DNA from: Halorarum halobium | Lineage (GTDB): Archaea > Halobacteriota > Halobacteria > Halobacteriales > Haloferacaceae | DNA length: 64,000 bases | Direction of reading: 5' to 3' | Assembly (NCBI RefSeq): GCF_032116555.1 | Contig: NZ_CP134949.1 | Location: 2,480,001 to 2,544,000, forward strand | Shown: positions 1-64,000 of the stretch, one piece after another | How positions within the stretch are numbered: the stretch's first letter is position 1 | How the letters are laid out: the number at the start of each line of letters is the position of its first letter | The notes under the pieces: generated by a model | Told to the model about the DNA's origin: nothing | Databases searched by the model: none | Seen by the model: the letters and a program-made list of their open reading frames with translations, nothing else | Position numbers and translations under genes: made by a program

Positions 1-2
1 GG

Positions 3-1079
3 GTGACCGGCGACCTGACGCCGACGATCGACCTGCTCCACGCCAGTGATCGGTACGACCTGGAGGTCCTGTTCGCCCCCCAGCACGGACTGCGTGGAAA
101 CGTTCAGGGGGAGCTCGATCGCTCGCGGTCGGTCGACGAGCGAACCGGCCTGCCCGTCCGGATCCTCTCGGATCAGAGCGAGGCCCGCATCCGCGAGTCC
201 TTCGCGGACGTCGACGTCCTGATCTACGACATGCAGGACATCGGCTGTCGGTTTTACACGCTCGTGAACACGCTCGCGATCGCGCTCAGGGAGGCTGCGG
301 CGACCGGGACGCGGCTCGTGATACTCGACCGACCGAACCCGATCGCGCCGGTGGCGCCGGAGGGCAACACCGTCCCCCCGTTCGGGACGCCCTCGCTCGA
401 CCGGTTCGACCTCCCGATCACACACGGCCTGACGGTGGGGGAACTCGCCCGCTACTTCAACGTCGAGTTCGACGTCGGGGGGGACCTCGAGGTCATCGGA
501 CTCGACGGCTGGGATCGGGACACGTGGTACGACGAAACCGACCTCCCGTGGGTCCACCCCTCCCCGAACATGCCGACGTTACAGACCGCGCTTCTGTATC
601 CGGGCACCTGTTTCTTCGAGAGCACGAACCTCTCGGAGGGGCGGGGGACGACCAAGCCCTTCGAACTCGTCGGCGCGCCGTGGATCGACGGCGAGGACTG
701 GGCGGCCACGCTGAACGACTACGACCTGTCGGGTGTCGCGTTCCGCCCCGCCCACTTCACCCCGATGTTCTCGAAGCACGAACGCAAGGACATCGAGGGC
801 GTCCAGGTGCACATCCTCGACAGGGACGAACTGGACCCCGTCGCGCTCGGGATCACGATGCTCGTTTCGACGTTCGACAGTCACGAGGAGTCGGAGTGGC
901 TCCCCTACAACGGGGGGTACTTCGTCGACAGGCTGGCCGGCGGGAGCTATCTCAGGAAGACGATCGACAACTCGGGAGACGGGGTGACTCCCGTCCACCT
1001 CGCGGAGGGGATCCGCGAGTACTGGTCGGACGACCTGGCGGCGTACATGGACGTGTATGACGAGTACCGGCTCTACTGA
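3..1079 (+). CDS. namZ: Exo-beta-N-acetylmuramidase NamZ family (DUF1343/YbbC), 5' end probably truncated by window edge
   Basis: Family motifs LFAPQHGLRG, DMQDIGCRFYT, LDRPNP, HGLTVGELA, PSPNMPT, SEGRGTTKPFE. Confidence 0.9.
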   Translation: MTGDLTPTIDLLHASDRYDLEVLFAPQHGLRGNVQGELDRSRSVDERTGLPVRILSDQSEARIRESFADVDVLIYDMQDIGCRFYTLVNTLAIALREAAATGTRLVILDRPNPIAPVAPEGNTVPPFGTPSLDRFDLPITHGLTVGELARYFNVEFDVGGDLEVIGLDGWDRDTWYDETDLPWVHPSPNMPTLQTALLYPGTCFFESTNLSEGRGTTKPFELVGAPWIDGEDWAATLNDYDLSGVAFRPAHFTPMFSKHERKDIEGVQVHILDRDELDPVALGITMLVSTFDSHEESEWLPYNGGYFVDRLAGGSYLRKTIDNSGDGVTPVHLAEGIREYWSDDLAAYMDVYDEYRLY

Positions 1080-1133
1080 TCGGGGTCCAGTCTCCCCGAG
1101 CGGCCGGGTGGTCTCCCCAGATATTACCAAACA

Positions 1134-1139
1134 TTTATG
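1134..1139 (+). promoter_or_regulatory. Putative TATA box (TTTATG) for the ABC-SBP operon
   Basis: AT-rich patch atattaccaaacatttatga, about 30 nt upstream of ATG 1169 in a GC-rich background. Confidence 0.5.
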
Positions 1140-1168
1140 ATACAGGACTAATACGCCCTATCTGCGCA

Positions 1169-2803
1169 ATGAGAACCAATCGCACGACCACCGGGACGAG
1201 CAGGCGTCGCCTCATTCGATCGGTCGGCGGGGCTGCCGTGGCGACCGCACTCGCCGGGTGTAGCTCCGACTCGGCGGGGACACCGACGACGAGCCCGGAC
1301 GACTCGGACGGGCAGACGAGCCCGTCGACGGACACGCAAGCCCAGGATTCCATCCCGACGGGCGGGACGCTGAACATCGCGACGGCGGGCGATCCACAGA
1401 ACCTCGACCCCCACACCACGACCATCAACGTCGCACAACTGGTGCTGTCGAACGTCGTGGAGGGGCTGTTCGAACTGGACGCCGACATGAACCTCACCGG
1501 CGTGCTGGCGACGGGCTATGAGGTCAGTGACGACAACCGGACGTACACCATCTCGCTCAAGGAGGGCGTCACGTTCCACACCGGGGCCGAGTTCACCTCG
1601 GCGGACGTCAGGTACTCCATCAATCGCATCCTCGACCCCGACGTCGGCTCGCCCCGTGCCGCGAACTTCTCGCTCCTCGAGTCGATCGAGACGCCCGACG
1701 ACTACACGGTCGTCTTCACGCTCTCGGAGCCGTTCGCGCCGTTCATGGTCAGCCTGACGGATACGGCGGCGATCATCCCCGAGGGGTCGGCCGAGGAACG
1801 AAACTTCCAGCAGGAGCCGGTCGGGACCGGCCAGTTCGTGCTCGACAGCTGGTCGACCGACGACAGCGTCGTCCTGCAGCGGTTCGACGACTACCACGTC
1901 GAGGACCAGCCGTACCTGGACACCTGCGAGTTCAACATCATCCCCGAGGCCGCCACGAGACAGACCCAGCTCCAGAGCGGTCCAGCAGAAGTCATGTTCG
2001 GCGTGCCGTTCCAGCAGGCCGGCGCCCTCGAGTCGGGGTCGTCGACGAACCTCCAGTCCACGTCGGGGCTCTGGAAGCAGGCGCTGTGGTTCAACACGGA
2101 CCGGGAGCCGCTCGGGGACGCCCGCGTTCGTCGGGCGATCAGTTACGCCGTCAACCGCCAGCAGCTCGTCCAGGGAGTCCTGTTCGGCCACGGCCAGGTC
2201 GCCAACTCGCCCGCGCCGCCGACGAGCGCCTGGCGTGACAGGATCGATAGCGGCCAGTCGTACGAGTACAGCCGGGAGCAGGCCAACTCGCTCCTGGACG
2301 AGGCCGGACTGGACCCGGGCTCGATCTCCCTGTCGGTCAAGGCGTCACGGACGCCGGGGACGACCTACGCGGACACGGCGACGCTCGTGCAGTCGCATCT
2401 CACCCAGCTCGGCATGGACGTCGACGTCGAGATCATGGACTTCTCGACGTGGCTCCAGGAGGCGTGGGTCGACAAGAACTACGACCTCTCGATCGGCTCG
2501 TGGTCGGGCCGGACCGACCCCGACGGCTGGTACTACCGGCAGTACCACAGCGAGGGCGCCTGGAACCGGTTCAACTACGCCAACGACGAGGTCGACCAGC
2601 TGCTTCAGGACGGCCGCACGACCGTCGACACGGACGAGCGGGCCGACATCTACAGTCAGGTCGACCGGATCGTCTCCGAGGAGCTCCCGATGACGTACCT
2701 GTACTTCCGTGAGGACATGACGGGGCTGACGCCGTCGGTCGGCGGCTACCAGCTGACCCCGACGTCCCAGGCGGAGTTCGGGACGACGTATCTCGAGCAG
2801 TGA
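1169..2803 (+). CDS. Peptide/nickel-type (family 5) ABC substrate-binding lipoprotein, Tat-exported
   Basis: SRRRLI twin-Arg signal, LAGC lipobox, Ser/Thr/Asp linker, LDPH, EGVTFH.G..FTSADV, PVGTG.F motifs. Confidence 0.92.
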   Translation: MRTNRTTTGTSRRRLIRSVGGAAVATALAGCSSDSAGTPTTSPDDSDGQTSPSTDTQAQDSIPTGGTLNIATAGDPQNLDPHTTTINVAQLVLSNVVEGLFELDADMNLTGVLATGYEVSDDNRTYTISLKEGVTFHTGAEFTSADVRYSINRILDPDVGSPRAANFSLLESIETPDDYTVVFTLSEPFAPFMVSLTDTAAIIPEGSAEERNFQQEPVGTGQFVLDSWSTDDSVVLQRFDDYHVEDQPYLDTCEFNIIPEAATRQTQLQSGPAEVMFGVPFQQAGALESGSSTNLQSTSGLWKQALWFNTDREPLGDARVRRAISYAVNRQQLVQGVLFGHGQVANSPAPPTSAWRDRIDSGQSYEYSREQANSLLDEAGLDPGSISLSVKASRTPGTTYADTATLVQSHLTQLGMDVDVEIMDFSTWLQEAWVDKNYDLSIGSWSGRTDPDGWYYRQYHSEGAWNRFNYANDEVDQLLQDGRTTVDTDERADIYSQVDRIVSEELPMTYLYFREDMTGLTPSVGGYQLTPTSQAEFGTTYLEQ

Positions 2804-2867
2804 CGATGCACGTGGAGTCCCCGAACCGGTTCGAATCGCCGATTCGCTCCCCCCCGCTGACGCCCAC

Positions 2868-3812
2868 ATGAGAAAGTACGTCATCAGACGGCTCGCCCAG
2901 TACGTCCCCGTGCTGTTCGGCGTCTCGGTCATCTCGTTCAGCATGATGCATCTGGTCGCCGGCGGTCCGGTGCGGACGATGCTGGGGACGCAGGCGACCG
3001 AGGAACAGGTCCAGCAGGTGAGAACGGAACTCGGGCTCAACGCGCCGCTGCACGAACAGTATCTCGACTGGATGTGGGGCGTCCTCCACGGCGACCTGGG
3101 CAACTCCATCATGAGCGGCAAGCCCGTCGCGGCCGAGATCGTCGCCCGCTTCCCCGAGACGTTCTGGCTGGCGGCGGGAGCGACCGTGATCTCGATCCTC
3201 ATCGGGATCCCGGCCGGGATCCTCTCGGCCACGAACCGGTACTCGAAGGTCGATTACGCGGCGACCGGCGTCGCGTTCACCGGCATCTCGATCCCCAACT
3301 TCTTCCTCGGGATCCTCCTCATCCTCCTGTTCGGGAACACGTTGAACGTCCTGCCCGTCGCCGGGTTCGTCTCCCCGCTGAAGGACCCAGTCGCGGCGGT
3401 GAAACACCTGCTGTTACCGTGGATCACCCTCGGCACGGCCCTCTCGTCGATCGTCATGCGGATGATGCGATCCAGCCTGCTGGAGGTGTTCAACGAACAG
3501 TACATCCAGGTCGCGAACGCGAAAGGGCTCTCACGCGAACTCGTCACCAACAAGCACGCGATCATGAACGCGTTGATCCCGACGGTGACGATCATCGGCC
3601 TCAACGTCGGCTACCTGCTCGGCGGGACGATCGTCGTCGAACAGATCTTCGCCATCTCGGGGCTAGGACGGCTGATCCTGAGTGCGGTGTTGAACAGGGA
3701 CTTCGTCGTGCTCCAGGGCGTACTGCTCGTCACGGCCGGGCTCTTCACGACCGTCAACTTCGTGACCGACCTCGTCTACGCGGGACTCGATCCGCGAATC
3801 GGCTACGAGTAA
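2868..3812 (+). CDS. dppB: Dipeptide/oligopeptide ABC permease (DppB/OppB)
   Basis: GDLGNS, SIPNFFLG, EAA-loop YIQVANAKGL, VEQIF..GLG, C-terminal DPRI. Confidence 0.9.
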   Translation: MRKYVIRRLAQYVPVLFGVSVISFSMMHLVAGGPVRTMLGTQATEEQVQQVRTELGLNAPLHEQYLDWMWGVLHGDLGNSIMSGKPVAAEIVARFPETFWLAAGATVISILIGIPAGILSATNRYSKVDYAATGVAFTGISIPNFFLGILLILLFGNTLNVLPVAGFVSPLKDPVAAVKHLLLPWITLGTALSSIVMRMMRSSLLEVFNEQYIQVANAKGLSRELVTNKHAIMNALIPTVTIIGLNVGYLLGGTIVVEQIFAISGLGRLILSAVLNRDFVVLQGVLLVTAGLFTTVNFVTDLVYAGLDPRIGYE

Positions 3813-3815
3813 CCA

Positions 3816-4721
3816 ATGGCTGGACAACCAACCGAATCATCGAACGCGGAATCGTCCGCCCGAACGACGCGAACGGGCGTCATCGTGCAAACGGTGATCA
3901 GGGACAAGCTGGCCATCGCCGGCCTGATCGGCCTCCTCACGATGGGCGTGCTGGCGATCTTCGGGCCGATCGTCTCCCCGTACGACCCGACGAACACGAA
4001 CCTCGCGGTCATGTTGCAGGGCCCGTCGCTCGCCCACCCGCTCGGCACCGACCGGTACGGCCGCGACATCCTCACGAGGGTGCTCGTCGGCGCACGGGTG
4101 TCGCTGTACGTCGCGTTCGTCGGCGTCGGCATCGCGACCGGCCTCGGGGTTCCCCTCGGGGCGATCGCCGGCTACTACGAGGGGCTCCTCGGGGAGACGA
4201 TCATGCGCGTGGCCGACATGGTGTTCTCCTTCCCGGCGCTGCTGCTCGCACTCGCGCTCGTGACGGTCCTCGGCCAGTCGAAGTTTAACATCGTCATCGC
4301 GATCGGCATCGTCTACTGGCCGGTGTTCGCCAGACTCACCCGCGGGAGCGTACTCTCGGTCAAGGAGGAGGACTTCATCCAGTCGTCGCGGGCGATCGGC
4401 GACGGCGACGTCCGAATCATCTTCTGGGAGATCCTGCCGAACGTCATCGCGCCGATCATCGTCCAGATCACCATCAGCCTGGCCGTCGCAGTCCTCGTGG
4501 AGAGTTCCCTCTCCTTCCTGGGGCTCGGCGTGCCCGCGCCGGAGCCGTCCTGGGGCCGGATGCTCGCGTCGAGTCGGAGCTTCATGACGCAGGCGCCCTG
4601 GTGGGTGATCGCCCCGGGCGTGTCCATCATGCTCACCGTGTTGAGCTTCAACTTCCTCGGGGACGCGCTCCGTGACGCGCTGGATCCACACCAGGAACGA
4701 CAGCTGGAAGGGAGGAACTGA
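3816..4721 (+). CDS. dppC: Dipeptide/oligopeptide ABC permease (DppC/OppC)
   Basis: HPLGTDRYGRD, ILPNV, ESSLSFLGLG, PSWG, FNFLGDALRDALDP. Confidence 0.9.
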   Translation: MAGQPTESSNAESSARTTRTGVIVQTVIRDKLAIAGLIGLLTMGVLAIFGPIVSPYDPTNTNLAVMLQGPSLAHPLGTDRYGRDILTRVLVGARVSLYVAFVGVGIATGLGVPLGAIAGYYEGLLGETIMRVADMVFSFPALLLALALVTVLGQSKFNIVIAIGIVYWPVFARLTRGSVLSVKEEDFIQSSRAIGDGDVRIIFWEILPNVIAPIIVQITISLAVAVLVESSLSFLGLGVPAPEPSWGRMLASSRSFMTQAPWWVIAPGVSIMLTVLSFNFLGDALRDALDPHQERQLEGRN

Positions 4722-4723
4722 GA

Positions 4724-5952
4724 ATGCAATCCGAATCACCGACGGCCGAACGGGCCGTCCGACACGACGAGGAACCGTTGCTCGACGTGACCGACCTCAG
4801 CGTCGAGTTCGAAACGTCCGCCGGCGCGGTACAGGCGGTCAACGGGATCGATCTCACCATCGCCCCCAACGAGACGCTGGGGGTGGTCGGCGAGAGCGGA
4901 AGCGGGAAGTCCGTCACCGCGTTGAGCCTGCTCCGACTCCTGGAGGGCTCCGCGAACGTCTCCGGCGAGGCACGGTTCCGGGGCGAAGACCTGCTCTCGA
5001 AGCCCGAGGCGGAGATGGAGGACGTCCGCGGGAACAGCATCTCGATGGTGTTCCAGGATCCGGGCTCGTCGCTGAACCCCGTCCTCACGGTCGGCGATCA
5101 GATCTCCGAGACGATCCGCACCCACCGGTCGCCGCCCGGCGAGGGGATCACCCGCCGGGAACGGAACGTCATGGGGAACCTGTTCCGGTCGAAGCGGAGC
5201 TTCAGACGGTTCGAGGAGTCCTGGGACAGGACCGTGGAACTGTTCGAACGGGTCGGCATCCCGCTCCCCGAGCAGCGAGCCCTGGAGTACCCCCACGAGT
5301 TCTCCGGCGGGATGAAACAGCGCGCGCTCATCGCGATGGCGATCTCCTGTCAGCCCGATCTCCTGATCGCGGACGAGCCGACGACCGCCCTCGACGTCAC
5401 GATCGAGGCACAGATCCTTGAGCTGATCGACGAACTCCAGTCGGAGTTCGGCACCGCCGTCCTGTTCATCACCCACGACATGGGCGTCGTCCGGAAGGTG
5501 TGTGACCGGGTCGCGGTCATGTACGCCGGCAGCGTCGTCGAGAACGCGCCGACCGAGGAGCTGTTCGAGCAGCCGAAACACCCCTACACGGAGTCGCTCC
5601 TCCGGAGCGTCCCGCGCCTCGACGGCACGGACGAACTGGACCCGCTCTCGGGGAGCGTCCCCGACCTGACGCAGCTTCCGTCCGGCTGTCCGTTCGCGCC
5701 GCGCTGCCCGGCCGAGAACGACGCGTGCCACACGGCGTTCCCGCCCGCGTACTCGGTGACCGCCGGGAGCGAACCGTTGCCGGTCACCGCCCGGGAAGCG
5801 GACGGCGACGCGGTGACCGACGTTCCGCCCGGTCGACGCGAGACGGCGACCGACCACCTGGTCAACTGCGTGCTGTACGGCGACGCGGACCACCTGACCG
5901 CCCGTGACCCGACGGGGTCCCGGTCGGACGACCGACCGGAGGGGGTCGACCG

Positions 5953-5956
<4 letters not shown>
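4724..5956 (+). CDS. dppD: Oligopeptide ABC ATPase (DppD)
   Basis: Walker [39 protein letters not shown]. Confidence 0.92.
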
Positions 5957-7037
<1,081 letters not shown>

Positions 7038-7038
<1 letters not shown>

Positions 7039-8111
7039 TGAGCGGGTCGCGTTCGCTCTCGACCCTCCTCCGGCGGGGGGTCGAAGCGGACGCGTACGTC
7101 GGCGCGGCCGCGGCGGTCGGCGACGCCGACGGCGGACTCGCCGTCGACTGCGTCGGGTTCGAGGACGAACGGGGCGGCGACCCGGTCACCCGGGAGACCA
7201 GGTTCGACGTCGCCTCGCTCACGAAGCCCGTGGTCACGACGACCGTCTGTGCGCGGCTCCTCGAGCGGGACACCGTCCAGTTGTGGGCTCCGCTCGCGGA
7301 GTACGTGCCGCCGCTCGAGGGGACGGCTCGGGGGGAGATTCCCCTCCGCGACCTGCTGTGTCACACCTCCGGGCTCCCCCCCTACAAGTCGTTCCCGTTC
7401 GGCTGGGAGTCGCCCGAGGCGCTCCGCGAGTCGCTGTACACGAGTCACCTCGGACTGCTCGCGGACCCCGGGGAGTGGTTCGTGTACAGCGATCTCAACT
7501 TCGTCCATCTGGCCGACGCGCTCGCTCGGGCGGCCGGCGAGTCGCTGTCGAGTCTCGCCTCCGCGCACGTGTTCGACCCGCTCGGGATGGAGCGCGCCTC
7601 GCTCGGCCCGCTCGAAGCGACCAGCGACGTCGCAGCGACGCGCGATCACCGCTGGCGGAACGAACGGCTTCGGGGCGAGATCCACGACTACATCGGTGCC
7701 GTCCTGGGGGCGGAAAGCGGGAACGCCGGGCTGTTCGCGACGATCGAGGACCTGACGCCCGTCGCGCGGATGCTCCTCGGCGATGGCGCCCTGGACGGGA
7801 GCCGCGTCCTCTCGGCGTCGACGGTCCGCCGGCTGACCTCGAATCAGACGCCGGACGCGGATCGTCCACACGGGCTCGGCTGGCGGCTACCACACGACGG
7901 GTCGCCGAGCGGGCCCTGGTCGGAGCGATCGTTCGGCCACACCGGGTTCACCGGCACGTCGATCTGGATCGATCCCGACGCCGGCCGGTTCGCGATCCTG
8001 CTGACCAACCACCTGTTGACCGGGGAATCAAGTACCGAGCTTTCGAACGTCCGAGCGAAATTCCACGCCGCCGTCGCCGACGGCGGTGACGAGCTGCTAT
8101 CCAATGACTGA
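7038..8111 (+). CDS. Serine hydrolase of beta-lactamase class C fold, AmiE/YbbE-like (putative MurNAc-L-Ala amidase)
   Basis: FDVASLTK (SxxK), LLCHTSG, YSDLNF, GNAGLF, FGHTGFTGTSIWID; TGATG coupling to dppF; no signal peptide. Confidence 0.8.
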
Positions 8112-9291
8112 ACCACACGACACGATCCGCGCCGTCGGCCTGATGTCGGGGACGTCCCTCGACGGCGTCGACGGCGCCTGCTGTACGATCGACCGAACCG
8201 CGACCGACGACCCGTTCGGGTACGACGTCACCCTCGAGTCGTTCGTGACCGTTGCGTATCCGCCCGCGCTCCGTGACCGGCTGGTCGCCGTCTGTGACGA
8301 CGAGACCGGGACCGTGGACGACGTCTGTCGTCTCAACGTCGGTCTCTGTGAAGTGCTCGCCGACGTCGCGGAGCGGGCGTGGACCGAGGCCGGACACGAG
8401 CGGTCGGCCGTCGACGTCATCGGGAGCCACGGACAGACCATCTGGCACATCCCCGCCGAGGAGCCGGTTCCCGGGTACGAGCGGGCGAGCAGGTCGACGC
8501 TCCAGATCGGCGACGGGAGCGTCCTGAGCGCCCGCACCGGCGTCCCGACGGTCTCGGACTTCCGGATGCGCGACGTCGCCGCGGGCGGACACGGCGCCCC
8601 GCTCGCGCCGTTCATGGACGCGACCCGCTTCGCCGGCGAGTCGGCGTTCCGGGCCGTCCAGAACGTCGGCGGCATCGGAAACTGCACGCTCCTCCCCCCG
8701 AACCCGACGATGGACAACGTGACGGCGTTCGACACCGGCCCGGGGAACATGGTGATCGACGCCGTGGTCGAACTGCTGACCGACGGGGCGGAGACGTACG
8801 ACGTCGACGGCGAGCTCGCGGCACGCGGCTCGGTCGACGAGGGGCTCCTCGAGACGCTGCTGGCGGACGACTACTTCGCGGAGGCCCCGCCAAAATCCAC
8901 CGGGCGGGAGTACTTCGGCCACGAGTACGCGAGGACCGTCATCGAAGCGGGCCGCGAGCGAGGCCTCGACGACGAGGATATCGTCGCCACGGCGACGATG
9001 CTGACCGCGGCATCGATCGACGCCGCCTATCGGGACTTCGCCGACCGGTATCCGGACGAGATCTACGTCTGTGGCGGCGGCGCGTCGAACCCGACGCTCC
9101 TCGAGTTCCTCCGGACGCGGACGGACGCGCCCGTCGCCCGACTGCAGGAGCTCGGCATGGATGCGGACGCGAAGGAGGCCGCGATGTTCGCGCTGTTCGC
9201 GGCGACGAACTGCTGGGGGGAGCCGAACAACGTCCCGTCCGCGACGGGCGCCGACGGCCCGGTCAGCATGGGGAAGGTCTCCCGGCCATGA
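8104..9291 (+). CDS. anmK: Anhydro-N-acetylmuramic acid kinase
   Basis: GLMSGTSLDGVD, SHGQTIWH, TLQIGD, DFR.RDVAAGGHGAPL, NVGGIGN, FDTGPGN, PPKSTGRE, GGGASN, KEA. Confidence 0.95.
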   Translation: MTEPHDTIRAVGLMSGTSLDGVDGACCTIDRTATDDPFGYDVTLESFVTVAYPPALRDRLVAVCDDETGTVDDVCRLNVGLCEVLADVAERAWTEAGHERSAVDVIGSHGQTIWHIPAEEPVPGYERASRSTLQIGDGSVLSARTGVPTVSDFRMRDVAAGGHGAPLAPFMDATRFAGESAFRAVQNVGGIGNCTLLPPNPTMDNVTAFDTGPGNMVIDAVVELLTDGAETYDVDGELAARGSVDEGLLETLLADDYFAEAPPKSTGREYFGHEYARTVIEAGRERGLDDEDIVATATMLTAASIDAAYRDFADRYPDEIYVCGGGASNPTLLEFLRTRTDAPVARLQELGMDADAKEAAMFALFAATNCWGEPNNVPSATGADGPVSMGKVSRP

Positions 9292-10019
9292 GCGACCGCC
9301 TCGAGGGGCTCCTCCCCGACCCGGACGCGATCCCGGCGTCGGGTCCCGGTCCCGCGCTCGTCGTGTTCGACTTCGACGGCACGCTCGCCGAACAGCGCGG
9401 GAGCTGGGGCCTGCTCTACCGCCTGTTCGGCGTCGAACCCGACGGCGTGGACCGCACCGACGCCTACTGGGACGGCGACCTGTCGTTCCAGTCGTGGTGT
9501 GAGGGCAACGTCGCCGACTGGCGCGAGCGGGGCGTCACGGCTTCACACCTGCGACGCGCGGCCGAGGCGATCAAGCTCACGGAGGGGGCCGGTGACCTCC
9601 TGGAAACGCTCTCGGCGGGCGACGTGCCGTTCGGCGTCCTGAGCAGCGGCGTGCTCGATCTGATGGCGCGGATCGAGACGCACGACCCGGCCTTTATCGT
9701 GTCCAACGAGATCCTGTACGAGGACGGCGTCCCGGTGGACGTCAGGGCACACGTCGGCCCCGACGACAAGGGGGAGCTCCTCCGGCGGCTCTGTGCCGCG
9801 GTCGACGTCGATAGCGAGGACGTCGTCTACGTGGGCGACTCCCACTCCGACGTCGAGGCGTTCGAGGTCGCCGGCACCGCCGTGCTGTTCGACCCCGACG
9901 ATCGGATCGAGGAGGACCAGTACGACCTCGTCGACCACCTGCAGACGCGTCGGGACCTCGCGGAACTCGTCGACGTGATTCCCGTGCCCGGACCCCCGTC
10001 GTCCGGACACGAAACCTAG
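9288..10019 (+). CDS. HAD-superfamily (IB, PSP-like) phosphatase
   Basis: VVFDFDGTL motif I, VLSSG motif II, Lys motif III, VGDSHSD motif IV; ATGA overlap with anmK. Confidence 0.85.
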   Translation: MSDRLEGLLPDPDAIPASGPGPALVVFDFDGTLAEQRGSWGLLYRLFGVEPDGVDRTDAYWDGDLSFQSWCEGNVADWRERGVTASHLRRAAEAIKLTEGAGDLLETLSAGDVPFGVLSSGVLDLMARIETHDPAFIVSNEILYEDGVPVDVRAHVGPDDKGELLRRLCAAVDVDSEDVVYVGDSHSDVEAFEVAGTAVLFDPDDRIEEDQYDLVDHLQTRRDLAELVDVIPVPGPPSSGHET

Positions 10020-10046
10020 TTGGTGGCCCGCGCTCTCACCGTGCGT

Positions 10047-10424
10047 ATGGAGGAAGTCAGTACGGATGAGGCTCCTGCGAGCATCGGGCCGTTCTCACAG
10101 GCGATTCGGGACGGGGACACCGTGTACGTCTCCGGACAGGGCCCGGTCGACCGGTCCGGGGAGATCGTCGGCGACGACGTCGCCGAACAGACGGCCCGGA
10201 CGCTGGAGAACGTCGACGCCGTCCTCCGGGCGGCCGGCGGGTCGCTGGACGACGTCGTCAAGGCGACCGTCTTCGTTCGGGACATGGACGCGTACGACGT
10301 CGTCAACGAGGTGTACGCCGAGTCGTTCAGCCCCCCGTTCCCGGCCCGCAGCGCCGTCGAAGTCCGCGATCTCCCGATCGACATCGAGGTGGAGATCGAG
10401 GTGATCGCGAGCATCCCCGAGTGA
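10047..10424 (+). CDS. ridA: RidA/YjgF reactive enamine/imine deaminase
   Basis: APASIGPFSQA, VSGQGP, NEVY, FPARSAVEV, VEIE. Confidence 0.88.
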   Translation: MEEVSTDEAPASIGPFSQAIRDGDTVYVSGQGPVDRSGEIVGDDVAEQTARTLENVDAVLRAAGGSLDDVVKATVFVRDMDAYDVVNEVYAESFSPPFPARSAVEVRDLPIDIEVEIEVIASIPE

Positions 10425-10464
10425 TCAGGGAGGCCCGGAGTCGGGTTCGACCGAACACGAGCGG

Positions 10465-11268
10465 CTACCGATTCCGCTCGTGAACCGTGCGTAGCAACTC
10501 CTCGAGTTCCGTCCGGACCGCCTCGAACATCTCGGCGCCCTTCTCACGGTCAGCCAGGGCCGGGTCGCCGATCGCGCCGGAGTCGGAGTAGGCGTCGAAC
10601 CCACGGTAGACGGACACCGGACCGCCGACGAGCAGGTCCTGTCGCCCCCCTTCGTACGGCTCGTCCAGGTACGTTCCGTCGGCGAGCTCCTCCCTGACGA
10701 GGTCGGGAAACAGGTGGAGCATCAGCGACGTTTCGAACTCCCCGCCGTGAGCCATCCCGCCGGGGTCGCTGTCCCGGAGCTCGGTGATCGCCTCAGTCGC
10801 CAGTTCGAAGTACGTCACCCCGAGCACCTCCGCCGACTCGTTCGCCCGTCCGACCGTGTTCACCACCGTGGAAACGAGCGAGGTGTTCCCGCCGTGCCCG
10901 TTGATCAGCACCATCGCGTCGAACCCGTTGTCGAGCGCGGAGGTGCTGAGCTCCTCGAGAAGCGCGTGTGCCGTCTCGAACTCGGCCGTCATGGTCCCGC
11001 CGAACGGGAGGTGGTGAGACGAGAGGCCGCTCCACACCGTCGGCGTCACGAGGAGCGGAACCTCGTCGACGAGCCGGTCGGCCGTCCGGTTCGATACCTC
11101 CCCGGCGAGGAGACTGTCGGTGCCCACCGGGAGGTGGTCGCCGTGCTGTTCGACGCTCCCGAGCGGGACGACGAGAATCGATCCCTCCCGCCCGGCGATT
11201 TCACGGATCTCCGAGGCGGTGCGTGTCAGCCACGCCGCGTCGCCGCCGGTCAGCAAGCTCTGAACCAT
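10465..11268 (-). CDS. Creatininase-family amidohydrolase
   Basis: GSVEQHGDHLPVGTD, SSHH.PFGGT, NGHGGN, HGGEFETS. Confidence 0.9.
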   Translation of the reverse strand: MVQSLLTGGDAAWLTRTASEIREIAGREGSILVVPLGSVEQHGDHLPVGTDSLLAGEVSNRTADRLVDEVPLLVTPTVWSGLSSHHLPFGGTMTAEFETAHALLEELSTSALDNGFDAMVLINGHGGNTSLVSTVVNTVGRANESAEVLGVTYFELATEAITELRDSDPGGMAHGGEFETSLMLHLFPDLVREELADGTYLDEPYEGGRQDLLVGGPVSVYRGFDAYSDSGAIGDPALADREKGAEMFEAVRTELEELLRTVHERNR

Positions 11269-11908
11269 GTGGCTCGATGGGAACCCCGCACCAAAGTTCC
11301 ACGGGACTCCGGCACTGGAGCGGAGGTCACCGGTCGACCGAACTCGGACGGGTGACGTACGGTAAACGAGATTGGAAGTGGGACGATATACAACTATCCT
11401 TATATTAATTCAAGTAAGTTTTTCACTACCTTCGAGAGCACGGGTGATAGTAGCCCATATGACGATGGTAGTCCGAAAAGAATGGGAGTATTCCCAGTAC
11501 CGGCGTGTAATTAACGATGAATGAGTAAACTCGACTCCAGTCCGACGGCGGGAGGCGAGCTGGGCCGAAACCCGGCGAGTGCGTGCGAGCAACCTCTTCT
11601 GACCGTAATACCCGGTTCATCCGCGTTTTTGGACTGAGGGATGCGACGTTTCGTCCGGCTCCCGATCGCGGTCCCGAACCGGGGACTGGAAAGAACCATC
11701 ACTATTCGATGTATTCTGTGAAAGGAGAGCGTCACGGAACGAGCGGTCAGTCCCTGCCGCCGGCACACGCGGTGCGGTCGTCTCGCTCCCCTCGCGGTAG
11801 CGGCGCGGAGGCTCGTGACCGCTCCGCTCGCGGACTCACTGTCTCAGGCGTGAACGCTCCCCGACGAACCGTGAACGGTTCCCGCCCCCCGAACGTCGTC
11901 CCGGACGC

Positions 11909-13204
11909 TCAGAGGGTCGGCAGGAACAGCGCGATCGAGGGGAAGAAGACGATGAGCAGGATGACGAGGAGGATCGGGACGTAGAAGGGGATGACCGCGC
12001 GCACGATCTCCTCGATCTTCGCGTCCGTGACCTTCTCCAGGACGAACAGGATGACCCCGAGCGGGGGCGTCAGCAGGCCGAGCATCAGCGTCAGCACCAT
12101 CACGATCCCGAAGTGCAGCGTGTCGATGCCGGCGATGGTGAGGACCGGGAGGAGGATCGGGACGAGGATCGTGATCGCCGCCATCGTCTCGAGGAACGTC
12201 CCGACGACGAGCAGCACGAGCACGAGCAGCAGGAGGATCATCGTCGGGTCGCTCGTCAGTCCGGTCAGGGCTTCCGCGATGAAGATCGGCAGCTGGAGCT
12301 GGAGCGCGATCAGCCCGTAGAGGGCGGCCACGCCGACGATGAACATGAGCGCGAACGTCTCCACCATGCTGTCCCGCGTCTCGAGGTAGAGCCCGTGGAG
12401 GTCGAGTTCGCCGTAGTAAAAGCCCATGGCGATCACGTAGATGACCGCGATCGCGCCGGCCTCGGTCGCCGTGAACCACCCGCTGAGGATCCCGCCGATG
12501 ATGAGAACCGGGGTGAGTAGCGGTAGCAGTGCGGCCTTGAAGCTCTCGACCGCCTCCTCGGTCGTGAACGCGTCGCCGCCCTCGTAGCCGCGGTGCACGA
12601 CCATCAGCATCACGAACGCCATCAGCAGGAGGCCGATGAGCACGCCCGGAACGATCCCGGCGATGAACAGGTCGCCGATCGACTCCTCGGCGAGGATGCC
12701 GTAGATGATCATGACGACGCTCGGCGGGATGATCGGCCCGATGACCGCCGACGAGCCGGTGACGCCCAGCGAGATGTCCTTGTCGTACCCCTCGTCCCGC
12801 ATCGCCTTGTACTCGACGCGGCCGAGCCCGGCGGCGTCGGCGACGGCCAGCCCGGACATGCCCGAGAAGATCATGCTCGCCACGATGTTCACGTAGGCGA
12901 TCCCGCCGCGGAACTGGCCGACGAGCGCGGTCGCGAAGCGGAAGATGCGTTCGGTCAGCCCGATCCGGTTCATCAACCGGCCGAGCAGGAGGTAGAACGG
13001 AACTGCGAGAATGGTGAAGCTGTTGACGCCGAACAGCAACTGGGAGGCGATCAGCTCGTAGTTCAGCCCGCGGCCGAACGGCGAGACCATGATGAGCACG
13101 CTCGTCACGCCCATCGCGACCGCGACGGGGACGCCCATGAGGTAGAGCAGCAGCACCCCGCCGAGGAAGATGGTGAGGATCAACCCCAGTTCGGGGACGA
13201 TCAC
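11909..13204 (-). CDS. dctM: TRAP transporter large permease
   Basis: Polytopic hydrophobic protein; FSGMSGLAVADAA, IIPPS, TATEAG, LLTPPLG. Confidence 0.92.
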   Translation of the reverse strand: MIVPELGLILTIFLGGVLLLYLMGVPVAVAMGVTSVLIMVSPFGRGLNYELIASQLLFGVNSFTILAVPFYLLLGRLMNRIGLTERIFRFATALVGQFRGGIAYVNIVASMIFSGMSGLAVADAAGLGRVEYKAMRDEGYDKDISLGVTGSSAVIGPIIPPSVVMIIYGILAEESIGDLFIAGIVPGVLIGLLLMAFVMLMVVHRGYEGGDAFTTEEAVESFKAALLPLLTPVLIIGGILSGWFTATEAGAIAVIYVIAMGFYYGELDLHGLYLETRDSMVETFALMFIVGVAALYGLIALQLQLPIFIAEALTGLTSDPTMILLLLVLVLLVVGTFLETMAAITILVPILLPVLTIAGIDTLHFGIVMVLTLMLGLLTPPLGVILFVLEKVTDAKIEEIVRAVIPFYVPILLVILLIVFFPSIALFLPTL

Positions 13205-13743
13205 GAGTCGACCCCCGAACCGTCCGTCGACGTCGGCTCAGCCCGGAGCAGTCCGACGAGCGTGCGCGCCTCGTAGACGGCCAGCAGGACGAACGCGAGA
13301 CAGATCCCGAGATACAGCATGCCCGACGTGATCACCTGGACGGAGCCGAACTGGTCGCCCCACGTCCCGCCGGCCATCGTCGCCGTCCCCCGGATGACGA
13401 TCAGCGCGAACGCGAGAACGATCACCGAGACGACGACGTCCAGCAGGCGCTTGGCGCGCGGGGACCGTTCCGCCAGCCGGTTCGGGAAGTAGTCCATCCT
13501 GATGTGCTCGTCGTTGCGCGTGGCGACGGCCGCGCCGACGTACGTCGCGATGACGAGACAGTATCTCGCCAGCGGCTCCGTCCAGTGGAACGGGATTCCG
13601 GCCACCTGAACGTCCAGCAGGCGGACGACCACCTGCACCGTGGCGAGAAGGATCGTCAGCGTAAACAGGAGGGTCCCGAGCGCGATCACGCCCCTGTCGA
13701 ACCACGACTCGACGTGCAGGTCGAGGTTTTGTGTCGTGCTCAT
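13201..13743 (-). CDS. dctQ: TRAP transporter small permease
   Basis: About 4 TM segments, WTEPLARY, EHIRMD; overlaps dctM start. Confidence 0.88.
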   Translation of the reverse strand: MSTTQNLDLHVESWFDRGVIALGTLLFTLTILLATVQVVVRLLDVQVAGIPFHWTEPLARYCLVIATYVGAAVATRNDEHIRMDYFPNRLAERSPRAKRLLDVVVSVIVLAFALIVIRGTATMAGGTWGDQFGSVQVITSGMLYLGICLAFVLLAVYEARTLVGLLRAEPTSTDGSGVDS

Positions 13744-13819
13744 GCGTACCTGTGGGCTCTGCCGGCACCCATATGAATCGTGCGGGTGAGTGGCGAGGGG
13801 TTCCTGGTCGGGTCCCGGC

Positions 13820-14917
13820 TCACATCTGCTGGACTTCTTCCCAGGTTCCGGCCCAGGTCGACTCGAACAGCCCGTTGATCGCCGGCGTCGCCGCCGACTT
13901 GAACGCCTCGACGTCGACGTCGCGGACGATCGTCATCCCGTTCGATTCGAGCTGGTTGATCGTCTCCTCCTCGGTCTCGATCCCGATCTCGGCGGCCTCC
14001 GCGGTCGCCTCGAACCCGAGTTCGATGACGAGCTCCTGGTAGGTCGGGTCGAGCCCCTGGTAGAACTCCTCGTTGATCCAGAGGTTCCGGTTGCCGACCA
14101 TCTGTTTCGTGAGGTTGAGGTGGGACTGCACCTCGTTGAGCTTCGAGGACTCGACGAGGTTCGCGTCGACGGCCGCGCCGTCCGCGGTCCCCGTCTGCAG
14201 TCCGCTGTAGATCTCGTTGCCCGGGATCGAGGTGGGGTTGACGCCGATCTCCTGCCACACCTCGACCCAGGCGTCGATGCCGGGCAGCCGCAGCTTCATC
14301 CCCTGCACGTCCTCGGGCGTCCTGACCGCCGAGTTGGCGGTGACGTTCCGCCGGCCGACGTACACGGGCTGGCCCATGACCCGGAGGCCGTTCTCGGCGG
14401 CGATCTTGTCGTACACCTCCTCCTGGATCATGTCGCTCTCCATCACCCGCAGGAGGTGGTCGTAGTCTTCCATCACGTAGGGGCTCGACGTGTACCAGTG
14501 TTCGGTCGCGTACAGGAAGATCGGGATCGGGCCGACCCCCATCCCCTCCAGGCCGCCCTGGGCGGCCGTCTGGGTCATCTCGACCTCGCCGCCGTACGCG
14601 CCGCCGGGGACGTGGTTCACCGAGAACCGGCCGTCGGTCTCGGCTTCGATCTTCTCCTTGAACCGGGCGATGGCGATGTTGTCGATGCTGCCCGACTGGA
14701 ACGAACTGGCGAACGTCGCCGTCACCTCCGGGAGCGACTCGTAGTCGTTCCCGGACTCGCTCGTGGTCGTGCCGTCCCCGCCGCCGCTTTCGGTGTCGCT
14801 CTCGGTCGGTTCCGCGGTGTCCGATCCGCCGCCTGTACATCCAGCCGAGCCGATTACCCCCGCGACGGCTGTCGAACCGAGGACCCGCCGCCGGGTGATT
14901 CCGTTGTGCTTTGTCAT
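13820..14917 (-). CDS. dctP: TRAP substrate-binding lipoprotein (Tat)
   Basis: TRRRVL twin-Arg, SAGC lipobox, DVQGMKLRLP, EIYSGLQTG.ADG. Confidence 0.9.
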   Translation of the reverse strand: MTKHNGITRRRVLGSTAVAGVIGSAGCTGGGSDTAEPTESDTESGGGDGTTTSESGNDYESLPEVTATFASSFQSGSIDNIAIARFKEKIEAETDGRFSVNHVPGGAYGGEVEMTQTAAQGGLEGMGVGPIPIFLYATEHWYTSSPYVMEDYDHLLRVMESDMIQEEVYDKIAAENGLRVMGQPVYVGRRNVTANSAVRTPEDVQGMKLRLPGIDAWVEVWQEIGVNPTSIPGNEIYSGLQTGTADGAAVDANLVESSKLNEVQSHLNLTKQMVGNRNLWINEEFYQGLDPTYQELVIELGFEATAEAAEIGIETEEETINQLESNGMTIVRDVDVEAFKSAATPAINGLFESTWAGTWEEVQQM

Positions 14918-15108
14918 GGTTGTCTCCGTGCCTGCTCGCGGACCCCGCACACCGTTCGGCGCGTGCGACGTCGTGTGTCGAACGATCCTGGTCCGCGTTA
15001 CCAACTGTCCTCTCCTGCTCACTGGTGATAAACGTAGTGGAAAATATCTCCGGGGCGACGTTGAATTTTTCGGAAAAGGTGATTAGCGGGCCGCGTGAGA
15101 CGGGAGAC

Positions 15109-16326
15109 ATGGCGGATCACGAGTTCAGACACTGGTACGGCCCGACCGAACTGACGGCCGGTCCCGGGTGCGTCGAAGCCCTCGATCGCGCCGTGCGCGA
15201 GGCGGGCGGGTCGAGCGCGCTGGTCGTCGCGGGTCGGTCGGTCAGCCAACAGCCGGCGGTGATGGACCCGATCCTGGCGGGCCTCGGCGACGCGTACGCG
15301 GCGACGTTCACCGAGGTGACCGCGGACAAGACGTACGAGTCGGTTCGGGCGGCGGCCGCGCGGGTGCGCGAGGACGGCATCGACGCCGTCGTCGGCGTCG
15401 GCGGCGGCGGTTGCATGGACGCCGCGCGGGCCGTCAGTGTCGTCGCAGCCCATCCCGAGGCCGACCCGCAGTCGCTCTTTGCCGACGTCGACGAGCGCGG
15501 GGAACTCACGCTCTCCAGGCTCCCGAACGCGCCGCTCCCGGTGGTCGAAGTGCCGACGACGCTCTCGGGCGCGGAGGTGACGTGTGCGGCCGGGATGAAC
15601 GTCGTGGACCCCGACGGGGGACACGTCGTCCGCACCGCGCCGATCATCCACCCCGACATCTGGCCGGCCGCGATCTTCTACGACCCGGAACTCGCCGTCG
15701 AGACCCCCGAGCGGGTGATCACCACCTCGGCCATGAACGGGCTCGACCACGGGATCGAGATGCTCTACTCGCGCAACGCGATCCCGATGACGGACGCGAC
15801 CGCGGCCCACGGCGTCCGCGTGCTCTCGGATGCGCTCCCGCGGCTCGGCGCGAACCCCGACGACGTCGACGCGATGGGCGACGCGATGGTGGGCGTGGCG
15901 CTCTCGACCACCGGGCTCATCGACCCCACCAGCGGGCCCAAGTACTCGATCGTCCACGCGTTCGGTCACCAGCTCGCCCAGCAGTGCGGCGTCCAGCAGG
16001 GGCTCGCACACGGGGTGATGGCCCCCGACGTGCTCGCGTACGTGTTCGAGAACGTGGACGGCCGCCGGGACCTGCTGGCGGACGCGCTGGGCGTCGACGC
16101 GGGCGGGACGGCCGTGGAGACCGGGGACGCCGTCGTCGAGGCGGTCCGGGACGTCAGGGACGGGCTCGGGCTCCCGTCCCGACTGCGCGACCTGGACGCG
16201 GTGGATCGGGCGGAGTTCGACGCGCTCGGCGCGGCGATCGAGGGCGACATCGGCCTGACGTTCGCGCCCGAGGGGCTCGACCCCACCCCCGAGTCGCTGA
16301 CTCGCGTGCTCGAACGCGCCTGGTGA
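15109..16326 (+). CDS. Iron-containing (group III) alcohol dehydrogenase family protein
   Basis: GVGGGGCMDAAR, VPTTLSGAE, NGLDHGIE, VHAFGHQL, HG metal ligands. Confidence 0.88.
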   Translation: MADHEFRHWYGPTELTAGPGCVEALDRAVREAGGSSALVVAGRSVSQQPAVMDPILAGLGDAYAATFTEVTADKTYESVRAAAARVREDGIDAVVGVGGGGCMDAARAVSVVAAHPEADPQSLFADVDERGELTLSRLPNAPLPVVEVPTTLSGAEVTCAAGMNVVDPDGGHVVRTAPIIHPDIWPAAIFYDPELAVETPERVITTSAMNGLDHGIEMLYSRNAIPMTDATAAHGVRVLSDALPRLGANPDDVDAMGDAMVGVALSTTGLIDPTSGPKYSIVHAFGHQLAQQCGVQQGLAHGVMAPDVLAYVFENVDGRRDLLADALGVDAGGTAVETGDAVVEAVRDVRDGLGLPSRLRDLDAVDRAEFDALGAAIEGDIGLTFAPEGLDPTPESLTRVLERAW

Positions 16327-16336
16327 GGCGGCGATA

Positions 16337-16355
16337 CGTTCGACAGCATCGAACG
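16337..16355. promoter_or_regulatory. Palindromic operator CGTTCGA-N5-TCGAACG, copy 1
   Basis: cgttcga cagca tcgaacg, immediately before TTTATC TATA-like box of the IclR gene. Confidence 0.7.
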
Positions 16356-16387
16356 ATTTATCACGGTCGAAGACACATCGTTCCGGT

Positions 16388-17152
16388 ATGACCGAGGGCG
16401 ACTCACTCACGATCAAATCCGACCGGACGTTACTCTCGATTCTCACGGTGCTCGGCGACAGGGAGCGCGCGGGCGTGACCGAGATCGCCTCGGAGATCGG
16501 CCGCGCGAAAAGCACGGTTCACGGCCACCTGCAGTCGCTGCGCGAGGCGGGGCTCGTGGTCAGGGACGGCGACGAGTACCGGCTCAGCCTCGCGTTCCTG
16601 AACTTCGGGAAGGGCGTCCAGACCACGCATCCGATCTACGAGGTGGCGGAGCCGAAAGTCGACGAACTCGCGGAGATCTCGAAGGAGAAGGCGTGGTGTT
16701 TCGTCGAGCAGCGCGGCTACGCCGTCTACCTCCTGGGCAGCCAGGGCGAGAACGCGACGAAGACCCCGGCGCGCGTCGGCCACCACAGGCACATCCACCA
16801 GCTCGCCGGCGGGAAGGCGATCCTCGCGCACCTCCCCGAGGACCGGCTCGCGGAGATCATCGCCGACCACGGCCTGCCGTCGGCGACCTCACACACGATC
16901 ACCGACGAGTCGGCGCTCCGCTCGGAGCTGGAGGCGATCCGGGAGCGCGGGTTCTCGCTCAACGTGGAGGAGGCCATGACCGGGCTCAACGCCATCTCGG
17001 TTCCGGTCCTCGACGTCGAGGGAGGCGTGTACGGCGCGCTCAGCATCGGCGGGCCAGCCCACCGCCTGACGCGCGAGCACATGGAAGAGGAACTCGCACC
17101 GATGCTGCTCGGGATCGCGAACGAGGTGGAGATCAACATCAGACACTGGTGA
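16388..17152 (+). CDS. IclR-family transcriptional regulator
   Basis: HTH GVTEIA....AKSTVHGHL, GGKAILAHLP, TITD...LRSELE.IRERG, ALSIGGP. Confidence 0.93.
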   Translation: MTEGDSLTIKSDRTLLSILTVLGDRERAGVTEIASEIGRAKSTVHGHLQSLREAGLVVRDGDEYRLSLAFLNFGKGVQTTHPIYEVAEPKVDELAEISKEKAWCFVEQRGYAVYLLGSQGENATKTPARVGHHRHIHQLAGGKAILAHLPEDRLAEIIADHGLPSATSHTITDESALRSELEAIRERGFSLNVEEAMTGLNAISVPVLDVEGGVYGALSIGGPAHRLTREHMEEELAPMLLGIANEVEINIRHW

Positions 17153-17160
17153 GCCGCAAC

Positions 17161-17179
17161 CGTTCGACGACATCGAACG
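17161..17179. promoter_or_regulatory. Palindromic operator CGTTCGA-N5-TCGAACG, copy 2
   Basis: cgttcga cgaca tcgaacg. Confidence 0.65.
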
Positions 17180-17287
17180 CCCGTTTGGGCCTTCTATTAC
17201 AACGCTAATGCTGTAATTCTCTCGAACGATCACCGGGAATCCCGCGAGCGAACCGTCGGGACGCCGTTCGGGGGTCCCCGCGGCACG

Positions 17288-17306
17288 CGTTCGACAGCGT
17301 CGAACG
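17288..17306. promoter_or_regulatory. Palindromic operator CGTTCGA-N5-TCGAACG, copy 3
   Basis: cgttcga cagcg tcgaacg, upstream of the cupin gene (TTTATG at about 17374). Confidence 0.65.
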
Positions 17307-17403
17307 CCCGCGCTCGTGGCCACGGCAGGGCGGGACGGAACCTGTCCGGCGAGCGACCCGTGGCTGAGCGAAGATTTATGGGTACCGGTGCGAGAGAGCG
17401 AGC

Positions 17404-17934
17404 GTGGTTGCTCACAAGAACTACGCGGCGCTGCCACGCCAGAAGCCGTTCAAGGTGAAGGCGACGGCGTCACCGACGGTAGCGGAGGCCGGCGAGACGG
17501 CGGACGGCGACCCGCACATGACGATCTACTCGACGGTGCTCACGAACGACTTCATCTCGACGTGGACGACGGGCGAGCCCGGCGCGACCATCCCGTGGCA
17601 CTCGCACAGTCCGGAGATGTACCAGGTCCTGTTCAACGTCGAGGGGCGGTGCCGCTGGCACTACAAGGACAACGACGGCACCGAGCGGAGCATCGACGGG
17701 AACCCCGGCGAGGTCATCTACCTGCCCGCGGGCGCGGAGAACAGGGTCGAGGTGATCGGCGACGAGCAGCACACCCACATCGGGGCGCTGAAGCGACCGC
17801 GCGTTCCCCGGCTGGAGCACCTGATGGGTGAGACGGAGGGGCTGTACGACCACACCGAGTTCCCCGCCGCGCTCGTGTACGACGACATGAACGACCGGGT
17901 CGTGCGGCAGGTCGACTCCGCGCTCGTCGACTGA
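17404..17934 (+). CDS. Cupin-domain protein
   Basis: PGATIPWHSHS motif 1, PGEVIYLPAGAEN motif 2; GTG start. Confidence 0.8.
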   Translation: MVAHKNYAALPRQKPFKVKATASPTVAEAGETADGDPHMTIYSTVLTNDFISTWTTGEPGATIPWHSHSPEMYQVLFNVEGRCRWHYKDNDGTERSIDGNPGEVIYLPAGAENRVEVIGDEQHTHIGALKRPRVPRLEHLMGETEGLYDHTEFPAALVYDDMNDRVVRQVDSALVD

Positions 17935-18119
17935 GTCTCCCGGGGCGGACGGCGACGAACTGAGGGCGGACGGCGACGGATTGCGACGGACGACGACGAA
18001 CGAGCGGGGCGCGGCCGACCGGCGTGATCGGTTCCGCGAGTCGCCCGTATGGCGCTTCCGCGCGGACCGGGAACCGCGACGAGCGGTACCTTCTTACCGT
18101 CCCTCCCCGAGCATTTCCC

Positions 18120-19655
18120 ATGATGCGGATCGAAGCGCTTCTGGATCGACGCGTGGAGAAGACGCCGGACGGGACCTTCCTCACGTTCCCGGAGTCGAGC
18201 GAGACGTACGAATCGGTCGCGAACAGATCCAAGCAGTACGCCAACGCGCTCGCGGAGCGAGGGATCGGGGCGGGCGACGCGGTCGGCCTCTTCCTGCCGA
18301 ACCGCCCCGAGTTCGTCTACCTCATGTTCGCGACCGCCTACCTCGACGCGGTCACGGCCCCGGCCAACCCCGAGTACAGGGCGGGCGAACTCGAGCACTC
18401 GCTCACGCTCTCGGAGCCGGAGGTGCTCGTCACGACGGCCGAACTCGTCGACGTGGCCGTGGAGGCTGCCGCGGGGACCGGCGTCTACGAGATCCTGCTC
18501 GTCGACGAGCTGGACGGGTACGAGGAGTTGCCCGCACTCGCCGACGAGCAGCCGACGACGGTCGAGCCGAACGACGGCGACCCGACCGCGGTCGGGCTCC
18601 ACATGTACACGTCGGGGACGACCGGCCCGCCGAAGGCCGTCGAGTGCCAGCACGAGAACTGGACGATCAGCGCGGTCGACTTCCAGAAGCGGATGGGCTT
18701 TACCCACGAGGACACGCTGTTCACGGCGCTCCCGCTGTTCCACGCGAACGCGCAGGTGTACTCGATGCTCGGGGCCGCTGCCGCGGGCGCGGAGGTCATC
18801 ATCTACGAGCGGTTCTCCTCGTCCAACTGGTGGCAGTGGTGCCGCGAGCACGACGTGACGGAGTTCAACGCGATGGGGAGCATGCTGAAGATGCTCGACA
18901 ACGTCCCGCCCTCGGCGGTCGACGAGACGAACCCGGTCGAGCAGGTGTTCTCTGCCGGCACGCCCCCCGAGCTGATCGAGCCGTTCGAGGAGCGCTTCGA
19001 CCTCCGGGTCGTCGAGGGCTACTCGCTGACCGAGGACACGATGTTGATCCTGAATCCCACCTCGGACGAGAAGCGGAGGATCGGGAGCATCGGGCTCCCG
19101 CCGGCCGAGAAACGCGTCAAGATCGTCGACGACGAGGGCGAGGAGGTGCCCCGCGGGACGAAAGGCGAGATCCTCCAGCAGGGGCCGACGCTCATGGCCG
19201 GCTACCACGGCCAGCCCGAGAAGACGGCCGAGGTCGTCGACGAGGACGGCTGGTTCTCGACCGGCGACTACGGAAAGCTCGACGAGGACGGCTTCCTCTA
19301 CTTCCTCGACCGGAAGAAGGACATCGTCCGGCGCGGCGGGGAGAACATCTCCTCCTACGAGGTCGAGGGCGTCATCAAGGCGATCGAGGCCGTCGAGGAG
19401 GTCGCGGTCATTCCGAGCCCGGACGAGTTCTACACCGAGGTCGTGAAGGCGACCGTGACCGTGAAGGAGGGCCACGACCTCGCGGAGGAAGAGATCGTCG
19501 AGCGGTGTCGCGCCGAACTCGCGCCGTTCAAGGTGCCCAGGTACGTCGAGTTCGTCTCGGAGTTCCCGTACACGCCGACGGGGAAGATCCAGAAACAGAA
19601 GCTCCGGAGCCGCGAGAAGGAGGAGGACGTCGACCACTGGGAACGGCCCGAGTAG
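18120..19655 (+). CDS. Acyl-CoA synthetase, CaiC-like adenylate-forming ligase
   Basis: YTSGTTGPPK, PLFHANA, GYSLTE, FSTGD, DRKKDIVRRGGENISS.EVE, TGKIQK. Confidence 0.92.
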   Translation: MMRIEALLDRRVEKTPDGTFLTFPESSETYESVANRSKQYANALAERGIGAGDAVGLFLPNRPEFVYLMFATAYLDAVTAPANPEYRAGELEHSLTLSEPEVLVTTAELVDVAVEAAAGTGVYEILLVDELDGYEELPALADEQPTTVEPNDGDPTAVGLHMYTSGTTGPPKAVECQHENWTISAVDFQKRMGFTHEDTLFTALPLFHANAQVYSMLGAAAAGAEVIIYERFSSSNWWQWCREHDVTEFNAMGSMLKMLDNVPPSAVDETNPVEQVFSAGTPPELIEPFEERFDLRVVEGYSLTEDTMLILNPTSDEKRRIGSIGLPPAEKRVKIVDDEGEEVPRGTKGEILQQGPTLMAGYHGQPEKTAEVVDEDGWFSTGDYGKLDEDGFLYFLDRKKDIVRRGGENISSYEVEGVIKAIEAVEEVAVIPSPDEFYTEVVKATVTVKEGHDLAEEEIVERCRAELAPFKVPRYVEFVSEFPYTPTGKIQKQKLRSREKEEDVDHWERPE

Positions 19656-20409
19656 CCGGTCGAACCGATCCATCTGCCCTCCTCGCCGCCCGAATCGCGC
19701 TTTTCGTCGTCTCGACCCCCCGACCGAAGGGGGTCCCCGACGGCATCTCAACTTCGAGACGGATCCATCCCGGATACGAACTTCGAAAGGGTCCCGCCCG
19801 TGAGATTCTCTCTACTTCGGATACTACGGCTGAAATCTAATATATCGTATACTTATTCGTCGGGCCATCCACGGTGTTTTCTCCGTTCGGGACGGTGAAC
19901 CGAATCACACAATAATATATTGAACGATACTGACCCATACTCGGCACGTCCGTGTGAAAACCTATCGTATAGCGGGAGTTTCCACATCTGCAACCGTCAG
20001 CCGACCCGGATGGATTGTCTCCCACCGTTCTGGTCCACGAGTGCCGTAGAGTGGCTGACGGACGAGAAAATGAGGACACTGGAAGCGGTCGTGGGGAAAC
20101 TGAATCCGCCGGTTCCGATCGTCCGTACCCGCCACGACTCACGAGGAAACAACGACCGCGTCGATACGATCGGTCCGCAAGAAAACATATAAGAATCGAA
20201 TGATAGATGGAATAATGTTATAAGTTCTTCCGGGCGGCTCCTCACCCTTCTGGCGGAGTCTCGGAGCGATGTGATACGACTCGAAGAGCACAGCAATGCC
20301 GTCTCGCAACTGTTCGCGTGATCGGCCCGACGCGTCCGAACCGATCGGTGGGTCCGGACGACCGTGAGACCGGAAAAGGAACACTCGACCTCGAGAGGTC
20401 GCGCGCCGC

Positions 20410-21180
20410 TCAGACCGAACTGTCGTCGTACCCGCCGTCGACGGTGAGAACTTCGCCGGTCGTGAACGACGCCGCGTCGCTGGCGAGGTAGACGGCGGCA
20501 CCGCTGATCTCGTCGGGCGTCGCGACGCGCCCCATCGGCGTCCTGTCGTCGACGTGCTCGCGGAACTCCGACCCGTCGTCCAGTTTCGGTCCGGCCATCT
20601 CGGTCTTGACGAACCCGGGAGCGATGGCGTTGACCCGGACGTCGGGCGCGAGGTCGGCCGCGGCCGCCCGCGTCAGGCCGTTCACGCCGCTCTTTGCGGC
20701 ACAGTAACTCGGCCGGGCGGCGCGCGCCTGGTCGGCCGACATTGACGAGATGTTGATGATGCTGCCGTCGGTCATGGCGCCGCCGAAGGTCTTGCAGGCC
20801 CGGAACACGCCGGTGAGGTCGACGTCGATGTCGTTTGCCCACTCCGACTCGGTCATCCCATCGATCGGCGTCTGTGCGACGGCGCCGGCGGAGTTGACGA
20901 GGACGTCGATCCCTCCGAGCGCGTCCTCCGCGGCGGACCGGAGCCGCTCGATGGAGTCGGGGTCGGTGACGTCACAGGTGACCTCGGTCGTGGTCGCGCC
21001 GAGCTCGCGGAGTTCGGCGGCCGCCTCCTCAACGGCAGCTTCGGAGCGGCTCGTCGAGACGACGTCGGCACCGTCGCGTGCGAAGTCGTGGGCGATCGCT
21101 CTTCCGATACCTCTCGTGCCGCCGATGATCACGGCGGACTTTCCGTCGACGGTAACCGTCGGCGTGGGAGCAGTCGTCAT
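20410..21180 (-). CDS. Short-chain dehydrogenase/reductase
   Basis: GGTRGIG, NSAG, NISS, YCAAK, VNAIAPG, VDGG. Confidence 0.92.
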   Translation of the reverse strand: MTTAPTPTVTVDGKSAVIIGGTRGIGRAIAHDFARDGADVVSTSRSEAAVEEAAAELRELGATTTEVTCDVTDPDSIERLRSAAEDALGGIDVLVNSAGAVAQTPIDGMTESEWANDIDVDLTGVFRACKTFGGAMTDGSIINISSMSADQARAARPSYCAAKSGVNGLTRAAAADLAPDVRVNAIAPGFVKTEMAGPKLDDGSEFREHVDDRTPMGRVATPDEISGAAVYLASDAASFTTGEVLTVDGGYDDSSV

Positions 21181-21258
21181 GCGTGGGTGTGGGAGTTGCA
21201 GTCGGGTTCGTGAAGGTGTTTCGATGGATCGGGACCGGCTGGCTGATCTGTCGGGACC

Positions 21259-22401
21259 TTACGGTTTGGGTGATTCGCGTTCGGCCCGCTCGAACCCGTT
21301 GGCGAGCGCTTCTCCGGTCCTGCCGTCGAACACGTGCAGGTCCGCGACATCGAAACCGAGCGTGAACGTCTCGCCCCGTTCGGGCCTGTCGTGTGGCGGC
21401 GCGAGCGCCCGGAGATCCTGCTCGTCGGCCGCCGATTTCAGGTGGAGTATGATGTCGTCGCCCATCTGCTCGAAGATGTTGACCCTCGCCTCGATGCTGG
21501 GCTCCGTATCGTCGTCGACCGGCTTGAGGTCGCTCGGGCGGATCCCGAGGGTGACCTGGTCGCCGGTGGCCGCCGACGCGATCCGCTCGCGTTGCGCGGA
21601 CGAGAGGTCGACGTCGGACGACAGCAACGGGGAGGAAACGCCGTCCGGCGTCATCGTCGCCTCGATGGTGTTTATCGTCGGCGATCCCATGAACCGGGCG
21701 ACGAAGACGTTGTTCGGGTTGTGATAGACGTCGTAGGGGGAGGCCTTCTGCATGATCATCCCGTCGTTCATGATGACGACCTGGTCAGAGAGCGTCATCG
21801 CTTCCTCCTGGTCGTGAGTGACGTACAGGGTCGTCGTCTGGAACTCGCGGTGGAGCTCCTTCAGCTCGGCCCGCATCTCGATCTTCAGTTTCGCGTCGAG
21901 ATCGCTCATCGGTTCGTCGAGCAGGAAAATCGCGGGACTGCGGATGAGCGAGCGGGAGAGCGCCACGCGCTGTTGTTGACCGCCTGAGAGCTGGTTCGGC
22001 TTCTTGTCGAGGAGCTCCTCGATGTCGGTGATCCGGGCCATCTCCTCGACCTGTTCGTCCCGCGTCTCCCCGTCGACGTCGGTGTATTTCAGCCCGTACT
22101 CGATGTTCTCCCGGACGGTCTTGAACGGGAACAGCGCGATGTCCTGAAACACCATCGAGATGTCCCGATTCTGCGGGCGGAGGTTCGTCACGTCGTCCTC
22201 GTCGAAGGTGATCCGGCCCTCAGTCGGCGTTTCGAGGCCGCTGATCATCCGCAGAAGCGTCGTCTTGCCACAGCCACTCGGACCGACGAGCGTGGTGAAC
22301 TCACCGTCCTCGAGGGTCATGCTGATCGAGTCGACCGCGACCTCGTTCCCCGCCGGGGTCGGGAACACCTTCCGGAGATCCGTGCACGTAACTCTCGCCA
22401 T
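21259..22401 (-). CDS. Sugar ABC transporter ATPase (MalK-like)
   Basis: GPSGCGKT, LSGGQQQR, LDEPMS, THDQEEAM, C-terminal TOBE. Confidence 0.93.
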   Translation of the reverse strand: MARVTCTDLRKVFPTPAGNEVAVDSISMTLEDGEFTTLVGPSGCGKTTLLRMISGLETPTEGRITFDEDDVTNLRPQNRDISMVFQDIALFPFKTVRENIEYGLKYTDVDGETRDEQVEEMARITDIEELLDKKPNQLSGGQQQRVALSRSLIRSPAIFLLDEPMSDLDAKLKIEMRAELKELHREFQTTTLYVTHDQEEAMTLSDQVVIMNDGMIMQKASPYDVYHNPNNVFVARFMGSPTINTIEATMTPDGVSSPLLSSDVDLSSAQRERIASAATGDQVTLGIRPSDLKPVDDDTEPSIEARVNIFEQMGDDIILHLKSAADEQDLRALAPPHDRPERGETFTLGFDVADLHVFDGRTGEALANGFERAERESPKP

Positions 22402-22521
22402 GTCACCATAGAACACTCAGGGTATAATAAAAACACTGAATAATTACGGGTTGATTTCGACACAAAATTGGGTGGGTGTCGGGTCCACCGGACCGTCGGT
22501 GAGACGGCGAAACGGGGGGAT

Positions 22522-23358
22522 TCAGTCGAACCCGCTGATGCTGAATCCCGCGAGGATGTATCGATTGAGGGTGAACACGAGGATCAGGGGCGGGAGCACG
22601 AGCAGCGTCGCTCCCGTCATGATCAGGTCCCAGTACACCTGTGCCCCCTGCGTGTAGATGTCGATGCCGACGGTCAACAGCGTCATGTTGGGATCGTCGA
22701 CGAGGATCAGGGCGAAGGTGTAGTCCCCCCAGGAGATGCCGAAGGCGAAGATGGCGGACGCGATGATGCCGGGGAGTGCGCCCGGCGTGGCGATCTCGAT
22801 CATGCTCTTGAAGCGCGAGGCACCGAACACCCACGCGCTCTCCTCCCAGGAGATCGGGACGGTCTGGAAGAACTGCCACATCAGCCAGGTGGTGAACGGG
22901 ATCGTGACCGCCGCGTGAGCGATGACCAGTCCCAGGTAGGAGTTCAGTAGTCCCAGCCCGTCGAACACCACGTAGTACGGGATTCCCAGCATGAGCGGCG
23001 GGAACATGTAGGCGAAGATGAAGCTCATCGCGATGTACTTCTTGTACGGGATGGCGTACCGGGTCAGCCCGTACCCCGCGAGCGTCGAGATGACGACGCT
23101 CAGGACCACGTTTCCGATGCTGACGATGAGGCTGTTTCTGAGCCACAGCAGGTACTTCGTGTCCTCGAACAGGCGCTCGTAGTTGGCGAGCGTGACCGTG
23201 CTCGGGATGATCTGTGGCGGGTACTGGACGATGTCGGCGGACGGCTTGATGCCGGAGACGAACATCCAGTAGAAGGGGAAGCCGAACACGACGAGTAGCA
23301 GGACGACGCCGGCATACTTCGCCGCCCCGAGCCCGAGGTTTTTGACGTGTGCGTCCAT
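22522..23358 (-). CDS. Carbohydrate ABC permease (MalG-like)
   Basis: PFYWMF, NSLIVS, EESAWVFGAS EAA loop. Confidence 0.9.
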   Translation of the reverse strand: MDAHVKNLGLGAAKYAGVVLLLVVFGFPFYWMFVSGIKPSADIVQYPPQIIPSTVTLANYERLFEDTKYLLWLRNSLIVSIGNVVLSVVISTLAGYGLTRYAIPYKKYIAMSFIFAYMFPPLMLGIPYYVVFDGLGLLNSYLGLVIAHAAVTIPFTTWLMWQFFQTVPISWEESAWVFGASRFKSMIEIATPGALPGIIASAIFAFGISWGDYTFALILVDDPNMTLLTVGIDIYTQGAQVYWDLIMTGATLLVLPPLILVFTLNRYILAGFSISGFD

Positions 23359-24275
23359 CACGTTTCGACCTCCTCGTACGGTTTGAACTGCGTGAAGTAC
23401 ACGATACCCGTCGCGAGCAGCATCAGGAACATCACGACGGTCAGGCTCGCACCCAGTCCGCCGCGGAACTGCTGGAACGCGATCTGGTACGCGTAGACGA
23501 CCATCGTGAGCGTCTCGTTGAACGGCCCTCCCGAGGTGAGCAGCCAGATCATGTCGAACTTGTTGAACTGCCAGATGCTCCGGAGCAGAACGACCAGAAA
23601 CAGCACGCCCTTGATGTTGGGGTAGGTGACGTCCAGGAACCGCCTGAGCGGGTTTGCCCCGTTGATCTTGGCGAGCTCGTACATCTCCGGATCGATCGAC
23701 TGGAGCCGGGCCAGCACGATCAGGACGACGAAGATCGAGAACTTCCAGTTCCCGATCCAGACGACGCTGTGGAGCGCATGGCCCACCGAGAAGAAGTTCA
23801 CCGGGTCGGCCACCAGCCCCGACTCCAGCAACAGGTAGTTGACCAGTCCGAGCCGGTTGTGGAACAGCCACCTGAATATCATCGCGATGGCGACCGTCGG
23901 GATCAGATAGGGGAGCAGGACGATGGACCGAACGACGTTCGAGAACTTGAACGACTGGTTGAGAAACAGCGCGATGGCGACGCCGACGACGACCTGTGTC
24001 AGCACGGAGTACATCGCGTACAGCACCCCCCGCTCCATCGAGTTCCAGAACGTCTGGTCGGAGGCGAGCAACTGGTAGTTACTGCTGCCGACGAACTCGA
24101 GCCCCGAGATACCGTAGCCGGCGTGGAAGCTGAGGTAGATCCCGAACAGGATCGGAAACAGCGAGACGCCGAAGAACACCAGTATCGCGGGCGCGATGTA
24201 GAGGTATCCCTGCAGACGTTCCGGCCGGTGCCGGACCGCGGCCACGTGATCCTTGAGCCGTGAGTGGAGATTCAT
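23358..24275 (-). CDS. Carbohydrate ABC permease (MalF-like)
   Basis: FVGSSNY, YELAKINGA, LTSGGP. Confidence 0.9.
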   Translation of the reverse strand: MNLHSRLKDHVAAVRHRPERLQGYLYIAPAILVFFGVSLFPILFGIYLSFHAGYGISGLEFVGSSNYQLLASDQTFWNSMERGVLYAMYSVLTQVVVGVAIALFLNQSFKFSNVVRSIVLLPYLIPTVAIAMIFRWLFHNRLGLVNYLLLESGLVADPVNFFSVGHALHSVVWIGNWKFSIFVVLIVLARLQSIDPEMYELAKINGANPLRRFLDVTYPNIKGVLFLVVLLRSIWQFNKFDMIWLLTSGGPFNETLTMVVYAYQIAFQQFRGGLGASLTVVMFLMLLATGIVYFTQFKPYEEVET

Positions 24276-24287
24276 CGGTGGGTTCGC

Positions 24288-25724
24288 TTACTCCTGGAAC
24301 TCCGGGAGCGTGTTTCGAAGCTCCGCTGCGGCGTCGTCGACCGCCTGACCCGGCTCCTTCCGTCCGGTGATCCCCTCGGCGATCATCGTCGGGATGATGT
24401 ACGTGTACATGGTCAGATCGAAGTAGTACGGGAGCGGCGGATCGGTCCGTTCGATCGGCAACACGCCGTCGTCGGCGTACTCCTTGTAGTACTCGACGAC
24501 GTCCGGACGCTGGGAGACGATGTCGTTGCTCTGGAACGACTCCTTGTCCATGACGCTCACGTCCGGCGGCACGTTGTGCAGCGGGACGGAGAGAAGGCTC
24601 TCCACGTACCAATCAGTCGTCATGTAGTGGCTGACGAAGTCCTTCGCCAGTTCGGTGTTCCCCGACTCGGCGGGACAGAAGAACCCGCCAACGGTCATGA
24701 CAGTCTGGTAGTCCGCCTCACCCTCCTGGGTGAGCGGCGCCTGCGGATACGGCGCGGGACGCGTGTTCGCGCCGAGGCCGTCGGGCTCCTGTCGCATCGC
24801 CTGCGTCAGCGGTCGGCCGGTGTAGTAGGTGGTCGAGACCAGTTCGGACATGTACACTTCGACCATGTCGGTCCACTCGTAGCTGGTGGACTCGGGCGAG
24901 AACTGGTACATCCGGTTGAGGTAGTTCAGGACCTCGATCGCCCGCTCCCGATTGGGTTCCTGATCGAGGACGACGTCGACCTCCTCGGCGTCGTCCGAGG
25001 GGTCCAGGTAGCTGACCCCGTTCATCATCATCTGTGCGTCGTAGTTGTACTGGGTGACGCCGACGTTGGGGTTGGCGAACGTGAGGACGGGATCCATCTG
25101 TTCGCCCTCCAGGTGCGAGGAGAGCGTCTCCATGTTGGACAGCTGCTCGTCCCACGTCGTGGCGGGCTGGATGCCGGCGGCGTCGTACACGTCGCCGCGG
25201 TGCCACATCGTCATCACCCCGATGTCGTGCGGCCAGAAGACGCTGCCGTCACCGACCTCGACCTGGTACTGCTCCGGAATCGACTGGTCTTGGAGCCTGT
25301 CTGACATGTCTGCTAGACGGCCCTGTTCCCCGAACCGCCACGCCCACTCCGAGTTGAGGAACGCGACCTCCGGGATGTCTCCCGTCTCGAACGACCGCTG
25401 GAGCGTCTGGACGACCTCGTCGAAGCCCCGGAAGAGGAACTCCGCCTCGACGTCCTGGTCGACCGTGCTCGCCCAGTCGTCGAACGCGTTGCGCAGGGTC
25501 TCCTGGATCTCCGGCGAGGAGTGGTCCGTGATGACCTGGATCGTCTGGGTGCCACCCTCGTCCCCCGAGTTCCCGCCGTCCTGGGAGTCCCCGCCGAGGC
25601 CGGTGCAGCCGGCCAGGCCGGAGACGCCCGCCCCGGCGAGCGTCGTGCCAGTCAACTGTACGAACTTCCGCCGATTCGATTGCCGAGTCTCCTCCACTCG
25701 GCCGGGCTCACTCTTTGACCGCAT
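24288..25724 (-). CDS. Carbohydrate ABC substrate-binding lipoprotein (Tat)
   Basis: NRRKFVQ twin-Arg, LAGC lipobox, family-1 SBP features (TTWDE); operon context. Confidence 0.85.
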   Translation of the reverse strand: MRSKSEPGRVEETRQSNRRKFVQLTGTTLAGAGVSGLAGCTGLGGDSQDGGNSGDEGGTQTIQVITDHSSPEIQETLRNAFDDWASTVDQDVEAEFLFRGFDEVVQTLQRSFETGDIPEVAFLNSEWAWRFGEQGRLADMSDRLQDQSIPEQYQVEVGDGSVFWPHDIGVMTMWHRGDVYDAAGIQPATTWDEQLSNMETLSSHLEGEQMDPVLTFANPNVGVTQYNYDAQMMMNGVSYLDPSDDAEEVDVVLDQEPNRERAIEVLNYLNRMYQFSPESTSYEWTDMVEVYMSELVSTTYYTGRPLTQAMRQEPDGLGANTRPAPYPQAPLTQEGEADYQTVMTVGGFFCPAESGNTELAKDFVSHYMTTDWYVESLLSVPLHNVPPDVSVMDKESFQSNDIVSQRPDVVEYYKEYADDGVLPIERTDPPLPYYFDLTMYTYIIPTMIAEGITGRKEPGQAVDDAAAELRNTLPEFQE

Positions 25725-25855
25725 ACTCGTAGAGCACCCGTGCCATCTATAATAAACGTTTGGGCTCTACGGGCGTCGTCGGCCCCGGCGAACGTATCGG
25801 CAGAATTCCCCGCTACTGCAGAAGCTTACTAACTCTGTGCGCTCCGTACGGCCAC

Positions 25856-26890
25856 ATGTCCGTGAGTAGCAAGCCTTCTGCGCTTAGCCAGCGGCAATAC
25901 CACGACTTGCCGATGCGCGTCGGCGTCGGCCAGTTCATGCATCCGACCGAGGAGCGACTCAGATACATCAAACAGCTCGGCGTCGACGATATCCAGTTGA
26001 ACATGTACGAGACGCCGTTGCTGGCCGATTCGGAGAACCCACTGAGCGGTGCGGAAAAGTGGGAGTACGAGGAACTGCTCCACCTGCGGACGCGTATCAA
26101 CGACGCGGGACTCCGGTTGAACGCCATCGAGAACGTTCCGCTCTCGTTTTACGACGACGTGATGCTCGGGCGCGAGGGGCGCGAGGAGCAGCTCGAGAAC
26201 GTAAAGGAGACGATACGAAACGTCGGACGGGTGGGGATTCCGGTGCTCGGCTACCACTGGGCGCCCAACGGCGTCTGGCGCAGCGCGACCAACCGGAAGA
26301 TCAGGGGCGGCGCGACGACGACCGCCTTCGAACGGTCGGAGATGGGCGACGTCCCGCTCTCGTTCGACCGGGAGTACACGGAGGCCGAACTCTGGGACAA
26401 CTACGAGTACTTCATCGAGGAGGTCCTCCCGGTCGCGGAGGAGGCGGGCGTCTCCCTGGCGCTCCACCCGAACGATCCGCCGATCGAGAGCATCGGGGGC
26501 GTTCCGTTGCTCTTCCGGAACTTCGAGAGCTTCCAGCGCGCCATGGATCTGTACGAGACCGACAATCACGGGCTGAATCTCTGTCTCGGGACCTGGTCGG
26601 AGATGCACGAGGACCTCTTCGACGTCATCGAGTACTTCGGTTCCCGCGACGAGATCCTCTACGTTCACTACCGCGACGTCGAGGGCAAGGTCCCCGCGTT
26701 CACGGAGACGTTCGTCGACGAGGGCAACTACGACGAGTACGAGGTCCTCGAGGCCCTCCGGAACGTCGGATTCAGTGGCATGATGATCCCGGACCACGTT
26801 CCGAAACTCGAAGGCGACGAACCCTGGAAGCACCGGGGCAGAGCGTACACCGTCGGGTATCTCAAGGGGATGCTCAAGAGCCTGGACTGA
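25856..26890 (+). CDS. uxuA: Mannonate dehydratase family protein
   Basis: WDNYEYFIEEVLPVAEEAGVSLALHPNDPP, VHYRD, ETF.DEG, PDHVP, AYTVGY. Confidence 0.88.
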   Translation: MSVSSKPSALSQRQYHDLPMRVGVGQFMHPTEERLRYIKQLGVDDIQLNMYETPLLADSENPLSGAEKWEYEELLHLRTRINDAGLRLNAIENVPLSFYDDVMLGREGREEQLENVKETIRNVGRVGIPVLGYHWAPNGVWRSATNRKIRGGATTTAFERSEMGDVPLSFDREYTEAELWDNYEYFIEEVLPVAEEAGVSLALHPNDPPIESIGGVPLLFRNFESFQRAMDLYETDNHGLNLCLGTWSEMHEDLFDVIEYFGSRDEILYVHYRDVEGKVPAFTETFVDEGNYDEYEVLEALRNVGFSGMMIPDHVPKLEGDEPWKHRGRAYTVGYLKGMLKSLD

Positions 26891-27069
26891 TTCCGGTCGT
26901 CCCGACGGAACTCTCCGGAGCGACGAACGTGACGCGTGCGTCAAATTCCACTCTCGGTGGATGGATGACCCGGTCGGGGGAGTGACGGTCGGCCCTCGGA
27001 GTTCGATCGACGGGCGGGCGGCCGACGACGACGGACGGGAGGGATCGTCGCGGAGAGAATCCACGCACA

Positions 27070-27084
27070 GTAGATTTTATCTAC
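27070..27084. promoter_or_regulatory. Palindrome GTAGAT-TTT-ATCTAC overlapping the TATA box of the IclR gene
   Basis: Perfect 6-bp arms 22-36 nt upstream of ATG 27106. Confidence 0.4.
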
Positions 27085-27105
27085 GGACGTACGCTACCTG
27101 GTAGC

Positions 27106-27879
27106 ATGAACACGGACGCCGCGGACGAGGGGGGAAAGCGGGTCAACGCGGTACAGCGTTCGTTTGCCGTCCTGGACGTCGTTCGGCGGTCCGGCACCGT
27201 TCGGATCTCGGACGTCGCCGAGGAGCTCGGTATTCCCACCAGCACGGCACACGTCCACCTGAAGACGCTCGAATCCGTCGGATACGTCGTACAGGATACC
27301 GACGGGTACCGCCAGAGCCTCCGATTTCTCAGGGACGGCATCGTGGTTCGTGACCGGTTGAACGTCTACTCCATCTCGAAGCCCGAGTTGGACGAACTGG
27401 CGGCCAAGACGGGCGAAGTCGCCAACCTCGGGGTCGAGGAGGACGGCAAGCGGGTCATCCTGTACCAGTCCGAGGGAAGCGAGGCGGTGTACGACAACGC
27501 GCCGACTGGGGAGTACACGAACATGCACTGGACGGCGCTCGGGAAGGCCATCCTCGCCGCCCGGTCCGACGACTACGTCACCGAGTACGTCGAGGCGTAC
27601 GGGCTCCCCGACAAAACGGAGAACACGATCACCGATCGTGACCAGTTCCGTGAGGAACTGGAAACCGCGCAGGAACGGGGGTACACGTTCGAGGACGAGG
27701 AGCGGCGCGAGGGGATCCGGTCGATCGCGGTTCCAATCACAGTGGAAGATTCGGCCGTCGGTGCGATCTCCCTCTCGGGACCCAGAGAACGATTCGACGA
27801 CCGGCGGATTCGGGACGAACTCCTCCCTGAGCTCCGGGACACCTCCAACGTGATCGAAGTCAAGTACGCCTACGAGTGA
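27106..27879 (+). CDS. IclR-family transcriptional regulator
   Basis: STAHVHLKTL HTH, HWTALGKAILA, TENTITD, GAISLSGP. Confidence 0.93.
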   Translation: MNTDAADEGGKRVNAVQRSFAVLDVVRRSGTVRISDVAEELGIPTSTAHVHLKTLESVGYVVQDTDGYRQSLRFLRDGIVVRDRLNVYSISKPELDELAAKTGEVANLGVEEDGKRVILYQSEGSEAVYDNAPTGEYTNMHWTALGKAILAARSDDYVTEYVEAYGLPDKTENTITDRDQFREELETAQERGYTFEDEERREGIRSIAVPITVEDSAVGAISLSGPRERFDDRRIRDELLPELRDTSNVIEVKYAYE

Positions 27880-28603
27880 CTGATCGCCCGACGACCACCG
27901 GTTCGGTGTTCCGGTACGAACTCGAGTCGAACCTGAAGCGTACCTCCCGGAGACGCGTGGTGGGCAGTGACCGGGGCCGTCTCGGAGCTGTCACGGCTCC
28001 ACTATCGGTGGAATGGTGTGTGGTATCGAAGGACGTGGGGTTACACACCTATGTTTGTAATCACCGTGAGGAAGGGGTTCGGCTGATGAGACCGATCCAG
28101 AGTAATAAAAGAACAGGTAACTACTGATTTCTGATATACATGTTAAACTGGAACGTCGGCATCGTTCGAAAGTGTCAGTTCTCCTGACATGGCCACTGGA
28201 CGGCCCAGCGTGAACGTCCCTAGTTCCGCCCGTTCGAGACGAGCGCCGGAGATGTTCCACCGAGCGGACGCCGGAACCGAATTGACTGATCTCCTTCACC
28301 CGTCGTCCGACGAACCCCGAAACGAACGGGACGGCGTCACGCTTCAGTCTCCGGCGCTCTGAACGCCGATCGTTGTACGCAACGGGGACGGAAAATCTGG
28401 ACGCCGAACGCGGACCCGGATCGGGATCCTGCTCTCCCGGGTCCGCTACAGTACGGTGGCGACGCCTCGACACGCACCCACCACATATCTGAATACAGGT
28501 ATCATAAGATTCTATATTTATATCGGCAACAGAAATTATTCGGCATCTTTCTTTTTCGCCCCTCCTCAGCTTCGGAAGGGGTCCCCCGATACCGCGGGAC
28601 CCG

Positions 28604-31219
28604 CTATCGAAGGAACCCGAGCAGTTCGTAGTCGTGGTCGGGGGTGTACTTCCGGAACAGCAGGCTGTTGGCCAGCACGGACACCGACGAGAACGCCATT
28701 GCGCCCGCAGCGAGCACTGGCTGGAGCAGTCCGAGACTCGCCAGCGGGATCATCGCCGTGTTGTAGCCGAGCGCCCAGAACAGGTTCTGCTTGATCTTCC
28801 GGAGCGTCCCGTCGCTGATGCGGATCGCCTTCACGACGTCGACCGGGTCCGAGCGCATGAGCGTTACGTCGGCGGCCTCGATGGCCACGTCCGTCCCGCT
28901 CCCGATGGCGGTGCCGACGTACGCCGTCGCGAGCGCCGGCGCGTCGTTGATGCCGTCGCCGACCATCATCGCCATCGTCCCGTCGGCCTGGATCGCCTCG
29001 ACCGCGTCGGCCTTCTCGTCGGGAAGCACGCCCGCGCGGACGTTCGCCGGATCGATCCCGACGCGTTCCGCGACCGCGTTCGCCGTCCGTTCGTTGTCGC
29101 CGGTGATCATGTGGACCGAGACGCCGCGCTCGTGGAGCGCCGTGACGGCCTCCGTGGCCGACTCCTTCGTCTCGTCTGCGACCGCGAGCACGCCGACGAG
29201 TCGCCCGTCGAGGCCGACGAGCATCGCCGTCTTCCCCTCGGCCTGGAGCTCCTCGATGGTGTCCCCGGCGGGACCGACGACGACGTCGTCCGCCTCGAGC
29301 AGTTCGGGCTTGCCGACGACGACGTCGCCGTGGTCGGTCCGGGCGCGGACGCCCTTCCCGGCGACGCTCTCGAACGCCTCGGGCTGGGGGACGTCGATGC
29401 CCCGGTCACGCGCCCCCTCCACCACGGCGCGACCGATGGGGTGCTCGCTCCCGTTCTCCGCGGTCGCGGCCGCGGCGAGCAGGGCCTCCTCCGGGATCGG
29501 TTCGGGCGACTCCTCGCTCGGATCGGCTGTCGCCCCGTCGGCCATTCGCCCGATCGGACGGACGTCCGTGAGCGTCATCTCGCCCCTCGTGAGCGTCCCG
29601 GTCTTGTCGAAGATCACCGTCTCGACGTCGCGGACGCGCTCGAGGACGTCGCCGCCCTTGAACAGGACGCCGTGCTGGGCGCCGATGGTCGTCCCGACCA
29701 TCGTCGCGGCCGGGGTTGCGAGACCCAGCGCGCACGGACACGCGATGAGCACCGCGGACGCGAACACGACGACCGCGAACTCGAACACCGAGACCGTCCC
29801 GCCGACGACGGCCGGTCCGCCGGCCACGAGCCCCCAGAGCGGGAGCGCCGAGACCACGCCGGCCAGCGCCTCCGGGAAGAAATACCAGACGGTCCCCCAC
29901 AGCACGGCGTTCAGAATGACCGCGGGGACGAAGTACGCCGAGATCCTGTCGGCGAGGTTCTGGATGTCGGGCTGGCGTGCCTGGGCCTCCTTGACCGTCC
30001 GCACGATCTGCTGGATCGCGGTGTCGCCGCCGACCCTGGTCGCCTCAACGACGAGCACGCCGTTCTCGTTGATCGTCGACCCGACGACCTCGTCGCCTGG
30101 CTCCTTCGAGACGGGCACGGACTCGCCCGTGACCATCGACTCGTCCACGGCGGACTCGCCCTCGACGACGACGCCGTCGGTCGGGATCTGTTCGCCCGGC
30201 CGGACCTTCATGCGGTCGCCGACCGCGACCTCGTCGAGCGGAACCTCGCGTTCGGTCCCGTCCTCGTCGACGAGCGTCGCCTCGTCGGCCTCCATCTCGA
30301 GGAGCGAGCGCAACGCCTCGCCGGCCTGGCCCTTCGAGCGTGCCTCCAGGTAGTTCCCGAGCGTGATGAACACGAGGATGAGCGCGGCGGTGTCGAAGTA
30401 CAGGCTCCCGGCGATCGCCCCGAGCAAGACGGCGACGGAGTAGACGTACGCCGTGGACGAGCCGAGCGCGATGAGGACGTCCATGTTGGCGCGCCCGTTC
30501 CGCACGAGCGCCTTGTACGAGTTCTCGTAGAACGGCTTCCCGAGCAGCAGCTGGACGGGCGTCGCGAGCAGGAACTCGACCCACCCGAGTTCGACGCCGA
30601 ACACGGTCTCCGGGACGAGCGCGCCCCCGAGCAGGAACTTGTCCGCGAGGAAGACCAGCAGCGGTGCCGAGAGCGCCGCCCCGAACAGCGTCAGCCGGCG
30701 CTGGCGGGTGATTTCGGCCTCGCGCGCGGCGTCCCGGGCGTCCCGACTCGATTCCCGCGCGTCCCCGCTCGACTCCTCGCCCCCCATGCTCGCCTCACCC
30801 TCGCGGACGGGCGTGTAGCCGGCCGCCTCGATGGCGTCGTACAGCTCCCCCCGGGAGACGTCGGCCGGGTTGTACCGCACCTGCGCCTCGTCGGTCGCGT
30901 AGTTGACGTCCGCAACGATGACGCCGGGCGTCCCCTCGAGCGCGGACTCGTTCGTCTCGGCGCAGTTCGCACACGTCATGTCCGTGATGCCCACGGTCAC
31001 GGACTCGGACACCGCGCCGTAGCCGGCGTCCTCGATGGCCTCGTAGAGCTCGCGGAGCGACACCTCCTCGGGATCGTACTCGACGGAGCCCTCGTCGGTG
31101 GCGACGTTGACGGTCGCCTCGGCGACGCCGTCGAGCGACTCCAGGGCGTCCTGGATCGTCCCGGCACAGTTGGCACAGGACATCCCCGTGACGTCGAGCC
31201 GTGTGGTTCGCGTACTCAT
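28604..31219 (-). CDS. copA: Cu(I)-translocating P1B-1 ATPase with two HMA domains
   Basis: GMSCANC and DMTCANC, TGES, CPC, DKTGT, SEHP, GDGIND, YN, MAFSS. Confidence 0.96.
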
Positions 31220-31308
31220 CTGTGTCTACTAGTAGGGGCTCCCCACTTACGCGACTTTTCCTTTCGAACCATCGGCCGAGCGCCGGCGAAACTTCGCGTT
31301 CGAAACCG

Positions 31309-31902
31309 CTACGTCGCTCCCTCCTCGAACGTCTCGTACCGCTCCCTGAACCGCGAGTGACACGACGGACAGCAGAAGTGGTAGATGGTCCCGTCGATGC
31401 GTTCGGTCTCCCCCTCGTTCGTGACGGTGTTTCCACACTCGACGCAGGTGAGCGCGAACTCCGTGCCCCCGACCGACGGCGACCACTCCACCCGTTCGAC
31501 GAGGCGCACGTCGTACCCCCGGAGCACGTCGGCGTCGGCGGTGGACTCGATCCACTCCCTGACCTTGCCCCGCTCCAGCCGCGCGTGAGCGAGGACCGTG
31601 CCGTCCGCGGTTTCGAACACGTGTTCGACGGCCTCGGCTCCCCTGAGTCGGTCGACCGTCTCGTCGAGTGCGCCCGGCTCGACGGTGAGTTCCACGAGGA
31701 CGGGAACGCCGGCGCGGAGCTGTCCCCGGTCCACGTCGACGGTGAACTGTCGGATGATGCCGGCCTCCTGGAGCCGCTGCACGCGGTCCGAGACCGCCGG
31801 CCCAGACAGGTCGACCGCCTCCCCGATCCGTGCGAACGGTTCGCGGGCGTTCTCTGCGAGCCGTTCGAGGATCCTGACGTCGGTCTCGTCGAGCGAACTC
31901 AT
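31309..31902 (-). CDS. Lrp/AsnC regulator with C-terminal TRASH metal-binding domain (copper-responsive, CopR/CopT-like)
   Basis: LDETD.RIL..L.ENAR AsnC HTH; CVECG...YHFCCPSC. Confidence 0.9.
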   Translation of the reverse strand: MSSLDETDVRILERLAENAREPFARIGEAVDLSGPAVSDRVQRLQEAGIIRQFTVDVDRGQLRAGVPVLVELTVEPGALDETVDRLRGAEAVEHVFETADGTVLAHARLERGKVREWIESTADADVLRGYDVRLVERVEWSPSVGGTEFALTCVECGNTVTNEGETERIDGTIYHFCCPSCHSRFRERYETFEEGAT

Positions 31903-31942
31903 ACGCCCAGTAGACGCTCGAGTAAGTTATACTGTGGCGGTG

Positions 31943-31959
31943 TTCGATTTGGAATCGAA
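31943..31959. promoter_or_regulatory. Palindrome TTCGATT-TGG-AATCGAA in the divergent regulator/copZ promoter
   Basis: Perfect 7-bp inverted arms. Confidence 0.45.
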
Positions 31960-32032
31960 AGTTAGCGCTCGCAGGACACGAGATATCGCAACCACAACCG
32001 GCATACTGAGGGGTCCCGTACGTCCGATCGGG

Positions 32033-32230
32033 ATGAGTCGAACCATCACCGTCGAAGGGATGAGCTGTGGCGGCTGTGAACGGACCGTCGAGGACGCGCT
32101 CGCGGACGTCCCGGGCGTCGAAGCCGTGTCCGTCGATCGGACGACCGACAGTGCCGCCGTCGAGGGCGACGCGGACGCCGACTCCCTCGTGAACGCGGTG
32201 GAGGACGCCGGGTACGAGGCGCACGCCTGA
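32033..32230 (+). CDS. copZ: Copper chaperone (HMA domain)
   Basis: MSRTITVEGMSCGGC...AVEDAGYEA, 65 aa. Confidence 0.92.
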   Translation: MSRTITVEGMSCGGCERTVEDALADVPGVEAVSVDRTTDSAAVEGDADADSLVNAVEDAGYEAHA

Positions 32231-32232
32231 TC

Positions 32233-32715
32233 GAGTCGGCTTCCGGTTTTCCAGTCGTCGCCCGGTACGACGACGAGGCTGACGCGGCCGATGCCGAGGC
32301 CGAGTTGCGCGAGAACGACCTCGACCCGCAGCGCCCCGAGGTCGAGAACCCGTTCTTCGACCCGTCCGCGCGGCCACCGGAAACGCGGGGGTGCTGTGGG
32401 GCGGTCTCGTCGGCGGCGTCATCGGTGCAGCGGTCCTTCTGGCGATGGCTCTGGACGTGAATCTGGGTCCCGCGGCTGAGTCCGATCCTGTCGGCCGGCC
32501 GCCTCGCGCTCGTCACCTTCGGGTTCGGTATCGGTGCTGCCGTCGGCGGGTTCGTCGGGGGAATCTGGGGGACGCTCGAGGAGGTCCCCGACCCCGAGGA
32601 GCCGCGCGTCGCTGTCGAAGTGTCCGATGCTCGTGTGGATGAGGTGAAAGACCGTCTGCGCGAACACGATGCCAGGACAGTTGACGACGCGGTGGCGCGA
32701 CACGGTGGCCGGTAA
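32233..32715 (+). pseudogene. Startless small membrane-protein gene with two compensating frameshifts
   Basis: PVVARYDDEADAADAEAELREND...TRG / VLWGGLVGGVIGAAVLLAMALDV / IWVPRLSPILSAGRLALVTFGFGIGAAVGGFVGGIWG...VKDRLREHDA*; shifts at about 32390 (G-run) and about 32460. Confidence 0.65.
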
Positions 32716-33023
32716 AGCAGAACCGACCCGGCTCGTGGGAACGTGAGATGGTCGGAACGTTGCCACGGCATCTCCTCCCGTGCTATCGGTGACGGCCCGC
32801 TTGTACGTCGAATGACGTGGTGATCAGCCGTCCGTTGGGCTTCACCAGAAGAAGAGTCGGTATCGACCGGCAGTAGGAAACCCTCCCCATTCGATCGCGA
32901 CCTCGGACTTGCTCCCCCTTCAGGTCGCAGTGCCACCGACGAGAGGCGTTGAGATCGGCTCGTTTCGGCGCCTTCCCACCGTGAATCGGTAGCCAAAACT
33001 CCGTAATACCAGGAACCCCAACC

Positions 33024-34361
33024 GTGGACGTGGAGAGGACGGAATACACGATCCTCGGGGTCATCGCGCTCGCGACGGTCGCACTCGGCGTCCTCACGAC
33101 ATCGAAGCCCCTCCGGCCGTTCGTTGTCGAGAGCACACGTCAGTTCCTGACGACGACCGCCGCGATGGCGTGGATCACGTGGTGGGCACTCGTCGTCGGG
33201 TTCGCCATCGCCGGCGGCGTCGAGGCCTGGACTTCCGACGAGAAAGTCTCGGACCTCCTGGAGGGGCACGGCCCGCGCGAGATCGGCTACGGCTCACTGT
33301 TCGGGTTCGTCTCCTCGTCGTGTTCGTACTCGGCGATCGCCACGGCGAAGAACCTCTTCAAGAAGGGTGGATCCGCCGCGGCCACGCTCGGCGCGTTCAT
33401 GTTCGCGTCGACGAACCTCGTGATCGAAATCGGCATCGTGATCTACATCCTGCTGGGCTGGCAGTTCCTCGTCGCCGACCTCCTCGGCGGGCTCATGCTC
33501 ATCGGCCTGATGGCGTTCGGGTTCGTCCATCTGACTCCTGACGACGTCATCGAGCAGGCCCGAGAGAACATCCAGGACGAGACCGACTCGACGGTCCAGG
33601 ACCCGGTCTGTGGGATGGAGGTCGATCCCGATGAGACGGACTACTCGACCGAACACGACGGACGGACCTACTACTTCTGCTCGCAGTCCTGCAAGGAGCG
33701 CTTCGACCCCGCGGAAGCGAACACGACCATTCGCGAGCAAGCGACGTCGCTGTCGGGGTGGAAGGCGCTCGCCGACAAGCAGTGGTCGGAGTGGGGGATG
33801 CTGTGGGACGAAATCGCCATCGGCTTCATCTTCGCCGGCCTGATCGCGGGGTTCATCCCCGAGAGCGTCTGGACGAGCGTCTTCTCCGGACCGACGTTCG
33901 GCCTCCCAGTGTACGTCTTCTGGACCGCAGTACTGGGCGCGGTCATCGGAGTCACGACGTTCGTCTGCTCGGTCGGGAACGTCCCGTTCGGTGCCGTCCT
34001 CTACGCGAACGGTCTGCCGTTCGGGTCGGTGCTCTCGTACATCTACGCCGATCTCATCGTGCCGCCGATCATGGACGCGTATCGCGAGTACTACGGCACC
34101 ACGTTCGCGGCCGTTCTCTCGGGGATGATCTTCCTCTCGGCCGTCCTGACGGGCTTCGTCGTCCACTTCGTCTTCCTCGGTGCAGGCGTCATCCCCGACC
34201 CGTCGAGCGTCCGGATCGCGGAGGTTGGCATCGAGATGAACTACAAACTGGTGCTGAACGTGCTCGCGACGATCTTCTTCCTCTTTCTCTACTGGCTCCA
34301 CCGCACGGAGTCGGTCGGCGATGAGGGCGGCCACGGCGAGCACGTCCAAACCGTGGACTAA
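33024..34361 (+). CDS. Permease (ArsP/DUF318-like) with inserted YHS metal-binding domain
   Basis: Polytopic; SSSCSYS and FVCSVGNVP; DPVCGM.V...YYFCSQSC YHS motif. Confidence 0.85.
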   Translation: MDVERTEYTILGVIALATVALGVLTTSKPLRPFVVESTRQFLTTTAAMAWITWWALVVGFAIAGGVEAWTSDEKVSDLLEGHGPREIGYGSLFGFVSSSCSYSAIATAKNLFKKGGSAAATLGAFMFASTNLVIEIGIVIYILLGWQFLVADLLGGLMLIGLMAFGFVHLTPDDVIEQARENIQDETDSTVQDPVCGMEVDPDETDYSTEHDGRTYYFCSQSCKERFDPAEANTTIREQATSLSGWKALADKQWSEWGMLWDEIAIGFIFAGLIAGFIPESVWTSVFSGPTFGLPVYVFWTAVLGAVIGVTTFVCSVGNVPFGAVLYANGLPFGSVLSYIYADLIVPPIMDAYREYYGTTFAAVLSGMIFLSAVLTGFVVHFVFLGAGVIPDPSSVRIAEVGIEMNYKLVLNVLATIFFLFLYWLHRTESVGDEGGHGEHVQTVD

Positions 34362-34520
34362 CCGCTCACCGCCGCTTCCCTGGGCATCGTGCCGGGTCGC
34401 CTGGTCGATTCGGCGACCGAGTAGATCGTGCTGGTTCGTCGGGTCGTCCGCCGATGGGAGCCCGTGTCGCCGTTCGTAAGGCACGGCGGGGGAAGGACGG
34501 GGCGGGACGCGGTTCCGCAG

Positions 34521-36776
34521 TCAATCCGCCGAGGGTGACCGATTGGTCGGGGGGGCTGCCGGGAGCGACGGGAGATCGAGGTCGACCCGGCGGAGGAACT
34601 GGGCGTTGACCGCGACGATCACCGTCGAGAGTGACATCAGGACCGCACCGATCGCCGGCGAGAGGAGTACCCCGATCGGAGCGAGTACCCCCGCCGCGAG
34701 GGGGATGGCGAACACGTTGTAGCCGGCCGCCCAGACGATGTTCTCCTGCATCTTTCGATAGCTCGCCTTGCTCAGTTTCACCAGACGTACGACGTCCATC
34801 GGGTTGTTCTGCACGAGGATGACGTCCGCCGACTGGACGGCCACGTCCGTCCCGCTGCCGATCGCGATGCCGACGTCGGCACGCGTGAGTGCCGGCGCGT
34901 CGTTCACCCCGTCGCCGACCATCGCGACCAGTTTGCCCTGCTCTTGGAGTTCCGTGACCTTCCCGTCCTTCTCCTCGGGCAGCACTTCGGCGAACACCGT
35001 GTCGATGCCGAGTTCGTCGGCGACGGCGTGAGCGACGTCCCGAGAGTCACCGGTTAGCATCGCGACCTCGATGCCCAGGTCGTGGAGCGCGTCGACGACC
35101 AGATGGCTCTCCTCGCGGACGACGTCGGCGAGCGCGAACGCGGCGATGGGGGTTTCCTCCCGAAGCAGGTAGACGACCGTCCGTGCGTTCTCTCCCGCAC
35201 GGTCCGCGAACCTCGTTAGCTCCGAGGGAACGTCCGCTCCGAGGTGCGAGAGGAGGTTGGGTCCCCCGACGTAGATCGCCTCCTCGTCGACCGTCGCGCG
35301 GACGCCGCGTCCTTTGAGGGCCTCGAAACCGGACGCCGCCCGTGGCTCCACGCCCCGCTCTTCGGCCGCCTCCCGGACGGCGCGTGCGATCATGTGTTTC
35401 GAGTCGCCCTCGACTGCGGCGGCGAGTGCCACCGCTTCCGCCTCGTCGACGCCGTCGACGGTCGCCACGTCGACGACGCCCTGTTCCCCCTCCGTGAGCG
35501 TCCCGGTCTTGTCGAAGACGACCGTGTCCACCTCCCGGGCCTGCTCCATCGCGATCCGGTCCCTGATGAGCATCCCGTTCCGCGCCGCCAGCGAGGTGTT
35601 GATCGCGACGACCAGCGGAATCGCGAGCCCGAGGGCGTGTGGACAGGCGATGACTAGGACGGTCACGACCCGCTCGATCACCTGCGCCGAAAACGAGACG
35701 GCGACGGTCCACGCGACGGCGGTCACGGCTGCCGCGGCCACTGCGACGTAGAACAGCCAGCCGGCGGCGCGGTCCGCGAGCATCTGCGTCCGTGATCTGC
35801 TTCCCTGGGCCTCCTCGACGAGGCGCATGATCCCCGCCAGCGTGGTCTCCTCGCCGGTCGCGCTGATCTCGACCCGCAGGCTCCCGTCGCCGTTGATGGT
35901 CCCGCCGATGACGTCCGCCCCCGGCTCCTTCGCAACCGGCTTCGACTCGCCGGTGATCATGGATTCGTTCACGTCGGAGTCGCCCTCCCTGACGACTCCG
36001 TCGGCGGGAACGCTCGCCCCCGGACGGACGAGGACGAGGTCACCCTCCTCGAGGTCACTCACGGGGACTTCCTCCGTGTCGCCGTCCTCGACGATCCGTT
36101 CCGCGGTGTCCGGCATCAGTTTCGCCAGTTCGTCGAGCGCGCTCGAGGCCCGTCGAACCGACCGCATCTCGATCCAGTGGCCCAGCAGCATGACGTCGAT
36201 GAGCGTCACCAGTTCCCAGAAGAACGCCGCGGTCGTGGGGAAGACGACGCTCGCCAAGCTGTAGCCGAACGCGACGGTGATCGCCATGGAGATGAGCGTC
36301 ATCATGCCCGGCGAGCGGTCACGGAGTTCCGGGGCGGCCATCCGGAGGAACGGGAGGCCACCGTAGCCGAAGACGATCACCGCGAAGACGGGGTTGATCC
36401 ACTCGCTCCCCGGGAACGCCGGGACCGAGAAGCCGAGCCACGCCTGGAGCGTCTCGCTGTAGAGGAGGACGGGGATCGAGAGCAGCGTCGAGACGAAGAA
36501 CCGCCGACGAAACGTCGCCTCGTGTCCCTCGTGCATTCCGTCGTGTCCGTCGTGCTCGTGGTCACTCTCCCCGTGGTCCGCGTGCTGGCCGTGCGTCCCC
36601 TCGACCGTCCGTTCGCCGTCGGCGGCGTCTTCGGCCTCATCCTCGAGCATCGACTGCTCCACCCTCCGGTCGTCAGTCCCTTCGACGGGCTCGTCACGTG
36701 CCCCATTGTGATGCCCGTGATGGGAGCGGTCGTCGGACGGTCCCGTACCCTCGGACGAGCGATCGTGGTCGTCCAT
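34521..36776 (-). CDS. copB: CopB-type P1B-3 copper ATPase with His-rich N-terminus
   Basis: His-rich N-terminus, PGMMTLI, TGES, CPH, DKTGT, GDGVND, YN, MSLST. Confidence 0.93.
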
Positions 36777-36836
36777 CGGTGTTCAGTGGGCGGGACTACG
36801 GGACCCGGGATGATGGATGTATGGCCGGGTATCCGC

Positions 36837-37838
36837 TTACTGACCTCCCGAGTTGGGCCATCGCCGCTCGTCCGATTCGACGAGGCCCAGGAGCTGTCGA
36901 CGCCTGTCAGCCACCTCCTCGAGCGAGGCGGCGAACTCCTCGTCCGGGACGGTTGGAACCCCTCCGTCGCGAAGGAGCGCGAGTTCCGGGGCCGGCGGGG
37001 ACCGCGGCGCCGGATCGACGAACGCGCTCCCGAGCGTGTCGAGGTAGTTCCGGACGCTCGACCGCGCTTGCCGGACGCCGATCTCACTGGGACGATGCTG
37101 TGGGGCGACGCCGAACCGGAGGAGCGTGAGCGCCTCGTCCAACACGGTGATGTTCGTCGCCGGCGCTTGAACAGTCTGGGGCGAGTAGAAGTAGTGGAGG
37201 ATCGGGTACGCCTTGTGATTCGATGTGAGCGTATCGAGCTGGGCGGAGATGGTGTTCAGCGGAACGTCCAGTCCGTCGAACGAATCACCGTTCCAGCTCC
37301 GCTGCAGAATCTCGGCACTCCCTGCGCCGAGCCCGTGGATACTGCTCGCGAGCGAGCGTTTCTGTGTGACGGCCCCGAGGACGGAGAGGACGTAGGTGAC
37401 GCTGAGGGTCACGAAGAGCATCCCGCTGGCGGTCATCAGCGCCGTGGCGATCTGCCAGACCCCGTCCCTGGGAGTGAAATCGCCGTTCCCCATCGTGAAC
37501 ATCGAGTAGCCGACGAAGTAGGCGCGCTCGACCCAGGAGATCGGTCCTGCATCGCGGGTATCGAAGAGCGTGTTCTCCGCGCCGGCGAAGAGGAGCGTCC
37601 AGCCGATCCAGAGAAGCGCGATCCACATCGCGAGGCTGGTGACGAGGATCAACGGACCGGACAGGGAGAGAAGTCGCGGACGGTGACCCAGAACCCGCCG
37701 AAGCAGGTTCCAGGTCGTCGTCATCAGACGGGTTGTGAGCGGACCGGCCCCACCCTCGACCCAGAGCGTCGTCCAGAGGAGGTCGACGACCGCAACCAGG
37801 AGGAAGAACACGCCGAGAACGAGGGGAACCGGACTCAT
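36837..37838 (-). CDS. Potassium-channel-family (ion_trans_2) protein with atypical filter
   Basis: TM-pore-TM, YFVGYSMFTMGNGDF.P; C-terminal HKAYPILHYF. Confidence 0.8.
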   Translation of the reverse strand: MSPVPLVLGVFFLLVAVVDLLWTTLWVEGGAGPLTTRLMTTTWNLLRRVLGHRPRLLSLSGPLILVTSLAMWIALLWIGWTLLFAGAENTLFDTRDAGPISWVERAYFVGYSMFTMGNGDFTPRDGVWQIATALMTASGMLFVTLSVTYVLSVLGAVTQKRSLASSIHGLGAGSAEILQRSWNGDSFDGLDVPLNTISAQLDTLTSNHKAYPILHYFYSPQTVQAPATNITVLDEALTLLRFGVAPQHRPSEIGVRQARSSVRNYLDTLGSAFVDPAPRSPPAPELALLRDGGVPTVPDEEFAASLEEVADRRRQLLGLVESDERRWPNSGGQ

Positions 37839-38043
37839 TCTCCTCGTCCGCGGGCGACGCAGTCCGGACGCCGACGGAGGGTGCTGTTTGCCGCACGGTT
37901 GCCGGTCGAACGGTGTCGGTCGCGTGGCCCCAGGACCTGATGGCTCACGACTTCGACGTCGCACTCCGTCCGGAAACACTCGCTGCTAGCTGTACTGACA
38001 GTTCACGCCGCCGGTACTCACGGGGATACGCGTGATCGATCAC

Positions 38044-38817
38044 TCACCGGTCCGTCCCCTGCAACCGGTCGTCCCAGTCGATCCACTCGTGCTCCCAGCC
38101 GGTCTTCGCGAAGTAGCCCTGTCGCGCGAACTCGGCGTCCTCCCGCACGGTCCGGTTCCGCACGGGCGCGCTGGCCTGTTCGCCCTCGACGAGCAGCGGG
38201 CGGAGCGTGATGTCCCCGTACTCCTCGACGACGTCCCCGCCGGACCTGGCACCCTGCTCGACCGCGACGAGCGTCTGTGCCGGCCCGGAGCCGAGCGGCA
38301 TGACGAGCCGTCCGTCGGCCGAGAGCTGATCGAGCAGCGCGCGCGGCGGCTCGACGGCGGCGGCCTCGACGAGGACCCGGTCGAACGGCGCGTACTCGGG
38401 GAGCCCGCGCGCGCCGTCGCCGCGGTCGACGAGCACCGCGCCGTAGCCGGCGGCCGCGAGGTTCGCGCGCGCCTCGTACACGACGCCGCGCTCGATGTCG
38501 ACGGCGTGGACGCGGTCGGCGCCGACCAGTTCCGCGAGCACGGCCGACGTGTAGCCCACGCCGGCCCCGACGACGAGCACGTCGTCGCCGGCGCTCGCCT
38601 CCAGCGCGTCGAGCAGGCGCGCGACCGTGACGGGCGCGAGCACGACCGTGCCGCCCTGCTCGCCGGCCCGGTTGGCGTACGGGGCCTCCGCGACGAACTC
38701 CTCGCGCGGGACGCCGTTCATCGCCGCGCGAACGGGGTCGCTCGGCGGGCCGCCGAGGGCGTGTTCGAGGCCGTCGAGCATGTCCTCCCGGAGCACCTCC
38801 GGGCCGGGACCGTCCAT
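38044..38817 (-). CDS. Protein-L-isoaspartate O-methyltransferase-like paralogue
   Basis: VPREEF, VVGAGVGYTSA, GDGARG.PEYAPFDRV, QL..DGRLVMP. Confidence 0.85.
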   Translation of the reverse strand: MDGPGPEVLREDMLDGLEHALGGPPSDPVRAAMNGVPREEFVAEAPYANRAGEQGGTVVLAPVTVARLLDALEASAGDDVLVVGAGVGYTSAVLAELVGADRVHAVDIERGVVYEARANLAAAGYGAVLVDRGDGARGLPEYAPFDRVLVEAAAVEPPRALLDQLSADGRLVMPLGSGPAQTLVAVEQGARSGGDVVEEYGDITLRPLLVEGEQASAPVRNRTVREDAEFARQGYFAKTGWEHEWIDWDDRLQGTDR

Positions 38818-38838
38818 GGGCGACCTGGGTGCTCCGCG

Positions 38839-39807
38839 TTATTCAACCGCTCGCTTGCGCGCCACCACCGCCCGACGCCCCGTCCCCGGAACGGGGTCGA
38901 TCCGAACGTCGGCCAGGCCCGCCTCGCGGAGCCACTCGCGGTACTCCGCCGGGTCATGAGCGCCGCCGTGGCCGGACGCGAGCCCGAGCACGTCCGCGGC
39001 CACGGCCGCCTCGCTCCCGTCGGCGAGCACGTCGACCAGCACGAGCGTCCCGTCCGCGCCGAGCAGGTCCGCCGCCGCCTCGAAGAGCGCCCGAACCTCC
39101 GGCGCGTCCATCCGGCTGGCCAGCCCCGCGGCGAACGCGAGGTCGAACGGTCCCGACCCGTCCGCCCGTTCGACGAGGTCACGCGGCCGGCCGGCGTGGA
39201 CGGTCACGTCGCCGGAGCGGTAGCGCGGTTCGACCGCCTCGGCGACGGCCGGGGAGTCGACCATCGTGGCGTCGAGTCCGCGCGCGGCGAACTCGGCGGC
39301 GTAGACGCCGGAGGCGCCACGGAGATCGACGACGCGTTCGGCGTCCGGCGACGCCCGGACGGCGGCGGTCACGCCGGCCCGGACGACCGCCTCGTCGGTC
39401 GCCGCGTGCGCACCCAGGCGGTTTCGAAGCCCGTCCGGGGGCGACTCGGGCGGGACGCCGGTCTCCATCGTCCCCGGCAGCGACGCCAGCGCGTCGACGG
39501 TGTCGAGCGCGTCCGGAACCGCTCCGATGGAGGCGACGTCCCGCTTGGCGAGGAGGCCGAGCGCGCGGTTCGTCGGCTCGTACTCGTCGCCGACCCGCTC
39601 GATGAAGCCGAGATCGGCGAGGATCGAGACCATGCGCTCGGCCGATCGCTCCGTGACGTCGGTCTCCTCGGCGACCGCCTCGGGCGTCCCGGCCCGGTCC
39701 AGCAGCGCGGCGAGGACGCCCGTCTCGCGGGCCGCTCGGAGGGCGAGCAGCGACGCCGTCCCCAGTCCGGACGCCGTTCCGGGCCCGATCCGTTCTCGCG
39801 TCGGCAT
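38839..39807 (-). CDS. O-methyltransferase-like protein (dimerisation HTH plus class I SAM domain)
   Basis: AARETGV, HTH-like N-terminus, VVDLRGASG, EYREWLREAG. Confidence 0.7.
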   Translation of the reverse strand: MPTRERIGPGTASGLGTASLLALRAARETGVLAALLDRAGTPEAVAEETDVTERSAERMVSILADLGFIERVGDEYEPTNRALGLLAKRDVASIGAVPDALDTVDALASLPGTMETGVPPESPPDGLRNRLGAHAATDEAVVRAGVTAAVRASPDAERVVDLRGASGVYAAEFAARGLDATMVDSPAVAEAVEPRYRSGDVTVHAGRPRDLVERADGSGPFDLAFAAGLASRMDAPEVRALFEAAADLLGADGTLVLVDVLADGSEAAVAADVLGLASGHGGAHDPAEYREWLREAGLADVRIDPVPGTGRRAVVARKRAVE

Positions 39808-39931
39808 GGTGGATGGTCACGAACGGTCGTGAAAAGTGCGTCCCCGTCGGCCGGCCTCGCCCGGCGTCGAGGCGGCGGCGCTCGTCGGGGGTCTCGCGAT
39901 GCGAGCTAGCGGACCCGTCTCGCGTCCGCCG

Positions 39932-40840
39932 TCACTCGACCCCGAGCCGCACCGCGATCCCGTCGGGGTCGCTCGTCTCGATGACGTCGCCGCGCTCCGT
40001 GACCGCGACATCGTCCGCCTCGAGCCGGCGACAGGCGGCCGCGAGCGACTCCTCGTCGGGAACGAGGAGTTCGACCCACGCGAGTCCGCGCCCGCCGGCC
40101 GCCCGTGTCCTGCGGTTCCACGTGTTCAGTCCGAGGTGGTGATGGTAGCCGCCAGCCGCGACGAACAGCGCCGACCCGAGGTCGGTCTGCACCCCGAGCC
40201 CGAGCGTGTCGACGTAGAACCGGCGGGCCGCCTCGATCGACGTCACCTCCAGGTGGACGTGGCCGATCGTCGTGTCGGTCGGTGCCGTGTCGGTCGCCTC
40301 GCCCGATGTCGTGCCGGTCGCGTCGGCCGGTGCCGTGTCTCCCCCGGCCGCCGCCGCGAGGGCGTCGAGATCGAGCGGGAGCGTGTCGATCTCGACGGTC
40401 CCGTCCTCGCGGCGCGGCCACTCCGCGGACGGTCGGTCCCGGTGCAGTTCGACCCCGTTGCCCTCGGGGTCGGTGAGATACAGCGCCTCGCTCACCAGGT
40501 GGTCCGACGCGCCCTCCAGCGACCAGCGGTCGGTGACCCGTTCGAGCGCGGCGCCCAGCGCCGCCCGCGAGGGGAACCTGAACGCGACGTGGAACAGGCC
40601 GGCCTGGTCACGATCCCGCGGCGGTGCCTCCTCGTCCACGAGCAGTTCGAGCAGCGGCGTCCCGCCCGCGCCGAGCGTTGCCCCCGTTTCGTCCGCGTCC
40701 AGGACCGTCAGTCCGACGACGTCACGGTAGAAGTCGATCTGCGCGTCGAGGTCGTTCACGAACAACGCGGTGCGGCCGACACGCGCGTCGTCCGGAAGGG
40801 TCGGCGGTTCCCCGTCGGGCGGCGGTCCAGCGGTCGTCAT
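39932..40840 (-). CDS. VOC/glyoxalase protein, CatE-like
   Basis: GLFHVAF, DHLVSEALYLTDPEGNGVE, GHVHL, GGYHHHLGLNTW. Confidence 0.9.
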   Translation of the reverse strand: MTTAGPPPDGEPPTLPDDARVGRTALFVNDLDAQIDFYRDVVGLTVLDADETGATLGAGGTPLLELLVDEEAPPRDRDQAGLFHVAFRFPSRAALGAALERVTDRWSLEGASDHLVSEALYLTDPEGNGVELHRDRPSAEWPRREDGTVEIDTLPLDLDALAAAAGGDTAPADATGTTSGEATDTAPTDTTIGHVHLEVTSIEAARRFYVDTLGLGVQTDLGSALFVAAGGYHHHLGLNTWNRRTRAAGGRGLAWVELLVPDEESLAAACRRLEADDVAVTERGDVIETSDPDGIAVRLGVE

Positions 40841-40975
40841 CGGCTTACTCGTGACGTAGACGGGCGAGACAGGTATAGCTTCGCGGACGTGCGTCCCACC
40901 CGGTAGCGTCGCTGTTACCGGTGGGGGACCTGTGACGAGGTCGTTCGGCAATGTCATCGCCGTTCGATCCCCGGC

Positions 40976-41605
40976 TCACTCGCCGAGCATCGGGACGAAC
41001 CGGACCGCGCCGTGGCGGTCGCGGCGAAGCCCGTCGTCGGTCTTCTCCAGCGTGAGCAACTCCTGGCGGCGCTCGCCGACCGGCGCGACCACGACGCCGC
41101 CCACGGCGACCTGCTCGAGGACGGCGTCCGGAACGGAGGGTGCCGCACAGGTGAGGTAGGCGCCGTCGTAGGGTGCCCGCTCGGGCCAGCCCTCGTGGCC
41201 GTCGCCGACCCGGACGTCGACGGCGCCGTAGCCGAGACGGGCCAGCGTCTCGCGCGCGTCCTCGGCCAGCGGCTCGCGGTACTCGACCGACGAGACGCTC
41301 CCGCCCCGGAGTAGTTCGGCGGTGATGGCGGCGTGATAGCCACAGCCCGTGCCGATCTCGAGCACCTCGTCGGTGGGGGCCGGCGCGAGGAGGTCACACA
41401 TCACCGCGACCATGTGCGGGGCGCTGACTGTCTGGTTCCCGCCGATGGGTAACGGTCGGTCCTCGTAGGCCGAGCCCCGGCGCTCCTCCGGGACGAACTC
41501 GTGACGCGGCACCGCCCGGAGCGCTTCGGCCGTTTCGTCCCGCTCGATGCGCCCGGCGGCGACGAGCCGGTCCACCATCCGCTCGCGTGCCACCTCGAAC
41601 TCCAT
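40976..41605 (-). CDS. pcm: Protein-L-isoaspartate(D-aspartate) O-methyltransferase
   Basis: VPRHEFV, AYED.PLPIG..QTVSAPHMV, LEIGTGCGY, GDG..G, VRFVPM. Confidence 0.93.
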   Translation of the reverse strand: MEFEVARERMVDRLVAAGRIERDETAEALRAVPRHEFVPEERRGSAYEDRPLPIGGNQTVSAPHMVAVMCDLLAPAPTDEVLEIGTGCGYHAAITAELLRGGSVSSVEYREPLAEDARETLARLGYGAVDVRVGDGHEGWPERAPYDGAYLTCAAPSVPDAVLEQVAVGGVVVAPVGERRQELLTLEKTDDGLRRDRHGAVRFVPMLGE

Positions 41606-41913
41606 ACCCCCGGGTACGTGCTCCGTGCTCGAAAACTCCTCCCCTCCCTGGCCGCCGGGGACGCCGACTCGGTCGGGCCGGGGGACGTCCGACCCTCGCC
41701 CGACGTCGATCCTCCGGCGTCGAACCGCCGGCACGTCGGACAGTTCACCACCGCTGTCGGCGACTCGTCGACGGCCTGACCGGGCGGTTCGACCAGGTCG
41801 ACACCTCGACCGGGTTCCTCACCCCGCCAACCGCGAGCAGTCGGCCCGCCACCACATGCAGGACTCCGTTGGAGCGTGGAGTGGTGGCTGTCCTGTCAGT
41901 ACTGGTGGGAGAC

Positions 41914-42078
41914 TCACTCCTCCGTACTCGGTGCCCCGCACTCGGGACACTCGTCGTAGTCGGCGTTCGACCGCGTCCCACACGCTCCACACTGGCGAGT
42001 TTCCTCCTCATCGGCGGCTTCCCTCGCGGTCCGCTTGAACTGTTCTACCTGTCGTCCCACTTCCTTGAAGAATCCCAT
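41914..42078 (-). CDS. Small CPxCG-type zinc-finger protein (54 aa)
   Basis: MGFFKEVGRQVEQFK...CGACG...CPECG. Confidence 0.8.
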   Translation of the reverse strand: MGFFKEVGRQVEQFKRTAREAADEEETRQCGACGTRSNADYDECPECGAPSTEE

Positions 42079-42201
42079 CACTGCCCGCAGGTGGCGAAGA
42101 GGGATAAGCGTTCGACCGGACGCAGGCCACGGACCGATGGGGATACGTCCCGGTGTCAGGGACGTCCACCTGGCGAGACGGTGGTGTTTGGGTTGCAACC
42201 G

Positions 42202-42534
42202 TCAGCGATGGATGAGTCCGAGTAACCGGCTTCGAACGTCGTTCGCGGAGTCGTACGTCTGGTTCTCGGTCGCTGCGAGCACTTCCTCGAGGGACTCCTC
42301 TCCGTCCTGCGTTTCGATCTCGTAATCGCCATGAGCCTCGACCAGTTCATCCGTGGTGGCCGGATAGTCGTGGGTCTGGAGTGCGTCATCGAGGTCCCCA
42401 AGCCGGCCACCGGGGTCGTCGCGCATCGGTTCGGCTTCGTCGCCGCGAGTTCGTGCTTCCTCTAGCTCTCGCTCCCGCTGGCGTCGCTCCTCGTCGTCCG
42501 CTTGCTCGTCTCGGCCCTGTTTATCATCTGCCAT
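42202..42534 (-). CDS. Haloarchaeal conserved acidic protein (DUF5789-like)
   Basis: HDYPATTDELVEAHGD, TYDSANDV. Confidence 0.7.
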   Translation of the reverse strand: MADDKQGRDEQADDEERRQRERELEEARTRGDEAEPMRDDPGGRLGDLDDALQTHDYPATTDELVEAHGDYEIETQDGEESLEEVLAATENQTYDSANDVRSRLLGLIHR

Positions 42535-43022
42535 CCGTCCCGCTTGGGGATCGATTCGGATAACGGTGTGGTTGCTCATCGCCGTGACCGCTCGATCCAT
42601 CCCGACAAACACGCCCCGAGATCGATACCTACACAAACGTACTTCGGAGCTCTTCCAGTTCCCACGCGTGAACGTTCGTGAGCGGTATGGCGGTTCCCGA
42701 CACGGTTCGAGATAACTACAGAGCGGACGGAAAACAGTAGCTACGGCGTGTACCGGTCCGAAAGAACGACCCCGTTAAAATCCTCGACCAGTGATGGTTC
42801 TCGGCGGTCGCGCTGAATACAGCCCGCGTATCACGCACAGCGAGTCGGGGCTGAATACGCCGTATCCGCACCCGGGGAGGAGTCGTTACCGGGGAGTTGT
42901 CTTTCGACGATCAAAACGGGGTACAATCGCGAAAACGGGCCGTATCCATGCGATACCGGGCTCTTGAGCCGTTTGTCAGCGGTGTAACGCAAGGTATCGG
43001 GTGTCGAGTCGCGTGACGACTC

Positions 43023-43310
43023 CTAGAGACGTGCCGATCGCGTATAGATCCGGACCTCTTCCGCAGTGAGAACGACCTGGTGGTCCCAGATTCGAGTACT
43101 GAGGTAGAGCGGGCCGTCGGAGGACCACTGGAGGTCGTTGAGGACGTCAGTGTTGACCCAATCGGCGAGCCGTGTCGGTTCCTCGAACACGTCGACGTTG
43201 GCGGCGTGGAAGGCGTTCACGATCGCCTCACTCATCTCCTCTCCACCGCTGAGCGAATATGAGACCAAGAGACGTGAGTCCCCCTCGTTCAACGGCGATA
43301 CGTGAGCCAT
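43023..43310 (-). CDS. Stand-alone HalOD1-like output domain protein
   Basis: SEAIVNAF...L.DWVNTDVLNDL...F/W.H.V.L pattern. Confidence 0.6.
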   Translation of the reverse strand: MAHVSPLNEGDSRLLVSYSLSGGEEMSEAIVNAFHAANVDVFEEPTRLADWVNTDVLNDLQWSSDGPLYLSTRIWDHQVVLTAEEVRIYTRSARL

Positions 43311-43486
43311 AACGGTGGTTACGGGCTCCACAGGCTTACATTAATTGCTTTTCATTATTCTCTTCTGTTTTGATCAAGCGAGTGAATGGATCAGTGGGTG
43401 GCTCGCTAATTAGCTGATCCGTCGCGAACGATCCGCTGACCACAGGCTGCCCCTTCAGCCGACCGCCTCGTTCAGAATTACGGACG

Positions 43487-44028
43487 TCAGCCCGTTCCGG
43501 GTGAAACATCGGGACCCGGCTCCCCGCGGTGAACGACGCACTTGACGACGAGTTCGCGGAACTGCTTCCACCAGACACGTGCCCGGACGACCGTTCCGGG
43601 TTTCTGCTTGACCGTTTCGTTCACCGTCTCGTTCACGTTCCGTCCGTCGTAGCGGCCGCTGTCGAGTCGCACATTCCACGCTCTGTGGAGGGGGTGAACT
43701 CGCGATGCGTGCCGAGTGGCCGAACGTCGCGGTCACAGGCGACCCGGCGAGGGGGCTGGTCGTCGGATCCGTCCTCATCGGTCACCACTGCGATGGACTC
43801 CGCGTCGCGTTTCACCGTCTGCGGTACGATCCGTGTCTCGTGTCGAGTTCGGCAACGAGATCACGGCGTGATCGTCATCTTCCCTTCGAGACGGAGCGAG
43901 ACAACGTGCTGACGCAGGGTGTGCCGCTTCTTCGAAACTGTCGAGGGAGAGCGGGTGATCGCTCGACTGGCGAGCGCAACCGCCCGTTCGACGAACCTGA
44001 GCGGATCAGATCTCGGACGGTCGTCCAT
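43487..44028 (-). mobile_element. Degenerate IS5-family (ISH1/ISH9-like) transposase relic with internal deletion and frameshifts
   Basis: Fragments LRFVERAVALA...SKKRHTLRQHVV; TRHETRIVPQTVKRD..IAVV..DDQ..VRPL.THREF; RLDSGRYDGRNVNETVN..K...VRARVWWKQFRELV resemble haloarchaeal IS5 transposases. Confidence 0.8.
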
Positions 44029-44131
44029 CGACCGACGCTTCCCGACCGAACCTGTCACTCTCAGTGGATCTCAACGAGGCCGAAAGAACGAGTCCCCGTC
44101 CGCCGCTTCGAACGACGGGCGGGAGCGGTCG

Positions 44132-44338
44132 TTAGTTGCGGACGAGGTTCGTCGCGCGGGGTCCCTTCGGGGATGATTCGATGTCGAACTCGACTTCCTG
44201 ACCCTCTTCGAGGTCCGGCCCGCCAACGTCCTCCATGTGGAAGAACACGTCCTCGTCGTCGTCAAGGTCGCCGTCGTCAGTCGAAATGAAACCGTAGCCG
44301 CCAGTGTCGTTGAAGAAATCAACCTTACCGTTTGCCAT
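44132..44338 (-). CDS. cspA: Cold-shock protein
   Basis: GKVDFFNDTGGYGFI, DVFFH, KGPRA.N. Confidence 0.93.
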   Translation of the reverse strand: MANGKVDFFNDTGGYGFISTDDGDLDDDEDVFFHMEDVGGPDLEEGQEVEFDIESSPKGPRATNLVRN

Positions 44339-44519
44339 CGTGAACATACGTAGCCCCCGGCGACGGATAACAGTTCCGAGGGTCGCGGTACCACGACCCC
44401 GTGTTGTACTCCACACGTGGAGCGTGCGGCCGCACGGACGGTTATCTCGGAGGTCACCGGTAAGTTCGGTTCGGGGGTAGGTATTTCCGGTGTGGTCACG
44501 AGACGGTCCGTGCATCGCC

Positions 44520-44789
44520 ATGAAACCGTGCCACAACTGCCAGACGGTCATCGACGAGTATCTCCTCGATAAACAGCTCGAGCCCCTGCGCGAGCTCACG
44601 GCCGACGACTTCAACGTCTGTGCGGACTGTGCGACCATCGTCGCGGATGCGTGCGTGAAGTGTGGCGGCGCGGTGTACGTTCCCCGAAACGAACCCGTCA
44701 CCCCTGACTACTGTCCGGCGTGTCGCTCCGACCTCATGGACCGCACCGGCCACGACCCCGGCTGGACGCGTGGCCACGTGTCCACCTGA
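44520..44789 (+). CDS. Small protein with four CxxC pairs (putative double zinc finger)
   Basis: CHNC, CADC, CVKC, CPAC in 89 aa. Confidence 0.8.
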   Translation: MKPCHNCQTVIDEYLLDKQLEPLRELTADDFNVCADCATIVADACVKCGGAVYVPRNEPVTPDYCPACRSDLMDRTGHDPGWTRGHVST

Positions 44790-45010
44790 ACGGCACACGC
44801 TCCCGAACGAGATTTTCCTCGAGCACCTTCACGATCGGCGGGACTCGCCGAACGGCCATCTCCACGTAATCGACCGCGTTGTGGAGTGTCGAGGTGACGT
44901 GATCGAGTACCGAACCGGAGGGGTCGTGACGTCATCCAGCTTCCTCCACGCTACCCGCTCGTCGTGTTTCCCAGCAGGGGGTTCGAACGGCCTCCCGGCG
45001 CATTCATGGC

Positions 45011-46141
45011 TCAGTCCGTCTCGACGTCGATCCGCTCGTGGATCGGCCCCTCGCGCCGGCTGAGGTGCTCGGGCGTCCGGTCGTGGGCGACCGCGAGCAG
45101 CTCCGCGACGATGCTGTGGGCGATCTGGTAGGGCGTGTCGCCGCCGAGGCTCAGCCCGATGGGGGTGTAGACGCGCTCGCGCTCGGCGTCGGTGAGCGTC
45201 CGGCCCGCCTCCGCGAACGCCTCGCGCATCTCCCCGAACCGCTCGCCCGGGCCCATCAGCCCGACGTAGGGAACCGGCGTGTCGAGCAGTTCCGCCACCG
45301 TGAACCGGTCGTCGACGAAGTTGTGGGTCATCACGACGGCGTACGTGTCCGCGTCCCACCCGCGGAGGTCGCCGACGTCCCGGGGCGAGGCCGACACCAC
45401 GTCGTCGGCCCTGTCGAACCGCCCGTCGGCCGCGGCCGCGCCGCGGAACGAGACCACCGTCACCCGGAAGTCGACGAGCTTCGCCAGTTCGACGACCGGC
45501 GCGACGTCGTGGCCCGAGCCGAAGACGACCAGTTCCGGCGGCGCGCGGACGCCGTCGACGAACGCCTCGGCCGTGCCGTCGTCGGCGTCGACGGTCACCG
45601 CGTCGCTCGAACCGTCCGCGAGGAGTCGCTCGACCGCGTCTGCGACGTCGTCGGTCAGCCAGTCGGGAAGGTCGCCGTCCGCGAACCCCGAATCGGGCCG
45701 GTAGACGCCCCGCGTGCCGAGCGGCGGGTCGCCCCCGACGACCGTGACGACGCCGACGTCCTCGCCGCTCGCTCGCGCCTCGGCGACGGGCAGGAACGAG
45801 TCGTCGAGCGGTTCGAGCAGCACCGTGATGGCGCCGTTGCAGCCGACGCCCATCCCCCAGACGTCGTCCTCGCCGGTGAGATCCCACGTCTCGACGCGCG
45901 GCTCGCCGGCCGCGAGGACGTCCTCCGTGAGCGCGCGGACCTCGTCCTCGAGACAGCCGGCGGTGATGCTGCCCGCGCCGCCGCCGCCCGGTTCGAGCAG
46001 CATCTTCGCGCCGGGCCGGCGGTAGGCGCTCCCCTCGACGTCGACGACGGTCGCGAGCATCGCGTCCGCGTCCGTCTCCAGGGCCGTGCGAATCCGGTCG
46101 AACACGTCCGTCTCCGGGACGCTCCAGTCGTTCGTGCTCAT
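45011..46141 (-). CDS. xdhC: XdhC/CoxI molybdenum cofactor insertion chaperone
   Basis: GSAYRRPGAKM, GCLE, GVGCNG, VMTHNF, YVGLMG, PIGL.LGG.TP. Confidence 0.9.
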   Translation of the reverse strand: MSTNDWSVPETDVFDRIRTALETDADAMLATVVDVEGSAYRRPGAKMLLEPGGGGAGSITAGCLEDEVRALTEDVLAAGEPRVETWDLTGEDDVWGMGVGCNGAITVLLEPLDDSFLPVAEARASGEDVGVVTVVGGDPPLGTRGVYRPDSGFADGDLPDWLTDDVADAVERLLADGSSDAVTVDADDGTAEAFVDGVRAPPELVVFGSGHDVAPVVELAKLVDFRVTVVSFRGAAAADGRFDRADDVVSASPRDVGDLRGWDADTYAVVMTHNFVDDRFTVAELLDTPVPYVGLMGPGERFGEMREAFAEAGRTLTDAERERVYTPIGLSLGGDTPYQIAHSIVAELLAVAHDRTPEHLSRREGPIHERIDVETD

Positions 46142-47565
46142 GTCTGTCGTGGTGCCGGCGGGTCGACGCTGGACCCCCGCCGCGGGTCGTACTCGTAGCC
46201 GATGCGTCCGCCGGTGCCGTGCCGGCGCACCTGCCGGCCGACCTCCGCGAGGTCGTCCGGGCCGCCGAACGCGAACAGGCCGTCCACGAACGGCAGCGCG
46301 GCCGCCATCCCGCGCGCCGTCGGCTCGTAGGCCGGCGAGGCCGCCAGCGGGTTGAGCCAGAGCACGCTCGCCGCGCGCCCCGCGAGCCGGGCCAGTTCGC
46401 GTTCGAGTTCGTCCACGTCGCCCATCTCTAGGCCGTCGCTGATGATGAACACGTTGGTGCGGTGGTCGACCGCGTCGGGCATCCCCTCGTGGAGGCTCGC
46501 GATGGAGCCGCCGATGCGGGTGCCGCCGCCCCACTCCGCGTCCGCCCGTTCGAGCGCGGCGAGCGCGTCCGCGGACGTGGGCTCCTCGAACGCCGCCGTC
46601 ACCTCGCGGCAGTCCTCGTCGAAGAGGAACACGCGGGTGTTCCGCCACTCGGCGCTCGCGCGCCGCAGCGTGGCGAGCAGGAACGAGCGGTCGAGCGTGT
46701 CGAGCACCGAGCGGCTCACGTCGACCAGCCACAGCGTCCGGACGCCGCTGAGGGTCCGCTCCCGGCCGGGGACGGAGACGACGGTGCCGCCGGTGGAGAA
46801 GCTCTCCCGGAGCGCGCGCCGGGCGTCGGCTCGCGGCCCGCCGCCCCCGCGCCAGCGCCGGCCGCGGAGCGTGGCCAGGCCCGCCGCCAGCTCATCGAAC
46901 GCGTCCCCGAACGCGACGTCGCCGCCGCGGGGTCGGTCCTCGGCGACGGGCGTCGGGTTGCCGGTCCGGCTGTACCACGCGGCCTCGATCTCGGCCGCGT
47001 CGTCGGCGTCGTCCCCCGCGATTTCGCCGAACGAGACGCTCGTCTCCCAGCCCGCGCCGTCGGGCTCCTCGGCGTTCGTCCCCGCGGTCGCGTCCGACTC
47101 CGCCTCGGAGTCGGCGGGCTCCCCGCCCATCGGGGCGAGCGCCCCCTCGGGACCGTCCTCCCGGCGCGGCGCGGGACCCTCCGGCGAGAGTCCGGCGTCG
47201 AGCCGTCGCCAGAACTCCCCGAACAGCCGGTCGAACGTGGCGACGTCGTCGGGGTCGGTGACGAGACAGGCCCGGAGCGCGGCCCGTGCGGTCGCCTCCT
47301 CGTCGAAGCCGACCTCGACGAGCGCGCGGGCGGCGGTCGTGCCGGCGTTGGCGGGGGCCGGGACGCCCGCCCGGCGGAGCGCGCGGACGAACCGGACCAG
47401 TTCCTCGCGGACGTGGTCGCGGGCGGCGACGAAGTCCGGGACGTCGCCCCCGGCGCCGTCCCACCAGCGACCGTCGACGTCGCCGGGGTCGCCGGGTCCG
47501 ACGTCGCCGGGGTCGCTGCCCGACCCGTTCCCCGCGCGTCCGTCGCCGTCGGGGAACTCGCTCAT
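46138..47565 (-). CDS. coxE: CoxE-like VWA-domain protein
   Basis: DVSRS MIDAS-like, WGGGTRIG, ISDGLE, WLNPL, PTARGM. Confidence 0.88.
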   Translation of the reverse strand: MSEFPDGDGRAGNGSGSDPGDVGPGDPGDVDGRWWDGAGGDVPDFVAARDHVREELVRFVRALRRAGVPAPANAGTTAARALVEVGFDEEATARAALRACLVTDPDDVATFDRLFGEFWRRLDAGLSPEGPAPRREDGPEGALAPMGGEPADSEAESDATAGTNAEEPDGAGWETSVSFGEIAGDDADDAAEIEAAWYSRTGNPTPVAEDRPRGGDVAFGDAFDELAAGLATLRGRRWRGGGGPRADARRALRESFSTGGTVVSVPGRERTLSGVRTLWLVDVSRSVLDTLDRSFLLATLRRASAEWRNTRVFLFDEDCREVTAAFEEPTSADALAALERADAEWGGGTRIGGSIASLHEGMPDAVDHRTNVFIISDGLEMGDVDELERELARLAGRAASVLWLNPLAASPAYEPTARGMAAALPFVDGLFAFGGPDDLAEVGRQVRRHGTGGRIGYEYDPRRGSSVDPPAPRQT

Positions 47566-48476
47566 TCGGCCTCCACCCGCGCCGCCTCGGCGGCCTCGGC
47601 GAGCTCCGCGAGCAGGTCGTCGTCCACGCGGTCGATGTCCTCGACCTCCTTCAGGAGACAGCCGAGCGTGTTCCGGACCTCGGCGGCGGTCACGGGCGCG
47701 TCGCCGTCGTCGGCCCGCAGTTCCGCGACGGCGCGCGCCCAGTCGATGGTCTCTGCCGCGCCGGGCGGGTTTCGGAGCGGTTCCTCGCGGAGGCGGCCCG
47801 CCATCCCGCACAGTTCGGCGGCGACGGCGCCGTCGAGTTCGGGCACCTTCCGCGCGAGGATCTCGCGCTCCTTCTCGACCGACGGCGGCGAGAGGTGGAG
47901 GTAGAGACAGCGGCGCTTCAGCGCGTCGCTCAGCGCGCGCGTCCGGTTCGAGGTGATGACGACGACCGGCGGCGTCTCCGCGCGGACGGTCCCGAGTTCC
48001 GGCACCGTCACCTGGAAGTCGCTCAGTACCTCCAGCAGCAGCGCCTCGAACTCCTCGTCCGCGCGGTCGACCTCGTCGATGAGCAGCACGCGGGGGCCGT
48101 CGTCGTCCCGGAGCGCCCGCAACAGCGGTCGCTCCAGCAGGTACTCCTCGCCGAAGACGGAGCCGTCGTCCTCGCCCGACTGCACCGCCAGCAGCTGTTT
48201 CGTGTAGTTCCACTCGTACAGGGCGTTCTCGGCGGTCAGCCCCTCGTAACACTGGAGGCGGACGAGGTCGGCGTCGAACCCCCCCGCGATCACCTTCGCC
48301 AGTTCGGTCTTGCCCGCGCCCGGTTCGCCCTCGATCAGCAGCGGCTTGCCGAGCCGGAGCGCGAGGTGGACCGTCGTCACGAGGTCGTCCTCGGTCACGT
48401 AGTCCTGCCCGTCGAACGTCGCCCGCAGGTCCGCGGCCGTCAGGTCGTCGAACGCCGATGCCCGTCCGTTGCTCAT
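47562..48476 (-). CDS. coxD: CoxD-like MoxR AAA+ ATPase
   Basis: GEPGAGKT, RLQCYEG, ALYEWNY, IDEVDR, TSNRTR, ALKRRC. Confidence 0.92.
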   Translation of the reverse strand: MSNGRASAFDDLTAADLRATFDGQDYVTEDDLVTTVHLALRLGKPLLIEGEPGAGKTELAKVIAGGFDADLVRLQCYEGLTAENALYEWNYTKQLLAVQSGEDDGSVFGEEYLLERPLLRALRDDDGPRVLLIDEVDRADEEFEALLLEVLSDFQVTVPELGTVRAETPPVVVITSNRTRALSDALKRRCLYLHLSPPSVEKEREILARKVPELDGAVAAELCGMAGRLREEPLRNPPGAAETIDWARAVAELRADDGDAPVTAAEVRNTLGCLLKEVEDIDRVDDDLLAELAEAAEAARVEAE

Positions 48477-48582
48477 TCGTGCATCATCTCTCAGGGGTCG
48501 CGGCGGGATAATCTGTCGCCCGGACCGGTCGACTCTCGCACCAAAACGGGGTGGCCCCGCGCCGCGGCGTCAGTCCGCGACG

Positions 48583-49473
48583 TCAGTCGGCGGCCGCGGG
48601 TGTCGCGGCGACGTCGGCCGCGTCGGTCAGCGCCCGCCGCGTGTACACCTCCAGGAGCTGTGCCCGGAAGTCGGCCGACGCCTGCAGGTCCGACAGCATC
48701 ATCGACGTGTCGAGGCCGTCGGTCGCGTGCTCGGCGGCGGCCGCGGCGGCGTCCTCGTCGAGCGACGTCCCGGCGAGCGCGTCCTCGACGCCCTCGAGCC
48801 GGACGCCGTGGTCCATCGCGCCGTTCGCGCCGACGCGGGCCGACTCGACCGTCCCGCCGTCCGTCTCCAGCAGCGCCGCGACGCCGACCATCGCGTAGCC
48901 CGAGGACGGCGAGGGCTTCTTCGCGTACGCGCCGACCGCGTCGGTCGCGGACGGGATCTCGACCCGGGTCAGCAGTTCGTCGTGGCCCAGGTCGGTGGCG
49001 TACATGCCGAAGAAGTAGTCGTCGACCGGGATCTCGCGCTCGCCGTCGGGCCCCTCCGCGACGATGGTCGCGTCGGAGGCCAGCGCTGCGCCCGGCAGGT
49101 CCGAGGCGGGGTCGGCGTGCGCGAGGTTGCCGCCCACGGTGCCGCGGTTGCGCACCTGCCGGTCGCCGATCTGCCGGACTGCGGCCATGAAGGCCGGCGC
49201 GTGCTCGTGGGCCGCATCGACGTCGAGCAGGTCGCTGTAGCGCGTCATCGCGCCGACCGAGAGCGTATCGCCCTCGACCGACACGCCGTGCATCGCGTCG
49301 ATGCCCCCGATGTCGATGAGCACGTCCGGGCTGGAGAGCCCACTCTTCATCGTCGGGAGCAGGCTGTGGCCCCCGGCGAGCAGTTCGGTCTCCCGCCCGG
49401 AGTGCTCGTCGAGCAGGTCCAGTGCCTCGGAGACGCTCGTCGCCTCGTAGTAGTCGAACTCGTCGGGGAACAT
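48583..49473 (-). CDS. coxM: CoxM-like FAD subunit of a molybdo-flavoenzyme
   Basis: LAGGHSL.P.MK, QVRNRGTVGG, ADPASD. Confidence 0.92.
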   Translation of the reverse strand: MFPDEFDYYEATSVSEALDLLDEHSGRETELLAGGHSLLPTMKSGLSSPDVLIDIGGIDAMHGVSVEGDTLSVGAMTRYSDLLDVDAAHEHAPAFMAAVRQIGDRQVRNRGTVGGNLAHADPASDLPGAALASDATIVAEGPDGEREIPVDDYFFGMYATDLGHDELLTRVEIPSATDAVGAYAKKPSPSSGYAMVGVAALLETDGGTVESARVGANGAMDHGVRLEGVEDALAGTSLDEDAAAAAAEHATDGLDTSMMLSDLQASADFRAQLLEVYTRRALTDAADVAATPAAAD

Positions 49474-51902
49474 CAGCGCTCACCCCCGTCCTCGCCGCCG
49501 CCGTCCGCGGCCGCGTTGTCCTCCACGGCGTTCCAGACGCGCTCGGGCGTCATCGGCATCGGGACGCCGTCGACGCCGAACGGCTCCAGCGCGTCCGAGA
49601 CGGCGTTGACGACGGCCTGGGGCGCGGCGATGGTGCCGGCCTCGCCGACGCCCTTCACCCCGAGCGGGTTGTGCGGGCTCGGCGTCACCGTCGAGTCGGT
49701 GTCCATCTCCGGGATGTGTTCTGCCTTCGGGACGGTGTAGTCCTGCATCGACCCCGTGAGCAGCGTGCCGTTCTCGTCGTACTCCGCGCCCTCGTACAGC
49801 GCCTGGCCGACGCCCTGGGCGACCCCGCCGTGGACCTGTCCCTCGACGATCTTGGGGTTGATCTGGTTGCCAACGTCGTCGACGGCGACGTACTGTTCGA
49901 ACTCGATCTCGCCCGACTCGGGGTCGACCTCCACGACCGCCACGTGGGTCCCGAACGGGAACACGAAGTTGTCCGGGTCGTAGAACGACGTCGCCTCCAG
50001 CCCGGGCTCCATCCCCTCGGGCATGTCGTGGGCGAGGTAGGCCGCCTGTGCGACGTTGGCGATGTCGAGCGACTGGTCGGGCGCGCCCGCCACCCGAAAC
50101 TCGCCGTCCTCGAACTCGACGTCCTCCGGGTCGGCTTCCAGCTGATGGGCCGCGATCTCGGCGGCCTTGTCGACGACCTTCTGTGCGCTCTTGACGAGCG
50201 AACTCCCGCCGACGGCGGCCGACCGGGAGCCGTAGGTGCCCATCCCCTGGGGGATCTCGTCGGTGTCGCCCTCGACGATCTCGACGTCGTCGTACGGGAT
50301 GCCGAGCTCGTTGGCGACGATCTGGGCGTACGTCGTCGCGTGGCCCTGGCCGTGCCCGGACGTCCCGCAGTAGGCGGTGACGGTGCCGGACGGCTGGAAC
50401 CGGACGAGACTCGACTCCCAGAGCCCGGCCTGTGCGCCGAGCTGTCCGGCGAGTTCGGAGGGCGCGAGCCCGCATGCCTCGATGTAACAGGAGAAGCCGA
50501 TGCCGAGGTAGCGCCCCTCGTCGCGGGCCGCCTCCTGACGCTCGCGGAACCCCTCGTAGTCGACCATCTCCAGGGCCCTGTCGAACGGCTTCTCGTACTC
50601 GCCGCTGTCGTAGACGACCGCGACCTGCGTCTCGTACGGGAACGCGTCGTCCGGGACGAAGTTGTGCCGCCGGAACTCGGCGGGGTCCATGCCCATCTCC
50701 TTGGCGCCGAGGTGGACGAGCCGTTCGACGAGGAACGACGCCTCGGGGCGACCGGCGCCGCGGTAGGCGTCGACCGGCGGGACGTTCGTGTACGCGCCGG
50801 TGACGTGGCCGTAGATCGCCGGGATGTCGTACTGGCCCGACAGCAGCGTCCCGTACAGGTACGTCGGCACCGCGGGCGCGAACGTCGAGAGGTACGCGCC
50901 GAGGTTCGCCTTCGTGTCCACGCGCAGGCCGACGATGGAGCCGTCCTCGTCCATCGCCAGTTCGGCCTCCGTCTCGTGGCCCCGTCCCGGCGCGTCGGTG
51001 AGGTACGTCTCCGAGCGCGTTGCGACCCACTTCACGGGGCGTTCGAGGAGCTTGGAACACCAGGCGACGAGCGCCTCGTCGCCGTAGTGGTGGATCTTGC
51101 TCCCGAACCCGCCGCCCACGTCGGGCGCGGTGATGGAGAGCTTGTGTTCGGGATGGCCGATGACCCCCGACATCAGTAGGCGGTGCAGGTGGGGGTTCTG
51201 GGTCGTCATGGAGACGTCGAGCTCGTCGGTGCCGGCGTTGTACGTGGCGACGGCGGCCCGCGGCTCCATCGCGTTCGGGGTGAGCAGCTGGTTGTCGATG
51301 TCGACGCTCGCGGTGTGGGCCGCCGACGCGAACGCCTCCTCCGTCTTGTCCTCGTCGCCGATCTCCCAGTCGAACGCGACGTTGCCGTCCGCGTCCGAGT
51401 GGAGCTGTGGCGCGTCGCCCGAGAGCGCCTCGCCCGGGCCGGTGACGGCGTCCAGCCGGTCGTACTCCACCTCGACCGCGCTCGCGGCGTCCCGGGCGAC
51501 GTAGCGCTCCTCGGCGACGACGACCGCGATGGCGTCGCCCTGGTAGCGAACGCGGCCGTCCGCGAGGATCGGGTGGTCGACGTCGTTCAGGCTCGGCAGG
51601 AGCCAGCCGACCGGCAGGAGGAACGGGAGTTCGCCCGGCGTGTCCTCGCGGGCGAGATCGTCGTGCGTGTACGCGCCGATCACGCCGTCCATCGCCTCGG
51701 CGGCGCTCGTGTCCACGTCCTCGATCCTCGCGTGCCCGTACTGGCTCCGCACGACGGCCATGTGGGCCATCTCCGGGAGCTGGATGTCGTCGGTGTACTC
51801 CGCGTTGCCGGTGATGAGCGCGGGGTCCTCCCGGCGCTCGATGGCCGACCCGAGGATGTCGGCCGCGCTCACGTCGTCCGGGTCGAGCGACTCGATGCTC
51901 AT
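49473..51902 (-). CDS. coxL: CoxL-like molybdopterin large subunit, form II
   Basis: RREDP, DVGGGFGSK, AYRGAGRPE, GHGQG, GTYGSRS, KGVGEAG. Confidence 0.93.
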   Translation of the reverse strand: MSIESLDPDDVSAADILGSAIERREDPALITGNAEYTDDIQLPEMAHMAVVRSQYGHARIEDVDTSAAEAMDGVIGAYTHDDLAREDTPGELPFLLPVGWLLPSLNDVDHPILADGRVRYQGDAIAVVVAEERYVARDAASAVEVEYDRLDAVTGPGEALSGDAPQLHSDADGNVAFDWEIGDEDKTEEAFASAAHTASVDIDNQLLTPNAMEPRAAVATYNAGTDELDVSMTTQNPHLHRLLMSGVIGHPEHKLSITAPDVGGGFGSKIHHYGDEALVAWCSKLLERPVKWVATRSETYLTDAPGRGHETEAELAMDEDGSIVGLRVDTKANLGAYLSTFAPAVPTYLYGTLLSGQYDIPAIYGHVTGAYTNVPPVDAYRGAGRPEASFLVERLVHLGAKEMGMDPAEFRRHNFVPDDAFPYETQVAVVYDSGEYEKPFDRALEMVDYEGFRERQEAARDEGRYLGIGFSCYIEACGLAPSELAGQLGAQAGLWESSLVRFQPSGTVTAYCGTSGHGQGHATTYAQIVANELGIPYDDVEIVEGDTDEIPQGMGTYGSRSAAVGGSSLVKSAQKVVDKAAEIAAHQLEADPEDVEFEDGEFRVAGAPDQSLDIANVAQAAYLAHDMPEGMEPGLEATSFYDPDNFVFPFGTHVAVVEVDPESGEIEFEQYVAVDDVGNQINPKIVEGQVHGGVAQGVGQALYEGAEYDENGTLLTGSMQDYTVPKAEHIPEMDTDSTVTPSPHNPLGVKGVGEAGTIAAPQAVVNAVSDALEPFGVDGVPMPMTPERVWNAVEDNAAADGGGEDGGER

Positions 51903-52492
51903 TCCGGCTCACCCCCGCCGGACGCCGTCCCGTCGTCGGGTACCTCGCCGCAGTCGGCTGTCTCGCCGCCGTCGGTCACCGGCCGGTCGTCCGGCCGCTC
52001 GCCGCCGTCCGCGACCGCGCCGCTCCCCATCGAGTCGGCGGCGTTCTCGACCGCGTTGACGATGTTCTGATAGCCGGTACAGCGACAGAGGTTCCCCTCC
52101 AGCCCCTCGCGGATCTCCTCGCGGGACGGGTCGGGGTTCTCCTCCAGCAGGTCCACGGCGGTCAGCATCATGCCGGGCGTGCAGTAGCCGCACTGCAGCC
52201 CGTGCTCCTCCTGGAACCCCTCCTGGATCGGGTGGAACTCGCCGCCCTCGGCGAGCCCCTCGACCGTCTCGATCTCCGCGCCGTCGGCCTGCACAGCGAG
52301 GGCGGTACAGGACTTCATCGCGTCGCCGTCCATGCGGACGGTACAGGCGCCACACAGGCTGCTCTCACAGCCCACGTTCGCGCCCGTATAGCCGAGTTCG
52401 TCCCGGATGGCGTGGACGAGCAGGGTCCGCGCGTCCACCGTCAGCTCGCGCTCCGTTCCGTTCACCGTCAGTGTGATGTCGTGTTCTGTCAT
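51899..52492 (-). CDS. coxS: CoxS-like 2x[2Fe-2S] subunit
   Basis: GC...[23 protein letters not shown]. Confidence 0.93.
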
Positions 52493-52501
52493 TGGATCCG
52501 T

Positions 52502-53281
52502 TCACTTGGACCGGCCGAGCAGCCGGCTGATCAGGCCACGCTTCTCCGAGTCGTCGTCCGATTCGTCCGCCGTGTCGCCGCCGGCACCGTCCGTCCCGTC
52601 GGGCGGCACCGCGTCGTCCGTCGCGTCCGTGTCGCCCCCCGCGCCCTCGGTAGCCGCCGCGTCGTCCTGCTCGTCGTCGGCGACCGCCGTGTCCGCGTCG
52701 TCCCCGCCCGCTGCCTCCGCCGCGTCCGCCTCCTCGAGCTGGAGCTCCTCCAGCCGCGACTGGATCGAGGAGAAGAACTGCTTCACGAGCCGGTTCGCCA
52801 CCGGGTTGATGACGCGCTGTCCCATCCCGGCGACCTTGCCGAACACGTCGGCCTGCGTCTCCCAGTCGACCTCCACGCCGTCGTCGGTTTCGGCGAGCTC
52901 CATGCCGGAGGACATCTCGAAGGAACTGTCGCCGGAACTCCCCTCGCCGGAGGCGCGCATCCGCGGCCGCTCGCGCTCGTCGATCGTCACGACCGTCTCG
53001 AACGTCGGGTTCACCGGGCCGACGCTGATCTGGACCAGCGCGGCGTACCGCTCGCCCTCGCGGAACGCCCGTTCCTCGATCACCGCCGGGTCGCCGGTCG
53101 GCTCCCGGTCCTCGCCCTCGGCACGATCGGCGAGCGAGTCGAAGTCCACGTCCTCGCTCTCGACGTGGAGCAGGAACTCACAGCCGGGCAGCGAGTCCGC
53201 GATCAACACCGGGTCCGAGAGCGCGAGCCATACCTCCTCGACCGTCGCTTCCTCGAGTTCGAAAGTTCCGTTGAATTCCAT
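52502..53281 (-). CDS. coxG: CoxG/SRPBCC protein with acidic tail
   Basis: VW..LSDP..IA..LPGCE, GKVAGMGQRVI. Confidence 0.85.
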   Translation of the reverse strand: MEFNGTFELEEATVEEVWLALSDPVLIADSLPGCEFLLHVESEDVDFDSLADRAEGEDREPTGDPAVIEERAFREGERYAALVQISVGPVNPTFETVVTIDERERPRMRASGEGSSGDSSFEMSSGMELAETDDGVEVDWETQADVFGKVAGMGQRVINPVANRLVKQFFSSIQSRLEELQLEEADAAEAAGGDDADTAVADDEQDDAAATEGAGGDTDATDDAVPPDGTDGAGGDTADESDDDSEKRGLISRLLGRSK

Positions 53282-53472
53282 CTGTCGGTCCTCACCTCCT
53301 GACGGCACGTGCCAGGCGAGTGCATGTCATTCTCTCACTATGTCATCAAAAATCTTTGCAAACTCGGGGTCGGCCCGGGGATGTAACCCTGACAGCTTAC
53401 TTCCCAGTGGCGGCGAAAGTGGTCTCACGCGACCGGGCCAAGACCTATGTCGCCGCTGGGCCGAGTGCGGGC

Positions 53473-54669
53473 ATGGGCGGCACCGGTCTCGTCACACGAT
53501 CCGCGGCGGTCGAATCGCTGCTCGACCGCCGGCGGGAACTGCTGGCCGGCCGCGACGCGGAGTCGGTCACGCCCGACGTCGTCGCCGGGCGGACGGCGGC
53601 GTCGGCCGTCACCGCTCCCGCTTCCGTCCCGTCCGCCGACTTCGCCACGATGGACGGCTTCGCGTTCGCGTCGGGCGACGAGTATCCCCGCTCCGTCGTC
53701 GCCCGCGTCGACCCCGCGGGCGATCCGCCCGCACTCGGCGTCGGCGAGGCGGTTCGGGTCGCCACCGGCGCGCCGCTGCCCGCGCGAGCCGACGCGGTGC
53801 TCCCGCGGGAGGACGCCACCGTCTCCGACGCCGGGCTCACCGGCCCGTCGCTCTCGCCGGGAACGAACCTCGTCCGGGCGGGAACGACGGCGACCGAGGG
53901 CGAGGCGCTCTTCGAGGCGGGCGACCGGCTGGCCCCCCGACACGCGGCGCTGCTCCGCGACGTCGGCGTCGACGAGGTGGCCGTCCACCGTCGGCTCTCG
54001 GTCGGCATCCTCGCGACCGGCACCGAGATCCACGAGGGGACACAGCCCGACCGTGACTCGGACGTGCTGGCGAACCTCGTGCGCGAGTGGGGTCACGCGC
54101 CGACGCTGCTCGGCGCGGTGCCGGACGAGGAAGCGGCAGTGTACGGGGCGATCGAGCGCGCGGCTGACGCCCACGACCTCGTCCTGACCTCGGGCGGCAC
54201 CGGCGGGAGCGAGGGCGACCACGTCGGGACCGCCCTCGCGGATCACGACCGGCTGTTCGCGGGCGTCGCGCTGCGTCCCGGCCGCCCGACGACCGCCGCG
54301 ACGGTCGGCGGGACGCTCGTCTGCGGGCTCCCCGGCAAGCCGCTGGCGGCCCACACGGCCGCGACGCTGCTCGTCCGGCCGGCGCTCACCGGGGAGACGC
54401 GGCTGCCGACGGTCACGGTCCCCGCGACGAGCGACGTCGACCTCCCCTCGCCCGACCGCGAGTACGCGGTTCCGGTCGCGTTCAGCGACGGGCAGGCGGA
54501 ACCGGTCGGCCACGAGGACTCGGATCGGCCGCTGTACGGCACCCGATTCGCACCCGGCCGCGTCGCCGCGACCACCGCGATCTCGCTCGCGGACGGATTC
54601 GTCCTGACGACCGAGCCGTTCGAGTCGGGCGACTCCGTCGAGGTGGTCCCGTACGAGGTGGTCGAGTGA
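53473..54669 (+). CDS. moeA: Molybdopterin molybdenumtransferase MoeA-like
   Basis: ATMDGFA, VATGAPLP..ADAV..E, ATGTE, TSGGTG, RPGRP, GLPGKP. Confidence 0.88.
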   Translation: MGGTGLVTRSAAVESLLDRRRELLAGRDAESVTPDVVAGRTAASAVTAPASVPSADFATMDGFAFASGDEYPRSVVARVDPAGDPPALGVGEAVRVATGAPLPARADAVLPREDATVSDAGLTGPSLSPGTNLVRAGTTATEGEALFEAGDRLAPRHAALLRDVGVDEVAVHRRLSVGILATGTEIHEGTQPDRDSDVLANLVREWGHAPTLLGAVPDEEAAVYGAIERAADAHDLVLTSGGTGGSEGDHVGTALADHDRLFAGVALRPGRPTTAATVGGTLVCGLPGKPLAAHTAATLLVRPALTGETRLPTVTVPATSDVDLPSPDREYAVPVAFSDGQAEPVGHEDSDRPLYGTRFAPGRVAATTAISLADGFVLTTEPFESGDSVEVVPYEVVE

Positions 54670-55397
54670 GCGACGACGGGCCGCCGGTCGTCCCGGCGGA
54701 GTCGGCCGCGGAACCGCCCGATGACGGCGGTGACTCGTCGGTGTTCGGGGTGATACTCGCGGCGGGGACGAGTTCCCGCTTCGGCGACGAGAACAAACTG
54801 CTCGCCGAGATCCGGGGCGAACGGCTGGTCCGCCGGGCGGTCCGAACGATGCTCGGGACGGACCCCGGGACCCTGGCGGGCGTGATCGTGGTGCTGGGTC
54901 ACGAGGCCGCCACGGTCCGCGAGGCGCTCGCGGGCGTGGACGCGAGTGCGGACGCCGCGGCGAGTGCGAACGCTGACGCGAGTGCGGATGCCGACGCGAG
55001 TGCGAACCTCGACGTGACGTTCGTCGAGAATCCGGACCATCGAGCGGGCCAGTCCACGTCGGTCCGCGCGGGGGTCGACGCGGTCGCGGACGCCGGCGGC
55101 GACGCTGCGGTGTTCCTCCCCGGCGACATGCCGTTCGTCGCTCCCGAAACCGTCGAGCGCCTCGTGGCCGCCTACCGGGCGGACGCCGGCAGCGCCATCG
55201 CCGCGGCCTATCACGGGCGGCGCGGCAACCCGGTGCTGTTCGACGAGCGCCACTTCGACGCGCTACGGGCGGTCGATGGCGACACCGGCGGCCGGGCGGT
55301 GCTGCTGGAGAGCGGTGGCGGAATCTTACTCGACGTCGCGGACGCCGGCGTCCGAACCGACGTCGATACCGCGGAGGATCTCGATCGGCACGGGTAG
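54666..55397 (+). CDS. mocA: Molybdenum cofactor cytidylyltransferase MocA-like
   Basis: ILAAGTSSRFG..NKLL, GQSTS, GDMPFV, GNPVLF, GDTGGR, DVDT.EDL. Confidence 0.88.
   Translation: MSDDGPPVVPAESAAEPPDDGGDSSVFGVILAAGTSSRFGDENKLLAEIRGERLVRRAVRTMLGTDPGTLAGVIVVLGHEAATVREALAGVDASADAAASANADASADADASANLDVTFVENPDHRAGQSTSVRAGVDAVADAGGDAAVFLPGDMPFVAPETVERLVAAYRADAGSAIAAAYHGRRGNPVLFDERHFDALRAVDGDTGGRAVLLESGGGILLDVADAGVRTDVDTAEDLDRHG
54939..55010 (+). repeat. 4 x 18-bp in-frame tandem repeat inside mocA
   Basis: gacgcgagtgcggacgcc / gcggcgagtgcgaacgct / gacgcgagtgcggatgcc / gacgcgagtgcgaacctc. Confidence 0.85.
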
Positions 55398-55547
55398 GTC
55401 GACGTCGCCGGCACCGTGAAACAGCTCCCGGAGCGACGCCGTCGCTCCCGTGCAGCGTCGGCGGTCGGGCCGAGCGCGAACCGCTCGATTCGCGTCGTTC
55501 CTCGTCCGTGATCGCGCCGTTCGTGATCGTGGCGACCGATGGGATCG

Positions 55548-55853
55548 CTACCGCGGTCCCACGATGAACTCGGGAGCGACGACGATGGTGACCACCAGAC
55601 ACAGCAGCAGGAGGATCGCCGTCACGCGGAGGATGCCGGCCGCTCGGCGTCGATGCTCCGGGAGGGACTCGGCGATGCCCGACAGGGCGGTTCCGCCGAT
55701 CATGAAGGGGAGCCAGTTCGCCGAGGACGCATCGCCCCGGACCACGTTGTACGCGTAGAGGCTCGAAAAGACGAACGTGCCGGCGAACATGACGATCGCC
55801 TGGCGGCGACCGGACGGCTCGCTAAACAGCACCTGGCTGATTCCGGAGGGCAT
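55548..55853 (-). CDS. Small membrane protein (about 3 TM)
   Basis: Three hydrophobic segments, AESLP..RRR.AG.LR. Confidence 0.65.
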   Translation of the reverse strand: MPSGISQVLFSEPSGRRQAIVMFAGTFVFSSLYAYNVVRGDASSANWLPFMIGGTALSGIAESLPEHRRRAAGILRVTAILLLLCLVVTIVVAPEFIVGPR

Positions 55854-55907
55854 GGGCCGTACTGACCGCCCGCACCCATAAGTAGGTACTCGTCCTCGAC
55901 CGACTGG

Positions 55908-55973
55908 TGTCGAACGTAATCGTCCCGACCGAGTGATGTCGAACGTAATCGTCCCAACCGAGTGATTTCGAAC
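55908..55973. repeat. About 2.3 x 29-bp tandem repeat, intergenic
   Basis: tgtcgaacgtaatcgtcccgaccgagtga / tgtcgaacgtaatcgtcccaaccgagtga / tttcgaac. Confidence 0.85.
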
Positions 55974-56128
55974 CCTTCACGCGGCGATCGCCTTCCGCAG
56001 CCGTGCTGAATCGAAGCGCATCCCGGATCCGTGATCGGGGCGACGCGGCGGGGGACGAGACTGCCCGGTGCGGAATGCAGGATCGGCGGACGAGCCACTC
56101 GTGGTCCGGTCGGGGGCCTCTCACGCGT

Positions 56129-56812
56129 TCATTCGGTCGTGGAGCGCCCGTCGGACCTGGTTGCGACCGCGACGTAGTTCGTCCCGAGCGCGACCCGTTC
56201 GACGACCGCCGTGTCGTCGAACGACCGTTCCAGCGCCGCGAGAACGTTATGTTCGTCGTTCCAGTTTCCGAACGCCCGATAGAAGCGCCGGATGAGCGGG
56301 TTCAGCAGTCGACCCGGGCCGGACGGGACGAGCCGGATCTCGTAGACGGCGAACCGGGCGCCGGGTTCGAGCACGTCGTGGACGTTCTCGACGGTCGCCG
56401 GCACGTCCGGCGTGGAACTCACCGCGGTGGTGGCAAGCGCGCCGTCGAACCGCTCGTCGCCGAGCGAGAGCGCCGTCGCGTCGGCTCGAACGGCTTCGAC
56501 GTTCTCCCAGCCGTGCGTTTCGATCCGTTCGGTCGCGCGCTCGACCATCCCGGGACTGAGATCGACGCCGATCACGCGACCGTCAGCGCCGATCGCCTCC
56601 CGGAGCAGTTCGAAGTTCGTCCCCGGTCCACAGCCGACGTCGAGGACGGTATCGCCCGGTTCGAGGTCGAGTCGGGCCACGGCGTCGCCACGAAGCTCCC
56701 GCGTGTCCCGCTCGTAGACGCGCCAGAACCGTTCCCGGGCGCTCCAGAAGTCCCACTTGCGCCGATCCTGCTCCAGCTTCGATCGCCGGTCCGAGGTGGC
56801 CCGTCCGTCCAT
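56129..56812 (-). CDS. Class I SAM-dependent methyltransferase (UbiE-like)
   Basis: VLDVGCGPG, GVDLSPGM, ADAT, LEPGAR. Confidence 0.88.
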   Translation of the reverse strand: MDGRATSDRRSKLEQDRRKWDFWSARERFWRVYERDTRELRGDAVARLDLEPGDTVLDVGCGPGTNFELLREAIGADGRVIGVDLSPGMVERATERIETHGWENVEAVRADATALSLGDERFDGALATTAVSSTPDVPATVENVHDVLEPGARFAVYEIRLVPSGPGRLLNPLIRRFYRAFGNWNDEHNVLAALERSFDDTAVVERVALGTNYVAVATRSDGRSTTE

Positions 56813-56929
56813 ACTCCCGCTTCGTCGGCCCCGGGAACAGTGGTTTTCCCGATACCGTTCGCCACTTTATAAGCAAGGAGCTGTGGCGGGCGATCGCGTC
56901 ACGGTTCGGGCGAGCGGACGGCCGGCGGC

Positions 56930-57577
56930 TCAGGGGGTCGTTCCGAGCAGCTGACCGACCGCACGTGCCGCTCCCCGACGCAGTAGTTCCGAGGCGGTCG
57001 AGACGGCACAGTCGAGTTCCGTCGCCACGGCCTCGATACCGTTGCGGCGCGGCACGTCGAAGTAGCCGAGCTCCCAGGCGACCTGCAGCGCGTCCCGCTG
57101 GCGGTCGGACACCGACGTCCCGAACGACACGACGTCGTCCCCGAGCTGCAGTATCTCGATCGAAACCCCGTCGGGAACCGACTCCGAGAGTGCCTTGAGA
57201 TCCTCGGGATGGCCGACGACGGTCATCCGCATCGTTCGATCGGAGCGGAACTCGATCGGCGGGACGATCACGACCGTGTCCTGCGCGAGCGAGTTCAGCA
57301 TCGACGTCCCCGCCGGACCGAGTTCCCGACGGAGGTAGACGAAGAACCCGTCCTCGTCGGGCGTGATGTCGTACTCCAGCACCGATTCACGGTCGGCCAG
57401 CAGGGGCTCGAACGCGTCCGGATCCCCGTACACGAAGGAGCTGATCGTCTCGACGCCGTCGGCGGACTGTCCGCCCAGTATGATCTCCCGGTCCAGGTCG
57501 GGCGAGTCACACAGGCCCCTGTGGAGGGGGACGAGCGCCTCCTCGCCGAACCGAAGCTCCACGCGCATCGATCTCAT
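56930..57577 (-). CDS. Bat-like HTH-10 transcriptional regulator
   Basis: SDRQRDAL..A.ELGYFDVPR...A.ELDC..STASELLRR. Confidence 0.88.
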   Translation of the reverse strand: MRSMRVELRFGEEALVPLHRGLCDSPDLDREIILGGQSADGVETISSFVYGDPDAFEPLLADRESVLEYDITPDEDGFFVYLRRELGPAGTSMLNSLAQDTVVIVPPIEFRSDRTMRMTVVGHPEDLKALSESVPDGVSIEILQLGDDVVSFGTSVSDRQRDALQVAWELGYFDVPRRNGIEAVATELDCAVSTASELLRRGAARAVGQLLGTTP

Positions 57578-57654
57578 CGGCCACGACGTGGACGCCCGGC
57601 GGCTTAAATGGCCGATACAGTTCGGGGCCACCGAGGACGCTCCCGCGGCTCGGA

Positions 57655-58305
57655 CTACCAGGCCGACCAGGCGGTCGTCGTCTCGTCGCGGGCGTACACC
57701 CGCTTCACGTCCTTGGCGAACACCATGTCGCCCTCGTGGTCGAACTTCTCGCGGCGGTAGCCCTCCGCCTCGTCGCGGACCTGCACGCCCTCGATCTCGA
57801 ACTCGTCGTCGCCGAACCGCTCGACGTCGCCGACGACGAACTCGAAGTCGCCGGGGACGTGGACCTTCAGACTCCGCGTCTCGTCGTGTCTGCCGTCCTT
57901 CGGGTGGACGGTCACGTTCACGCCGACGTTGTCGACGACGCGGGTCCAGACCGTCTCGACGTCGCCGAGCTGGGCCTCCTCGACGCGCCGTTCCTCGCCG
58001 AGTTCGACCGTCGTCACGCGGACCTGCTGGATGGCGGCCTCGGTGTCGACGACGAACTCGTCGCCGACCTCGACGGTCTCCTCGGGGTTTGCCGCGAGCG
58101 AGGTCGGGTACGACTCGCCCTCCTGGGAGACGATCACGTCCACGTCGGTCGTGGCGGGCCGCTCGATCTCGATCTTGTGGGTGTGCCCGCACTCGGTACA
58201 GCGGACGGTCGCGTGTCCGCCCGGCTTCAACACCTCGTGGGCCGTCCGCGCGTTGCAGCCGGGACAGTCGGCCGGCACGCGCTCTCCGGCGTCGGAATCG
58301 CTCAT
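57655..58305 (-). CDS. HVO_0476-family archaeal zinc-finger protein
   Basis: CPGC..HEVLK..VRC.ECG..H, VIVSQEGES, AKDVKRVY, C-terminal AWSAW. Confidence 0.85.
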   Translation of the reverse strand: MSDSDAGERVPADCPGCNARTAHEVLKPGGHATVRCTECGHTHKIEIERPATTDVDVIVSQEGESYPTSLAANPEETVEVGDEFVVDTEAAIQQVRVTTVELGEERRVEEAQLGDVETVWTRVVDNVGVNVTVHPKDGRHDETRSLKVHVPGDFEFVVGDVERFGDDEFEIEGVQVRDEAEGYRREKFDHEGDMVFAKDVKRVYARDETTTAWSAW

Positions 58306-58583
58306 GGCCCCCCTTCCTGCTCGCGGCGTATAACGCCTCGTTTCTGTCCGCGCCGGTCCGTCCAGCGCTCGTCGCCATCCACGCGCATCCGGTCCGAATG
58401 TAGCCCATCGCGGAACCACGGCGACCGTCGAGCCCCACAGTCCGGGAACGGATCGGTCGATCGAGCCGTCCGGTCCCGATCGACCGGTCCGAAGCCCGGA
58501 ACGACGGCCGCCCCGGGCTCAGGACGAGGGCCGGCCCTGCGGTCAGGACGAAGGCGGGATGCGGACCGGAACGACTTTGTTCA

Positions 58584-58599
58584 TTTAGGCAGGCCTAAA
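58584..58599. promoter_or_regulatory. DtxR-type metal box TTTAGGCAGGCCTAAA
   Basis: Near-perfect palindrome; 15/16 identical to the box at 59743. Confidence 0.75.
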
Positions 58600-58603
58600 G
58601 AAC

Positions 58604-58699
58604 ATGAGACGCAGATCGGGACGATCGCGTCCCCCGGTGGGAGTCGACGATTCGATGGACGGGCGGCGCGTGACGGACGCCGGCGGCGAGGTCGTCTGA
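58604..58699 (+). CDS. Putative 31-aa leader ORF (MRRRSGRSRPPVGVDDSMDGRRVTDAGGEVV)
   Basis: ATG 4 nt after the metal box, same spacing as box 2 to ATG 59763; stops 7 nt before ATG 58707. Confidence 0.4.
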   Translation: MRRRSGRSRPPVGVDDSMDGRRVTDAGGEVV

Positions 58700-58706
58700 A
58701 CGTCCG

Positions 58707-59663
58707 ATGGCACCGAACGAGACTCGCTCCTCCGAGGCGGTCGTCGTCGTGGGCGGCGGCCCGACCGGAGCCACCGCCGGCGTGTTCACGGCCAGGTACG
58801 GACTCGACACGGTCGTCTTCGACCGCGGCGTCTCCGCGTTGCAGCGCTGCGCGTTCCTGGAGAACTACCCGGGCTTTCCGGGCGGCATCGACGTCGGGAC
58901 GTTCTCGGACCTGTTGTGCGCCCAGATCGAGGCCGCGGGCTGTACGCTGATCGAGGACACGGTCACGTCGGTCACCGACGCGCCCGACGGCGAGGGGTTC
59001 CTCGTCGAGACCGGGGACGGCCGTCGCCTCGAAACCGACCGCGTGGTCGCGTCGGCGTGGTACGACGGCGACTACCTCCGGCCGCTCGGCGGCGACGCCA
59101 TGTTCGAGACGCACGACCACGGCGACGGGGAGCACGAGCACTTCGACCCCGACTACGCGGACGACGACGGCCGAACGCCCGTCGAGGGCCTGTACGTCGC
59201 CGCCCCGGCCGGCCAGCACAGCGTCCAGGCGGTGGTCGCCGCGGGCCACGGCGCACACGTCGCCAGGTCGCTCCTCGCGGACCGCCGGGCCGACCAGGGG
59301 TATCCCGACGGCGTCGCCCCCCGCTACGACTGGATGCGCCGGGACTCCGAGTTCGCCGGCGAGTGGGGCGACCGGGACCGCTGGCGCGAGTGGTACGAGT
59401 CCGAAGCGGGGACGGACCACGACCTGGACGAGGAGCGGTTCGTCGAACTGCGCGAACGCTACATCGATCGGGCGTTCGAGACGCGCGTCCCCGACGAGGA
59501 GATCGAGGAGCGCTCGCGGGAGGGGCTCCGCAGGCTCGTCGAGACGTTGGGGCCCGAGCGCGTCCTGGACGCGATGGACGAGGAGACGGTTCGTGCCCAC
59601 GTCGAGTCGGACGAGGGGGACGCCGACAGTTCCGACGGGCGGGACGCCCCGGACACGACCTGA
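58707..59663 (+). CDS. FAD-dependent oxidoreductase (TrxB-like N-terminus, no CxxC, acidic C-terminal extension)
   Basis: VVVVGGGPTG, LENYPGFPGGI, T.VEGLYVA. Confidence 0.8.
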   Translation: MAPNETRSSEAVVVVGGGPTGATAGVFTARYGLDTVVFDRGVSALQRCAFLENYPGFPGGIDVGTFSDLLCAQIEAAGCTLIEDTVTSVTDAPDGEGFLVETGDGRRLETDRVVASAWYDGDYLRPLGGDAMFETHDHGDGEHEHFDPDYADDDGRTPVEGLYVAAPAGQHSVQAVVAAGHGAHVARSLLADRRADQGYPDGVAPRYDWMRRDSEFAGEWGDRDRWREWYESEAGTDHDLDEERFVELRERYIDRAFETRVPDEEIEERSREGLRRLVETLGPERVLDAMDEETVRAHVESDEGDADSSDGRDAPDTT

Positions 59664-59742
59664 GCGTCGCCCGCCGCCGTCCTCGCTCGTGGCACTGCTG
59701 GCCGTGATCGTCGGACGGCGAAAAGTCGAAACCGATTTATGC

Positions 59743-59758
59743 TTTAGGCCGGCCTAAA
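59743..59758. promoter_or_regulatory. DtxR-type metal box TTTAGGCCGGCCTAAA
   Basis: Perfect 16-bp palindrome between TATA (TTTATG 59736-59741) and ATG 59763. Confidence 0.8.
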
Positions 59759-59762
59759 CATC

Positions 59763-60959
59763 ATGGACGGCAAGTCACGGAACGGGTCGACTCGACGCAC
59801 GTTTCTCAGAGCAGGCGCGACGATCAGCGTCGGCGGGCTGACGGCCGGCTGTGCCGGCGGGACCGACGCCGGATCGACGCCGACCGACACCGAGGAGGCG
59901 AGCACTCCCGAGCCGACCGAGGCGGAGCCGACGGGGACCGGGACGGACACGGCCACCGAGACGGACGGGTCGTACTCGGTCACAATGGAGCCGGTCGGAA
60001 CGGTCGAGTTCGACGCGGTGCCCGAGTCGTGGTTCCCGTACACGGCCGATTACGCGGACATGGGCGTTGCGCTGGGACGGGCCGACGGGCTCTCGGCGAT
60101 CGGCGTCGGGGCGCGGTTCGGCTCGCACCTCTACGAGGAACTCCCGGGCGTCTCGGTCGACGATGGCGAACTCACGGAGCTCTGGCAGGACGGCACCGGC
60201 AAGGAGATCTTCTACGAACTCGACGCCGACGTCCACGTCATCGACCCGAACTTCATGCTGAACCGGCTCCAGTGGAGCCGGGCGGACGTCGACGAGATCG
60301 CCGAGAACGTCGCGCCGTTCTTCGGAAACACGGTGTTCTCGCGGGTGTACGGCTGGCACGACTACGCGGACTACTCGATGTACGAGGCGTTCGAGAAACT
60401 CGCTGCGGTGTTCCAGGAACGCGACCGCTACGAGGCGTTCGCCGCCTACCACGACGAAGTGATCGCCGACGTCGGGTCGCGACTCCCCGCCGAAACGCCC
60501 GACGTCGCGGTGCTGTACCCCGCGGGCGTTCCCCCCGAGTCGTTCTACCCGTACCGCATCGGCGAGGGGACACAGTCGAAACACTGGACGGACCTGAACG
60601 TCGGCGACGCGCTGGCCAAGAACGACGTGACGGACGCCCAGGCGGGCGGCAGCACCCTCGACTACGAGGCGCTGCTGGAGATCGACCCCGACGCGCTGGC
60701 GATCCGCCTCCAGGGCGAGATCACCGACGAGTACTTCCAGTCCGAGATCGTCTCGCACCTCGAATCCCACGACGTGGCGAGCGAACTGACCGCCGTCCGG
60801 AACGACCGGGTCATCTACGGCGGGCTGACCTACCAGGGACCGATCGTCCACCTCTTCCAGCTCGAATCGGCCGCGCAGGGGCTCTACCCCGACGAGTTCG
60901 GCGGCGAGCGGCTGTTCGACCGACGGCGGGTCGCCGACATCGTGAACGGCTCGGTCTGA
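59763..60959 (+). CDS. Iron/siderophore ABC substrate-binding lipoprotein (Tat)
   Basis: TRRTFL, TAGC, YSVTMEPVG.VEF, KEIFYELDADVH..DP, LDYEALLEIDPD, LTAV.NDRV..GG..YQGP. Confidence 0.85.
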   Translation: MDGKSRNGSTRRTFLRAGATISVGGLTAGCAGGTDAGSTPTDTEEASTPEPTEAEPTGTGTDTATETDGSYSVTMEPVGTVEFDAVPESWFPYTADYADMGVALGRADGLSAIGVGARFGSHLYEELPGVSVDDGELTELWQDGTGKEIFYELDADVHVIDPNFMLNRLQWSRADVDEIAENVAPFFGNTVFSRVYGWHDYADYSMYEAFEKLAAVFQERDRYEAFAAYHDEVIADVGSRLPAETPDVAVLYPAGVPPESFYPYRIGEGTQSKHWTDLNVGDALAKNDVTDAQAGGSTLDYEALLEIDPDALAIRLQGEITDEYFQSEIVSHLESHDVASELTAVRNDRVIYGGLTYQGPIVHLFQLESAAQGLYPDEFGGERLFDRRRVADIVNGSV

Positions 60960-61000
60960 GCCCGACGACCGCCGGTCACCCGGCCGCAGTACGTACTGTT

Positions 61001-61903
61001 ATGCTCCCGCAGTCACACCTTCACGGCGTGACAGCGGAGCGACGCCTCGCAGTGACGACCCGCGCGGAGACGTTCGACAGGCTCGCGGGCGCGTTCGCCC
61101 AGCGGGGCATCGAGGTCGTTCACGTCGACCCGAGCGAGCGCGTCACCTCGCTCGAGGCCCCCGATTTCCCCGACGTCGACGTCGGCTGGGTGTACCCCTC
61201 GCGGGCGATGGAGGGCGCGGTGCTGGACGCCCACCTCGACGTCCCGTGGGTGAACGGGCGGGACGCGGTGTTGCGGTCGCGCAACAAGGCCGGCGTCCTC
61301 GCCGCGCTCGGCGCGGCGGACCTGCCCGTCCCCGAGACGACGCTCGTCTCCAACCCGGTCGAGGAGGCCGACGTACTCGCGGCCGCCGAGTCCGTCGGCT
61401 ACCCGCTCGTGGTCAAGCCGAACTCGACGACCCGCGGCGTCGGCGTGACGAAGGTGGCCGACCCCGACTCGCTCTCGGGCGCGACGGACTATCTCGACCT
61501 CGTCCACGACTACCGGGCGACCGGCGACCGGTCGTACCTCCTCCAGGAGTTCCTGCCGGACGCGCGCGACTACCGCGTCATGGTCGTCGACGGCGAGTAC
61601 GCCGGCGCCGTGGAGCGTCGACTCCCGGAAGAGGAGACGGCTGCGGGCAGGTGGAAGCATAACGTCCACCGCGGCGCGGTGGCCGAGGCGACGTCGGTGC
61701 CGGCCGACCACCGACGCCTCGCCGAGCGTGCCGCGGCGACGCTGGACGCGCCGCTGCTGGGCGTCGATCTGCTCGAAACGGACGACCGACTGGTCGTCTC
61801 CGAGACGAACGCGCGCCCGACGGTGGACGCGGAAGCGAAGTACGAGGCCGGCTTCCTCGACGATCTCGCGGCGCTGGTGAGGCGGACCGCCGCAGGTGAG
61901 TGA
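61001..61903 (+). CDS. RimK-like ATP-grasp ligase (start may be GTG 61028)
   Basis: SRNKA, VPET, VVKPNS.TRG.G, QEF, DYRVMV, WKHNVHRG, GVDLL, ETNARP. Confidence 0.88.
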   Translation: MLPQSHLHGVTAERRLAVTTRAETFDRLAGAFAQRGIEVVHVDPSERVTSLEAPDFPDVDVGWVYPSRAMEGAVLDAHLDVPWVNGRDAVLRSRNKAGVLAALGAADLPVPETTLVSNPVEEADVLAAAESVGYPLVVKPNSTTRGVGVTKVADPDSLSGATDYLDLVHDYRATGDRSYLLQEFLPDARDYRVMVVDGEYAGAVERRLPEEETAAGRWKHNVHRGAVAEATSVPADHRRLAERAAATLDAPLLGVDLLETDDRLVVSETNARPTVDAEAKYEAGFLDDLAALVRRTAAGE

Positions 61904-61973
61904 GTGCCGCAGGTGAGCGCCGGCGTCGACGACCCCGGGTCGAGAACCGAACGGTGGGTCGCCCGCGGTCGGA

Positions 61974-62336
61974 TTACTCCACGTCGATGTCGGCCGACGG
62001 CTCCAGCGCGTCGAAGGTGACCTCGAGGACGCCGTTGTTGAACGACGCCGAGGCGGAGTGCTCGTCGACGCGGACCGGGAGGCGCACGCGCTCGTCGTAG
62101 CGGCGCGTCTCGCTGTCGGCGGCGATGGTGAGCGTCCGCCCGTCACACTGGAGGTCGACGTCGTCCTTCCCGACGCCCGGGAGGTCCGCGACGAGTCGGA
62201 CCAGTTCGTCCTCGTGCTGGACCGAGACGTGCGTGTCCGTGCCGAAGCCGGCGTCGCCCGTGCCCGCCACGTCGTTCATCATCCGCTCGATCTCGTCGAA
62301 GATGTCGCCGAATGGATCGTCGCGGTCGTCCCGCAT
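61974..62336 (-). CDS. Small heat-shock protein Hsp20
   Basis: DPFGDIFDEIERMM, ADLPGV.K.D, A.FNNGVLEV. Confidence 0.92.
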   Translation of the reverse strand: MRDDRDDPFGDIFDEIERMMNDVAGTGDAGFGTDTHVSVQHEDELVRLVADLPGVGKDDVDLQCDGRTLTIAADSETRRYDERVRLPVRVDEHSASASFNNGVLEVTFDALEPSADIDVE

Positions 62337-62580
62337 GAGCGGCCATAGCCCGGTGGCCCCGATAAGCCTTCTCCCCCCGGCATCGTTCGGGATACTCGTC
62401 GCGGCGTCGATCAGGATGCTCGCCGCGGCATCGCTCGGGATGTTCACCCCGGCGTCGTTGCTGGCTCCTACCCCACGACCGTGATCCGGTTTCGCTCACG
62501 CACGCCGTCTCCATCCCACGAACGGCAGCACGCGTCCGCCCAACGTCTTTCCGTGTCCGGGCACAAGTTCGGCCGGACCC

Positions 62581-62754
62581 ATGAGCGTCCTGCAGCGGCT
62601 CAGAGACGTGCTCGTTCCGGACACCGAGCGAGGAATCGTGTACGAGTGTGCGAACTGCGGTCACGTCGTCGAGGAGCCGCGGGAGCGGTGCCCCGAGTGC
62701 GGTTCGACGGAGATCATCGAGCAGGAGGGGTTCGACATGCGACCCGACGGATAG
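62581..62754 (+). CDS. Small CPxCG zinc-ribbon protein (57 aa; absent from ORF track)
   Basis: MSVLQRLRDVLVPDTERGIVYECANCGHVVEEPRERCPECGSTEIIEQEGFDMRPDG*. Confidence 0.8.
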   Translation: MSVLQRLRDVLVPDTERGIVYECANCGHVVEEPRERCPECGSTEIIEQEGFDMRPDG

Positions 62755-62853
62755 CCGGTGTGGGCGGCGACCCGCCGGCGGATCGTGCGATCGGCGAAGG
62801 ACGGACGGCGCGACGACTAAACAATTAAGACCCTCGACAGCAGTTATTCGGTT

Positions 62854-63903
62854 ATGAGTAAATCGGATCTCTCCACGGGGGCGGACGTGACCGACCCGGT
62901 CCGCGTGGGGCTGAACGGCTTCGGCCGGATCGGCCGCAACGTCTTCCGGGCGGTCATGGACGACCCGCGGATCGAACTCGTCGGCATCAACGACGTGATG
63001 TCGGGCGAGGACATGCGCTATCTCGCCGCCTACGACTCGGTGATGGGCCGACTGGACGGCGTGAGCTACGACGACGGGAGCGAGGAACTGGTCGTCGGCG
63101 ACTCCGCCGTGCCGGTGCTGGACGAGCAGGACCCGGCCGACCTCCCGTGGGACGAGTTCGACGTCGACGTCGCGCTCGAGTGCACGGGCGTGTTCCGCAC
63201 CCACGAGGACGCCGAGCGCCACGTCGCGGCCGGCGCGGACACCGTCGTCATCTCGGCGCCGCCGAAGGGCGAGCAGCCGGTCAAACAGCTCGTCTACGGC
63301 GTGAACCACGACGAGTACGCGGGCGAGTCGGTCGTCTCCAACGCCTCCTGTACGACGAACTCGGTGACGCCCGTGGCGAAGGTGCTCGACGAGGAGTTCG
63401 GCATCGAGTACGGGCTGCTCACCACGGTCCACGCCTACACAGGCTCGCAGAACCTGGTGGACGGGCCGAAGGGCAAGACCCGCCGCGGGCGCGCGGCGGC
63501 GGAGAACATCGTCCCCACCTCCACCGGCGCGGCGAAGGCCGCGACCGAAATCCTGCCCCAGTTGCAGGGAAAACTCGACGGGATGGCGATGCGCGTCCCG
63601 GTGCCGAACGGCTCCATCACCGAACTCGTCGTGGACCTCGAATCGTCGCCGAGCGCCCCCGAGATCAACGACGCGTTCCGCGCGGCCGCAGACGAGGGTC
63701 CGCTGGCCGGCGTGCTGGGCTACACCGACGACGAGGTCGTCTCGCGGGACATTTTGGGTCTGCCGTTCTCCTCCTACGCGGACCTCCCCTCGACCAACAC
63801 CGTCGGGGAGGACGGGCTGGCGAAGATCCTGACGTGGTACGACAACGAGTACGGCTTCTCGAACCGCCTGCTCGACGTGGCGGCCTTCGTGGACGCGAAC
63901 TGA
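62854..63903 (+). CDS. gap: Type I (bacterial-type) glyceraldehyde-3-phosphate dehydrogenase
   Basis: GLNGFGRIGR, SNASCTTN, TTVHAYT, PTSTGAA, MRVPVPNGS, WYDNEYG. Confidence 0.96.
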   Translation: MSKSDLSTGADVTDPVRVGLNGFGRIGRNVFRAVMDDPRIELVGINDVMSGEDMRYLAAYDSVMGRLDGVSYDDGSEELVVGDSAVPVLDEQDPADLPWDEFDVDVALECTGVFRTHEDAERHVAAGADTVVISAPPKGEQPVKQLVYGVNHDEYAGESVVSNASCTTNSVTPVAKVLDEEFGIEYGLLTTVHAYTGSQNLVDGPKGKTRRGRAAAENIVPTSTGAAKAATEILPQLQGKLDGMAMRVPVPNGSITELVVDLESSPSAPEINDAFRAAADEGPLAGVLGYTDDEVVSRDILGLPFSSYADLPSTNTVGEDGLAKILTWYDNEYGFSNRLLDVAAFVDAN

Positions 63904-64000
63904 GGCCGGGCCGGCACCGGCCGTCGATGACCGACCCGCGGTCGCCGACTGACCGGCCGACGGTCGCAGATCCCCGGCGGGAAGTCACGGAGTAGTTTTA

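Follow-up and report, generated by a model that had tools for sequence, protein, structure and literature searches.

A haloarchaeal gene cluster that probably scavenges bacterial peptidoglycan fragments and may encode a MurQ-independent oxidative route for MurNAc

The question raised by this locus is what a haloarchaeon, which makes no peptidoglycan, would gain from genes of bacterial cell-wall recycling. A 2025 paper (PMC12352652) left open, in its main text, whether bacterial peptidoglycan serves archaea as food. That text describes archaeal hydrolases acting on bacterial peptidoglycan, with uptake inferred from Opp-MppA homologues, and contains no mention of NamZ, DUF1343 or 'recycling'; its haloarchaeal enzymes are secreted and kill, whereas we propose intracellular catabolism. 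We found no description of the present system in the main texts of the open-access literature; supplements, including that of PMC12352652, may list the genes. We analyzed a 64,000-nucleotide stretch of the Halorarum halobium genome (the window) together with its surroundings. The cluster very probably serves to scavenge bacterial peptidoglycan fragments. What is new is the putative lower pathway encoded in and around it, which a sequence-only reading of the window had not seen.

Ten ORFs at window positions 3 to 10,424 lie on the same strand, as that reading had noted, but the window edge truncates namZ and the system extends beyond the end points given for it. With five further genes upstream and a sixth downstream on the opposite strand, the cluster comprises 16 genes (Table 1). 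The close packing claimed from dppC to the HAD gene was borne out, with gaps of at most 2 nt (dppC-dppD) or overlaps (ATGA at dppD/dppF and anmK/HAD, TGATG at dppF/bla, 8 nt at bla/anmK) at each junction; gaps of 3 nt and 30 nt separate dppB from dppC and HAD from ridA. Pfam searches agreed with the assigned families, matching NamZ_N plus NamZ_C, SBP_bac_5, two BPD_transp_1, two ABC_tran plus oligo_HPY, Beta-lactamase, AnmK, HAD and RidA. The upstream sequence, where nagZ, murQ or a regulator had been thought worth seeking, holds an IclR regulator, but neither nagZ nor MurQ was found in the genome.

Table 1. Genes of the cluster, by contig or window position.
Gene	Position	Strand	Remarks
SH3-NlpC/P60 peptidase	contig 2474062-2475039	-	upstream of window; ORF and Pfam
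SDR	contig 2475517-2476338	+	upstream; ORF and Pfam; proposed MurNAc 1-dehydrogenase
IclR regulator	contig 2476654-2477418	+	upstream of window; ORF and Pfam
enolase-superfamily enzyme	contig 2477539-2478657	+	upstream; proposed N-acetylmuramonate lactate-lyase
orphan 387-aa glycoside-hydrolase-like TIM barrel	contig 2478654-2479817	+	upstream; proposed lactonase or hexosaminidase
namZ (GH171 family), 388 aa	window 1..1079, ATG at contig 2479913	+	starts 88 nt left of window
family 5 solute-binding lipoprotein	window 1169..2803	+	PF00496; Tat motif, lipobox
dppB, dppC, dppD, dppF ABC permeases/ATPases	window 2868..7038	+	Pfam, junctions
beta-lactamase-fold serine hydrolase	window 7038..8111	+	PF00144; candidate MurNAc-L-Ala amidase
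anmK, anhydro-sugar kinase, 395 aa	window 8104..9291	+	PF03702, NF007148
HAD-IB phosphatase	window 9288..10019	+	proposed MurNAc-6P phosphatase
RidA-family enamine/imine deaminase	window 10050..10424	+	PF01042, TIGR00004 above cut-off
creatininase-family amidohydrolase	window 10465..11268	-	PF02633; proposed N-deacetylase of an enamide intermediate

Although these gene families are found mostly in bacteria, a contaminated or chimeric assembly has next to no probability. The 3.32-Mb contig that holds the window also carries an archaeal 16S gene matched over its full length (1599 bits), and the genome is 99.9% complete and 0.28% contaminated. The cluster's soluble proteins contain 14-22% D+E with a GC3 of 0.83-0.92, near the genome medians of 17% and 0.90 (3162 heuristically called ORFs), in line with the earlier description of the genes as acidic and host-adapted. 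On these data we reject bacterial contamination, as had been argued from sequence. The closest named homologues of the cluster proteins are from Halobacteria, and the same cluster occurs on plasmids of cultured Halorussus, Haladaptatus and other haloarchaea, which supplies genes and strains for the question of peptidoglycan as food.

The distribution of the genes supports the proposal that peptidoglycan fragments are scavenged by this clean haloarchaeal host. Comparison across 400 Halobacteria genomes found anmK in 13 and namZ in 15, and all 13 anmK genomes have namZ; genomes sharing the mobile cluster are non-independent counts. Related clusters add nagZ (12/16), PGRP/Amidase_2 amidases, NlpC/P60 peptidases (9/18 cluster genomes vs 18/241) and an Ala-Glu epimerase-like gene. 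These partners, and the fact that many bacterial AnmK loci are peptidoglycan-recycling clusters, argue against a more general scavenging of N-acetyl-amino sugars or anhydro sugars (chitin, glycosaminoglycans, archaeal glycans, levoglucosan) by an AnmK and a NamZ shifted from MurNAc. We consider that alternative improbable, although some related clusters contain GH18 chitinases, Gln and Thr variants of NamZ occur, and one genome (G017) has anmK and HAD without namZ and without the enolase. A further point in its favor is that the host kinase gives a better match to the levoglucosan kinase of fungi (273 bits) than to the AnmK of Pseudomonas (182 bits). This ranking is not diagnostic of levoglucosan use, because a Paenibacillus AnmK encoded beside namZ ranks likewise (245 vs 188 bits).

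The host AnmK matches PF03702 (325 bits) and the NCBIfam equivalog NF007148 (428 bits vs a cut-off of 387), and has the GTSxDG, HGQT, DFR and FDTGPGN motifs. We take its FD210TGPGN and KE358 motifs to correspond to Asp182 and Glu326 of P. aeruginosa AnmK. In the latter enzyme, Asp182 is catalytic and Glu326 binds Mg (PMC10570956). Haloarchaeal AnmK sequences (18 rows, SH-aLRT 99) group among Bacillota with weak support, in a tree whose bacterial members were the top 80 from a scan limited to 600 candidates, and we therefore name no donor of the gene.

The solute-binding protein has a haloarchaeal Tat motif and lipobox (S11-RRRLI and L28-AGC31, read directly), as described earlier. The novelty had previously been placed in the ABC importer. 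However, Dpp-type ABC genes adjoin anmK at 12 of the 80 loci in a set drawn mostly from bacteria, and ABC import together with AnmK is found in bacteria as well. In Agrobacterium, YejBEF-YepA likewise imports muropeptides in place of AmpG, but it recycles the cell's own wall (PMC9790009, in the text available); we draw a likeness of putative function between it and the haloarchaeal Dpp system and claim no orthology. The serine hydrolase has S60xxK (SLTK), Y150 (YSD) and H301TG (HTG) motifs, its copies in haloarchaeal clusters form one group (SH-aLRT 99), and its Beta-lactamase-fold family adjoins anmK in 19 of the 80 loci. It had no PDB match at E 1e-15, and no characterized close PDB relative was found for it, the SDR, the solute-binding protein or the enolase. 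The importer would take up small fragments, namely anhMurNAc- or MurNAc-peptides and free anhMurNAc; the serine hydrolase would strip the stem peptide and the NlpC/P60 enzyme (DCSG232/H278 motif present) would cut it.

The motifs of NamZ and AnmK had both been called intact, which holds for AnmK but not for NamZ. The host NamZ (NamZ_N 216 bits, NamZ_C 156 bits) has PQHG for PEHG, and its Gln57 (codon CAG at window position 81) aligns with Glu92 of B. subtilis NamZ. In the available text of PMC8054146, Glu92, at the tip of strand 2, is the putative catalytic residue, assigned from a homology model, and Arg279 is a conserved residue. Glu occupies this position in 112 of 119 homologues; the Arg279 equivalent, R244, is found at the same offset of 35 and is kept in 119/119. 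The two closest relatives of the host NamZ (78% and 69% identity, branch support 100) also carry Gln, which led us to reject a sequencing error. We detected no signal peptide in the host NamZ, and a six-frame search of the genome found no KHFPGHG-type motif of NagZ; a host GH3 protein (32% over 206 aa) was rejected as NagZ. Among secreted lytic enzyme families sought in the host genome, Amidase_2 was not found and M23 fell under the cut-off.

These features could be read as signs that the host retains only the decaying remains of a peptidoglycan-scavenging island. Besides Gln57, the host NamZ has five further departures where at least 90% of 42 homologues agree, anmK is absent from both same-genus genomes, and a deletion has removed dppA-to-anmK from a related cluster on a plasmid. 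Decay is nevertheless quite unlikely: all 16 ORFs are intact, the Gln is common to relatives, and raw pN stays under pS in all the genes compared, NamZ among them (pS near saturation). We favor a functional cluster in which the host NamZ would be a Gln variant with changed or reduced activity. Given this variant and the missing nagZ, the host probably takes up fragments at the monosaccharide level.

To our knowledge, breakage of the MurNAc lactyl ether is known only from MurQ. MurQ did not reach the cut-off in any of 17 genomes, host included (best 35 bits vs 302), and the same search passed in 4/5 genomes of non-halophiles that carry an AnmK of this family, three of these being archaeal. NagA deacetylase was absent at E 1e-10 from all 18 cluster genomes, host included. 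The lack of MurQ points to a different, undescribed and probably oxidative route, and on balance we lean towards intracellular catabolism of MurNAc fragments through such a MurQ-independent lower pathway. We infer its substrates and the order of its steps from observed gene content, co-occurrence, absences, motifs and fold. The sequence that we think slightly likelier to be right than wrong is anhMurNAc to MurNAc-6P, MurNAc and N-acetylmuramonate, then loss of D-lactate, deacetylation and RidA action to give KDG.

In Pseudomonas, AnmK and then the HAD phosphatase MupP yield free MurNAc. By analogy, the haloarchaeal AnmK would open 1,6-anhMurNAc to MurNAc-6P and the HAD enzyme would remove the phosphate; acting in succession, the pair would be an ATP-driven opener of the anhydro ring. 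AnmK is shared with the E. coli and Pseudomonas routes, but Pseudomonas re-uses MurNAc in its wall; the haloarchaeon makes no such wall, and a dehydrogenase, an enolase, a deacylase and RidA would come next. HAD type IB occurs in 6 and type IA in 6 of 15 anmK clusters, never together. The dehydrogenase is an SDR in 10 (copies in one group, SH-aLRT 92) and an LLM protein in 6 of 16 clusters. Such interchange between non-orthologous genes suggests that a phosphatase step and a dehydrogenase step are both required. The SDR (or LLM) would oxidize C1 of MurNAc, and the lactone may be opened by the orphan barrel. Next, the enolase would take the C2 proton of N-acetylmuramonate and expel D-lactate from C3, in effect MurQ chemistry carried out on an aldonate. 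Deacetylation of the enamide may fall to the creatininase-family enzyme (motifs EQHGDH, HGGN and HGGEFE; 13/16 clusters), and hydrolysis of the enamine/imine to RidA (10/16 clusters). The product, KDG, could pass to the KDG kinase (509 bits vs cut-off 440) and then the KDPG aldolase (Eda, 194 vs 156) of the host.

The enolase residues K165, K167, D195, E223, N248 and H299 are invariant (39 rows), and the protein fits what we take to be the signature of the glucarate-dehydratase-like subgroup (KxK, Asp-Glu-Asn ligands, His acid/base). It reached the cut-off of no characterized family HMM. An orthologue is present in 16/16 cluster genomes. When four candidates per genome were ranked over the 400 genomes, the top 14 were the 13 anmK carriers and one namZ carrier, with a small gap between ranks 14 and 15 (1e-143 vs 1e-138). 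Clade support was 87/93, under the starred level, and close relatives (50-56%) also occur in genomes without any MurNAc gene.

Alternatively, scavenging could be right and the lactyl ether broken otherwise, with the orphan barrel or another gene product acting as a non-homologous etherase on MurNAc(-6P), or with oxidation on the 6-phosphate; the enolase, creatininase and RidA would then serve GlcNAc or stem-peptide D-amino acids. We regard this as rather unlikely, though it has evidence behind it. All 15 genomes of the class sample with a full cluster have the orphan barrel, LLM copies are similar to F420-dependent glucose-6-phosphate dehydrogenase, no HAD was seen in two of the LLM clusters, and enolase plus creatininase with or without RidA recur in many other haloarchaeal catabolic loci. 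However, the barrel type that scores high turns up in 11 genomes that have neither anmK nor namZ, and in a glycosaminoglycan cluster as well. It is therefore not specific to MurNAc; the enolase subtype, by contrast, follows anmK and namZ. An L-Ala-D/L-Glu epimerase role for the enolase was rejected (69 bits vs a cut-off of 500; Asn, not Asp, as third ligand). GlcNAc also appears to have its own route: a PIG-L deacetylase and a DgaE-like PLP lyase occur in 8/12 nagZ-carrying clusters and 0/4 nagZ-free ones, as expected if GlcNAc takes that route and MurNAc the enolase route.

The preferred enolase route has partial precedents. The ong pathway of Pseudoalteromonas strain ACAM 620 converts GlcNAc1A to KDG with an essential RidA (OngD); from an N-acetyl-hexosaminate it likewise gives KDG, acetate and ammonia without prior phosphorylation, followed by KDG kinase, but there a D-aminoacylase deacetylates first and a PLP enzyme carries out the elimination (PMC9537276, available text). 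The host shares RidA and KDG kinase genes with it, whereas the haloarchaeal enolase would eliminate first, with lactate as leaving group. Neither ong-type enzyme was found in the host by tblastn with haloarchaeal queries, rather than OngB/OngC themselves (D-aminoacylase and alanine-racemase-like, E 1e-10; DgaE-like, E 1e-8). The 3,6-anhydro-L-galactonate cycloisomerase SCO3480/VejACI, an enolase-superfamily enzyme that forms KDGal, similarly follows a dehydrogenase and breaks the ether bond at C3 of an aldonate, which yields a 2-keto-3-deoxy acid. It differs in subgroup (Glu as third ligand vs the haloarchaeal Asn), in its intramolecular ether and in having no amino group, according to the accessible text (PMC9706016). 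B. subtilis NamZ-NagZ-AmiE/MurP-MurQ recycling shares a NamZ-family gene, a beta-lactamase-fold hydrolase, nagZ (in the haloarchaeal relatives) and, on our proposal, MurNAc as carbon source; the haloarchaeal system differs in its host without own peptidoglycan, its lack of evident signal peptides, ABC import and AnmK, in that neither MurQ nor NagA was found, and in the Gln for Glu92 (PMC8054146, as available).

If the lower route is true, it would be a second way to break the MurNAc lactyl ether, would assign functions to creatininase-family proteins, to an enolase subgroup not yet characterized and to a protein family still without a name, and would add a cross-domain step to cell-wall carbon and nitrogen turnover in saline soils and sediments. 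We give about even chances to the full proposal that haloarchaea feed on peptidoglycan by oxidation, an enolase lactyl-ether lyase, a creatininase deacetylase and RidA to KDG, with the orphan family as lactonase and a sister module in H. volcanii for a related amino sugar. In H. volcanii, enolase and creatininase, with or without RidA, stand with an SDR, the orphan barrel, a sugar ABC transporter and KDPG aldolase. The barrel had no Pfam match; its predicted structure (pLDDT 94) resembles Cwp19 of the GHL10/Cwp19-like glycoside hydrolases (Z 25.5, rmsd 3.2, 285 aligned, 13% identity), with invariant H38/W103/H108 and one conserved acid, E162, among several His. This unnamed family comprises about 1,800 clusters and also occurs without any MurNAc gene; the bacterial contexts considered were Rhizobium and one mostly unassigned Nonomuraea locus.

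All ten genes that the sequence-only reading had assigned to a peptidoglycan-fragment scavenging operon were recovered intact by ORF calling, and Pfam and NCBIfam profiles placed them in the families named. The window (G000:C1:2480001-2544000, contig C1 of the host genome) lies within a 3.32-Mb contig bearing a full-length archaeal 16S match, in a genome that is 99.9% complete and 0.28% contaminated. Acidity and GC3 of the cluster genes matched those of the host, and together with the archaeal 16S on the contig this upheld the view that the genes are host-adapted and not contaminating. The proposed boundaries had to be moved: five more genes lie upstream and one lies downstream on the other strand (see the table), and namZ starts 88 nt upstream of the window edge. 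Direct reading found TATA-like AT-rich stretches upstream of both namZ and dppA, so a single transcript is not assured. No signal peptide was evident by eye in NamZ or in the NlpC/P60 protein, and breakdown of peptidoglycan fragments is thus probably cytoplasmic.

Genes flanking the ten-gene set in Halorarum halobium (contig C1)
Feature	Coordinates	Strand	Basis
SH3-NlpC/P60 peptidase	C1:2474062-2475039	-	ORF + Pfam
SDR	C1:2475517-2476338	+	ORF + Pfam
IclR regulator	C1:2476654-2477418	+	ORF + Pfam
Enolase-superfamily protein	C1:2477539-2478657	+	ORF + Pfam
Orphan, 387 aa	C1:2478654-2479817	+	ORF; ATGA overlap with enolase gene
Creatininase-family hydrolase	downstream of ridA	- (opposite to cluster)	Pfam

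Beyond the creatininase gene, window positions 11909-19652 hold genes for a TRAP transporter (dctPQM, - strand), an Fe-containing alcohol dehydrogenase, a second IclR, a cupin and an AMP-binding ligase. None of these was seen in related clusters, and they are probably a separate catabolic unit. The GC content of the window is ~0.68, with dips to 0.61 (22001-24000, 42001-44000) and peaks of 0.75-0.76 (38001-40000, 46001-48000).

We found anmK in 3 of 60 relatives, with both same-genus genomes lacking it. At class level 13 of 400 genomes carry it, spread over five families of the tally. Fifteen of the same 400 carry namZ, including all 13 anmK carriers; the others are G331 and, with a namZ fragment, G225. 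Mapping by tblastn over the 13-60 kb surrounding each locus gave 16 clusters, some split or cut by contig ends (genomes G000, G018, G100, G122, G133, G146, G178, G205, G220, G227, G228, G274, G331, G356, G360 and G367). G017 (anmK and HAD only), the divergent G048 AnmK, the second G274 AnmK and the second G356 namZ locus were left out. The orphan gene upstream of namZ was in the locus in 15 of the 16 clusters, the enolase in 13 (the other three genomes carry it elsewhere), creatininase in 13, nagZ in 12 and RidA in 10. Relatives' clusters also contain genes for Amidase_2/PGRP amidases, GH18, a Tat-GHL10 protein, PIG-L and a DgaE-like PLP enzyme, and in one relative an NlpC/P60 gene adjoins an Ala-Glu epimerase-like gene (profile score below cut-off). 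NlpC/P60 was present in 9 of 18 cluster genomes versus 18 of 241 in a sample of the class. The same cluster occurs on plasmids of cultured haloarchaea; these named plasmid records may overlap the sampled genomes and were kept out of the counts. The presence of namZ in all 13 anmK carriers of the 400, and the nagZ, Amidase_2/PGRP and NlpC/P60 genes added by relatives, support the proposed scavenging, and we consider it very likely that the cluster serves this purpose. We found no published description of the haloarchaeal cluster in the open-access literature; one article (PMC12352652) raises the question of peptidoglycan scavenging by archaea, and its main text has no mention of NamZ.

Relatives encode a Tat-signal GHL10 protein that may be a wall-lytic enzyme acting outside the cell, as well as two more orphans, of which one is GHL10-like by language-model features (L025:7636-9375; L023:15208-16203; L025:15867-16274).

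The canonical enzymes were not detected: MurQ reached the profile cut-off in none of 17 anmK genomes and NagA was found in none of 18 genomes searched, two genomes in these searches being incomplete (53%, 78%). Run on genomes outside the haloarchaea, this MurQ search did reach its cut-off in a Brevibacillus genome, a Nitrososphaera bin and two Culexarchaeia, and gave a partial match in a Bathyarchaeia bin; the missing MurQ is therefore a property of the haloarchaea searched, not a failure of the method. Of the nagZ, murQ and regulator genes for which the upstream sequence had been of interest, the host has the IclR regulator; homology and motif searches found no nagZ in its genome. A canonical version occurs in other archaea: Culexarchaeia have a BadF-type kinase, murQ, namZ, nagZ and anmK together, and the namZ-nagZ-anmK cluster of Culexmicrobium includes a MurQ-type SIS gene. 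The Nitrososphaera and Bathyarchaeia bins likewise carry anmK (loci of these archaea: L045:3555-11149, L052, L063, L104).

Around anmK at 80 mostly bacterial loci (up to 10 kb away), we counted NamZ at 22, serine hydrolase at 19, nagZ at 18 and dppB at 12; enolase and creatininase appeared once each, at low identity, and the orphan was not seen. Judged by these neighbors, the upper module, including the ABC importer, is bacterial-like and the lower module haloarchaeal. The importer is therefore not the distinctive part it had been taken for, and muropeptide import by an ABC system is already known (PMC9790009, in part).

Within the lower module, six of 15 anmK clusters have HAD-IB and six others HAD-IA; no cluster has the two types together, and neither was found in three. 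Each of the 16 clusters has exactly one of an SDR (10) and an LLM enzyme (6) resembling F420-dependent sugar-phosphate dehydrogenases; both are present at two other loci (the second G356 locus and one plasmid-record locus). Ranked by similarity to the host enolase, the top 14 of 400 genomes were the 13 anmK carriers and G331, in a search that scored four candidates per genome, gave matches at 1e-90 in 54 of 401 and left a narrow gap to rank 15. Cluster enolases formed one branch (15 of the 39 rows in the tree, support 87/93, without G360 and G228, whose genes are split between sequence regions), with distinctive residues mostly at positions 24-105. The host enolase carries KxK, Asp-Glu-Asn and His, which we take to be the pattern of glucarate-type acid-sugar dehydratases.

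Enolase and creatininase genes, often together with RidA, also adjoin each other elsewhere in haloarchaea. In H. volcanii (HVO_RS03090-03140) and H. hispanica, modules combine IclR, sugar ABC and creatininase genes with a distant orphan homologue, enolase, SDR and RidA; that of H. volcanii includes KDPG aldolase. This uncharacterised sister module of model haloarchaea (H. volcanii pHV4 L156:5541-16473, H. hispanica L160), in which the set is completed by eda or HAD, probably corresponds to HVO_A0280-A0290 by our inferred mapping. At G000:C1:332900-348100 the host encodes another enolase, 55% identical, together with creatininase, RidA and Dpp ABC and, as judged by eye, FAH-like, MlrC-like and aminotransferase genes; we propose that this is the same eliminate-deacylate-RidA module for another substrate.

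PIG-L and DgaE-like genes were present in 8 of 12 nagZ clusters versus none of four without nagZ. The pair matches the published GlcNAc1A route, in which deacetylation precedes elimination and RidA is essential (PMC9537276, in part). An enolase-superfamily enzyme that breaks an aldonate C3 ether provides a precedent (PMC9706016, in part). KDG kinase and KDPG aldolase profiles were above cut-off in the host genome. Together, the HAD and SDR/LLM exchanges, the enolase ranking, the recurring modules, the PIG-L split and the KDG enzymes suggest a route in which anhMurNAc would be converted through MurNAc-6P and MurNAc to N-acetylmuramonate, which would lose D-lactate, be deacetylated and pass through a RidA step to KDG. 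We infer every substrate in this route, and co-transferred cluster genes are not independent observations; on balance we lean slightly toward such an oxidative, MurQ-independent route.

The orphan had no Pfam or NCBIfam match. Its predicted structure is a glycoside-hydrolase-like TIM barrel (pLDDT 94), nearest in fold to Cwp19 (Z 25.5, rmsd 3.2, 285 aligned), a fucosidase and PgaB. The family has 1786 representatives matching at E 0.001, and in an alignment of 80 rows three residues never vary (H38, W103, H108), with E162, H171, H179 and four Cys almost as constant. Of 401 genomes, 26 carry the close type, and 11 of these have neither anmK nor namZ. It is also found in a likely glycosaminoglycan cluster, and in Rhizobium is grouped with SDR, deacylase, RidA and PLP enzyme genes. 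The barrel looks like a shared amino-sugar step, for which our best guess is a lactonase first and a hexosaminidase second. A Natrinema zhouii plasmid (L162) has heparinase, GH3, GH20, sulfatase, orphan barrel, PIG-L, PLP lyase and D-aminoacylase in one cluster, likely for archaeal glycosaminoglycan use.

Some results count against our interpretation. NamZ motifs, first read as intact, differ at a key position: Gln57 stands where B. subtilis NamZ has its putative catalytic Glu92 (PMC8054146, in part). Glu is kept there in 112 of 119 homologues, among which E236, E242 and R244 are invariant. Gln57 is common to the two closest homologues (78% and 69% identity), and a non-Glu NamZ occurs in three of four nagZ-less clusters. 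For NamZ, raw pN was below pS (itself near saturation), and the Gln57 form looks like a maintained variant, perhaps of changed or reduced activity; specificity varies in the family (bioRxiv 2021.12.02.470905, in part). B. subtilis supernatants accumulate free anhMurNAc (PMC8054146, in part), so monosaccharide-level fragments are plausible as food for this nagZ-less host. Levoglucosan kinase is a closer match to the host kinase than Pseudomonas AnmK is, and the same holds for one Paenibacillus AnmK. G017 has a lone anmK-HAD pair between housekeeping genes (L195:4524-6373), and neither namZ nor the cluster enolase was found in its genome.

In trees, 18 of 20 haloarchaeal AnmK rows formed one group (SH-aLRT 99), as did 21 NamZ rows (support 100, with a single long-branch copy, from G048, falling outside) and the serine hydrolases (SH-aLRT 99). 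These single groups are consistent with one acquisition followed by patchy spread. A further, divergent lineage of AnmK is present in haloarchaea (35% identity; L034:9361-10569, L037:9425-10567), and one of its copies adjoins the elongation factor 2 gene. In Haladaptatus pallidirubidus (L155:19340-20172), the importer, the serine hydrolase and most of anmK are deleted, which leaves the beginning of the SBP gene joined directly to the tail of anmK.
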